64,000 bases of DNA, taken from NCBI GenBank assembly GCA_044892525.1, contig CM097888.1, forward strand, positions 89,714,001-89,778,000, read 5' to 3'. The translations under genes and the position numbers were made by a program. The DNA is from Schmidtea polychroa. Taxonomy: Eukaryota. Of the stretch, positions 1-64,000 are shown in pieces (positions within the stretch are counted from its first letter, which is position 1; the number at the start of each line of letters is the position of its first letter). Under the pieces are notes generated by a model. The model searched no databases and was not told the DNA's origin. It worked only from the letters and a program-made list of their open reading frames with translations.

Positions 1-725
1 AAGCAAATTCGATGCCATGTTATTATTAATATCAAGATCAACTGTATTCGGCTCCTAATACTGTTAGTGTTAGTTCTCATAGACCAACACCTTCATCCAT
101 TCCCCATTCACAATCACCACAATTTCATATGGGAAATACACAGTCAAATATAATCCAGCAAAGTAATTCTGTTTCAGAAGTAATTAAGCCGCCAAGTAGT
201 GTGGAATCTTGCAGTGGAATTCATGAACATGTAAATTCGCCAAAATCTCTTCAAATGAGCCAAGATGTTGAAATGGTTCCGTATTTTCAAAGAAAACAAT
301 TTCAAGTCAAATAATAAAATAATGCTACGTCTAGCTACTAGAATGATTTATATAATTCTGGTCTCTCTAGCGGCGATTGTGTTCCGATTTATTATTGTAT
401 TTTTTTGCATCCGAATGTTAAATCTCATTAACATCAGACATTCATGATTGAATAACAATTTGATTCAATTTACTTTTATTTCAAGACATTTAATTGTAAA
501 AATAATTTATATCTGTTTATCAAGGTGTTCAAAAAATTCGTTTGTTTATTTATATTAAGAAAGTTTATATACTTTGAGTTTAGTTTAAAAATAAAATTTA
601 GGAAGTTGATATAATTAATTTGAAACTTAATTTAATTCATGCCTGAAAAGTACCCTTATTCGAAGTCCGTGATCATTGATGATTCCAAATCTTCAACAAT
701 ATCAAACCACCACAGCTTGATATAT

Positions 726-923
726 AATTGGCTATCAAATGCTGACCAATGGCATTCCTTATATCCACTGTAAATAACAATCACAACAATTATTGGCTAC
801 CACACGCTGACCAATGGGATTCCTTATATTCACGGTAAATAACAATCACAACAATTATTGGCTATCAAATGCTGACCAATGGCATTCCTTATATCCACGG
901 TAAATAACAATCCCAACAATTAT
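726..923. repeat. Tandem repeat, 65-bp unit x3
   Basis: ttggcta recurs at 728, 793 and 858; unit aattattggcta..gctgaccaatgg.attccttatat.cac.gtaaataacaatcacaac, with an ATTGG and a CCAAT in each copy. Confidence 0.9.
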
Positions 924-1305
924 ATGTAAATAAATAAAAACATCAAATCCATAATAATATTGAAAGTGCAAAAATAAATTATAAAATGAAACAGGAACAA
1001 GAGCAATCCCTCAGTGATGGCATTCAGCCTTGCTAAACTCCAAACCAAATATTCGAGATATTTGATATGATATGAGAAAATAATATTTGCATAGATCTCG
1101 GTAAGGCCGTCTAATGACTCACTACCGATACAAATATAGATATAATAATATTAATTATTATGAAAATAATTATAGATCACTTGAAAAAGGCCGTGCCGAA
1201 AAATCGTGAATATCAAAAAGGCAGCGATATCCTTACTGATTCATAGTCAAAAAAACTTTCTAATAAATACAATAATAATAAAATTTTATTTATTTTTTGT
1301 TTCAG

Positions 1306-1391
1306 GAAAATTTCCGTGAAAGTTCAGGCTGAAGGAAATGATATTTTCCTTGTATACAACGAGACGGATGGGAAATCTCTATCAAAGAGAA
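1306..1391 (+). CDS. Candidate internal exon of a host gene (KISVKVQAEGNDIFLVYNETDGKSLSKR), possibly laminin-G-like
   Basis: Pyrimidine tract plus tttcag acceptor, gtgaga donor, one open frame, higher GC than flanks. Domain identity is only a visual impression. Confidence 0.4.
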
Positions 1392-1849
1392 GTGAGATTA
1401 AGATATATTTTATAAGATATTATGTAAATAATTAAAATTTGATTCAAATTTCCATTACAAATAAAAAATGTAATAAATTAATGGGAGAAATTGAGAATAT
1501 GGGGTCTGTGAAGATACAACTCACCATTCTCATTCAGTCTGAGAAAAATGTTGAAATTAAAGAAATTTTTTCTGTTTTTCAGATAATTTCCTGCTTGAGG
1601 ACCTCACTTAATTAAACAATAAAATGGAAAATTTTACATATTTAGCTGATGGCGGCTTTTTAAAATTAAAGAGATTGATTTTATCATTAAAAATTCTCAT
1701 ATATAAATAGGTTATCGTGTCGCAGCTTTAGAGTAACACCATCTTTAAAAGTCAATAAAGAGTAGGTAGTTAGTAGGCCCCTGCCCCCCCCCCCTCTAGA
1801 AAAAAATTTTTGCGGCAGCTCATTTTTTTACTTTTTTGAATATGTAATA

Positions 1850-2660
1850 GAAAGGGCCTATAGCAAAAAGGCCAAGATTTCTCTGACTATAGTGAGGGGG
1901 TCTCTTTGGTCCTGGGATTTTCAATACAAAATCCGATTATCACTAAAAAGCATGGAATTTAATGTCTCAGGATATTTTCAATAGAAAATGGTGGTCTTCA
2001 ATAAAAAGGCGTTGTAATTTAAGGTCTCAGGATATTTTCAATACAAAATCGGATTATCACTTAAAAAAAGCATAGAATTTTCAAAGTAAATTAAGGTGGG
2101 TGTCCTTGATCCTGGGATTTTCAATACAAATTTCAAAAAAGGCATTGCAATTTAAGGTCTATTTTCAATACAAAAGGGGGTCTTCACTAAAAAGCCAATG
2201 ATTTTCCAAGTATTATTGAAGTGGGTCTCCTTGGTCCTGGGATATTCAATACAAAATCCGATTATCACTAAAAAAACCATTGATATTTAAAATTGAAATA
2301 AGGGGGTCTCCTTGGTTCTGAGATTTTCAATACAAAAAGTGTCTACACTAAAAAAGCATGGTAAATTAAGGATAAATAGGTAAATTATGGGTCTAAAAAT
2401 TAGATTAAAGTAATCAATGGGCTTAGATTTTTGAATTAAACTAAAAAATGGTCTTAATTTTTAAATTACAGTAAATTATGGACTAAATAAATTAATTAAG
2501 GTTCAAAATTAAAAATTACAGTAAAATATGGACTAAATTTTTAAATTAATGTAATCAATGGGCTCAAATAAGTAATTTAAGGTTCGAATTTTAAATAGAA
2601 GTAAATTAAGGGTCTAAAAATTGAATTAAAGTAAGATTTTTAAATTTATTAACAAAAATT
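1850..2660. repeat. Degenerate tandem repeat arrays (ggga(t)attttcaatacaaaa units, then taaattatggactaaa-type units), probably transposon subterminal repeats
   Basis: ttttcaata(c/g)aaaa recurs about 7 times between 1918 and 2335; a second AT-rich motif recurs 2380-2640. Confidence 0.6.
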
Positions 2661-4909
2661 TAGAATAATAGTCGGTGTTTAAGAATTAAAAATTTTTATA
2701 AAATATTTTTTTAAGATTTCCTTTCTCATTTCTCAATTTTTTTCTTTCTGTGTTCTTCTCCAAGTTTAAGAATGCTATCTCAATTACCCTATCGGTTTTC
2801 CTTCAAGTTATTCTAATTATTTATAATATTATTTACTATTTAGTTATCCTCAGCAAATATATGAAAGTTGTTATATTATGCTATTTGATGATGATGTCAT
2901 TCACTGTCGCCTCATGTGTTAAAACAAACGATTTTAATTCTATAATATAAGTTTGTCTAAGTTTCATAAAATATAGAAGATATATTATGGCGTGACCTTT
3001 ATTTTAATTTAGAAACTTTGGAGATAATTTCCATGGAAAGTAAACATGTTTTGTATATAAATATTATATATTTTCATCGACCTAGATATTTTCCAGTGGG
3101 GTTTCTCCCGCGGTGACACTTCCATTTACTCATGTTCGCGTTTAGTATTGCGCTTCATAATGACCCAAGCAATGAGAGTTGCTCATCCATTCGCACGTAA
3201 TTCACTCATTTGTTCATTCTATGAAATCCATTTGATAATAGAGATTCAGTTCCTCAGTTACGCAATACAAATTTATTTTCTTTCTCATTTAGTCACTGAT
3301 AGGAATAATGATTTGATTATCACATATAAGCGTCATGTATAATTTATCATTAAGATATATTACTCAACTGAGAGCCCAGCTGCATTTAGATATTCTTTAT
3401 AATTCTTCAAGGCATTTATATAGCTCTTCTATTTCAGCATCCAACTCTACTTTTGATAAACATTCATTTGCTACTCCTCTTTTATGTAAATATTGACCTT
3501 CATCCTTTAGGTATTTTGCTATTGAGATAAATATTAGAAATTGATACATTCAAACAAATATAAAAATGTTTACTAAAAGTGGAAAAACGATTTCAAGACA
3601 TTTACATCTAGGCAATCTTTATTATGAAGGTGCCACATCAAATTATTAATTATTTATTTAATTATTAATTAATCTTAATTTAATTTTAATAATAAATTTT
3701 CATAGCACTGCAAGGCCAGCAATAATCATTGAGGGATTCTCTGATGTTTCACTGTAATTATTTGAGTAATTTGAATTAGGATATTAAATAATAATAATAA
3801 TAAGAATAATTATAAAAATATGTTCAAATCATTTTGTTTGACAAGAACTATTCAATCAGCCCAAGGATTGATTGAAAACAGTCAAATAATAATAAAGTAA
3901 TAAATAAAATTAATAGCTACAAAATAATTATTGCGTCAGTATGCCCTTCATTGCTACAGTATCCTGTCCGTTTGTTCACCATACAAATATGCTACAGTAA
4001 ATAAAAAATTCATTAAAACATTACTAAAAATATTTTGACCCCCTTTGGAAAATTTTAGATTTTGTATTGAAGTGATCAGGAGATATTTCATTTTATGTTA
4101 ATAATAATAATGTAAAAAGTATAAATATAAAAATAAAAATATATTCAAATAAATAATAATGAAATATATTCAGCGATAACTGATAAATATCAACCAAATC
4201 AAAATGGCCGCCTTTATTTATCATTTGGTGGAAATGTTATCAGAATAAAGGTAATTTATATTTTTATTATAAGAACTTTTATTTCTTCCAATTTCACTAC
4301 TGATTACTTTCTCCATTGAATTTATTAAAAAGAGAGCTTGAAGACTAAAAATCAATAATATATCGATGTTTGTTAATACTCGCGAATTTTAGGCACTGCC
4401 TTTTTCAAGTGAATTTATATTTTGTTTTGTTAGAGCTTTTTCTTTATTTGGTGGTTTTCACTGTTTTTGCGGGTACTCGGTAATATATTTATATATTTAA
4501 TGGAGGGGGATAAAGGAGCTTGACAAATATATATGTAATGGCAGTTCACTGGTGTGACACGTGAGAAATGTATTAGGAAAGGATAAAATATTCAAGAAAA
4601 TATAAATTATAGAAATCTTTATGAGGGCTGAAAAATGAAATTTGTCACTGATAATAAAAGAGCTCGCCATGTCACTTTCTGTAGTCAAATTGAATTTCTT
4701 TTCAATCTCTTCGGCATTTCATGAAATCAACCTGATCAAGATTTGAATTTGCATGGAATATCACAAAGCTTGAGATTTCAATTAACTTTTGAACCGGATT
4801 TGAAAAATAATTTAGAAGATATGCTATCAGTTTCTAGTAAATATAATTTATGATCAAAGGCAATTGTGACACTTATGGAATAATATTGTATAATTAATTG
4901 GGGGTCGTA

Positions 4910-7302
4910 CAGGCTCGTCGGTGGGGGTAGGGTGCAAATGCCCAGGTGGCCGGGTTCGATTTGTTATGTATTTAAATTTAATATTACTGACACTTAAGTT
5001 GACTTAACTACAATCAGTTTAAACTCAAGCATCTGAATTCCATCAGAATAAATTGAACATCAACAAGCAGTTAAATCAACATCGGTACCAATATTAAAAA
5101 AAACCAAATAAAGTTTTGAGTTTTTTAATGCTGAAATTACAAACTGTTATATTTACTAACCATGATTACTGAAGCTGAAACCATGCGTATCATTTGCGTA
5201 ATATAGAACACAGCCACGGGCCACAGGCCACTACGTCAAGTTAAACCTCATCTGCTATTTTATGAGTTAATAATATTATTATAATGTTTTTATTTAAATA
5301 ATTATATTAATTTATTAAAAATTAAAATCGTTTGTAACGATGGAATATAAGTACAAACCTGGCAAAGCAAAACTTGGTAGGCGCACATTATTTCAATTTG
5401 GAATCTGAAAATATGACAAATCAGAGCCTCTGCTCATTACTACCCCTGTCGGTTAGTCAGTGAAGTTGCAGTATCCTGCAGGTCAATTCTGTCAAGTGAT
5501 CAAGGGTGGTCAACACAGCAAGCATGGCGTAAGTTGTACAATAAAGTATCCTCTCGTGAGAAAAGTGACGGCCATCAAAATGCTATATACAGTGGAGAGT
5601 ATTAGACAGAAGATTTCACCACCGGAAAAATATAGTGTCTCAGATGGATAAAGAAGCAGCTGCAGAAGTGAAATACTGGAGAGATGTACTCAAAAGCATT
5701 TTAGTAGTGGTTTTATTTTTGAGCGAGAAAGGACTTGCTTTCAGAGGCTCTTCAAACTAAATTGATAACTACAATAATGGGAATTTTCTTGGAATTATAC
5801 ACCCGTTAGCCCAGTTTGATCCAATTTTAGTTATAGAATCTCTAATAACAGTACACCGCCTTCAAGCCCATTATCTCTCAGCAGATTCACAAAATGGCTT
5901 TATCGAAGCGTGCAGCGCCAAAGTTGTTCAAGAAATTCATGAAGGAAGAGAAAAATCAAAGTACTTTTCAATTTTAGTAGTTGCTACACCTGATCGTTCT
6001 CATACAGCACAAAGTACTTTCATATATTCATATGTACTAGATGGCAATTCAACTTTTGTTGTCAAAGAACGTTTTCTTGCATTTGTTGATTACAACAACC
6101 AAATTAGACAAGATATTGCAGACATCATTAAATCAGAACTGAATAATCATGGAATTCCTTTAGGAGATTGTCAAGGTCAGGGTTACAACAACGGATCAAA
6201 TATGGTAGGAGAGTATAAATGAGCACAAGCTATTATTGCAAACTGTAACCCTCTAGCAAACTCTCAAATTGTGGTGCGCATGGTTGAGATTTGTGCGGTA
6301 TGTATGCTGCTGAGTGTTGTAATGACGTAATTGCTTTTTTTGGAATAGCACAAAGTCCCCAACGATGGGAAATACTGCAAACATATATTGGATACTCACT
6401 TCATAACCTTTCTCAAACTAGATGGTCTGCACGCGTGGAAGGTGTAAAACCGATTGCAAAGCATCTGCCACTTATCAAGCATGTAATTATGAAGTGTAAC
6501 GAACTAAATTTGTCATCAAAAGACCGAACTGCAAAGAATCGAGCAATATATGAAACCATTCTGAATTGGCCAGAAATATTAAGGGGAAATTAAGGGAAAC
6601 TGATCTGGAGAAGGAATATGACAAAGATGTTAGTAGTGACTTAACTGAAGAAATGACACATCTTAAGTCTATTTATTCAGTAAACTTGCCAGATGAATGC
6701 CTTCATCCAATAGAAATGCTGAATAAACTTTACCAATTAAAGTTAGAATCCCTATTCCCAAATATAGCGATCGCTATCAGGATTTTCATTACGATTCTTG
6801 TGACTGTTGCTGATGCTGAAAGACCTTTCAGTTTGCTCAAGCTAATTAGAAGTGTCCAACGATCTGTTATGAAACAAGCATACAGGCTGAATGAACTTGC
6901 AACTCTTGCAATCGAATGTGACTAGGCAAAATCATTGAACCTTGATAATATTATACATGATTTGGCATCAGCTAAATTCAGGAAATTTCTTCTTTGACTA
7001 GCCTAAATTTGAAATTTAAAGTCTGAGTAAAATAGTTGTTGTGCAGTCGTATAGGTGCTTTATTATTACAATATTTTATTATTTTCCATTTATGTATTTG
7101 CCGGGGGGGTATTACTGCCTCCCCCCACATCATTGAATTATATCAACCCATGGCGGTTCATTAAATTGTATCAGTTTTTATTGTTTTTTACATTGAGATT
7201 CTTGCAAAATCATGTTTCACCCCCCCCACTCTAGTGATGAGATTGTTTAGAAGCCCATGAAATGCTCTGCCTAGGGGCCCAGAATTGCTGTCGGCAGGCT
7301 TG
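4910..7302 (+). mobile_element. Degenerate hAT transposon (ZMYM1-like/DUF4371-type transposase), full length but with many stops and frameshifts
   Basis: Peptide remnants LSERGLAFRGS, GNFLG, SKYFSILV..TPD.SH and C-terminal hAT dimerization region (FPNIAIAIRIFITILVTVADAERPFSLLKLI). Degenerate CA..TG termini; flanks gggtcgta (4902-4909) and gggtcata (7303-7310) are an 8-bp TSD with 1 mismatch. Confidence 0.85.
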
Positions 7303-8114
7303 GGGTCATATAAATGATATGAAGGTCCGCATGACTATTAGATATTTATGTTATAAATGTGCTAAATATGTATGTTATACATTCTAGTTCTATTTTATGC
7401 AAGATGATTAGCAATTCTCTTATTGTGCTATCCGTCTCATATAATAATACAGGGTTTTCCAGCCCAATTCGTTATAAAGAATTCAAATTAGATTTTACAT
7501 TAAATTGAACACGAAATACAAATAATCAAAAATGTTTAAAACATTTTATATACCTTAATCCCCAATAACCTCATTAGCGATACCTCGTTGAATATAGCGT
7601 GGCATCGTTTTGAAATATCCCTCACAATCGCTTCGACTTATCAGATCCTTTCCATTTCGATGGCCCTCATCAGATCAATCTCATTGTAGCAGTTGTTAAT
7701 GGATCATTGCGTCGTATTGGAATCCTAAGGATGCTAGTTCTTTTAAGGAAATAATGAAATGTATCTAAATATAGTCGGAACTGAAAGGGTTATATCATAT
7801 TCAATAAAAATTCGATTCTAGGCTGAGTGCACAGTCATCATCTAGCCATGATTTAATAATTTCTTTCTGCTCATCATTAAGCCTAATATTTCTCGCCCCA
7901 CCCCGCGGTGATGCTGTTGTCTTCCCGCTGTTTTGTTTGTTTTAATATTGTTTTAATATCCCACCAATTCGCGATTTCTTTATCCCCAGAAATGTGAGGT
8001 GGAGTAAATGGTTGCAAGCTTGATCGTTCTGGGATGGATAGGTGAGCAGCTGATGGTAATTGTTGAGGCGGTAAGCTCACAATCAAATAGGTTGTGTATT
8101 TGGTGCAAAATCAG

Positions 8115-8204
8115 AAGATGTAAATGATGTTAGAAACTGGGAGATTTTTATGGGTGATAACCTTGTTACAAGGGTGTCCACGGAGATTGATGACTCTGAT
8201 AAAG
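8115..8204 (+). CDS. Candidate internal exon (EDVNDVRNWEIFMGDNLVTRVSTEIDDSDK)
   Basis: cag acceptor (weak, purine-rich), gtaaat donor, 90 nt, phase 1-1, open frame. Confidence 0.35.
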
Positions 8205-8715
8205 GTAAATATGAATAACATACATATAGGATAGAATATATTGGCTTACTTTTTAAATTTTTCTTCTTTTCCTTGTCCTCATTTGTTGTCCTGAAATCTC
8301 TTGCTTAGCCTGAATATTTGCATTTATAGCATAATATTAAATATTGATTAGCTGAAATTTAAAAATTGAAATTTGAATTTAATAAAATCCGATTTGAATT
8401 TATATTTGATCTAATTTGAATATTTTATAACGAATTTGAAACAAAAATAAACCAATTTTAATTTAATAAACTCAGATTTCAATTAAAAAAACCGAATTAG
8501 NNNNNNNNNNNNNNNNNNNNNNNNNNNNNNNNNNNNNNNNNNNNNNNNNNNNNNNNNNNNNNNNNNNNNNNNNNNNNNNNNNNNNNNNNNNNNNNNNNNN
8601 NNNNNNNNNNNNNNNNNNNNNNNNNNNNNNNNNNNNNNNNNNNNNNNNNNNNNNNNNNNNNNNNNNNNNNNNNNNNNNNNNNNNNNNNNNNNNNNNNNNN
8701 NNNNNNNNNNNNNNN

Positions 8716-8941
8716 CGTACAAAACAATTCTACAATAAATACAAAGTCATATGTTGCCAAAGATTTATCCAAAGAGCATTTCACATCAATCTCAATGCTA
8801 AGCGCTCCTGGATTCATTGGTAATGCACTTTGTAATCATGTGAATGGTTATTATGAATTCCTCTAGACATCGTCCACAAATTGAGGCCCTCTCAATATCA
8901 ATGGCTGCCCTTCCATAGCAAATTCTTTGTCAACAATTCTT
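8716..8941 (+). CDS. Two exons of a host gene (8716-8819, 8867-8941), paralogous to 50062-50282
   Basis: NNSTINTKSYVAKDLSKEHFTSISMLSAPGFI / DIVHKLRPSQYQWLPFHSKFFVNNS joined by a 47-nt GT-AG intron (8820-8866) in matching phase. Similarity to the 50-kb copy ends at the shared GT donor and several differences are synonymous. 5' end lost in an N-gap. Confidence 0.65.
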
Positions 8942-9233
8942 GTAATTTATTATTCTGTTGCTCACAAGTTATACAAAAATATAAATTTAGTTGATAAAGC
9001 AAATCATTATATAAATAATAATTAATTTCTACATAATCTCACATTATAATTGATATTCACTGATCCATGCAGCGGATAAGATCAAATTTGTTGATGTAAA
9101 TTTATTTCAATTCAAAATCTGCCATTGGCTGACTCAATCAAACAACAAAACGAATTTCTCAATAATAATATTTACATCATTATTGATTATTTCTGTGGAA
9201 TTTATAATTAAATTTCATATATAATATAATATA

Positions 9234-9471
9234 CTTCCTCTGTCCAAAAATGATAGTCCAGTTGCATTTTAGCCTTTTCCCCAAAATGATTGTCAATAGA
9301 GATTATAAAAAATTGAACGGTTTTGTAAAACCTTTTACAGTAAAATCACATTAAATAATTTTATTTTATTGATTGAACAAATAACAAAACTGCATTTTAA
9401 GTATCACTGTTACGTATAAAAGAAATTACGATTTAAAGTCAAACTGGGCTATCATTTTTGGACAGAGGGAG
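9234..9471. mobile_element. Stowaway-like Tc1/mariner MITE, 238 bp
   Basis: About 30-bp TIRs c(t/c)ccctctgtccaaaaatgatag(t/c)ccagtt with 2 mismatches; TA on both sides (9232-9233, 9472-9473); no coding capacity. Confidence 0.9.
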
Positions 9472-9907
9472 TATCATTTAATTATTTCCTGTTATGCTCA
9501 CGATGCACTTGCTAAACATTGCTGCTCTCGTTGCAGTTTTATATTTATTGATTATTGATTATTATTATTATTATTTAAATAAACACGGTAAAGATTTTAT
9601 TAATAAAAATCGCCATTCGTACATCTTTTTCACTATATATTTCGATAGCATCACAATCATCATCATCAGGTTACCTACATTCACGACGGATAAATAATTA
9701 TACAATGTTGATAATTTATAAACAATTTATAAAATCTTATAATTTTCAAAATTTTCAAATTTTCAAAATTATAAATAAAAATTTTCAAAAAATTATTTTT
9801 AAAAATAATTTTCAACAAACAATTATTTTAAACTTTTAAAATTCTTTAAAAATATCAATTTTAATTATATTTTTTAATTATTTAACATAACTATTATTTA
9901 ATATACA

Positions 9908-11105
9908 TCAACATACAAAACCTAAATTAAAAACATTCAACACACGCGTATTCACTGCATTCTGTACATTGATTTTAGGATTGAAAGTTCTTATCAATAA
10001 TGCTTCACATATCACACGCTCAAAAAAATTATCAAATTTTTTTGATAATATTTTAAAAACCGACATCCCCAATTCTTCCATACAGACTTTATGGTGATCT
10101 TTAATATTAGACATTCTCCTTGGTCGACAGTGTTCCTGACCTCGAGTACAGAGGTGACGGGAAGCCTCTCCAATGTATGTGGCATTACACCCATTACATG
10201 TGAATTGATAAACGAGATCTGAGCACAATCCAACCGGCGTTTGAGATTTACTAACAAACATACTACGTACTTTGCACGATTTTGAGATGAATAATTCAAT
10301 TCACCCAGCAGTTTACCTATATTTCTTTTGAAATCTTTATATCCTTCAGAATACGGTAATTCCATCGTATATTTTGGCTCATCTTGTTTGTCAGTATCAA
10401 TACTCATATTCACTACATCATTCGACATATCAGTCAATTTACATTCATTCATACTACGATCCTTAGCATTATTCATACATTTATCAACAGTCTCTTTCAA
10501 CTTTAACAATAAAAACCGTTTTGAGTAGCCATTCTTCACCAGTAATTCAACTAATTTATCTACACTTTTTACTGAATTTTTAAAAGTGGAAGATGAGCAC
10601 CATGATCGATAAACCAATTCTTTCACAATATTTCTTTTATATTTAAATTTACAAAAACTCTCTGGGTTAGTATAGAGGCCGGTATCTGTTGGTGGTGAAA
10701 GCTGATAAAATTTTATACACAATTGGTTTTTCATCTTGAAAAGAAGCAATTTTCTTTTCTAAACATGCCAAAAATATTGACGCCATTGTTGGTGCTAAGG
10801 ACGAACCCATAGCCACTCCATCAATTTGTTCACACCATTCATTATTAAAAAAAATTAACTTTGGAAGTTGCAAACTCTCAAAGTTTCCTAAATGCATTTC
10901 CATCACACATATTATGCGCATTAATATTTTCATTCCATAATTCACAACATAAATCGATTGTTTCTATCAACGGGACATTAGTAAATGAACTACATACATC
11001 AAATGAAACCATATACTCATTAACATTATTTTTATTCAATTGTCCTATGCATGATGCAAATTCAAAACTGTCCTTACATTCAAACTCAGATTTTATTAAG
11101 AATTT
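9908..11105 (-). mobile_element. Penelope-like retroelement fragment (RT plus GIY-YIG endonuclease), 5'-truncated and internally deleted
   Basis: KDSFEF, MVSFDVCSSFTNVP, QIDGVAMGSSLAP (PLE RT motifs), thumb region TGLYTNPESFCKFKYK, GIY-YIG VYQFTCNGCNATYIGE and CEALLIRTFNPKIN. The YxDD segment is absent; frameshifts present. Confidence 0.9.
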
Positions 11106-11889
11106 TATTTATAATTTCGGCAGACAACAATAACTACTACAACAGCAGCACCAACAACAACAGCAACAGAGAGGTGGCAGCACAATCAAAATTACTGCCT
11201 TAATTGCAAACTGCAACAGAAGATCAAGATAATCAAAGAGAAATCGAGATGAGAAATATTTCCAATATAAAGGAGATTAAAGAGATCATTATGAACATAG
11301 AACAGATTAATAAAGAAATGTAAAATGAAGGTTGCGGCTGTGAAAGCCTTCATGAGGAATTATGCAATTATTGTCCAAAATCGGAGTAAATATCAAGCTC
11401 AACAATATTGACAATCACGACCCAGATAAAGATTATGAGAAAACCGCCTGCTACACAGGGAATCATTTAGAAACAATCACAGAGGTGTAGATCAAAGGGG
11501 TTTACCCCATTGGCTATCAAATTTATTTAAATTTTGATTAAACGAGAATAATATTTTTGTGAAATAAATATTCCAAATGCCTCAAAAGATCAGCGGCTAG
11601 ATGATTCTGATCATAGTGAGAAAGGTTATTTGGTTGCTGACTATAGTCAGCATTTGCTCATAAAATTCAATATTGCACCTCAAAATCGATATGAGCATTT
11701 CATTCTAGTCACATAAATTCCAAGAGGGCACAAAAACTCATTTTGGTTCAGAACGCTGACATTTGTTTACTGGAGGAATTATTTGTTGATTTTTGTCCAA
11801 TAGGATCATTTTGAATCATTAAATAATTAACATAAATATAATTTAATATTAAAACGTTATCGCTAGGAATGATATGCAATTTATTGTAG

Positions 11890-12086
11890 CGCATCCAATC
11901 AATGGCAATAATTCCAGTGAGCAACGCCAGGGACAGAAAGGTGGAATGGGAAGGGTAAATATTTATTTGTTTTCATTTGCAATTGATTGTTGCTGTTGAT
12001 TAAAGCAGGCTTGGAGCTGTGAGGCATATAATTATCAATTTGCAATTTCACCTCTATAACCCCAATAGCTTTATCACATACACTGG
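11890..12086 (+). CDS. Two host exons (11890-11954; 12006-12086, continuing at 18260) interrupted by the 12087-18253 insertion
   Basis: tgtag acceptor, 51-nt GT-AG intron 11955-12005, phases match. With the insertion and one TSD copy removed the frame is open: RIQSMAIIPVSNARDRKVEWEG-RLGAVRHIIINLQFHLYNPNSFITYTGLEQTFIWLPSHPAATRLIKFLLF*. Confidence 0.5.
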
Positions 12087-12759
12087 AGTAGATGGTAGTG
12101 AGCTCCCCAGAACATGAGCTCCCCGCGACACATATACCCCCCCCCGGGGGAAATTTTTTTTTTAAATAAAAGGTCAAGGTCATTTATTTTTTCAAGGTCA
12201 AATTTTTTTTTCAAGGTCATATTTTAAAATTTAAATTTACAGAGTTTCCGCCAACGAAAATTATTCAGCGATAGCTCATTTTAAAGCCCGATCCAAGACC
12301 TTTCGATTGAGCTATTGAGGGTATTGGCATAGTTATATTAGCATAATAATATTGGCATAGTTATTAACGTTTTCCCGAGACCATTTTCAAGGTCATTTGA
12401 CTATTTTATTATTATTTTTCAAAATATTATTATTTTCAAGGTCATTTATTTTTTCAAGGTCATTTCAAGGTCGCGTGACTCATCCAAGGTCATTCCCAAG
12501 GTCATATGACTCATTAGGATGAATCATCAAGGTCATATTATTAATTTTTAAAATATTATTATTATTTTTCAAAAACATTATTAAGTGTCGCGGGGAGCTC
12601 ATGGTTTTCGTTTGCCCAAAAGTTATCGTTCCCATTATCCGAATTTATTAATCGATGGCTTAATTTAAAGCTTAGTGCAAGACCTTTCGAATGAGCTATT
12701 GAAGGTATCATCATCATTAATATTGGCATAGTTATTAACGTTTTCCCGAGACCATTTTC

Positions 12760-12995
12760 AAGGTCATTTGACTATTATTATTTTTCAAAATATTATTATT
12801 TTCAAGGTCATTTATTTTTTCAAGGTCATTTGTTTTTTCAAGGTCATTTATTTTTTCAAGGTCATTAATTTTTTTGAGGTCATTTATTTTTTCAAGGTCA
12901 TTTATTTTTTTGAGGTCATTTATTTTTTCAAGGTCATTTATTTTTTCAAGGTCATTTATTTTTTCAAGGTCATTTATTTTTTCAAGGTCATATTT
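12760..12995 (+). repeat. 18-bp tandem repeat (ttcaaggtcatttatttt) inside the left TIR; mirrored at ~17590-17760
   Basis: About 12 near-identical units; explains the spurious FKVIYF ORF 12768-13013. Confidence 0.9.
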
Positions 12996-13086
12996 AAAAA
13001 TTTAAATTTTTAGAGTTCCCGCCAACAAAAATTGTTCATCGATAGCTCTTTTAAAGCCCAATCCAAGACCTTTCGAATGAGCCATA

Positions 13087-13087
<1 letters not shown>

Positions 13088-13163
<76 letters not shown>

Positions 13164-13307
13164 GTATTAATATATATACTCCTAGTCTATCCGACAAAAT
13201 ATTCTGTCCCCCTATGGGTACTGCTCACAAGGTTACTGCTGACGCTCAACAACTCGCAAGGGTACAATGATTTTATTAAACAATGTAATAAAACACATAT
13301 TTTCTAA

Positions 13308-13381
<74 letters not shown>
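13088..13381. repeat. (TAT)n microsatellites at 13088-13163 and 13310-13381 in the left TIR; (TAC)n(TAA)n counterpart at 17148-17233
   Basis: Direct reading; explains the poly-Leu ORF 13032-13307. Confidence 0.95.
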
Positions 13382-16300
13382 GTATTAATATATACTCCTA
13401 GTCTATCCGACAAAATATTTTGTCCCCCTATGGGTAATGCTCACAAGGGTACTGATCACTAGGGTACTGCTCACACTCGACAAGTCACATGGGTATTATT
13501 CACAAAGTTACTTGTAAAAATATTCAAGACAACTTTAACATAAAAATTCTAAATATTATACTTTAAATATACACTAAAATTTATTACCACATTCACATTC
13601 ATCATCTCCACAGTTCATAACAATTTCAACAACATGATCTATACAATGTTTACTGATTGTTGATATATAGTTGTAGGTTGATAATGGATTTTAAAAGAAT
13701 TGATATATTAACGGGCTCAAGTGGGTGAAATTAAGGGATATAGCCGGTTGGATTTAGTGAGGATTTGGTTAAGATGGGAATATATGATTTTTAAGGAATA
13801 TATTCGGTTGGATGTTTAAAGGGGTAGAAATATTTGGTGAGGGATCGGTTAAGGTGGAAATGTTTTGAATATCTCTATTTAAATCGACAATTTTCTTATT
13901 GGTAAAATATCAATGTTTCAAGGGAAATAGTCAGTATTTAGCTATGAGTCAATAATAGTTCCTGTGAAATTATATCGTTTTAGGTTTATTAGGTTGTAAT
14001 GAATGTAATTGCTCAGTAATTTAGATTTATGTTTTACTTTAGAACCAGTTTTTATTAATTTTCTAATAATTATCCACGGTTTTATTAAGTCGTTTAGGGT
14101 TAATGATCAATTTACTTGGTTTTGACAATGAAATATTTGAAATCTTTAGAATTAATTGGGATTGATATCAAAGGCTATTGCTTTAAATTATTTTATTTAA
14201 GAATTTATTTTATTCATTGTGGGGATAACAGTGACAAAACTTGAGAAATATTGACTTAAAAGTTGGAAATCGACAACAGCTAAAGAAAATTGATCTTTAT
14301 TGAAGGAATTTTATGATTTTAATTAGATTTCTAGATTTTAAATCGGTTGAATATTAAGGGTAAAATCTATTGAAGGAATATTGTTATCGGATGGATAAAT
14401 CTTTCAATGATATTTTGCTAAATTACCTTTGCTAAATATTATTTTAAATGACTAAAAAAGAGAAAATTAAGCAATATTCATAAATTGATCGCACAAAATA
14501 TCCCTGTTTTGGTAAAAGGTTACTCAAAATCCCTATTTAAAAATGTTAACCATATATTTCTCACAAAGATATATTACACCCAATGATCATCTCATTAAAT
14601 TAGAAAAGAATTGTAACCCTATATTTCTAACTAATAAGCACCTTAATTGGTTAAATGATAACCAAATGATCATGTTTCCATTATAACTCCTTTTTGACTC
14701 GAACAAAGACAGAAATTTACTCCAAATGATAAAGACTTTCTACCAAAATTATCAATGAATATATGTTGTTATTAATGATTATGCATATCTCACTAAATTA
14801 TCTAAGAATTTTTAACTAATATACATATGCCTTAATTAATATACCCTTGCGACATGTTGAGTGCGACCAGTACCCTTGCGACTAATACCCATAGGGGGAC
14901 AGAATATTTTGTCGGATAAATTCAGACTATATATTTAAAAATTTACAATATGCTATGGTTTTTATTGATTAATTTGTTGTATATTGCATTGATACATCAA
15001 AATGTTAGATAATATTTATAAATTAACTAAAAAATACACAAAAATACACAAAATACTATATTACCTAAGAATTCTGTTATGTTTCTAGTTAAATAATTGA
15101 AATAATTGGTATCAATGTATCAACTATATCAAAATAATAACCAAGACCATTGTAACACATAATGTCAACTTTAAAATATTGGTTAGGGTTTCTTCTACTT
15201 TTCGATCATCTTCATGGTTCTTGCGAAGATATTTTTTTCCATTTTGATGAACTCATGGATATCCCTTCATCATATCATCACCATTTGGTAGTTGCGCCCA
15301 ATATATTTAATTACCAAGATTATTTCATATTATTCAATGTTTGAAAATTTTCTATATTATAGTACCGTCATTATGTATGGTAATAATTCATTTGACTTTG
15401 ATATTGTATTGATTTGTATTGAGAACTTACAGTATATAGTATGATATTCATTAATCAGTGTTGAATAGGCTTGACAATTGTGAACATTCTTCTTGTGACA
15501 CTTAGAACAAACGGTAAATACAAAACCGAAACTTGATTTTCTTTACAAATTGAACAAGTTAAATACCTTTTCTTAACATCGTTCAGTTTTTTTTCCGTTA
15601 GCTTATTTTCAATCAGTGTAAAATTTTTATGAAATAATTTTCCAAGTCAAAATTAAATACAAATTTATATTAAATTAATTTCAAAGACAGATTTCAATTA
15701 ACCACTACTAATAAAAATAATAGTAAATGAAAAGGGTAAATTTTAAAACTAACTAATAAATTTAGAAAGAGAATGAGAATTGATAGTAATAATTAAATTA
15801 AAGTAAATTATGGACATAAATTTTTAATTAAAGTAATAATTTTTAATCTATTATAAAAAAAAAAGTTTGAATGATAGTCAGGTTTTGAGAAATGAAAATT
15901 TTAATGAAATAATTTTTAAAGAAAATTTAGATGCAAATTTTACAAATAATAATAATGATAATAATGTTAATAAAATAATATTAATAAAAATAATAATAAT
16001 AATAATAATAATAAAAATAATACTTTATATTGCTAAGTATTAATAATGTAATTATATTTGAAAATTTTTTATTCATGTATAACAATTAATTAAAACAAAT
16101 ATAAATAATATTAATAGATTAAATTAATTAAAATGGAATTGAGAAATGATGCATTATATCAAATTATTGATCCAAGGGCTGTGGGAAAACATTATTTGTT
16201 TGTAAATTATTACAATCAAATATGTTTAAGTCAAAATTTAAAAGGTCAACCAGATACTTACAATCAAATATTTACAACATTGTATTTCTAACAAACAGCT

Positions 16301-17172
16301 AGATACCAAATACTTTCAACATGATACCACGTACTAACTAACTCTCAAACAACCAGATACTTACAACTAACTACTTACAATCAACTAAATATTCTTCATT
16401 GTATTTTATGAAATGCTTTTTAAATTAATTTTTTATCTGTCTTCAAAATATGTTTAATTACAATCAGTAGAAAAACATTTTCAAAATGTCTAAATTTAAC
16501 AAAAATGATGATTTTCATCAAAAAATGAATAATTGTCAACTCATCACTACGTGGGATTGATGATAATTTAAATTAAAATGAAAGACTATAGAATTCTAAT
16601 TTTCAAAACATTCTTCTTTTAATTGATTACTACTGACTTATTATTGCAATGTAAAAATCGCATTCAATAAATACTTATTGTTGATCAGTTTTATTATATA
16701 TACTCTGAGTTTATCCGACAGGATGTTTTGACCCTCTAAGGGTACTGGTCGTAAGGGTATTGCTAACACTCAAACCCCACCTACCCATTTACTAGATACT
16801 AGATACCAACAACCAGCTAACAACTAGATACTAAGTACTTACAACCGACAACAACCAGGTACTAAGCATTATCAACCTACAATTATATATCAACAATCAG
16901 TAAACATTGTATAGATCATGTTGTTGAAAATGTTATGAACTGTGGAGATGATGAATGTGAATGTGGTAATAAATTTTAGTGTATATTTAAAGTACAATAT
17001 TTGTCTTGAATATTTTTACAAGTAACTTTGTGAATAATACCCATGTGACTTGTCGAGTGTGAGCAGTACCCTAGTGATCAGTACCCTTGTGAGCATTACC
17101 CATAGGGGGACAAAATATTTTGTCGGATAGACTAGGAGTATATATTAATACTACTACTACTACTACTACTAC

Positions 17173-17237
<65 letters not shown>

Positions 17238-18805
17238 TTAGAAAATATGTGTTTTATTACATTGTTTAAAAAAAATCATTGTACCCTTGCGAGTTGTTGA
17301 GCGTGAGCAGTACCCTTGTGAGCAGTACCCATAGGGGGACAGAATATTTTGTCGGATAGACTNNNNNNNNNNNNNNNNNNNNNNNNNNNNNNNNNNNNNN
17401 NNNNNNNNNNNNNNNNNNNNNNNNNNNNNNNNNNNNNNNNNNNNNNNNNNNNNNNNNNNNNNNNNNNNNNNNNNNNNNNNNNNNNNNNNNNNNNNNNNNN
17501 ATATGGCTCATTCGAAAGGTCTTGGATTGGGCTTTAAAAGAGCTATCGATGAACAATTTTTGTTGGCGGGAACTCTGTAAATTTAAATTTTAAAATATGA
17601 CCTTGAAAAAATAAATGACCTTGAAAAAATAAATGACCTTGAAAAAATAAATGACCTCGAAAAAATAAATAACCTTGAAAAGATAAATGCCCTTGAAAAA
17701 ACAAATGACCTTGAAAATAATAATATTTTGAAAAATAATAATAGTCAAATGACCTTGAAAATGGTCTCGGGAAAACGTTAATAACTATGCCAATATTAAT
17801 GATGATGATACCTTCAATAGCTCATTCCAAAGGTCTTGCACTAAGCTTTAAATTAAGCCATCGATTAATAAATTCGGATAATGGGAACGATAACTTTTGG
17901 GCAAACGAAAACCATGAGCTCCCCGCGACACTTAATAATGTTTTTGAAAATATTAATTATATGACCTTGAAAATGATTTTTGGTAAAATGTTAATAACTT
18001 TGTCAATATTAATGATGATGATACCTTCTATAGCTCAATCGAAAGGTCTTGGATCGGGCCTTAAAATGAGCTATCGCTGAATAATTTTCGTTGGCGAAAC
18101 TCTGTAAATTTAAAATATGACCTTGAAAAAAAAATTTGACCTTGAAAAAATAAATGACCTTGACCTTTTATTAAAAAAAAATTTTCCCCTGGGGGGGAGG
18201 GGGTATATGTGTCGCGGGGAGCTCATGTTCTGGGGAGCTTACTACCATCTACTCACTGGGCTTGAGCAGACATTTATCTGGTTGCCTTCCCATCCGGCCG
18301 CAACAAGATTAATTAAATTTTTATTATTCTAGATAAATTTTAATATTTATTTATAACATTCTTTATATGAAGATTAAAATGATGTTTTGCATTAATTATA
18401 TTATTGTTGTTTGTTTGTTCGGTAAGTTGCGGCGGGATTTTGAAATGTTGATCAGCTGTGATCTAGAATTGGGAATAATTATGATTTTGATGTTATAATT
18501 TGATAATTATTGTTATTTATTGGCTTTTCATTGGATATTCATTTTGCATTTCAGGATTCTGGATTGGATGGTAAAGGTTGGACTTTATGATTTATTTTAT
18601 TTTTATAACTTTGTTTTAATTTTTATTTATATTTATTATTCTAACATGATAAAGAAAATAATAATAATTATAATAAATAGTCAATCAAATATTTGTTTTA
18701 TAATATATTTCCACAGTTTTCCTGTCATTATCAAGTAAGATAGAGAAATATATATATATATATATATCATCAATATTCCTTGATAAATCTTCCATAATAA
18801 TTAAG

Positions 18806-19316
18806 GACCTCCATATAATAGTTTCCAGCTTTGCTGGGTCCATCTGCATGCCATCTTTATTAATGATGTGTCCTAGAAATTTGACATCTTTCAGAATATG
18901 GCAGTTGAGGATTTATTCTAATATATGCCTTTCCAGTCCCTTCAAGATAATAAGACTTGGCTAAGTGACTTGGGAATTGAGCCCACAATGACTCATCGTT
19001 AAGGTAAACTTAAGACCATCGAAAATTTTGAGGGCAGTTTAAGATCAAATAAGACTTCATAGTGCTGATCAGTCATCTTTGTAAATACTAAAATATTGTC
19101 TAGTTATTCCGCTGCATCTCATATCCAATAATAATTCCTGGAATTTGCCTGGCTCCGCTGCTGTTCCAATTGACATTCTGTTAAAATATATTGGCCTGAC
19201 TTTGTTGAAATCGCCGTTTTAACGTATTCGTCTTTTAGTTCTTCCTGATAATATGCATTTCCAAGATCTAGTGAACTGAAATACTTTGCTCCACCTAATG
19301 GATCTAACATTAGCAA
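18806..19316 (-). mobile_element. Degenerate Ty3/Gypsy reverse transcriptase fragment
   Basis: GAKYFSSLDLGNAYYQ, TAISTKSGQY, LDNILVF and VKFLGHIINKDG motifs with stops and frameshifts. Confidence 0.8.
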
Positions 19317-20529
19317 TATTCAAAATTTATCAACACGTATTAGTTGTCCGTCACGCATTTGATCATAATACGGATCAACAAATAAACTCAATTGGGTTAT
19401 CACAGAAGAATTATGTTATCTGGAGGTCATTTGTTTTTGCTAAGCTCAGTGAGTAAAGGCATGTTGATGGCAATTTGATTATATTTGTTGAGGATATCTA
19501 AATAATAATTTATAAATAAATAAATAAAATTACCCGAGAGAAGATCGTCATGACAAACGGGATAATCTATGGGAACTCAGAAAAGAAAACGGAAGCAAAA
19601 AGAAATGAAAAATATGAAAGAGGAATGAAACAAAAGAAATCAAACTTAAAAACAAAAATAAAGGCCAGTACTAATTTATTAGAACAGAAAAAAAAGGAAT
19701 TTCGAAATTGGGAAAATAGGAAAAACAACAATATTCTTATCTCGACAGCTTGTCAGTGATAACGGAATTGCAGGGAGAAGGCGGCTGAACAAAAGAAAAG
19801 GAAAAAGGGAAAATATCTTGACAGCCGTCAAAGATAAAATTGGAACAGTCGGGAAAGGCTGGAGAAAGAAAGTGGAAAAACATTTGATTATCTTGAGTGA
19901 CACTCAATAAGCAAACTTTATAAAGAGAAACTGGTGGACATAAAATTGACACAAAACTGAGATAAAATTAGATACAAATTAAAACTAAAGCGAGACAAAG
20001 CGACGCGAAATTGAGATTAAAAGTGAAACAAAATAGATAGAAAACTTGGCAGTCGGACGAAACGATATGTGAAAATAATTGTAAAGAAAATAATTCTGAA
20101 GAATAATTATTGGAGAAGATTTGAAGAAAAGAATCAGTTGACAAATTAAAAGAAAAGAAGTTAATTGAGTATTTGAATAAAGTTGTGAAGAAGGTCAAAT
20201 AAAACAACCAGCTCAAAGTACCAGTTGATAAACCAATCAGTAGTTAGTGATTTTTCAATCCGGTGTTATCCACAAGTGCTATTCCTCACTGAGAGTTGTT
20301 ATAAGCATTGTATAGTCACCAAGCAGTTTTGAAAATATTGTCAGTGTAAAGTGAAAGTTATCTCTGATTATCAATAAAGATTTCTGTTGTCAAGTGTTAT
20401 TTTAGGGTCAATCAAAGACACGGTCGGAGTCAGAGTAAGAACTTTAAATTTATCACCAACCCAATAATCCAACATATTGATTATAATTATGGATTGAAAA
20501 TTCAATAATTGATCAATCAATAATTCTAG

Positions 20530-20707
20530 CCAATGACAACGCAATCTGTCAGCGGCATTTTATTATTTGCTTTGATCTCATTTCTTTCATTTCAGGAGTC
20601 GCCATTGGAATTTTATCTTTTCTTTTGGTGATATTCATTATTTCTACTGTTTATTTTGCTTTGAAATCCAATACGAAACGTGTGAAGCGGACGGAAAGAC
20701 AGAATCA
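20530..20707 (+). CDS. 25-nt micro-exon (20530-20554) plus transmembrane exon (20596-20707 or stop at 20711) of a single-pass membrane protein
   Basis: PMTTQSVS-GVAIGILSFLLVIFIISTVYFALKSNTKRVKR: hydrophobic helix followed by basic residues. The 41-nt GC-AG intron aligns with the 43-nt GT-AG intron of the paralog at 55466-55508. A gtaagg donor at 20708 and a 38-nt intron to 20745 could extend the frame. Confidence 0.6.
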
Positions 20708-22491
20708 GTAAGGATTTATTTATTAATAAAAGTGCTGATTTCAAGAATTGAATTGCTTTGTGATCCCCTTGCTAAAATAGAGAAATATAACGATAATAAA
20801 AATAAGTGGAAACGGCCAATATATTGTATAATATATAATACGCAATCAAATATAATTTGTGTAAAATTATTTATTTATTGGAGTTTCGGATTATTTCTGG
20901 TTTCGAGTTGTCTGATTGGTTGGAAATTATTTCTAATAAATATGAAATTGCTATGAAATCGCTTATTTAAATATTATTAATATTATTAACTGAATTTATA
21001 TTTAATATAATTAATTGTTTTTATTTGTTTTAATGGGTGATTTTGAATGATTCGGATAATTCATTATTGATGCGATTGACAATAAATATGAAGGAATTTT
21101 ATTGTTTGTTTAATTGGTGGTGAAAGCTGATAAAGTATTTGAAGAGTTCATTGCTAATAACCAGATATGAATGCATGGGGGTCACCTGGGCTGTCTGGGC
21201 TGGCTGACTGAGCTTTCATTGGATGCATTTCACAGCTGGTTTCATTGCTGGATTTGATTGGTTGATTGAGGGATTATAGAGACGAATCAGATATTTTGAT
21301 ACAAGATAAATCCCTCCGAAAATTAATTAGAGAAATAATTCGAAAATCCCATTGTAACAGAAATACTCCATACATCATTCTATTATCCTAATTCTAGTAA
21401 CCATACCTGACAATTTTACGAAGTATTAATTTTTTTTGCGTATTCATACATACAAGCACCTCGGCAATCCCGAAACATTTTATTGGAGACTCTGTCGGAC
21501 TCTATAAACTCTCCTCATATTATTGATATACCAACCAGTAACTCTTTTAACAGACAACATTTAAAATCCCACAATACACATCATAAATTATATTTTATAA
21601 CATAAGTATAATATTTTCACTAATAATTTAAATATAATATTTAGATAAAGTTTTGTAATACATTTTGTTTTAATATTATTCTTTTTAGATTGATTTACTG
21701 CATTATTAATGCTTAAAAGTCTCAGCCATCTCAATCTATAAAATAATTAAATTAATAAATATGACCAATATGGGATATTATACCACTTATTCTATGATTA
21801 TCTCCTCAACCCAAGGCGCGTCAGAAGCCAGAAGTCTTAGAAATGAGGCTCAAATAATTTTCTGACGGTCACCTACGAATTACACAGGACCAACTCCATA
21901 AGAATTAAGAATAAATTATCAGCTTGTGTGACAAGGAAACATGCGTTGATATTAGATAAGTTTGCCCTAATATTAGAAAAACAATTTGAATAGAATTCAT
22001 TAACCTGACAAATACAATTTAATATTTTCTCCTATTTAAATAGTTTATTACTGGATTAAATAATTTTGTATTTTGAGAGAATTTTGCATGATAAAATTAT
22101 TATAATAATTATTGGTCAATGCTGATGTTAATTATCACATCTGTGTGAGCGTTGTTTTTGGAATTGTACTTACATTTATATTGTACTTACTTGTATGTGT
22201 GCGCACACAGACGCGGACAATGTTTCTTGATTTTGCTATTGTGCAATTTTAATTTTGAATTGAATTGTTTATAAACCACAAATAGATTAAGATATCTAAA
22301 ATAAAATGCTTCATGGTAGGATGCCATTCTATCAAATCTCTAGTAGTCCACCATATTTAGAACATTTTCATATATATTCATAATGAATAGTAAAAATCAA
22401 CTATAAATTCTTAAATATTTTCTAAACTAGAAAATATTCGTAGAAATTACTAAATAAATGTTGAAATTCATTTATATTTATAAATTTATAA

Positions 22492-25400
22492 AGTTATGGA
22501 AAGTTGTTTGTTTTAATAATATTGTTTTTAGTGTTTTTTGGAAAATATATTTTAACTGTATTTATTATTGATCTTATGAATTTAGAAGTTGAAGACATCA
22601 TAACTGGCGACCACGCCAAGGAAATCAATGCGATAGGAAAAAAGAAAGGAACTAAGAATATGTTAGATTCCTTGTCAAAACAAGCACGTGAGATGCTAAA
22701 TTTTAATGTCAGAAAGTTTGACGGAAAAGTTGGATCTGAAGCCGAACTTTGGCTAAAGGATATTATGGAATGGCTGAGAATAGAAGATCAAAGTCTAGTA
22801 GACGCATTGGATCTTTTGTTGACAGATGCGGCATCGATGTTATGGGAAGCGGCGAAAATAGCGAAGATGACCGATGAAATGGCAAAAGAGTGGTTTATAG
22901 AAACTTTTACATTAAGGAAAACCATTACTAACAAGATTGTGGAACTAGCTCAAATTCAGCAAGAAAGAGATGAAAGATTCCAAGTCTTCGAAATACGAGG
23001 GATTGAAAGTGTATTTAGCTCTGGAATGTCTGATGAACAGATTGTTCGAGACATTATTTCAAACAGAGCGAAAGACAATAGAGTAAAAGAAATATTCTTA
23101 TCAGGGAAAGTGACAAGTTTTGAAGATGTCAGGGATATGGCAAAAATTCAGGAGAAGATTGAGATGACGAATGACAATAAATTCAATATTGATGCCATAA
23201 GAAGAGACTCTTACGCATCAGTAATGAAAAATGGTAAATTCGAGGGTAGCCGAGACCAAAGAACAATTGTGTAGACAACTGCACATCAACGCGACGAACA
23301 CCGAGAGATTAATCATGAGAGAATAGACCTTGGAGACAGGAAAAATGAACAGTTAGACATATTGCTACGAAAGTTCAAAGGTATTTTTATGGCTTCAACG
23401 TTTGATCTCGGATTTACGAAAGTTGTTCAACATGAAATGAATATAGTAGGTGGGCCTGTAATGTTACAGCCAAGAAGACAACCAATGCATTTAGAACAAA
23501 AGCTTGACGAACTTGTCACAAACTTATTAGAAGCAAGAGTTATTAGAAAATGCAAAAGTGCATGGAACGCGCCACTAGTGATTGTGGCTAAGAAAGATGG
23601 ATCAATAAGGATGTGTGTCGACTATAGAGGATTGAATGCGATCACTGAAAAGATATCTTTTCCAATGCCAGATACACGATTTCTACTGGATTGTCTGGCA
23701 GATTCAAAATATTTCACATCCATCGATCTAGGTCAAGCATATTATCAAGTTGGAAAGGCGAAGGAAATTCAAGAGTTCACGGCTTTCAGTACAAGGCAAG
23801 GACAGTTTTGTTTTAACCGACTTCCTTTTGGACTAGCAACCGCCCCTGCGACGTTTCAAAGAATGATGCACTCAATGTTGGATGGAATATTATTTAGGGG
23901 TGTTGTTGTCTACCTCGACGACATTCTTGTCTATGGAAAAGACAAAGAGGAACACAATAACCGATTAGAGGAAGTATTCAGAAGAATTCAACTAACGGGG
24001 TTGAGAATTAACTCAGAAAAATGTAATCTGTATAAAGAAGAATTGACATTCCTAGGGCACACTGTAAGTGCAAGTGGGATAAAAACGAACGACAAGAAGA
24101 TTAAAGAGATTCAAAATGCAGAAATACCAGTATGCGCCAAACAATTAAGATCCTTTTTAGGTATGACCAATTACTATAGGAAGTTTATAAAAGACTATGC
24201 GAAAATTGCGGCTGTGAGAAAAAGATTAATTGGTCAGAAGATTGCAACAATAGTTTTGAATTACTTAAAACAAAGTTGTGTGAAGCTCCAATTCTAGATT
24301 ACCCAAGAATGGATAGAAACTTTATTCTGGATACAAACGCTAGTTTTGGGGCCATCGGAGCAGTTTTATGTCAAGCTAAAGAAGATGGTACTGAAGTGGT
24401 AATTCCATATGGGTCGAGACACTTGACCGCGCATGAAAAAGGTTATTGTGTGACTAGGAAGGAGTTACTGGCTATACACGAATATGTAATGTATTTTAAA
24501 CAATATCTATACGGAAAGTCATTTGTAGTACGAACGGATCACAAGGCGTTGGTTTTCATGAGACACACAAAAAAACCGATAAGCCCGCAATTTCAAACCT
24601 GGCTAGCCAACCTTTCCGGATATGATTTCGATCTTCAATATAGGAAAGGAGAGGAACATGGAAATGCGGACGGAATATCAAGGATTAAAGGGATGTTAAT
24701 TGCACAATGCCAGACTAGACATGAAGACGCAAAAGAAGAAAAAGCCAGAGTAAGACATATCAGCTCATTACAGAAGACTGAGTCGATGACAAAACTCTTA
24801 GAAAAGCAACAAGATGATGTAGATTTCATTCACATGACAAGAGTGTTACAGGAGAAGAGGAAAAAAATGACTTGAATAAAAAGAAATTTCCTTTCAATTT
24901 GCATAACAACATAAAATTAGAAGATGGGTTTTTATTATTAGAGAAGAATGGTAAAGATGTCATCCTGGTGCCGATAGACTACTCAAATACGTTAGTTAAA
25001 GGAATACATACTGAAATGTGTCACATTGGAGTAAAGAAATTAAGTAGCTATATGAGCAACATATTTTTTTGGCCAAACATGCAAGAAACTATACAAAACT
25101 GTTTGAGAGTATGTGAGATATGCTGCAGAAGGAAAATAGTGCAGGAGAAGACAAAGGAACAATTGTTGCCGATAATAAGTTCAGAATTTTTAGAGCAGTT
25201 GGTCATTGATATAGCACACATGTAGAATGGTGGAGTGTACAAGTATATGCTAGTTATCATTGATCGCTTTAGCAAAATGGTCAGTCTGACCGCACTGGAG
25301 AGACAAGACGAGAGATCGATTTTCAAAGCCATATTGGAGAAGTGGATATACCGTTTCGGAAAACCGCGAAATTGTCTGTCAGACAGAGGGAAGAACTTCG

Positions 25401-26095
25401 ATAGTGGTTTTATGAAAACAAATCTAGGAAGACTGGGTATTATGCAACAGTTCAGTTCACCATATCAGCATCAATCTAACGGTTTAGTTGAGAGAACAAT
25501 ACGGACAGTCAGAGATTTGCTGGCAACATCATTAGCAGGTGGACTAGGAGAGCGAAATTGGGCGGAGTTACTTCCTCGAGTAGAATTTTGTATCAACGTG
25601 ACACAACAGAGCGCGACGGGATTTTCTCCATTTGAAATTGTTTTTGGGAGGAAGATTAACCTTCATTCAACATTGCCTCATACGACATTGGATACAGTTG
25701 AGATACATAGATTGGTAAGAGAGAACAGTGAGAAAGCAGCTAAACGAATGAAAGAGATGGAAACAGAGAAGAGAACGAATCGATGTTTCACGTTGGAGGA
25801 GAAAGTATTAGTTCATAAAGAACCACAAAATCGCGACAAAGATGGACTACAGTATGAAGGTCCGTTTGTCATATCAAAGTTTTTGTCAGAGCACCAGGTA
25901 GAAATTGAGTGACGGGACGACAAAGAAACTCAGACGAATTGAATGGCTTAAGAGATGGGCAGTTCCTTAAAGAAGGGGAGAGTTATGGAAAGTTGTTTGT
26001 TTAAATAATATTGGATTTAGCGTGTTTTTGGAAAATATATTTTAACTGCATTTATTATTGATCTTATGAATTTAGAAGTTGAAGACATCATAACT
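22492..26095 (+). mobile_element. Ty3/Gypsy LTR retrotransposon, both LTRs present, internally deleted (no zinc knuckle or protease), frameshifted pol
   Basis: LTRs 22492-22605 and 25981-26095 (AGTTA..TAACT); 5-bp TSD TATAA (22487-22491, 26096-26100); PBS TGGCGACCACGCC; PPT aaagaaggggag; gag, RT (YLDD), RNase H (TDHKAL), integrase (H2C2, SDRGKNF, NGLVER) and GPF motif. Confidence 0.95.
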
Positions 26096-26550
26096 TATAA
26101 TGCTTTAACTGATTAAGATAAATTATTTATTGTTTGAATGCATCAGTTAAATTTATTATTTAGTAAACAAAATTAAATTTAAATAAGATAATAAACTTNN
26201 NNNNNNNNNNNNNNNNNNNNNNNNNNNNNNNNNNNNNNNNNNNNNNNNNNNNNNNNNNNNNNNNNNNNNNNNNNNNNNNNNNNNNNNNNNNNNNNNNNNN
26301 NNNNNNNNNNNNNNNNNNNNNNNNNNTCTCGCTCGTGGCGCACTTGCCCATAAATCAAATTTTTTCACAAAATTTTTGACTTTCCAATGATATATAAGAA
26401 AACTGCTTTTTAGTCTGTACTTATAAAATATGATGACGAGAGAATTTTATAAGGTAATAAAGACAAAAGAAGCGACTTTTTCATAGTAAAAAGCTTGATA
26501 TAGTTTTTGTAAATTCTTTTTATTACCAACTTTTTTGGGAAGAAAAGTCT

Positions 26551-26598
26551 CGCGGCACACCTGGGTCAACCTCACGGCACACAGTTTGAGAGACACTG
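26551..26598. mobile_element. Terminal fragment of a Charlie/Buster-like hAT MITE
   Basis: gcggcacac..cggcacacagtttgagagacactg; the reverse complement CAGTGTCTCTCAAACTGTGTGCCG resembles hAT/Buster ends. Partner end not found (adjacent N-gap). Confidence 0.45.
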
Positions 26599-26702
26599 AT
26601 ATATATAACATTTTTATATAATTCTCATTGGACAAATATTTGCATAATTAATAAAGTAAATTATTATTATTTATTTTATTATTTTATTTGATACAAATCA
26701 GC

Positions 26703-26792
26703 ATGGAATTCAAATCATTTATTGATGCCATCAGATCTGGACCAAGAGAATTATTCCGCAGATATTTCAAGAAGGAATATTTGGAGCGAAAG
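26703..26792 (+). CDS. Candidate first exon (MEFKSFIDAIRSGPRELFRRYFKKEYLERK), possibly of the ankyrin-kinase gene
   Basis: ATG, 90-nt open frame, gttgat donor. The link to the kinase gene is inference only. Confidence 0.3.
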
Positions 26793-27490
26793 GTTGATAT
26801 CAAGTTGTATTGAATATATTTGTATTTTTACTAAGTTGTGGGTGTTGGGGTAGGAGGGGGGGGGTTAATTATTATATTTTATTATATTTGTGATAAGCTG
26901 TTAGATCAGTTATGCACCTACATTTTAATGTTGAAATGTTATAGTCAATTGCGGGCAAGAACTGCATAACAAAATAAACCTCGAATATTTATTATTATTA
27001 TGTAAATTGAAAAATTTATTAAAAAATTTAATTAAAGAAATAACTAACAAATTCAAATAATACATTTTTACCTTTGTTTTCATATGAATTTTGTCTGGAT
27101 ATTAGAAGGAAACCTTTGAGATGTGGAACAATATTTAATGCTCTTTTACTTGATGTATTTGTAATGTGTGCATGCTGTGTGTCTGTTGTATTTCTTTGTC
27201 ATGGATTATGCATTGTTATAAATCCACAATATTGATTTGTTCTTTATTGCAATTGAAATTCCTTATCAGATTTTTGTTTTCATTAATCATATTCTCTATA
27301 TAATGGGGCGTACTTTTTAATTCACATCACTTTAATATAGTTTTCAGAATTGATTAGAAAATATTTGTGTAAATATAAATTGTAAGTAATTCTTGTGATA
27401 TTGCTTCTAAATACAAGATGTAATATTCCTTTATCATTGCTATTATTGAAATACTTTTGTTAAAATTTCTATTAATCTTGAATATATTAT

Positions 27491-29485
27491 TCAGGTTGCA
27501 AATTCTACGCACATTCTTATTGAGCCGTCTTTCTTTCCTACCACAACCAATGGGGAGCTCCATGGACTTTTACAGCGTCTTATAACTCCAGCTTTTGTTA
27601 ACTCTTTTATCATATCGTCAATTTTCTGTTCTAGATGCATCGGTTGTCGTCTTGGAAATTGCATTGTTGGATTCCCAGATGTATTAATTTCGTGCTCTAC
27701 GATTCTTGTGAATCCTAAATCAAATCTGGCTGCCATAAATATTGACCCGAATTCATCTAATAATTTGTTAATTGTTGGCAATTCATTTCTTCCCAATTCC
27801 TTTTTTGCTTTTTGCCTTCTCTCGTCATCAGTATAATTGCTAATCTTTGTTTCGGATTCGATATTGTTAATTTCCATCAACTGCACTCCAAATGCTTTCA
27901 AAGTATCTATCCCACCAATAAAACCTGGAAATATATTTTTAATAACAATTATTTTGATAGTCCTCATCTTATTGTGCCAATAAACATTTACTTCTGTACA
28001 TCCCTGTGGTTTTTGAGTTCCTGGAAAAACTCCACATATTTCGATTTCACTGCTGCTTAAACGTGGACTGCCAATTTTATGCCATGTTTCCTCATTCATC
28101 ACTGTAATTGAAGCTCCAGAATCCCACAACATCTCAATCTCAACATCATTTATCATCATCTTGCTCCATTCTCTTCCATCTGACGTCGCATACCTCATTC
28201 TCTCTGTTCTGTCATTCCGATTTTCTTCCTTTACAACCCCATTGACGAAATGTATGCAATAGAGTTCCTCGTGTTTTTTTCAGTTTCCACATCATGAATT
28301 GCATAATCATTATTTGATTCTCTTGTTTCTGCATCATCCGAGTAATTTCTTCCGTTTTCGTCGTCATGCACACAATGTTCTCATAGTTCTGTTGTTCTTT
28401 CCTTCTTAATAAATAACAATCACGAAAATTATGCCCTCCCTTACCACATATCAAACATTTATCTTTTAGTGGACATTCATATCTTCTGTGCCCATATTCG
28501 CCACAGCAAAAACATTGGCCTGACTGTAATTCACCGTTTCTTGGATCAGGAAGGCCTCTAGATCGATTGTATAATCTCTTGGCAATGTGTTTAAGCGAAA
28601 CCGTTGGTGTCCTTCTCTGCACATTCCGTTCGACTGTGTGATTCATTTCGTTATTTCTGTTATACGAATTATCTGGTAAATTCTCTCTTCTGTAATTTCC
28701 TTGGCTTCTTAATACATTGGTGTTACTTCCATTTGTTTCTCTTGTAAACGTTTCTGAATTTCTTCTCCTTGTTGCTTCCGCGTAACTACTCTTCTTTATT
28801 ACCATAATTTCTTCAGTCTTTTCTTTTGATTCCACTTTTTCGTAAATTTTGGCCAGTTGATTTCGTTCTTCTGCTGTCATCGATGGTTTCATTGTTAGAG
28901 CATCCTTTAATCTTCTGTCTCTGACGCGTCCAGTTATAATTTCATTGGCAATCTCCTCTACCCTCATTCCTGAATTAATAACTTCACTCACTAATTTCAA
29001 TACCCTGATTTCGAAGGTTGCATATCTCTCATTTTCCTCTGTCAAATTGCAGCAAGTTCTTTAATCTTGTCTATAATAGTCAATTTAATTGTAAATGTTT
29101 CGGAAAACCATTCTTTAGTTGCTTTATCTGTTGTTTTTTCTGTATTGAAATTTTTCCACAGTGTAGCCGCTTCATCGCAAAGGAGAAAATCGAATGCCTC
29201 GGTCCTCTTCAAATCATTTCTAGCGATCCAATCATCAATTGCCTGTATCCATTTTTCAGCTTCCTTGGTACATCTGCCGTCGTATCTTCTAATCTCCATA
29301 TCCAAGAGTTCTTGCGCACGTTTCGGTAGCGCGTCTCTCGCAGACTTTTTCCTTCTCCTCGAGTCGTCATTGTGTGAACATTTTCGGCGTGGTCGCCAGT
29401 TACAACAATTGGTTCCATCTAAAGATTTATTAATATTAACACAGAGTGATCACTCTTAAATAGTATTGTATATAGCGTAATAACT
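27491..29485 (-). mobile_element. 3'-truncated Ty3/Gypsy element related to 22492-26095: one 88-bp LTR, gag, protease, start of RT
   Basis: LTR 29398-29485 with AGTTA..TAACT ends; PBS TGGCGACCACGCC; gag alignable to the first element; two CCHC knuckles (CFCCGEYGHRRYEC, CLICGKGGHNFRDC); protease WDSGAS; RT start SPWSSPLVVVGKKDGSIRMCV. Confidence 0.92.
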
Positions 29486-30092
29486 AACACATTGTATTGA
29501 ATTACGCAATATACTCTAAACTGCTTCACATTTGGTCCTTGGCCTTTAATGTAATATCATTACTGCTATAATTCATTTGTTCGTTCTTTTGCTCATTCAT
29601 CCTATATTTTTATTTATTTTTATTTGTTATTTTTTATTTTGATGTCAAATTTTCTTTTAACTTTTATTCCGTCACTTTGTGTTTGTGTGTGTGTGTGTTT
29701 CATATATCTTGGCCTCAATACTGAGAACTAAACGTATTAGGCTTCCTTTTCATATAATTATGGTAATAATATTTATAATTTCTATATTGCTCAACTGACC
29801 TGATATTATCTCATTACTTTCTTGGGTTTCCCCTGGAGGAATCACCTGCTGGCGGTCACAGCTATGGTTGCCAACCGTTCTTTATTCACCTTTGATTGTT
29901 TTCATGACACTTAATGGTTATGAATGCCGCTCAATAATTGATATTTATTGTACAGAGGCCCCCTTCAATGCTGCCAATATAAATGCGATAGCAAAATCCT
30001 ATCGGCATGGAATGCATTTTATTGTTCTCACTATTCTGATATATTATCATTTCTATAATATATAAATAAATATTTCATTAATTGCTATTCAG

Positions 30093-33000
30093 TTTAATTT
30101 GTCCCCTCTGGACATCGCAATAAAGAATAAGAATGAGGAACTCATTGAGATTATCAAGGGTGAAATATTGGAACGTCAAGTATGTTTTCACGTGTTTATC
30201 ATTCACTGTATATTTATCGCTAAAATGATCCAATTATTCATTTTGATTGGTCAATATTCAAATTTGGCACAAATATTTATTGATTCTATTAAAACAAATT
30301 GATAATTTATTGCTATGATTCCTTTGATTAAGATAATTGGGGCATTTTTGTATTTGTGATCAATTTCTCCTTACATTGATGGAATCATATTATTGAGGTC
30401 GCCATTTTTATTTATATATTTGTTTTCAGTTTTTGCAGATCTTAACTTAACATTATTCTATTCAGATTTCAATGATGGGCCTGCAATGCAATCAGCGCTG
30501 TAATCACGAGTTGTGCCCGACATGTAAGTTATCAATTTATATCATATTTGCTTATATAATAATTGTAGTGATTTACATATATTGCGTAATTATTGTTGCA
30601 CTAGGTGATTGTATGGGGGAAGGCATATCAAGGGATAATGAGGGATTGTCATTGCAGCATGAGTGATAGGCAATGCAATTATATTTCATTACAAATATAT
30701 TACGTTGCGGTATTTTCAGCTCGCATAATTAATGAGCATAAATAAATTATTGCAGTTGTGAGATGGGATGGTAAATGAAATAGAGATTTGTGAAACTAAG
30801 GAGAAATATAATGGAAACTGTTGGAATGAAATAGATATGAAAAGCAGAGAAATGCCAATTTGCAGAAAATCAATAAAAACAAATCATAAATCAAAGAGAT
30901 GGATGTGGAGGGATTTGTTAGGAGGAAGATAGCCAAGAGATTGATTGTTGTAGATTATTTTAGCTCAGAGCTATTAATTATAGGGATAATTCAATTATAT
31001 AAAGATAAAATACGTGTAAAATCGTCTAACGTTATGAGAGAGGCAATATAGGATAGATATGGAGTGATAATTAAGGAAATTAGGTGAGAAAACTTGATAA
31101 AGTTAAAGGATAATTGTGTACTATGAGCGCATAGCTTCAACAACCATTCCCCCATTTACTGCTTATATAAAATAGTAACTAATAAATATTTTACTTTTCT
31201 AACAGATAACTAAATAGAGGGATTTTGAATAGTTTAATTATTAAATATTTTTTATTTTATTATTAATTAAATATTTATTTGATATTTTTTATTTTTCTAA
31301 TTGGTAATTAACCATTAATATTAATATTTATGTTATTGTTATTTATTTAATTATTAATTTGTTACTGATATTATTTAAATATTTATTTTATAATTATTTC
31401 AATAATAAACAAATACGAGGTAAACTGAAACGAAGTTGACAAACGAATTTACATAAGGCATTGACTTGGACGCATCATGAATATCATTTGTATTTATAAT
31501 TTGGCTTACTTTGTCATTCATTGCTATAATCGGTTATTTCAAATTAATATAAAACTAGCAATTTTCCACATTTTTTATTTTAATTAAAAATTTCTCCACA
31601 ATTCGATATTTCAAACAAAATCTCCCAATCCAAATTAAGTCAAAGTAGCAATTCTATTAATTTCTACTAATTTATTATAATTTATTTATAACGAAAGGCC
31701 ACTAGAACATTTGTTTTACGATATCAATTATATATATTTATATCATGTGAAAAAATAAAAATTGGGCAGCCTTTATAATAATAATGATAAATTAATTATT
31801 TCTATGTTTAGCTCTTAGAAATAAAACATTTGTGAAAGGATCAGAAATTGGAAGTGGAGGATTTGGAGAGGTTTATAAATGCAAGGGATCTGGGATAGAT
31901 ACAGAGTTTGCTGTCAAGCGGGTAAGATTGAGAGATATTGACGTGAAATATATCGAAGGAAATATTCATAACTTCCTATCCAAATTGGAGCACAGCAGAA
32001 TCATTCGATATTTTGGAGTGATCCAGACAGAAGACCAATTATGCATTTTCATGGAATACCTATCTCAGGTGAGTTATACATTTCATTTCATCTGCATTAA
32101 TTACCTTTTTCCTCTGTCCGTAAGCTAATTGAATATAAATCATGAAAGGTCAGTGAGGAAATGTAAGAGTAATTATTGCAATATGCAGATGCAGGGGACA
32201 TGTTATTTGTTATTGCAATAATTTACTGCAACGTGAAATTTATGCTTGCAAACAATATTTATATAAAACAAATATATTATATTGGAATCGCTTTCTATGC
32301 AAATTAGTTAATGATATAATTTATTAGATTTTTATCCAGTGACATATCTTTAAATTAATCTAAATAATATATTTGGTGAATTTCAGGGTTAATAATAGAT
32401 ATTCCACTTAAATGACTGGCAGAATAATTATTCCCGTTTCTAGGGTTCCCTGGAGGATCGAATCAAGAGGGAAAAGGGCCTTGCAACAAATGACGTAATC
32501 ATATACAGCAAGCAGACCCTCGAGGCTCTGGAATTCCTACATGGAATCGCAATCATCCATCGAGATATAAAACGTAAATAAAAGCATTTATAATATTTCT
32601 ATTTCAATTATTAATCAGCGGCAAATATATTGATTGGCCCCGAGAATAATATAAAATTAGCAGATTTTGGTCTCAGCCGGCCATTGATCAATTGACTAAT
32701 GTTCGATTATCTCTTGGATATCTTGAATTCCTGGCTCCCGAAGTTCTAGAACTCCTGGACAATTTAGATCACAGCCTGTCATTGACGAGTACCACTAGGC
32801 AATCTTCTGTTGGAACTGTCAATTTCATGGCTCCTGAAGTTCTCCAACAATCTATCTATACGAAGTCAGCTGATATCTGGTCTGTGGGAGCCATTGTAAT
32901 CAATATGATTACTGGTTAGCAATATTTTATTAGTTTCTTTTCATAAAGTAAATATATTTGTCATTATTTATCTATTTAATGTACTAACTAAACCATTGAA

Positions 33001-34834
33001 GGCTAAATTTATATTGAATTACCTGTAAAATGGCGAGATTATCATTCCTAAATAGCAGCTTGTGCCAAAAATATACAACTTCTTGATTAGTTGCAAGTTT
33101 ATCTATAACATTGTGATGTGACATCAAAATCAATATTGAACAATAAAAATATCAATTTTAAAGCTTTTTGATTACATTACAATTTTTAATATTAATTTAT
33201 TTAATCATTTTTTCTTTTTATTGATCACTAATTTGATTTTTTCCATAATAATTTTATTTTTATTTTGACAACAGCTCAATGTTGATCAGTATGATACTTT
33301 CTATTTATTTACATTTGTATTCTTCACCAGACATTTTTCGGGTACCAAAAGAAGTATTAGTCACTATTAGGTTATATAAATATGTATTATTTTGTTATTA
33401 TTTATATTGTTATGCTGAGTTTCACGGAAATTGTAGAGCCCTGCCGAATCTGCAGTAAAATCATTCGTGTTTAACAAGATTAATTGATGAAATCTTTATA
33501 TTTATACAACGATATATAATTAAATATATCCTTATAAAACCTTTAATTCCTTATAACCAACGATAAGAATAAATATTCTCTTGCAAATTGTCTAACAAAT
33601 CGTTTTCTCTGAATGTTTTATCTATAATTATCTTCCGCGATTTATCTCTTTATTATTTCCTTTTATTCTGATGAGGCTTGCAATGCAATTGTAGGTAATA
33701 AATGCGAGAAAGAGCAGGAATATTATTATCTTTTATAAATAGTTGTTGCAAGATTGATACATGTAAATTTGTTTTCGTGTCTTTTATATTTCATATTTCC
33801 CTTCAGCCGGATAATATTTGCGGCAAAATTATGGATAATAAACTCACAAAATTAGAAGCTTTGTAGAAACTTTTGTTTTCTTAGAAATTTTATTCTTAAT
33901 TTAGTTTCAATGATTTTTTTTTCATTTTGTTATGAATTGAATTTTTGCAAATATTACATAACAATTACAATAGCAAAAATTAACTAAAAATAAGTAGTAT
34001 CATTACATAACTTCCCCCTTTTAAACCGGAGCTTAACGTTAACAAATTTTGTTTGATTTTTAGTCTTTTTTATTAGATGGTCAGAAAAACAAAATAAAAA
34101 TTAACATTCAAATGTACAGTCACATTTTTGCACTATTTGTTTGTGCATTTTGTTGTTGTTGTTTATTCGTTTTTATTTGAAACAATCGCTATATTTTTTT
34201 TGTTTGCTCCCTTTTCCTCGCATATTGGTAGTTACTCCTGTGTTATTTAGTGTTTCATGTTCATCTTATATTATTAATAATAAATTATTAAAAAGAGCTT
34301 GAAAACTGTAAATCAGTAAAAATATTGATATTTTTGATTTTCACGAATTTTTGGAACTGCCCTTTTCAAGTTTAATTTATTTAACGCATTAAACAATTCG
34401 GTCCCCATAGAAATTATAGAGATTTAATACGAAATATGTAATCAGAATAATATTACTAAAATATAAATAAAAATCATATAAATATATCAATTAATTTATT
34501 TTTAACCAATCACAGATCTCAGAATGTTTAATTCAAGTTATTGTTTGAAATAATAAAATATGTAAAATTCAAAAGTTTTTATAATTATGTTATTATTTAT
34601 TTAAATGTATCAACAATGAGTGACATTAATTTACATTCAGGCAAAGCGCCATATCACAATATGGATTGGGTGCATGCCATGCGCAAAATCCAAGAAACTA
34701 AAAAGCTTGAAGTGCCTCCAAATATATCAGAGGAAATGAAAGGGTTCATTGAAGCAATGTTAAATCCAGATTCAGATCAACGGCCCACCGCAACTCAATT
34801 ATTACAATTGAAATTATTTTCGGAATTGGAATAA
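30093..34834 (+). CDS. Ankyrin-repeat-containing Ser/Thr kinase, STE11/MAP3K-like; exons 30093-30179, 30466-30523, 31812-32068, 32444-32573, 32619-32914, 34641-34834; 1-nt frame discrepancy in exon 32619-32914
   Basis: GSGGFGEVY, FAVKRV, IFMEYLSQGSL, HRDIKPANIL, DFG, GTVNFMAPEV, DIWSVG, RPTATQLL. GT-AG introns with consistent phases except one 296-nt exon that should be a multiple of 3. Upstream exon FNLSPLDIAIKNKNEELIEII is ankyrin-like. 5' exons unresolved. Confidence 0.8.
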
Positions 34835-35662
34835 ATTTTTATATTTGATTTTCATTTTGATTTCCGAATTTTATGAATCATTTTTGTTTTAATGGATGGA
34901 ATGAAATTAAGGTTAATTTATCAAAGAAATGTTTCATTTGAGTTATCCAGACTGATTTGCTTTTTCCTTGTATTATAGGAACCTTTGGAAACCACAAAGG
35001 GGCCCCCTAATCATGGAAATCATATCGATTCAATTTATCCAAATATCGTTCTCAATATTAGAAGTCTCGACATTCAATTTATCAATCTATTATAATGATG
35101 GCGATAAGTAGTAGGAAGATGTGAACACCTTACGTGTGGGACTAAATGATTACACGCACAGATACACATTCAATACTGTCAATCAATATATACACACACT
35201 CAATGCTGTCAATCAATAAATACACACAAACACACTCAATGCTACCATGAAACTCAGAAGTTTGCAATTTGCAATGCCATCCATAAAATCAATATTAGCG
35301 ATATTCCTAATTTACATATGATTTGTCAGATAAGATTGCAATCGGTTTGTGATTATCAAAACTGATTTCTGATAGATTTATCAATGAATGCTAAATTGGC
35401 ACAATAAATATGATTTATTAAATATATTTTATCATTCATCAACTTTATTCTCTTCATTATGTGATCTTGAGATCAGCTGATCTACGGATCAGTGCATATC
35501 AGATGATAAATGGTTCAAAGGTTACAAATCGTAACTTATTATTGTAGATTAAGAATGTCTTATTGAATAAATAATTGAATTGTTTTAATGAATTGAATTA
35601 TATTTAGGTAAATTGGACAACGAATGTTTCATTCATAGCACGCGCGTGCTATTCCACATCAT

Positions 35663-37079
35663 CAGTGCCGAATTAACCATTAGGCTAAGTAGGCTTAAGT
35701 CTAAGGGGCCTACTTTTGAGATGTTTGAAATTAATAATTAAATTTTATGTTAAAAATTATGCACTATTGACTACTGAGCATTCGAACACTTTAACTCACT
35801 TAGTATTTGCTTTTATTTGCGCTAATTATTTTTTTGTCTATCTATTTTTTGTCCTTTTGTTCAACTATATATCTCTATTTATATCAATTTAAAGATACTA
35901 ATTCTAAGTATAGTAATTTTTATTTACTATTTATACTCTATTTCTTATTATAATAATTATTAATGATTTATTTATATATTTTTTAGTCTGTATATTTTAA
36001 AATGTATATTTTGTGGCTTTGAATATATATTTTCTTATTAAATTTTAGATACTAATTTAGCATGAGCAAAAAATGTGAAAGTGGTGCTTGCAAGCGCAAG
36101 AGAAAGCGACTTCAAGAGCTTGAGGTAAAGAACATCACATCAATCACTGCTTACATGCATGCATCAACTAGTACTACAACATCAACTGGAAGAAAATCTC
36201 ACTGAAGCGGTACACCCAGCTGTATATGAGGAAACAGCCATTGCACAAACTCAAAATGAAATTATGGAACTAATTCAAGAGCCACTTACTGAACACGAAG
36301 ATAGAAACGAGTCACAAGGATATTTATCTACTGTAACAGACATTGGCTTTGGTCGGATTTATCACAAAATGACGTATCATATTGGAGAGAGAAAGGCCCC
36401 CTAAAGTTCAGCATCATTGTGGACCGTTTTTAAATTCTAAGCGAGTTTATAAGAATCAGTCCAGGTTTTATACAAAATCTATTTTTTATTCAACAAAAGC
36501 CAATGGAGAAAAATATACCCTAGAATGGCTTGTGGTTACCTAGAAAGCCGAATGTTTTGCTTTGTTTGTAAACTCTTTCCCAAGATTGCATATTTAACAG
36601 CATTAGCTTCTGAAGGATTTAATGATTGGAAAAACTCTAGTATCATACAAAAGCATGAAAATTCGGGAAATCATAGGAATTCTTTGTTAATATACTTAAC
36701 AAGATCAAAAAAGAAAGCTTAAACTTCAAAGCTAGAGGAAAAAATAAGAAAAGAGCAGCAGTACTGGTGTTACGTTGTAGAGAGAGTTTTCGCTGTAATA
36801 TGCACTCTTGCAGAGCGAGGCTTACCTTTTAGAGGAGAAAATGAAAAATTTGGAAATCCAAATGACGGCAATTTCTTTGGTCTTTTAGAACTAATTGCAA
36901 AATTTGATCCATTTTTAAAGGATCATATCGATCGGTATGGAAATTCCGGGACAGGAAAGCCTTCCTATCCGTCCAAAACTATATGTGAGGAAATTATTGA
37001 ACTCGTGGCAAAAAAGTCAAAAACGCAATTGTGACAGCAGTGAAAAAGGCTGGATATTTTAACTTTTCAGTAGATTCCA
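35663..37079 (+). mobile_element. 5' half of a degenerate hAT transposon (TTF-type zinc finger, DUF4371-like)
   Basis: Terminus CAGTGCCGAATTAACCATTAGGC; MSKKCESGACKRKRKR start at 36062; MFCFVCKLF; LAERGLPFRGENE..DGNFFGLLELIAKFDPFL; truncated after GYFNFSVDS. Confidence 0.85.
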
Positions 37080-37160
37080 AATTGCAAAAATTACCCAAAT
37101 AAGGAATAAATAAAATATAAAACCAAAATGGCGGTTTTTCATAATCAATAAAAACAATTA

Positions 37161-38831
37161 CCGTAATTATCCGAATATAAGACGCTTTTTTTTCATCACT
37201 TTTGGGTATGATAATCGTGGTGCGTCTTATACATGGGTATAACGGGAAATATTTTTTCCTACTCAGAAAATTTTCTGAAAACCCGGTATGGGCAAGGGAA
37301 ATAAAGCATAAATTAATACAAAATATTTTTTTATTAGTTACAGAATGTTTTTTTCATTACAGAGATCATTATTTTCATCTTCACTTTTTATCAAATTCTC
37401 AATCTAAATGGACTCGTCCACTTCTTCAAACATTAATTCATTTTCCATATCATCATCCTCATTCCCTACATCAGATATATCGTCCTGCCAAATAACATCG
37501 TCTTCTGATCCATCCATAGCATTACTCAAACAACATTTCTTGAATCCTTTGATAATAATTGCCTCACTAACTGCATCCCATGATAATTGAATCCATTTGC
37601 AAATAGTTTCTAAATCAACCTTTCGTCTGTTTCCAGAAGCAGTAAATGATGGAGCTCCAGAAAAAAACCACTCATTCCATCTCTTTCGCATCTCTTGTTT
37701 AAATGGCCTATTGCAAACTACATCCATAACTTGGAGTTGCCCGGTCATCCCTCCAGGAATAATCACAAGATCTGTTTTGTTTTTTGCCAAAATTTCCTTT
37801 ACGCATGGCATACGGTGGCATCTAAATGCGTCTAATACCAGTAACCTCCTTGAATTTCGAAATTCATCTTTTCTATCATTACACCAAATAGTCTTAATCC
37901 AATCCTTAGTCAACTCCTCATTCATCCATCCATTTTCTTGTGCTTTAACAATCATACCAGCTGGCCAATGAATGTTCTTTGGTAAAGATTTTCTTTTAAA
38001 AATTACATAAGGCGGCATCTTCTTGCCGTCACCATAAGCTCCCAACATAACTGTAAACCAATTCTTTTCGTTGCCTGTAGTTTTAATAGGTACGGACTTG
38101 ACTCCTTTGAAATCCAATGTCTGAAATGAAGGTATATCAAAACTTAGTGGAGTCTGATCCCCATTTGCTATGCAACTAATTGGATATTCATGCCTTTTCC
38201 TTAAATTTATTATATATTTCTGATAGTCGAGCAGCTTATTTTCTACATCATCCGGCAGTCGCTGTGCAATCGAAGTCCTTCTTCTTATAGAAATATCATT
38301 CCTTTTCATGAAGAGCTGGCACCAGCGCGCCGAGGCTTTAAATATTGAACCAGGATACATCTCCTTGACTAACTCTAAAGCCTTCAATCTAACTTCTACA
38401 GTGGATATTGAGGAACCTGAAAATCGCCTTTCATGAACATATTCAACTAATTTTTTCTCCACGTCAGGAAAAAATAATTTCCTCCCTCTGCCAGGGGCCT
38501 TTGTAGAGGATCTGCACTCTTTTAAAGTATTTTTATTATTTCTCCAATGCCTTACATTAGCTTCACTGAGTCCATATTCTCTAGATGCTCCTCTATTTCC
38601 GATACGTTCGGCTGCTTCAATTACCTTCAATTTGAAACCTGTCGTATAACTGCAGCGTTTAGAAGACATTATAGGGAAATAAAAATTTTAATTTAAGTAA
38701 CTGAAATTTTAATTTTAAACAAAAAATAAATTTAATGTAATAATTATACATGCGTCTTATATTTGGGTTAGTTATATTTTCTTGAATTCAGTCAATTTTT
38801 AATGATGCGTCTTATATTCGGATAATTACGG
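37161..38831 (-). mobile_element. pogo-superfamily transposon, Passer/DD35D type, apparently intact
   Basis: Perfect 25-bp TIRs ccgtaattatccgaatataagacgc; TA on both sides; single uninterrupted 421-aa ORF. Confidence 0.95.
37404..38669 (-). CDS. pogo/Passer transposase: Brinker-type DBD, CENP-B/Tc5 HTH, DDE_1 domain
   Basis: YTTGFKLKVIEAAE..GNRGASREYG; FKASARWCQLFMKR; catalytic NGDQTP, VLDAFRCH, LQVMDV with 35 residues counted between the second and third Asp. Confidence 0.95.
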   Translation of the reverse strand: MSSKRCSYTTGFKLKVIEAAERIGNRGASREYGLSEANVRHWRNNKNTLKECRSSTKAPGRGRKLFFPDVEKKLVEYVHERRFSGSSISTVEVRLKALELVKEMYPGSIFKASARWCQLFMKRNDISIRRRTSIAQRLPDDVENKLLDYQKYIINLRKRHEYPISCIANGDQTPLSFDIPSFQTLDFKGVKSVPIKTTGNEKNWFTVMLGAYGDGKKMPPYVIFKRKSLPKNIHWPAGMIVKAQENGWMNEELTKDWIKTIWCNDRKDEFRNSRRLLVLDAFRCHRMPCVKEILAKNKTDLVIIPGGMTGQLQVMDVVCNRPFKQEMRKRWNEWFFSGAPSFTASGNRRKVDLETICKWIQLSWDAVSEAIIIKGFKKCCLSNAMDGSEDDVIWQDDISDVGNEDDDMENELMFEEVDESI

Positions 38832-39285
38832 TAACCAATGAAATTAATCTAAAATATCATTTGAATAACTCTCATTCTGACGCCTGACCAATGGCGTAAT
38901 TTTCCCTAATGAGAACTTGATAAAGGCAGTACCGAAAATTTGTGATTATCCTTAAATATTTATTGATCATCTAATTAGAAAAACTTCAATCAATCCGGTA
39001 AGAATTTTTTGACAAATGTGAAAATCAACCAATGCTTTTATGTCTCACTCTAAGTGTCTCACTCGCCCTACAAAAGCAAATTCCCATATAAAGTTATTTT
39101 TTTAATTATGAAATGTTAAAGGCATATTTAATGAAAATGAATGTTACACATTTATCTTTATTATCATTATCATTATTGCTATTCATATCATTACAAATTC
39201 CATTGGCAGCTTTATGTGAGATAAATGAAAAGGTAAAGAAAAATAAGCATTTCTTTTAGCTCTTATCCTCAATAACAAAATGGCA

Positions 39286-42177
39286 ATTAAGTAAACTCAT
39301 AAAAAGTGGAATTAATTACTGGAACTTGCATTACATAACAAATTGAATTGCAATAAAGGAGTTTACAAAATAGCAAAGAATTTCAAACACTTACATTACA
39401 AATCCATTTCAAATCAGTTTCCATTCCCATATAATTCTAAATATCCTTCATATAATTATACTTAATATAGTAAAATATTTACAATAAATATTCTGTTATA
39501 CAAATCCATCGACGATATTCTACTGAAAACTTGCAATTTCCGGTTAAAAATTTAAAACAATACATTTGCATTAACTTAAATAATTTAAAAATTGTATTGA
39601 ATAATATTAAAACAAAATGTTTTACAAAATTTTAACTAAATTATATATTTAAATTAATTATAAAAATATATAATACTTATTTTACAAAATAAAATTTGTG
39701 ACCCTTTGAACATCAAATTCATCATCTGCGATAAAATTCTCCTCACCCCCTTGTAAAATATGTAGTCTTTTCCAAACTTTTTAAGGAAGTCTTCAAAAAA
39801 TATTTTTATCAGATACGACTAAAATGAATATCATAAAGCTTACTGTCAGAGGTCCAAAATATTTAAAACCATGCCATATTTAGTGATTGTCGTATCGCAA
39901 ACGCATTTGATTAAATCCAAAAATGTTGAAGGAAAAAACCCGGATTTACGGGAAATTTTAAAATTCCTTTTTTGTCAATCATAATAAAACGATCAAAATA
40001 TTTAGAAAACTTATTTTAATATCAAAAGTAAATTCAATTTTAACAAATAGGGTCGATCCTTATGGTTGTTTCTCTTTCCCGCATTGATTCATTTAGAATG
40101 TGTTTTCTTTTGGCATCTTTTCTTCCGTGAAAATCAAGACTTTCAAATTTATATTTACTAAGTAAGATTCCAGAGCTTTTCATAAAAGTTCACAATCGAT
40201 CTCAAGGAAGATTTATATATTGTTTGTCGAACATGAGTTGGATCTTAATAATTAATTTCAACTAGCTACTTTGCAATCATGGTAAATTTCACAATTTGTT
40301 TAATATTCTAGTTTTCTGTTCATTTCTATTGTAAATATTTTCCCCTACTTTATTTGCTGATCTTTATTTACAAATCTGACATTGTTGCAGCGACTGGTAA
40401 TGGTGCAAGCATTATGATTGACTCTAGAGTAAATGACCGACGAGGTAGGCAAACTTGAATTATTGACGATAAGTAGAGATTGAAATAATAATTAGACAGA
40501 TTTCCAAAAATAACATCTGCAGAAAACTAGAATATTCTATAAAAATAAAGAAACTTACCTTGAATGCCAAGTAGTATGTGGAAATTAACTAATAGGAAGC
40601 CAACTCATATCCGACAAACAAATGGAAATCTTCCTTGAGATAGACTGCGAATTTTTATGAAGAGTTCGGGAATCTTACGTTTTATTGATAAGTTTGAAAG
40701 CCTTGATTTTCGAGGAAGTAAAGATGTCAATAGAAAACAACACTCTAAATAAATGAATGCGGGGAAAATGCACAACAAAAAAAAATCAACGAAAAAGAAA
40801 TTTAAAAATATCCAGTAAAAATCGAGGGTTTTCCCTTCTTCGTTTTTGATTTTAATCATATGCGTTTGCTATTCAATAATTAATAAATATCACCTGGTTT
40901 AAAATATTCTGGGCCTCTGACAGTGAGCTTAATGATATTCTATTTATTCGTGTCTGATAAAACAAAATTTTGTTGACTTTCTTTAAAATTTTGGAAAAGA
41001 CAAAACTAAAAATACCTTTTTGAAACACATGTATGATAAATCTATATATTTTAGAAGTGGGTTACGAGTATTTTATCGTAAATAATGAATTTGACATTTA
41101 AAAGGTCACAAATTTTATTTTATAAAATAAGTAATATATATTTTTATTAATAATTTGAATATATTATTTAGTTAAAATTTTGTAAAACATTTTGTTTTAA
41201 TATTATTCAATACAATTTTTAAATTATTTAAGTTAATGTAAATGTATCGTTTTCAATTTTTAACCGGAAATTGCAAGTGCCTACAGAGACTTAAAAATTT
41301 TAACTTAAAAATCAAATGTTAGAATTTTGATGTTACAAAACAGTAAAGAAATGTTATTTATTATATTAGTTACAATATCAAGATAACATAAAAAAATTTT
41401 TACCATTTTTTGCCATGGACCCCAGGTTATGAACCACTGTTCTAAATGAATGAATGCGGAGAAAATGCACTGCAAAAACAAATCAACGAAAAAGAAATTT
41501 AAAAATATCGTGTAAAAATCGAGGGTTTTCCCTTCTTCGTTTTTGATTTTATTCATATGCGTTTGCTATTCAACAATCATTAAATATCACCTGGTTTAAA
41601 ATATTCTGGACCTCTGACAGTGAGCCTAATGATATTCTATTTATTCGTGTCTGATAAAACAAAATTTTGATTACTTCCTTAAAATTTTGGAAAAGACAAA
41701 ACTAAAATTTAATTTTTGAAACACATTTTATCGTAAATGATGAATTTGATGTTCAAAGGGTTACAAATTTTATTTTATAAAAACGTAATATATATTTTTA
41801 TTAATAATTTGAATATATAATTTAGTTAAAATTTTGTAAAACATTTTGTTTTAATATTATTCAATACAATTTTAAATTATTTAAGTTAATGCAAATGTAA
41901 TGTTTTCAATTTTTAACTAGAAATTGCAAGTTTTCAGTAGAATATCGTCGTTGGACTTGTATAACAGAATATTTATTGTAAATATTTTACTATATTAAGC
42001 ATAATTATATTAAGGATATTTAGAATTATATGGGAATAGAAACTGATTTGAAATGGATTTGTAATGGAAGTGTTTGAAATTCTTTGCTATTTTGTAAACT
42101 CCTTTATTGCAATTAAATTTGTTATGTAATGCAAGTTCCAGTAATTAATTCCACCTTTTAAGAGTTTACTTAATTTG
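39286..42177. repeat. Large diverged palindrome (inverted duplication), with a ~700-bp tandem duplication in the right arm
   Basis: 39286-~39975 is the reverse complement of ~41490-42177; 40110-40265 of ~40585-40730; 40305-40322 of ~40518-40535; ~40730-41280 repeats ~41440-41930. No TSD found. Confidence 0.85.
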
Positions 42178-42714
42178 TCAGAAGATTTTAAATCTATTTA
42201 TATGAATTATTGATAAAATTGATTCAAAGCAAGCGGAAAACATTCATATTATTTCCCTTTTACCAATTAGTGAATGGCTGGTGAGCATCAATCAGATATT
42301 AATATATAATAATAATGATAATAATATTGCATAATGTTATATTGTTTTGATAATTTGGTAATTATCTTTTTATATTAATGAATTTAATATTTAATAATCG
42401 GCTTGCTTGAGAACGCAAGGGGGGAGGAGAGGGACAGATGGGATTAGGCTGGTTATTATTAATGGCCTTTAATTGAATTTGAGTCGGTGCTTGCTGAATC
42501 CAAGGTCCAATCGCGATTATTGATTATAAAGTGCATTTATTGATTCGTGGGTCATGGGTTCGCCATCACTGTCATAGATCAAAGATGGAAAGTGAAACCA
42601 ATTGAGTGAATTAAATGTGCAATTATTGATTAAAAAGTGCAAATATTGATTTAAAAGTGAATTAATTGTTTTTGTGGTCAACAAATGACTTTAATAAAAA
42701 GAAATAATATTACA

Positions 42715-42850
42715 GATGGATATACTTATAGATGTCCAAGAAAATGTTCTTCCTGCAGTGTAAGGAAAAATTCTTTTTTTGAGAAATCAAAGATGCCACT
42801 TTTTACATTGCTTCTTTTGACTTATTTTTTGGGTATTGGGGGTGCCTAGC
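42715..42850 (+). mobile_element. Merlin (IS1016/IS1595-like) transposase N-terminal fragment
   Basis: DGYTYRCPRKCSSCSVRKNSFFEKSKMPL matches the DGxxWRC..C..SIRxxSFF..SK pattern of Merlin transposases. Confidence 0.65.
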
Positions 42851-43362
42851 AATATATATTTACTACAGCAATATGTATTACCTGCTGATAAAGTTAAATA
42901 TACTTCTAACATTTCAAATTGATGGGGAAATTATTCATGAATTTATTAACATTCGAAAATGTTAAATAATAATTTACAAATTTGAATTTGTTGTGTAATG
43001 TTATGTTAATTTGCATTTCAACTTTTATTTGATTTTCATTTTGACTTTTAAAATTTTTAATAATTATTTCTTGTTTTTGGATTCTTTAGACATTTTTATG
43101 ACGAATCGTTATTATTACTCAATTATTTAAGAGTTTTTTCAAAATTTTTAAAGATACTTAAAGAAAGTTTTAATTAATTTCAATTAAGGTCAAATTTTGT
43201 TTAAGTTATTCAAATGTTCATTTTTCACACGTGATTATTTTTTGGATTTTAATTTCATAATTTATTCACAATGGGGAATTTTTTATTGATAATATTATTA
43301 TATCAGCAGTTAACACTTGGTAATATATATTATTATGGCTCACGGAATGATTCTCATTGCAG

Positions 43363-46300
43363 CTGAGTACCATATCAAGGAGGGCAAGAGTGACAGCTAC
43401 TTATACTATGAGATCAATGCTGTGAATGAAATGAATTATCAGATCAAATTGAATATCACTCTCAATAAGATAGAAGGAACTTTATTATATATGATTGATA
43501 AATATGGCAATCAGTTGATAATTAACCTTTATAATGAGCTGGAGGAGAGGATGATAATGGAATTCAGGGGGGAATCGCATTATGCAACTCTATCTGAATT
43601 GTGTAAGGGATAAATTGGAATATTGATTGAGGGGGGTGATAAATTATGCTTTGCATTCAGGTGGATGCGTGAGATGCAAATATCGATTGATCGAGTTGAT
43701 GGTGTCCATTACTGATCGGATCAACATCCAATGCAATGATCAGCCATATAAATCATTCAGATATTCCCATAGGAAATTGATCAATAATGGTGAGTATTGT
43801 TGACCAATAGGAATGAGACAATTTTCTGATTGGTTATTAAGTTTCTATGCCTAATTTAATGTAGGCAGTATTGGCTACCAAATAGGCTATGTAAGCATTG
43901 TTATTAAACACCGCATCAAAGGTATAATATTGAGTTGATACTCATTGAAAGAAAATACAAATAAAATGGAGAAAAACTTTGCTAAACATTTAGGTTACAT
44001 TAGGGTGAGGCGCACTTTTGAGGTTATAACTGGCTAATGTTATTGAAATTTAAATATTCAATCAATTAGACTTTTAGTAACAGTGAGTCAACATTATGGC
44101 TGGTCAACACTCCTAGCCTTGGTGATGGCCAGCATTACCCTAACCCTGAGCAATTGGTGGGCTGCATCCATGAGATATCATTCAATGGCAACCCATTGCA
44201 AATGGCGATAAATGGCACTGAAATCTCCACCAAATGCCCAAAAGCGTGCGTCAATGACGTGTGCAATGCTGGCGTATGTCATGAAATATTTGTAAAATTG
44301 TGGTGGAGGGGCCAAGCTCATCTCCAGTAAAACTAAATTGTAATTAATAATATCAATTTATCAAAGATGGCCAAAGCTAAGTGATGGAACGGAGAGGGTA
44401 AAGAAATTTGAAAATAGAATTACGTTTGAATAATAATGAAAGAAAGAAAATAATTTGTAAATATTGAGGTCAGCTTAGCTTTCTCCATCCCTGAGCAAGA
44501 TAATATGATGAGGGTTTCTGAATGATGTTTGTGATGATATTGTCGGTACTTTTACATTATCCCCCCTAATTTAGTTATTATAATATAATTGAAATTTAAA
44601 TAATACAATCAATATAAAAATTAATAATAAAGTAAAAACTTCATCAATTATTTTTATTAACCGGCATAAATTCACTTAGATGTTGGATCATATTACCAAA
44701 TAAGTCATCTCAAGTACCATTTGCAATTTTGTCTCCTTTTCGCTTTACCCTACATATTCTCAACGTTTTCAGTATGCGCACCAGTTAATTCATTAACACA
44801 ATTGTACAAATGATTGTTATATGTTCATAATCTGATCTTGAATGTCATTATACGCCGCCCAACATCAGAAATAATTGTCGTGCCTGGTGCAATTCGTTCA
44901 CGTATAATTGCCATAAGAGTTATTTTGTCCCGACGCAGCACAGCACAAGAAAGAATTCTTTGGAACCACGCTCCCTACCCCCCCCCTACCCTCCCCACTG
45001 ATAAGAAGAAAATCGTCCAACTTTATATTTTCGTTTGACGAACAAAGACTCATCAATTTCAACAATTGTACCGGGTTCACCGATAATCTCCGAATTTTCG
45101 AATAGATTCACCGTGCACACTTCAAACCATCCCAATGCGAGGTGCGTGTATTTGAATCTTCAAATACTACACCAACCGGCAATTGATTATCATCAAATGG
45201 CCATTGATTTGCATATTTAATAATATAAATATTAACTTACCTATAATGTGTGTGTGTGTGTATGTCATAGCCAGAAGGGACATTGAATTAGCTAGGTGAC
45301 ATTAAATTGGCTATTACACTATAGAAAGATAGAAAAAATCGCTGTTGGAAGAAAAATAAATAAATACATACAAACACGGTTCACAAAATTCTATAATAAA
45401 AAATACACACTATATGACATTGATTTATCATGCGGACATTCATTTAGCTTAAAATTTTCAATTTAAAATTAATTAATTATAAAAAAATATCCGAGAATAT
45501 GTCAGAAACTTCATCAGAATCGACTATTGCATTTCAAGAAATTCATAGATGAATGCTCTTCAATACATGGACGAGCAAGAGATTCGGTAGATCACGAGTA
45601 GACAATAGAATTTATAACAATATGCCAACAAATCGAGGTCCCAATATCCAAAGATGAGCTAATCCATTTACAATAATATATCTTCATTGACTATTCAAAT
45701 AGAAAAGTTGACATATAATCCATTTTTGAACCCCATCGAAAGTGTTGAGCAAAATTAAAAATGGGGTAAGGACTAAAGTTTCTTCGGTTGATGGATTTTC
45801 CAGACAGATTTACCTTGAATGAATGATTTACTGCAATATCCCAAGCAGTTAACGAGGAACTTCGAAAACCAGATCATAATAATTTCCAAAATCATATTAA
45901 TAATCATATTAAAGATGCTTCCCTAAATACTTGATATTTTAGGTGAACTATGAAATATTTAATGCATATTATAATAAATAAATAAATATCTTACTTCTTT
46001 ATTCATTATTTTAAAAAATCTTAACATTAACTAAAATCCAAAACAAAGCTTATTTGACATAGCTAAATGAATCTCTCATTTATGATAATCAAATGCGCTT
46101 TCGTGTATATTCCTTTGCACATGCTTTTCTACATTTCCATTTTAAACCAAAATTTACTCTTAAAACATTATTTTCGTTTCATAAAGTTTCCACAAGATCC
46201 ACAAATTTTCGCTTTCTTGATTAAGTTGAATGATCGCAAAATGTTAATGTAGTTACCTTGGAATGTTCTATGTAAGTCTTCTGAATTGATAGCTCTGAGA

Positions 46301-47168
46301 GGAGTTATGGATCCAGTCAACATTGGGTAAATATTTAGTTAATATTGATTGTATTATTTAAAATTCAATTATATTTCAATTACTAAATTAGCGGGGGGGG
46401 GGGGGGAATAATGCAAAAATACCATATTGTCAATGTAATGAAATATTAAATGGGATATTATGGAATTATATTGAATAAATGTTCATGTTTAGCTTATCCA
46501 ATCCAGGTGAAATTTGATAAATTCCAAGCAGCATTATGGCTGGTCAACACTCCTAGCCTTGGTGATGGCCAGCATTACCCTAACCCTGAGCAATTGGTGG
46601 GCTGCATCCATGAGATATCATTCAATGGAAACCCATTGCAAATGGCGATATCTGGCACTGCAATCTCCACCAAATGCCCAAAAGCGTGCGTCAATGACGT
46701 TTGCAATGCTGGCGTATGCCATGAAACATATAGCATAAAGCCATTCTGTGATTGCACTGATTCCTTCCTGAATGGTCCATTCTGCAATTCAAGTGAGTAA
46801 ATGAAATTGTTTCCTGAATATTTTGCTGCCTTAATTTATCTGATTCGCATTTGTTATTGATATGGGATGATTTGGGGGGGGGGCGGTTCACTTGTGTGTT
46901 TGCTATTGGCTATGAGTTATTATTGAATCACTTGATCCCGCTTCCCTGTCCATGAGCAGTAATAAATCATGAAATATATTAGCACAAATGGCCTAGCTCT
47001 GATTCAATCAATATTTGAATTATTATCATCTCATTATTTGTTTAAATATTCAGGTGGATCAGATGAGATGGATCAGAACTGGAAATATCCCCATGAAACC
47101 TTCCAATCTCAATTTATCAAAATTTCATGGCAAAATCTTTCTGATGGCATTTTTGGCATTGACAACGG
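43363..47168 (+). CDS. Laminin-G/EGF extracellular protein (neurexin/CASPR-like architecture); exons 43363-43602, 43661-43789, 46493-46792, 47054-47168
   Basis: Four GT-AG-bounded open exons with matching phase-1 junctions; LVGCIHEISFNG (LamG end) followed by EGF CVNDVCNAGVCHETYSIKPFCDCTDSFLNGPFC. Orthology cannot be assigned. Confidence 0.75.
44092..44286 (+). pseudogene. Partial duplicate of the LamG/EGF exon (copy of 46532-46726)
   Basis: 195 bp, 6 mismatches counted, offset 2440 bp; lacks the original acceptor and the second half of the EGF. Confidence 0.85.
44545..46423 (-). mobile_element. Merlin DNA transposon, full ends, degenerate transposase, with a nested insertion
   Basis: GGTA..TACC TIRs (~90 bp, imperfect); exact 8-bp TSD ATATTGTC (44537-44544, 46424-46431); minus-strand remnants KICGSCGNFM..WKCRKAC, IGEPGTIVEIDESLFVKRKY, IAPGTTIISD, TGAHTENVEN. 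Confidence 0.9.
45700..45920 (+). mobile_element. IS630/Tc1-type DDE transposase remnant nested in the Merlin
   Basis: YNPFLNPIESV then (frameshift) SKIKNGVR resembles the YSPxLNPIExxWSKxKxxVR motif. Confidence 0.55.
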
Positions 47169-47529
47169 GTAAATATTATTTATTTTGTTTTAATTATTGT
47201 TTAAATGAATTTCAATATATCCAGTTTTATCCCAGGCATTTGTTTCATGAATTGATGAATTATTTGATGAATTAATACAAGTAATACATGCATTCATGCA
47301 ATGTCCCATAACCCTGGATATCAAGGGTTCCGTTATTTCTCTAACTTTTCATTTTAAATATCTATATTTAGTTGCACTTTGTTCGTATGCGATTAACATT
47401 TCAACAATAAATGACCATTAATTTGTCTCTCACATATTTCCTATAAATAGCTTTATATTTTTTAATCAAAACTTATAATTCGGAATAATACTAAATATTT
47501 ATTTATGTAAAATGAAAATAATATTTATG

Positions 47530-47589
<60 letters not shown>

Positions 47590-47602
47590 GTAATAATAAT
47601 AA
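47530..47602. repeat. (AAT)n microsatellite
   Basis: Direct reading. Confidence 0.95.
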
Positions 47603-48995
47603 ATATATTATAGAACATTGCTATATATTTCCACCATTTATATGTTTCCTTCAGGCTAATAATCGTATTAATAATAACTAAATGAAAATATTATATTTAT
47701 TAAAAAGCTTTCCTATGAATCAATAAATATATCAAAAATCATCGATATATTGATTGATTCATAGTCAAGCTTATTAATAAATATAATGTCAATTGAAAAG
47801 AAATCAGTGGTAAAAATTGAAAAAAGTTCTTATAATAAACGAATATTTAAACAACTTAATCAATAATAATAATCGTAATCAAATTGTATCAAAATATTTT
47901 AATAATTTTTTCCTTTATGGAGAAATAAACATTCTTTAATCAAATAGAAATTTTTTTTAGAAAATTACAAATTTATATATATATATATATATATTAATTT
48001 TGATATTTTATATACCTTCAAGGAACATTTCGCTGAATGTCTATGATAAAAAAAATTATCTTTACCTTTTATATCACGACAAAACTGAAGCGTTTATTTC
48101 AAACAAAAGTGAGATTTTAATANNNNNNNNNNNNNNNNNNNNNNNNNNNNNNNNNNNNNNNNNNNNNNNNNNNNNNNNNNNNNNNNNNNNNNNNNNNNNN
48201 NNNNNNNNNNNNNNNNNNNNNNNNNNNNNNNNNNNNNNNNNNNNNNNNNNNNNNNTAAAAATGCTATATATTCAGCAATAACTGATAAATATCAACCGCA
48301 TCAAATTAGTCAGCTGTATTTTACATTTAGTGTAAATATCATTATAAAAGTAATTTTTATTTTCTTTATTTGTTTGTTTAAGTGTATAAATATTTATTCT
48401 TTATTATATGATTACTATCCATTATTATTTATTATGTTAATGTATTTGTGATCCAATGTATCCTAATTGATCCAATGCATATTGATTATTGCACCTAAAC
48501 ATGTAAACTAGTCAATAAATATATATATATATGTAAATCTATACCATCCCAATGTCAACCTGTCATCAGCACAGATTCAAACCCTTCCATTACAGGAGGA
48601 GCTCTTCATACAGTGAATTATCAAATAGTTTGTTGAAGAAATATTTATTCTACTTTCCTCTAAATTCCCCTTGATCCCTCGTGAGCAGTACAGGGAATGT
48701 AGCACCTATCTGAACCTATTACTGAGAACAGATACATTTTTAAAAAATATTAAAAATTTAAATTTCTATTTTTTGCAAAAAATCAAATGTAGAAGAGAGA
48801 AAAGAAAAATGAAATTAGACAAAAAGATAGAAGAAACATCAGTTAAATTTAGTATTGGAGTATACAGGAGTTATATTAGATGGCAATGTTGTGTCCCATT
48901 AACCTCTGCCCAACAATTTATTGTCCATTAGGCTAAGTTTTGGCAACCGATTAAGCTGACATTCAGCTGGGTACCCTTTGATTAATGGTTTAGCT

Positions 48996-49575
48996 CAGGG
49001 GTTCCCAAACTTTTACCAGTCGAGACCCACTATTTAGACCGCAAAGTTTTCGCGACCCACCTGTAAATAAAACAAGAAAAAAGCTAAAAATGTTGATTTA
49101 CATATTTATTTAACACGCATATTTAAGAATAATTAATAGGATGAATGAGATGAATGAGCCTGCTTTCTATTTTTTGCAATAACATCTTCGACATTTACTT
49201 TTATATTTGTTGTTATTAAGCGAAGTGAGTTTGATAGCTGTAATTTGTTGCGATATTTATTTTTTATTGCAATCATTGACGAAAATGCAACCTCGCATAG
49301 ATAAGAAGTTGTGAAAGGAAGCAATACTTTTAACGCTGCGGTGTGTAAAGTTGGATATGTGTTTTGCACCGATAACCAAAACTGTAACAATTTCGTACCG
49401 TCAAAATGTAATTTAACAACACTATCTTCGAATAGCTCAATTAATTCCTCATCCGCTATCGTCGATATACCGGTAACTAAACCACTTTGAATACAAATAT
49501 TAAATTTTTGGCGACACACCGAAAATAGCTTCGCGACCCACCAGTGGGTCGCGACCCACACTTTGGGAACCGCTG
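48996..49575 (-). mobile_element. Buster-type hAT deletion derivative, 580 bp, retaining the transposase C-terminus
   Basis: TIRs CAGGGGTTCCCAAAC / CAGCGGTTCCCAAAG; exact 8-bp TSD GTTTAGCT with central TA (48988-48995, 49576-49583); LLPFTTSYLCEVAFS..KNKYRNKL..QAHSSH. Confidence 0.95.
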
Positions 49576-50061
49576 GTTTAGCTTACAATCAATTTATTAA
49601 TTAATTTGTTTTTGGCCTCGTGACTTTTCTATAGATCTTTAATCAGTTAAAATCTTTTCATTCATCTACAAAATCTCAGTTGTTAACGGTTACCAGTTAA
49701 CCACCCACCCCTAACCCTATTTTATAAGGCTTTGTATAAATATTTCCGCGATTGACANNNNNNNNNNNNNNNNNNNNNNNNNNNNNNNNNNNNNNNNNNN
49801 NNNNNNNNNNNNNNNNNNNNNNNNNNNNNNNNNNNNNNNNNNNNNNNNNNNNNNNNNNNNNNNNNNNNNNNNNNNNNNNNNNNNNNNNNNNNNNNNNNNN
49901 NNNNNNNNNNNNNNNNNNNNNNNNNNNNNNNNNNNNNNNNNNNNNNNNNNNNNNNNNNNNNNNNNNNNNNNNNNNNNNNNNNNNNNNNNNNNNNNNNNNN
50001 NNNNNNNNNNNNNNNNNNNNNNNNNNNNNNNNNNNNNNNNNNNNNNNNNNNNNNNNNNNNN

Positions 50062-50282
50062 AAAATAATTCTACAATAAATACAAAGTCATATGTTGCCA
50101 AAGATTTATCCAAAGAGCATTTCACATCAATCTCAATGCTGAGAGCTCCCGGATTCTTTGGTAATGCACTTTGTGATCATGTGAATGGTTATTATGAATT
50201 CCTCTAGACATTGTCCACAAATTGAGGCCCTCTCAATATCAATGGCTGCCCTTTCATCGCAAATTCTTTGTCAATAAAACTA
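50062..50282 (+). CDS. Two exons (50062-50160, 50208-50282), paralogous to 8716-8941
   Basis: 47-nt GT-AG intron 50161-50207; NNSTINTKSYVAKDLSKEHFTSISMLRAPGFF / DIVHKLRPSQYQWLPFHRKFFVNKT; gtaaaa donor at 50283. Confidence 0.65.
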
Positions 50283-52163
50283 GTAAAATCATATTTCTTA
50301 TAAATGTTTGCAATATATTTGTTATGGACCAGATTTGCACCTTTACTTTACTCCTCGCATTTTTAACCTTATTTTGAATTTTGAGTATTAATTTGATCCT
50401 TGATATCACTGATGAAGCTCAAGAAACAGTTTTCATATTTTGGTATTCCCATATTTTTGGTATATTCCCATATATTGGTATATTCTCGCTCCTGATTAAT
50501 CATAACAATATTAAATAATGAAAAATAAACACAAATAAATATTCCCTCACTATTTTAAAAAGGAAATTTATTTTTGTGACACCTTATAAAAATAAAGAAT
50601 AAAAAGTAAATTATACATTCGGGAAAATATTGTCCAATGAAATCATTCACAAACTTATTTGTTGTTTGACGATAATAGATCAATAAATTCTTAAGGTCAG
50701 CCATGAATTGTCAATGGTGCTTTATCACGTGATAATTAGCACATTCTTAATGAATAATTATAATAGATATATAGATACACCTGTTTGCACTGAATAAACG
50801 CACTTATAATGTAAGAATAAAATCAATACGTTTATATTATATAAACATACAAACTTACCTGTGTGTTGATTTTTAGCGTTGCAATGAATAAACGCATTTA
50901 ATATAGAAAGTGAGAAAGTGGTAGAAAAAATAAACTGACANNNNNNNNNNNNNNNNNNNNNNNNNNNNNNNNNNNNNNNNNNNNNNNNNNNNNNNNNNNN
51001 NNNNNNNNNNNNNNNNNNNNNNNNNNNNNNNNNNNNNNNNNNNNNNNNNNNNNNNNNNNNNNNNNNNNNNNNNNNNNNNNNNNNNNNNNNNNNNNNNNNN
51101 NNNNNNNCGCACTATAATAAATCATTTACAGACATTTTTAGAATTTTTCAGAAAAAAATGAAAGAAAATATTGTTATCGAAAATTCCGAAAACTCAACTG
51201 TGAGTTCTATAGATAATGAAGACATTATTTTGTATGATTTATCTTAAATTTTTAATAAATTTAATAGTTTTTTTTTGTTTAACATTGCACTGAAATCTCA
51301 ACTTTGCCGTCCGATGTTGGGAAAAAAACTAGAAAATCTTAAATTTGATTAACCTAAATTTAAAAAATATTTATATTGATTTTTATAATTTCGGGCGATT
51401 ATTACGAATTCGCAAAGAATCAATCAGAAATATAATTTATAAATATAAAAATTTAATAAATTGTATTAATAAATTAATAAACTATATTTGTTACTTAATT
51501 ACTTAATAGAATAATAATAAAACTCACATTATATTGAAATAATTTATAATAAAAAATGTTGATAAAAAATATTATATTGATCTCATATCTATATGAATCA
51601 ATATTCAAGCCTTAAAGTTTACTTTAAATAAAAATAAATTACTTGAAAGCCATTTGGCTAAATACAAAAAGTTAAAATAGTTAAATAAGTAGTTGAATGC
51701 AGTTACATTAACCACATGCATTCCAAAAAATTTGTACATACCAACCCATATTATAGATGCGTTTATTGAGTGCAAACGGGTGTATACATTTCCTCATTTC
51801 ATTGACAAATGCCTTGGAGCTGACATTGTGTGCTTGTAATAATGAAATATCCCAAAAAATAGGTCTTTACTTATGTGTTAATATTTTTTAAATGTTTTTT
51901 AGATATTCATTATTTATTTAAACGATTTGCAACGACTTTTATGTTTATTAATTTTGAGGTTAAAATTATGAATAAATTCGTTGAGAATTTTATTTATTTA
52001 TTCATTTATTTATTTTATCCCGGAATGAAGGAAATTAAATTATATCCAGATGTTTTGATAAATAAGTCAATGATAGGGTTAGAGATATAAGGGATTTATG
52101 GAGGAAGAAAGATATACCATTGCGACTAGAGGAAATGGTTCATCTTAGACACTTTCAAGTTAT

Positions 52164-52205
52164 TGGCGAGTCACTGGCGAGTCACTGGCGAGTCACTGGC
52201 GAGTT
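52164..52205. repeat. 11-bp tandem repeat (tggcgagtcac) x~3.8
   Basis: Direct reading. Confidence 0.85.
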
Positions 52206-53611
52206 AGAAGCAAACAATAAATAAAAATATTTGATGCAATGCTTTCTAAATGACCTTTACATTTCAGAGTCTAATTAGGATCATTCTTATTGAAACCCGA
52301 GCATTGTAAGTCTTCAAGAACGGGATACATCCTTTAAAATCTTTTTAATTTTAATATTTTTATGTCATGATTTCTTTATTTTATATTTCAAAAATTATTT
52401 TGCAATCTGGATTTACTTCTTGCGATGATCCTTAATAATTGAGGCTTTGAACACCTAACTTGTCCTCTGATCTCTAAGGGGTTGGATAAGTATTTGCATC
52501 AGCAGGGGAATGAATCCTCCAACCTTTGCAAGTGGCATTCATATGTTGTATATCTCTCAATTAGTTATTAATTTGCTATCCTTTCATCCAATTGTGAATA
52601 AATAAACATTTCCCAAACAGAATTAGTGTTCAACTCTTCATACCTTTTGTAATTTGTAAAGTAGGAAGCAACTCTATTTACTGGCCAAAGATTCTGGCCA
52701 AAGATTCTTCAAAGATTTACATTTAGTTATGTAGAAGGTGGGAACAATCTCGGGGGGGGGGGGGATATTGCAATGGTTGATATCTTAATACTTGAATGAA
52801 TAGGATTCTCTCATTGATTTCTTATCATATGTTTTCAAGCTGCAGAAGATGAATTTGTCAAGCAAACTATAATATGTCATTATATTAGGGCTAGTTTGAA
52901 GGATCATGATTCGTGAGGGGGCTACGCACACCTCATGGTTTATCGCTAGTTCTCCAACTAAATACAACTACATTTATCCACAAAAACTTATTTTTATTAT
53001 TAATAATGCCTATTATTAAAACACACCTCCATAGAAAAGAAAGACCGACCCATGCACTGATTTGCAATTCCTACCTTATAAGGACTACGTGCCTTCCAAG
53101 AAGAACATTTACTAATAGCAACTTGCATGATTATAANNNNNNNNNNNNNNNNNNNNNNNNNNNNNNNNNNNNNNNNNNNNNNNNNNNNNNNNNNNNNNNN
53201 NNNNNNNNNNNNNNNNNNNNNNNNNNNNNNNNNNNNNNNNNNNNNNNNNNNNNNNNNNNNNNNNNNNNNNNNNNNNNNNNNNNNNNNNNNNNNNNNNNNN
53301 NNNNNNNNNNNNNNNNNNNNNNNNNNNNNNNNNNNNNNNNNNNNNNNNNNNNNNNNNNNNNNNATATTATTTGGAATTAGTTGGCATATAATTAGTCCTC
53401 AGTACCAGAAGTACCTTACCATAAATGCAACTTCCTTCTTCTCTCTAAAGCTAAAAATGATATAGAATGAATTTTTTTAGGTCCATTGTTAAGATGGTTT
53501 CTTTATTCCTTGCTACATCCTTATCTCATCTATGAATAAGGTTATGTAAAACATTCCCATCATTGTTTATGGGAATTGTTAATGCATCATTATTTCTATT
53601 AACTTGTTTAC

Positions 53612-53615
<4 letters not shown>

Positions 53616-53670
<55 letters not shown>
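53616..53670. repeat. (TA)n microsatellite
   Basis: Direct reading. Confidence 0.95.
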
Positions 53671-53674
<4 letters not shown>

Positions 53675-54489
53675 AACATTTCCTACTAATGTCCGCGAAA
53701 CCAACAATCAAGATCAGAATGGGAACTTCATGATGTGATCCCAACTATTTTTCACCTGTTACTTAATTGTTCAAGAAATGGTTTTTGAGTTCATTTGATG
53801 ATTTTGGGGAGAGGGGGTTAATATATGTCATTGGGTTCATTGCTGGATTGACATTCTGACCAGCAAGAGTTGATGAAGGAATCTAAATTCCCCATGTGAT
53901 TCAGTCACCAGCAAGGATGAATGCGCCAGAATGGCATCCTATCTGGATTCCCATAATATGGTTCCTGTACAATTCAATAAGTAGCACGAACTATTATTCA
54001 CTATTTCAATCCGCAAATTTTCATTCAAATTATAGCGGAATTCAGATTTATTGAGTGACTTATCAAGGGTTTTGCCCTTGATGAATATTTTGCATTTGAA
54101 ATAGTAATTGGCCTTTTGATATCCCATTTATAATATGAAATAGGAATATGCACTATACTTGCAATTGACACATTTGGGGATCATTTATTAGAACCTTTAA
54201 CATTTGTATGGTGGAGAATAATAATATGAGATATCATTGTAGATCAGTCCATTATTGCCACCATTTACAAGGAGCTGCACAGCGGAAAGGAAAAAATTGC
54301 ATGTCAGTATTTTCTGCCGGGTGAGAAAGGTTGGACTTTATTATTCGTTGTATTTTCATAAAAAAAAAGTTTTTTTATAAAATAAAATATAAAAAATAGG
54401 AAATATTATTTGAGTAATTAAAATATAATTAAAAAAATAAATTTATTTTTCCCCAACAATAATTGGTAAATGCAATAATGATTAAATTC

Positions 54490-54580
54490 ACTTGAAAAAG
54501 GCAGTGCCGAAAATTCGTGAGTATCAATGGAAAAACTAATTAGTGGTGAAATTGGAAAAAAAAGTTCTTATAATAATAAT
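54490..54580. repeat. Member of a dispersed repeat family (core cacttgaaaaaggcagtgccgaaaattcgtga); other copies ~1180-1215, ~4290-4410 (-), ~34270-34375 (-), ~38915-38950
   Basis: Core motif seen at five loci in both orientations; probably a non-autonomous DNA transposon, ends not defined. Confidence 0.7.
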
Positions 54581-55443
54581 AATGTTGGAGTTAGTACAAA
54601 AACCAAAAAATTGTATATAAAAAAATAAAGGCATAACAAATATTGGTAGTCTACAATGGTAGAATCAATAAAAGTGCAAAATTAATTTAAACTTACTAAA
54701 AATCAAAAATCAATATTGATCGATTATGGTTGAACGCCAAATTGGTAGACGAGTTCAGAAATTTTAATGAAAATTTAATAAGATTTTCAGAGGAAAAGTT
54801 AATGCGGAAAAACAAATTAATTAAAATTAATTAATCGGTAATAGAAATCCCGAGCCCATGGGAAACCCGATAGAGTGAATATTTCAGGCTCCGATCTAGG
54901 ATAAACAAATTAAAATAATTTGGAAACCCTCAAATGTTTACCTAGGAATTCTCTAGATAATTACCCTCTAAGAAACAGTACAAAAAGAGAGCTCAGCAAC
55001 AGATAAGCCGCCATTTGGTCAAAGAACAAAAGAGAAGCTCAGAAAATCAGGTGATCAGTGATCAGTATATTGAACGAAAGGTGCAAATATAGTGACAAGT
55101 TGTAATTTATTTGTAATTGAATAAAGTATTCTGTTTTGAGTTTTGACTTATTTTTCTGAATAAGAACACGAGGAGTCAGTGAGAGAACGGACATNNNNNN
55201 NNNNNNNNNNNNNNNNNNNNNNNNNNNNNNNNNNNNNNNNNNNNNNNNNNNNNNNNNNNNNNNNNNNNNNNNNNNNNNNNNNNNNNNNNNNNNNNNNNNN
55301 NNNNNNNNNNNNNNNNNNNNNNNNNNNNNNNNNNNNNNNNNNNNNNNNNNNNNNNNNNNNNNNNNNNNNNNNNNNNNNNNNNNNNNNNNACAGTAATTAT
55401 ATATAAATTATTATAATTATAGAATAATAATATATAATCCCAG

Positions 55444-55610
55444 CCAATATTAATAAAAAGTTTTGGTGTATTTTATTATTTGCTTTAATAGAATTTCCTG
55501 CATTTCAGAGGTTGCCATTGGAATGTTGTCTTTTCTTTTGTTAGCAATTATGATTTCCATTTTCCTTGGTGCTAGGAAATATTGCCCCAATGAATATATC
55601 CAGCAACATG
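55444..55610 (+). CDS. 22-nt micro-exon (55444-55465) plus transmembrane exon (55509-~55610), paralogous to 20530-20707
   Basis: PILIKSF-EVAIGMLSFLLLAIMISIFLGARKY; 43-nt GT-AG intron; same phases as the 20.5-kb copy. Confidence 0.6.
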
Positions 55611-55935
55611 TGTATGAATTTATTTATTTGTTTTTGGCATTTTTATTATTATTTATTTATTCAATATTTTGCGAACCAAAATCTCAAGGAGCACAAGGGA
55701 TATGAGAGGGATAATTCCCTCGCCATAATCACTATAAATATTATACATTTAATATGAATTATATTGCTATAATTATATTGCTTGGTGATGACGAGATAAT
55801 ATATTTCTAGCACACGGGTACAAAGGGATCCCACAAATTATTTCAATATCAATCATTCGGTGATGGGAAGGATAAATAGTGAGGAACATTTACCTTATGG
55901 TTATTTTCATTTATAAATTTGTTATTATTAATCCT

Positions 55936-56217
55936 GATTCATAGTTATCCCTCATGATCAGGCCCCTCAGAACCATTCAGTATAAATAATCACACGGATT
56001 CATGGTCATCTTCATGATCAGAGACCCCTCTGAACCATTCAGTATAAATAATCACGCGGATTCATAGCTATCCCTCATGATCAGGCCCCTCGGAACCATT
56101 CAGTATAAATAATCACACGGATTCATGGGCATTATCATGATCAGGCCCCTCTGAACCATTCAGTATAAATAATCACACGGATTCATGGTCATCTTCATGA
56201 TCAGAGACCCCTCTGAA
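55936..56217. repeat. Minisatellite, 60-62-bp unit x~4.6
   Basis: gattcat starts at 55936, 55997, 56059, 56120, 56180. Confidence 0.92.
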
Positions 56218-56963
56218 AAAATTTCTATGATTTGAATTCAGAAATTGTTGCAAAGGAGTTTTGTGTAAATCGGATATCAAATCTAGATTTTGTACACATT
56301 TTATTGCATAATTGCAACCGTAAGATTTTGTAAATAATTTTGCATTCGTTTTGAACACGCTTTTGTTACATTTATTTATTTATTTCAATATGATTATATT
56401 ATTATTATTATTATTATTATTGATCAATTGTCAGCGTAGATTCCTCCAAATCCACTCGCAAAGATGCATTAACTTGGATCGATATGGCTTTTACATTATC
56501 ATTTCCAAATCCATCGTGAATCAGAACTTCGAATTTGTTTTTGAGCCTTTCTGACATTTCAAATCGATTTCAAATACTTTTCTGCTTCAGTAGCCGGTTC
56601 AGTCATCCAATGATCTGTTTTAATTAATAAATATTCTTCAGTCTCTTCTATTTAAGAAAATACAGTTTCAGGTGCAATTTCTTTGGGTTTTACTGGGTTG
56701 AAATGTCATCATTAGATTGAATTTCATCGCCTTCGCTGTCTAAGTATTCAATTAAACCTTTCATGTCAATATTACATTTGATTATAATCTTTTTCCAATT
56801 GTTGTGATTATTCATATTTTACAATTAAATCCTGTAAATAAGCTTCATATTTAATCATATAACCATTAGACAGTGACTGCCGAAATTGGCTCAATGCTTC
56901 TAACCTATATAAACACAACAAAACTGGTAACGCACCAATTTTGCAGAAAATTTCAATAATTAT

Positions 56964-57723
56964 TGTCGAACCCATATCTTACGCACGCCCATATCTTACG
57001 CAAAAAATTTTTTATTCTACACAAAGAAACAAAAAGCAATAAAAACACCAAAATATTATATAAAAAGCAATTAAATAATGAAATTTAATTATTGTTTTTC
57101 TAAATTATCTTTTTCAGCCTATTTTTACAAACCACCATGTGATTTTCTTCATTCAAATCCGATTTTAATCTAAAAGACTCGTTTCCAACTCTTTCTACTA
57201 TTATCCAACTTCCTTCTTCATAAAAATCTTCAATTTTTCTTTTTCTTGTTTCTGTGTTTGCATCAAAAGATTTCTTAACCAAGACACGCTCTCCAGGATT
57301 AAAAGTAATAGAATGATAGTGAACATCTGCATCACTCACCATTCTTCTGGTATATCTGTTTCGATAATTTTGGTCAACCAGGCTTTCTCGAATAATTTCA
57401 CTATTTGATTCAGCATTAATGCTTTCATTTTCATTACTATTGCCATTATTATTGGTGTTTAAATCCCCAACTAGATCAGTATATTCATCTGATTCAACTA
57501 AAAGTGAATTTTCATTATTAATATTTTCCAACAATAAATTTTCTCTCATTTCGCTTCTTTCTCTTCCTCTAAAAGCATTCATTGGTGTCGTGTTGATTGC
57601 TCTATGCCATGATGTATTATATTTAAAGACAATTTCATCATGAATGTCAATCCATCTTTTTATTGGCTGTGCCGATAAACTTTTTGCGTAAGATATGGGC
57701 GTGCGTAACATATGGGTTCGACA
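56964..57723 (-). mobile_element. Ginger-like DNA transposon deletion derivative (Gypsy-type integrase C-terminal half between TIRs), 760 bp
   Basis: 43-bp TIRs tgtcgaacccatat(c/g)ttacgcacgcccatatcttacgcaaaaa, TGT..ACA ends; ATTAT on both sides (56959-56963, 57724-57728); RWIDIHDEIVFKYNTSWHRAINTTP and FNPGERVLVK integrase motifs. Confidence 0.8.
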
Positions 57724-57925
57724 ATTATTACTCCATCTATGGGGAGTACTTTCAATGTGTTGTTATTGAAACTTATTTTTGCCTTCTGAGTACAAATTGG
57801 TCATTCTCTGTCATTTTCCTTGAATTTTTGTTCAGTGACTTTTTTAAGGAGTTTTAAAGGAATTTGTACACCAAGAATCATTAAAAACAGTTCCTTGTAC
57901 AATAAACAAGTAGTCAAAATAAAAT

Positions 57926-58100
57926 TTAATATTTTGTATAGCTACCTTTAGCTGGCAAGAGAGCAGCAATACGATTGGGCATAATATTAATAAGGTTAAG
58001 ACAAACAGAAACTGGAATATTGGTCCAAGCACTCAAAGCCAGAAAGTTGACTTTTTACATGTTGCCAGAGATGTTGTATGGGGTTTGAATCGGGCGATTG
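57926..58100 (-). mobile_element. Tc1 transposase C-terminal remnant
   Basis: QSPDSNPIQHLWQHVKSQL and WTNIP..LINIMPNRIAALLPAKGSYTKY* match the Tc1 C-terminus. Confidence 0.8.
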
Positions 58101-61100
58101 TATTCTGCAAGATATTCCTTTATAATTTTATTTATAACTTCCATTAAACAATTGTCGAAGTAATTGAAATAAATTTCCAAAACCCAAAAACCGTTTATTT
58201 TAATTTAATTTGAAATTCACCAAAAAATCCACGATTTAAAACAAAACTCGAAACAATTCAATAAAAGTGAATTAATAAAAAAATACGCAAATTCAAAACA
58301 TTGTTCACGTCTCTGNNNNNNNNNNNNNNNNNNNNNNNNNNNNNNNNNNNNNNNNNNNNNNNNNNNNNNNNNNNNNNNNNNNNNNNNNNNNNNNNNNNNN
58401 NNNNNNNNNNNNNNNNNNNNNNNNNNNNNNNNNNNNNNNNNNNNNNNNNNNNNNNNNNNNNNNNNNNNNNNNNNNNNNNNNNNNNNNNNNNNNNNNNNNN
58501 NNNNNNNNNNNNNNNNNNNNNNNNNNNNNNNNNNNNNNNNNNNNNNNNNNNNNNNNNNNNNNNNNNNNNNNNNNNNNNNNNNNNNNNNNNNNNNNNNNNN
58601 NNNNNNNNNNNNNNNNNNNNNNNNNNNNNNNNNNNNNNNNNNNNNNNNNNNNNNNNNNNNNNNNNNNNNNNNNNNNNNNNNNNNNNNNNNNNNNNNNNNN
58701 NNNNNNNNNNNNNNNNNNNNNNNNNNNNNNNNNNNNNNNNNNNNNNNNNNNNNNNNNNNNNNNNNNNNNNNNNNNNNNNNNNNNNNNNNNNNNNNNNNNN
58801 NNNNNNNNNNNNNNNNNNNNNNNNNNNNNNNNNNNNNNNNNNNNNNNNNNNNNNNNNNNNNNNNNNNNNNNNNNNNNNNNNNNNNNNNNNNNNNNNNNNN
58901 NNNNNNNNNNNNNNNNNNNNNNNNNNNNNNNNNNNNNNNNNNNNNNNNNNNNNNNNNNNNNNNNNNNNNNNNNNNNNNNNNNNNNNNNNNNNNNNNNNNN
59001 NNNNNNNNNNNNNNNNNNNNNNNNNNNNNNNNNNNNNNNNNNNNNNNNNNNNNNNNNNNNNNNNNNNNNNNNNNNNNNNNNNNNNNNNNNNNNNNNNNNN
59101 NNNNNNNNNNNNNNNNNNNNNNNNNNNNNNNNNNNNNNNNNNNNNNNNNNNNNNNNNNNNNNNNNNNNNNNNNNNNNNNNNNNNNNNNNNNNNNNNNNNN
59201 NNNNNNNNNNNNNNNNNNNNNAATATAAGTTTATATGAGTAAATAAAGAAATATTAAAAGAAATCTATATGAGTTTATTTGAGTAAAATGGGCACCCTGT
59301 TTGTGAGTAATTTTCATCATTCAGTGATCCAGCTGATCGTTCTGGCTGACGAATCCTGAAATTTAAACAAATATTTCATTAATATTAAATAAAAGTAACC
59401 GTCAATGAAATATGATCTTTTTCCATCGGGTTTCAGATAACAGTTAACATGCCTCCAAGTTGATCCTCCATTTCCACTTCGGAATTTAGTGTCGTCGACC
59501 AGTAAGGGGTCTTCGACCTCTCGTAGTCGTTTCAAATATCCAAGATAATAATTTCTAGGACTCAAATAACAGTTTGTCGTTTTGTTTTCCGAATGCGGCT
59601 TCTAAACCCATTTGAAAGTCTCATAAAAGATCTTGATGAAAACTCACGTAGTTGTGCTGCCTGGATGATCCTAGGAATGAATCATTGTTTGTCATGTTGC
59701 TATCAATTGATTCTAATTCTCCATATTTTTCATGATCCCGCCATTCTTCTCCTAGACTATATTTGAGCTTTCTATTTCTAATCAAATGTGATGGCTGGTT
59801 AAAATTGAATTGATTCTGAAGGGTAAAAACTGACGGCGTTTCTTGTTGTTTATACCTGCTGAATATGTTAGAATTTAGAGGATAGCTGATCCATTCACTC
59901 ATCGAGTTATAGGTCGTCCTATATCCAGTAATAGATTATGAAGGTTGGTAGAGAAAAGAGAGAGAGAGTAATGGCTTACCTAGGCTTCCTAATATTTGAG
60001 TTTGCTTCCATTTTATTTCAAAATCAAATCTGATAATCATATGTAAATGAGCTATGAACATTCTAACACTTAGTTACAGCGTTTGACGTGAGCTGTGTAA
60101 ATGTTCTAGATGAACCAGCACGTAATTGACATCATTATTGCTTGCTCACATCAGCAGTATTTCTAACAATAAGCATTCAAACAAAACAAAGAATGAATTT
60201 ACTTTCTCCCAAATTAGAATTCCTGGAGAGGGGTTCCAGTTGTTTTCACCATTAATTTCCATTTGTCATTTCTTGTACTCATATTTCTCACAATCGTTTG
60301 AATTCTAACATGACCTCCAATATATTTCAAATGTTCTTTAATTTGACCTTACTCTCGATTTCTTTGGCCGTTTTCACTAATCTTATCGTTGTTATGTGGA
60401 AAGCTCTCGCCATGAACATGTAATATGAGATTATTAGGGTTATCAATTTGTGTGACCTGTTACTGATTCTATAAGGCCTGATGCTTCCAATTTCAAGTTA
60501 ATTTTATATATAAATATGAATGCAGACCCCTGTAAACCCGCTGAAATTTATAATATCTTATTCCAATACGTGTTTCAGCGCCAAGGCTTCATTCCTGGGA
60601 TCAGTGAGTTAGCAAAAACAACATTAAAACGATATCCATGTCATATTTGACTGCAAACATCGAATGTAGGGCGTGAAAGTTAAAAACAAAGGAGCATGAT
60701 AACAGGCAGTCAAGACCAGAGGATAACTTGTAAAACTCATATTAAATACATTCGCATTTATCCTTGTCCATACAACCTTTGAATGTTCGGCTGTTTTTTA
60801 TTAGTCAAATTTTATTTCAATAAAAACCTACGCCTAAGAGACAAAGAGTTTTGTTTAAAGAGACGAGATTCGAATGTTGTCGCCAAAACTAGCAGGTTTC
60901 TTGGTTTCTTCACTCCTAAACAAGTATTAGTGAATGATCATTGATTGACAAGCATGGAGACTTAATCTACAGGATATCAAGACATTTGGACAGTTATATT
61001 TCTGAGGCAGTTCTCGTATGTTTATTGAATATTAGGATATCCGAATGGTTAAATCTTATATTATTTACTTTTCTTTCCGAAATTTTGACTGATTAGTTAT

Positions 61101-62819
61101 TAGCCTTGCAGTGATTATATAACATATTTCACATATCCTCCTTGCTACGATCACAAATGATAGAGTCCCAGACGATTTCAAATTTTTAAATAAGTCCTTT
61201 TCATCTTTTATACATGCACCTACCTATTTCAACTACAAAATCTATTTTTATACAATATCCTCAAGTGTCAAATTCTGTAATTAGATTTTTTACTTACTTC
61301 GCCTTTATGGGGTTCCCGTTTGCCCACGGCTACCAATGAGGACTGATGCAGTGAGCCGTTGGATGGCTTATACTAAATCTATATAACCTTCATCATGGTG
61401 TTAGGCTTCACATTTGCACATATTTTGTCATACATTTGGCGATTCGGAAATTCATGATCTTCGAACTTTCTTAAACAAACATTCCAGCTATTCAACCACA
61501 TCGAAATAAAATTAATAATTTTTAGTAATTTATATTTTTGTAATTTTTTGCATGTAAAAGTTTTATTGAATTTCTCAGTAGAAGGTTCGAAGGTCATCAA
61601 GTGCTTAATTAATCCGTTCATTGTCAGGCCTTAAATGATAAGGTCTATAGTATGCCCGTCTACTTGTCTCATCAGAGGTCATGAATGGGAGACATTTTAC
61701 TTAAACTGACATGCCCAATATGGCAGCCAGTAGGACAAAACCCATCATATACATAGCAAAAGCTGATTTATTGAAGAATCAGTAACATATATAACATATA
61801 ACATATAAACGAGATTTCAAGAATTTGAGTAAAGAACACCGAAAAACAGGGTGAAATAATTCGCGAATATTTATTAATAAATCAGGAGTCAACTGCTGCA
61901 AATTTCCAGATGCAAAGTAGTCCAATGATTGAAAGATTCAGAAAAGGTGCAAGACGTCATGACAGTAATCGAAAGGAAGTTTATAAGGAAAATATGAAAA
62001 TGGTGATTGAGAACTGAGCAGATCTTTGGAGGGATGCTGTGGAAATTAACTTTTGTGAAATTAATTCATTTATTTGCATAATATATTTATTGCACAACAA
62101 ATAATAATATTTGTTTAAAAATGCAAAAACGTGTGATAAGTTCAAATTTGAAAAATTCAAATTTCCATAAATAAATCTCAAGTTAATGATGACCTTTCAA
62201 TATGGTTCATTCATTTAATCTTTCACTAATCAGATTCAACACCTCCGCATGGCAATTCCGACTACAGTTACAGATATCCATAACCTACTAGATATATTAC
62301 CTAATCTCCCATATCCTGATTTCAATAATTCCATGATTGAATGATTCAATATGGAAAATTCAGTCTCTTTACAAAACCACCTTACAAAACTGACAAATGC
62401 TTAAGAAATAGAAGCCTTCCCCTCCCCCCCGACCGAAACATAAAGCGATATTCATTCAAACCTTTAATATAAAAAATTGATTGTATCACCTGCATTCATG
62501 AGAAATCTTCTTTAAGGAAAATGCCAGAAATGAAAAACAAATTAAATTTATCTAAAATCCATGGAATCAGCAGACATCGTGAAATCTCAGCCTTTCATAG
62601 CAATTCACAAAGGCACTCTATGTCTCTATCACAGGAAATTTGGTTTAAAAGCAATAATTTGTCAACAGCCATCTGATTGAGAACATATAATGAAGGACAA
62701 GGTTTCATTAAGTTCAGAGAGTGGAACCTTCGAAGTTACGACAAACTAGAATCCACATAACAACCAGACATTTATCATACCGGCAACATTAACATACAGA
62801 AGCGTTAGGTTTTAATTGA

Positions 62820-63880
62820 TCCAGTGGCTTATTCTAGAGTTTTAACATGTGACCCTACTTTTGGAAAGAAAGCCTTATTTAGCAGCATTACCTCTACCAT
62901 AAAGCACTATAGTTACAGATGCGTGTTACTACAACAACATTCAGACGAAATAAATCCTAAAATACTGAGCATCTTTCATACGAAAAAACGTCCGATGAAT
63001 CATTAAATGTTTTACAGACACTTCATTGGAACCAATACGAATAATGGAGGGAATTCTTGTGACATCATCATAAGAATTTCAAGAATAATTCTTCCAAAAA
63101 ATTTAGATTCTCAAAATTTCAAAGATTACATGATCTGTCTCATTCGGGCTAGAGGCCCATAAGAATGCTATTATCGGAAAGATTTATCTGGCAAGAAATG
63201 AGATCTGATGTCCGTTCATGAAACTGGAAATGTCTAAAATACTAGCAAGCTAAAATATCTTGTTACATAAGAATGGCACAAGGAGAAATAATAACTTTGT
63301 AAAGTTTCACAATCATAATGCATAGACATAGTTGGTCTATTGCCTTTAGTGAACAACAAAAATGCATTCTCACTATGATAAACAATTCCATTGAATGGCA
63401 TAGAAAGTATTAATATACTAAAGGTGGTCAAAAGAGAATTGATTGTAGACATGCTGATTCCCAAAATAATAATTAGTGATCTATAAAATGATTTTTACAG
63501 GAATATTGACATTGATCATCGAAAAACAACTGGATATCAAAGTTGAAAGATAGCACTGAAGCTTTAAAAATTCAGTCAAGTTTCAAGGCCAATGAAGCAT
63601 CTTGAATATTTGCTCATAATATTTCAATGGTTTTGTTGGACCTCCAAAATTCTTGCGCTAAAGGAATTAGTAGTCGTAAAAAACATAGATTACTAAGCGA
63701 TGAAACACTCAATTTTCAGAGAATCAAGACGAGCATCATCGAACAACATCTAATTGAAAGCAAAATTACAAATGAATAAAGTTTTTGTTCATAAAGAACT
63801 CGCCGATTGCAAAATCATATAGATGCATAAATCTTCAACCGAATGGTTAGAGATGAGATACAGTGCACCATTTAGAGTGA
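62820..63880 (+). mobile_element. Heavily degenerate Ty3/Gypsy pol remnant (RNase H-like region to integrase)
   Basis: PVAYSRVL; H2C2 zinc finger LHDLSHSG..ERFIWQEMRSDV..KC; IDIVGLLP; IPKIIISD; YSAPFRVIK; many stops. Confidence 0.6.
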
Positions 63881-64000
63881 TAAAAGGTCATTGGACATGA
63901 AAGATTTCAAAATTTTAATGTAGTACGAAAACAATCTAGTCAACACAGATTGACTCGGGGCTACTATAGAATCATCAAAATACATATTTTAACAGGATGT

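Follow-up and report, generated by a model that had tools for sequence, protein, structure and literature searches.

Mavericks, or Polintons, are usually rare per genome, and non-autonomous Polinton families, which have Polinton ends plus target-site duplications (TSDs) of 6 bp without the enzymes, were reportedly described by Kapitonov and Jurka in 2006 and in Repbase. A 6-bp TSD together with AG..CT ends is described for Mavericks in PMC8097293 (section 7) and PMC4196379. In Pieris butterflies, polintons without polB are reported to have stayed mobile (bioRxiv 10.1101/2025.02.07.637071, section 13). The locus described here occupies positions 12087-18253 (6,167 bp, or 6.2 kb) of the window, the whole 64,000-nucleotide stretch of Schmidtea polychroa DNA that was analysed. 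The window is AT-rich animal DNA in which a LamG/EGF exon is present; a homolog search for a kinase exon found none.

This locus is a gene-less insertion whose ends are of the Maverick type and which holds a broken stub of a Maverick packaging ATPase. We consider it probable that it belongs to an abundant family of non-autonomous elements, and that these use the enzymes of a full-size Maverick in the same genome for their copying and integration. The element begins with AGTAG at position 12087 and ends with CTACT at 18253, with two mismatches between the ends over their outermost 59 bp. This end motif (12087-12099, plus strand) is of the AG..CT type found in Mavericks and shares five of the six bases of (AGT)2, the sixth base being unlike that of vertebrate Mavericks. 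Both sides are flanked by the directly repeated hexamer CACTGG (12081-12086 and 18254-18259, plus strand), where the two copies match exactly and form a TSD of the length seen in autonomous Mavericks. These termini and the TSD had been reported in the first-pass annotation and were confirmed here. The probability of finding any 6-base match at the flanks by chance is 6e-4.

The two terminal inverted repeats (TIRs) are 1,600 bp on the left (12087-13686, plus strand) and 1,387 bp on the right (16867-18253, minus strand, including 138 N), as against about 1.6 and 1.4 kb in the earlier estimate, and together they form 48.4% of the element. Long TIRs are thus present as in autonomous Mavericks. The ends had also been called unusually long, which is only mildly true: the arms reach or exceed the upper end of the range of 46-1,447 bp given for vertebrate Mavericks in section 7 of PMC8097293, and vertebrate and butterfly TIRs reach comparable lengths, with about 2 kb for butterfly polintons in 10.1101/2025.02.07.637071. 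Internal direct duplications were observed in the left arm, where 12258-12465 resembles 12642-12831 (84%), 12174-12315 resembles 12946-13085 (90%) and 13092-13238 resembles 13310-13454 (97%). When the arms are compared in four segments, three show 98% identity and the fourth (250 nt on the left, 79 nt on the right) differs. Opposite the assembly gap of 138 N at 17363-17500, the left arm has a (TAT)n tract of 96 bp. The scaffold was built from short reads and contains nine N gaps over its 64 kb, and a very high copy number favours collapse, so that the element might be an assembly artefact, either a fold-back or a chimera in which two copies were joined at the gap. We regard this as extremely improbable. 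Substitutions and several indels of 20-170 bp distinguish the arms, the right arm extends for 500 bp beyond the gap towards the interior, and the same hexamer stands at both flanks (chance probability about 6e-5 for CACTGG). A fold-back in particular is unlikely because the arms differ in this way and because the TSD spans the gap.

Each arm carries a GC-rich subterminal motif of 19 bp in two inverted copies. On the left, the outer copy (12113-12131, plus strand) and the inner copy (12585-12603, minus strand) close a loop of 453 nt, and on the right the inner copy (17913-17931, plus strand) and the outer copy (18209-18227, minus strand) close a loop of 277 nt. All four copies are exact, and no other site was found in the 64-kb window at up to three mismatches. 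The internal inverted pair of each arm had therefore been recognised correctly, with positions 12586 and 17914 each being one base off. In addition, seventeen exact TCAAGGTCA words are found at 12174-12991 (plus strand), which include an 18-bp array of 11 copies at 12793-12991, while the right TIR holds nine such words and an array of seven copies at 17597-17723. Two (TAT/TTA)n microsatellites in the left arm (13087-13173 and 13310-13391, plus strand) are each followed by a 36-bp motif, here called M (13190-13225 and 13406-13441), and a perfect 16-bp palindrome (13409-13424) lies inside the second of these. The right arm has a triplet microsatellite at 17149-17235 and M copies at 17092-17127 and 17321-17356; both the arrays and the microsatellites noted earlier are therefore present in both arms. 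Two further copies of M lie in the interior. One (14834-14950, minus strand) is inverted relative to the left-arm copies at 79% identity, and the other (16675-16773, plus strand) is more degenerate and inverted relative to the right-arm copies, with 78% identity to a left-arm copy. The four exact 19-bp motifs and the six M motifs are likely to be cis sites for proteins of a helper or of the host. Folding of the ends is possible by computation, which is no sign of a function, and a local hairpin may form at each element end, but paired protein-binding sites explain the 19-bp motif equally well as the hierarchical folding first suggested.

Between the arms lies an interior of 3,180 bp (13687-16866) with 25% GC, which is highly repeated in the organism and has no open reading frame (ORF) beyond those of shuffled sequence: the longest encodes 67 aa, against a shuffle mean of 76. 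No protein-primed polymerase (pPolB) was matched in the element with Pfam, phmmer, tblastn or the lineage HMMs, no rve integrase gene with Pfam, tblastn or the lineage HMMs, and no transposase trace with Pfam or tblastn. Besides the ATPase stub described below, no further gene trace was matched among 75 ORF clusters, and Rfam gave no matches over 12000-18400 at an E value of 1. A stretch at 15027-15646 (minus strand) that had been read by eye as a pPolB remnant was rejected, as phmmer gave no matches in 1.84 billion proteins, Pfam none in six frames and the lineage pPolB profile none. The reading of a C-x2-C stretch at 15357-15560 (minus strand) as a RING finger found no support; the RING cluster had no match and the best Atlas score was 0.77, with low recognition.

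The single coding remnant is a 5' stub that derives from the A32-type packaging ATPase of a Maverick (16133-16245, plus strand), with about 38 codons, a frameshift near 16172-16177 and a truncation after 16245. An intact packaging ATPase, protease or capsid gene, as an autonomous Maverick would have, is absent. The earlier statement that the element has no replication genes thus holds for pPolB and integrase and had overlooked this stub. The stub matches P0001 (Pox_A32) at 87% over 23 aa with an E value of 1.6e-3 against 5.8 billion proteins, all five ATPases tested align to it, beginning at the start codon (16133) and running through two frames, and it scores 14.9 bits where the control maximum is 0.2. 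Upstream of it, TATAAATA (16100-16107, plus strand) is one mismatch from TATAAACA, which precedes the ATPase at an equal distance in 24 of 26 related loci, and is likely to be a promoter remnant. The related loci also carry an integrase with rve and chromo domains, a TBP-like ORF and a pPolB-like ORF in which family-B polymerase motifs were read by eye. Some of their ORFs we take to be capsid and polymerase genes from motifs and from gene order; these presumed genes matched no solved structure by sequence, nor did Pfam assign them to a capsid or DNA_pol_B_2 family. TIRs like those of the element were found in none of the 14 related loci checked, and searches of viral contigs with the ATPase gave none and then one weak match of 37%. 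P0001-P0003 are candidates pointing to a possible autonomous partner.

Descent from a Maverick is therefore indicated by the stub, the motif upstream of it and the genes that surround its relatives. Cut-and-paste transposases are abundant in the 64-kb window, and Foldback elements likewise have long TIRs composed of tandem subunits, so that the locus could instead be a Foldback, Mutator or other cut-and-paste element whose TIRs are long and modular and which picked up part of a Maverick. TSDs of Foldback and Mutator elements are about 9-11 bp long and those of P elements about 8 bp. The TSD here is exactly 6 bp, neither a duplication of about 8-11 bp nor a DDE transposase being found, and the AG..CT ends, the ATPase stub and its upstream motif point to one source. 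With the Pfam and tblastn searches for a transposase trace in the element also negative, such a capture appears very unlikely.

Repetition was assessed with a stretch of 3,479 bp that covers the interior and leaves out the tips of the element. It was matched by 60,500, 11,883 and 9,896 contigs in runs X1, X2 and X3 respectively, all from one organism, with 30 of 30 bins covered in each run and 128-150 variable sites. Gene-less sequence is thus present in many copies, as is expected of a non-autonomous Maverick derivative. Summed contig depth is no copy number, and our rough inference is of about a hundred to several thousand copies. The depth profiles of the runs correlate at 0.97. Different parts of the interior differ more than 10-fold in depth, so its segments may be common to several related families, and the 6.2-kb form in exactly this shape may be less frequent. 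Interior parts without cover in run X12 were not counted as absent. Among the contigs listed, record 5 of X1 and record 31 of X3 (13 and 10 other letters) cross the ATPase frameshift with no gaps, and at least one contig that is 9% diverged has the same frameshift. The two contigs may stem from one genomic copy. The truncation at 16245 and both junctions between arm and interior were bridged by no contig among those listed, where the listing covered 12 of 30 indel rows and a minority of the joints and loose ends.

These data also bear on whether the element is a one-off fossil, that is, an autonomous Maverick gutted in place, with the high depth coming from many larger relatives that share non-coding segments. 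According to PMC8097293, degraded fossils make up 96% of the Maverick loci in vertebrates. The uneven interior depth, the lack of a contig spanning the interior among those listed and the many sites at which this copy is unlike the majority of the others are consistent with such an origin. However, the 9%-diverged contig carries the identical frameshift, three runs cover the gene-less interior deeply over its whole length, and the 98% identity of the arms leaves little time for all interior coding trace to be lost in place. We therefore consider a fossil unlikely. The proposal of the first-pass annotation, a non-autonomous satellite of an autonomous Polinton or Polinton-like virus, was supported in part. 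Its Maverick origin is supported because homology, in the stub and the neighbours of its relatives, now joins the end structure, and its non-autonomous spread because a non-coding interior is very highly repeated and the frameshift is common to a diverged contig.

For such an amplified, gene-less Maverick derivative, we infer that almost the whole gene set of a TBP-encoding Maverick would have been lost, with the TIRs and the ATPase promoter and first codons left over, and that this gutted form would then have been amplified. Following the published model, the helper integrase would excise and reinsert the element, giving the 6-bp TSD, and the protein-primed polymerase of the helper would copy it from the AGTAG ends. 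No helper or second full copy was seen when end patterns were searched in viral, metagenome and prokaryote collections. The end and motif patterns gave no matches in metagenome contigs, none and one in viral contigs and one in prokaryote genomes, with nothing related; the single matches were rejected as isolated chance matches of 18-20 bp. A stronger and unlikely version is that of a true polintovirus satellite, a 6-kb gene-less replicon in thousands of copies for which a TBP-encoding Maverick would provide replication, integration and packaging. The nested inverted motifs, with the 19-bp pair at each end and M pairs inward, would then be dedicated origin and packaging signals, arrays of TCAAGGTCA, a nuclear-receptor word, would tie activation to the state of the host cell, and the element would stand at the most reduced end of a series that begins with full Mavericks and passes through ATPase-only minis to gene-less palindromes.

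If the derivative is indeed present in hundreds of copies or more, it would show that Maverick enzymes act in trans. It would mark the required cis sequences as well, since those retained in every copy, with the AGTAG tip, the 19-bp pair and motif M in view, would be candidates for the origin and the integrase site. Furthermore, homology in the stub connects the family with one defined lineage of helpers, a link that purely gene-less palindromes lack. The idea is not new, as non-autonomous Polintons were reportedly described in 2006, and polB-less mobile polintons appear in the preprint (10.1101/2025.02.07.637071).

The element resembles autonomous Mavericks or Polintons (polintoviruses, adintoviruses; PMC8097293, PMC8502044 and PMC6431247) in its 6-bp TSD, its AG..CT ends with a short terminal repeat, its long TIRs and its A32-type ATPase ancestry. 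Unlike them, it is without pPolB, integrase, protease and capsid genes and measures 6.2 kb against 12.7-24.6 kb, and its repetition is likely to be above the copy numbers of vertebrate Mavericks (median 8, maximum 287). The long TIRs of tandem subunits and the variable length of the loops between the arms are shared with Foldback and Mutator-like elements, whereas the TSD length and the end sequence do not fit these and no transposase link was found. With the non-autonomous Polintons that Kapitonov and Jurka are said to have described in 2006, it shares Polinton ends, 6-bp TSDs and missing enzymes. MITEs and LARDs, which derive from transposons of other orders and are non-autonomous (PMC6431247), likewise have cis ends only, depend on enzymes in trans and can outnumber their helper, but the element is far larger than a MITE and is tied to a protein-primed, virus-like replicon. 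The Pieris polintons without polB keep other polinton genes and LINE or LTR cargo, while the element has no intact gene or recognisable cargo; like them, it is a TIR-bounded derivative that was apparently mobile after the loss of the polymerase.

The element ends given in the first-pass annotation, AGTAG..CTACT with a 6-bp TSD, were borne out at positions 12087 (AGTAG) and 18253 (CTACT), with CACTGG found on either flank; recurrence of this hexamer by chance has p ~6e-5. The two arms (12087-13686 and 16867-18253) total 48.4% of the element length, in keeping with its description as almost half inverted repeat, and the 18-bp arrays and triplet microsatellites are present in them as first noted. 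Three arm segments show pairwise identities of 98.2%, 98.2% and 98.1%, whereas a fourth is divergent, with 250 nt in the left arm and 79 nt in the right. This sole disagreement (12316-12565 versus 17951-18029) lies within the loop closed by a 19-bp inverted pair, the four motifs being exact, and the right-arm version resembles the left arm's second unit. A gap of 138 N is positioned opposite the (TAT)n tract of the left arm. Because the arms differ from each other and the TSD matches across the gap, a fold-back artefact or a mis-join across the gap is unlikely, and an assembly artefact is given very little credence.

Each arm was also said to have its own internal inverted pair. The 19-bp motif forming it was found at 12113 (+) and 12585 (-) and at 17913 (+) and 18209 (-), and nowhere else in the window. 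A 36-bp motif occurs in six copies, two per arm and two in the interior (14881, -; 16714, +), and each interior copy is inverted relative to the nearer arm; therefore, the nested inversion of the tips recurs further in. When each end was folded computationally as single-stranded DNA, the 19-bp stem formed with a probability near 1 (z of -4.3 and -5.0, with none of 100 shuffles equally good). These predicted stems are a consequence of the repeat itself and no sign of function. The arms also hold 26 of the 27 exact window copies of TCAAGGTCA, against 0.4 expected. It equals the canonical consensus of Esrrb (PMC8451941), and its arm copies are candidate sites for a host receptor.

Other features were observed in the window. 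Degenerate tandem arrays with 55-60-bp and 80-bp units occupy 1895-2660, and 2591-2716 is 76% similar to the AT-rich 15793-15922 of the element. An uninterrupted pogo/Tc5-type DDE transposase ORF of 427 aa lies on the minus strand (37404-38687; PF03184, PF03221). Two LTR-retrotransposon gag-pol remnants face each other at 22492-25912 (+) and 27491-29449 (-), assigned by an RVT_1 match in the first and otherwise by eye. The segments 5761-6925, 9908-10758, 36723-37034, 49133-49582 and 57100-57762 hold fragments of hAT-type transposase (DUF4371, Dimer_Tnp_hAT), what may be part of a Penelope-like endonuclease, and an integrase-like ORF that gave no Pfam match. Host exons at 31796-34834 and 46450-46800, one for a protein kinase and one for a LamG/EGF protein, mark the host as an animal.

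Open frames of the interior show no excess over shuffled sequence, and its six frames gave no Pfam match. The sole match among three candidates came from a 43-residue frame at 16171, which over 23 residues matches P0001, a 207-aa Pox_A32 packaging ATPase, at 87%. Each of the five ATPases compared aligns first in one frame, from a start codon at 16133, and then in another, to 16245. The ATPase stub (16133-16245, about 38 codons) has a frameshift near 16172-16177 and is then truncated; with a profile built on 122 ATPases, no ATPase sequence was found in the element beyond it. Among 75 ORF clusters drawn from 33 of 80 related loci, ATPase alone exceeded 8 bits against the interior (14.9; control maximum 0.2), and tblastn with all 1,426 ORFs of the 80 loci gave no match in the element but ATPase. 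The claim of no replication genes is right for pPolB and integrase, neither of which was found, but a broken ATPase stub remains.

The 80 loci were retained from 110 relatives found in a metagenome scan. In the longest, a TBP-like ORF precedes the ATPase, which is followed by an rve+chromo integrase and by presumptive capsid, protease and polymerase ORFs, the capsid labelled from gene order and the polymerase from motifs judged by eye. A TBP-like ORF (PF00352, E 5e-18) and variable cargo are found in L008 (2420-2866) and, upstream of the ATPase, in L003, L009, L013 and L021. The cargo of L009 includes a RING finger (PF13920); by eye, some ORFs of these loci resemble a ubiquitin-conjugating enzyme or a dual-specificity phosphatase. 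In 24 of 26 related loci TATAAACA precedes the start of the ATPase, and at an equal distance ahead of the stub start the window reads TATAAATA. One-mismatch matches to TATAAACA are frequent in AT-rich DNA (11 sites within the element), so only the position of TATAAATA is informative. TATAAACA also stands ahead of 34 of 94 ORF starts examined in the related loci. The element is real and, judged by homology, of Maverick descent; that a Foldback-type element captured a Maverick piece is improbable.

Contigs of 4 of the 23 runs listed were mapped on 13392-16870; six runs of one organism share 46-67% of sampled words, and the best of them may come from the source sample itself. Three runs of this organism, from two studies, gave 60,500, 11,883 and 9,896 contigs covering 30 of 30 bins, most at 90-99% identity, and showed 128-150 sites at which 10% or more of the depth differs. 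Summed depth over the depth of long contigs, among those listed, has a median of 3,500-5,000, falling to 110-160 under worst-case contig overlap (division by 31). Summed depth is not copy number, and on a rough reading there are a hundred to several thousand interior copies. Several related families probably share interior segments, since depth varies more than 10-fold between bins. Two of the contigs listed, with 9% other letters, run ungapped across the ATPase frameshift; at least one diverged copy thus has the same break, and the two may represent one copy. None of the contigs listed bridged the truncation at 16245 or the arm junctions. One run of a second organism reaches 27 of 30 bins, but its cover is very uneven, deep at 14204-14551, 14784-15131 and 16292-16755 and thin in other segments. 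One of its contigs connects 13441 to 15050; this pattern is possibly a sister family with a different interior.

Mavericks carry pPolB and rve integrase and make 6-bp TSDs, and in their proposed mode of replication a protein primes synthesis at the terminal repeat of a racket-like single strand (PMC4196379, PMC8097293). The probable origin, we infer, is gene loss from a Maverick of the lineage that encodes TBP; on the ends that were kept, the integrase and polymerase of a helper would have acted to amplify the gutted form. A fossil Maverick gutted in place is unlikely. The first reading as a non-autonomous Polinton satellite stands in part: with Maverick homology, gene loss and high repetition the element is very likely a non-autonomous high-copy family, but a packaged satellite is unlikely.

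Non-autonomous Polinton families were reportedly described by Kapitonov and Jurka in 2006. In the open-access literature searched, no description of a high-copy gene-less Maverick family was found. Look-ups by sequence gave nothing resembling the element, which seems to form a family of its own. Vertebrate Mavericks measure 12.7-24.6 kb, their TIRs span 46-1,447 bp, and they have a median of 8 and a maximum of 287 copies (PMC8097293); Anolis has fewer than 10 Mavericks and zero non-autonomous copies (PMC3014272). Butterfly polintons lacking polB are seemingly still mobile (10.1101/2025.02.07.637071), and Tlr1 was formerly regarded as a non-autonomous polinton (PMC5499653). Because the pPolB, integrase and capsid tests failed, the element is not an autonomous Maverick; it operates like a Maverick's counterpart of a MITE or LARD.
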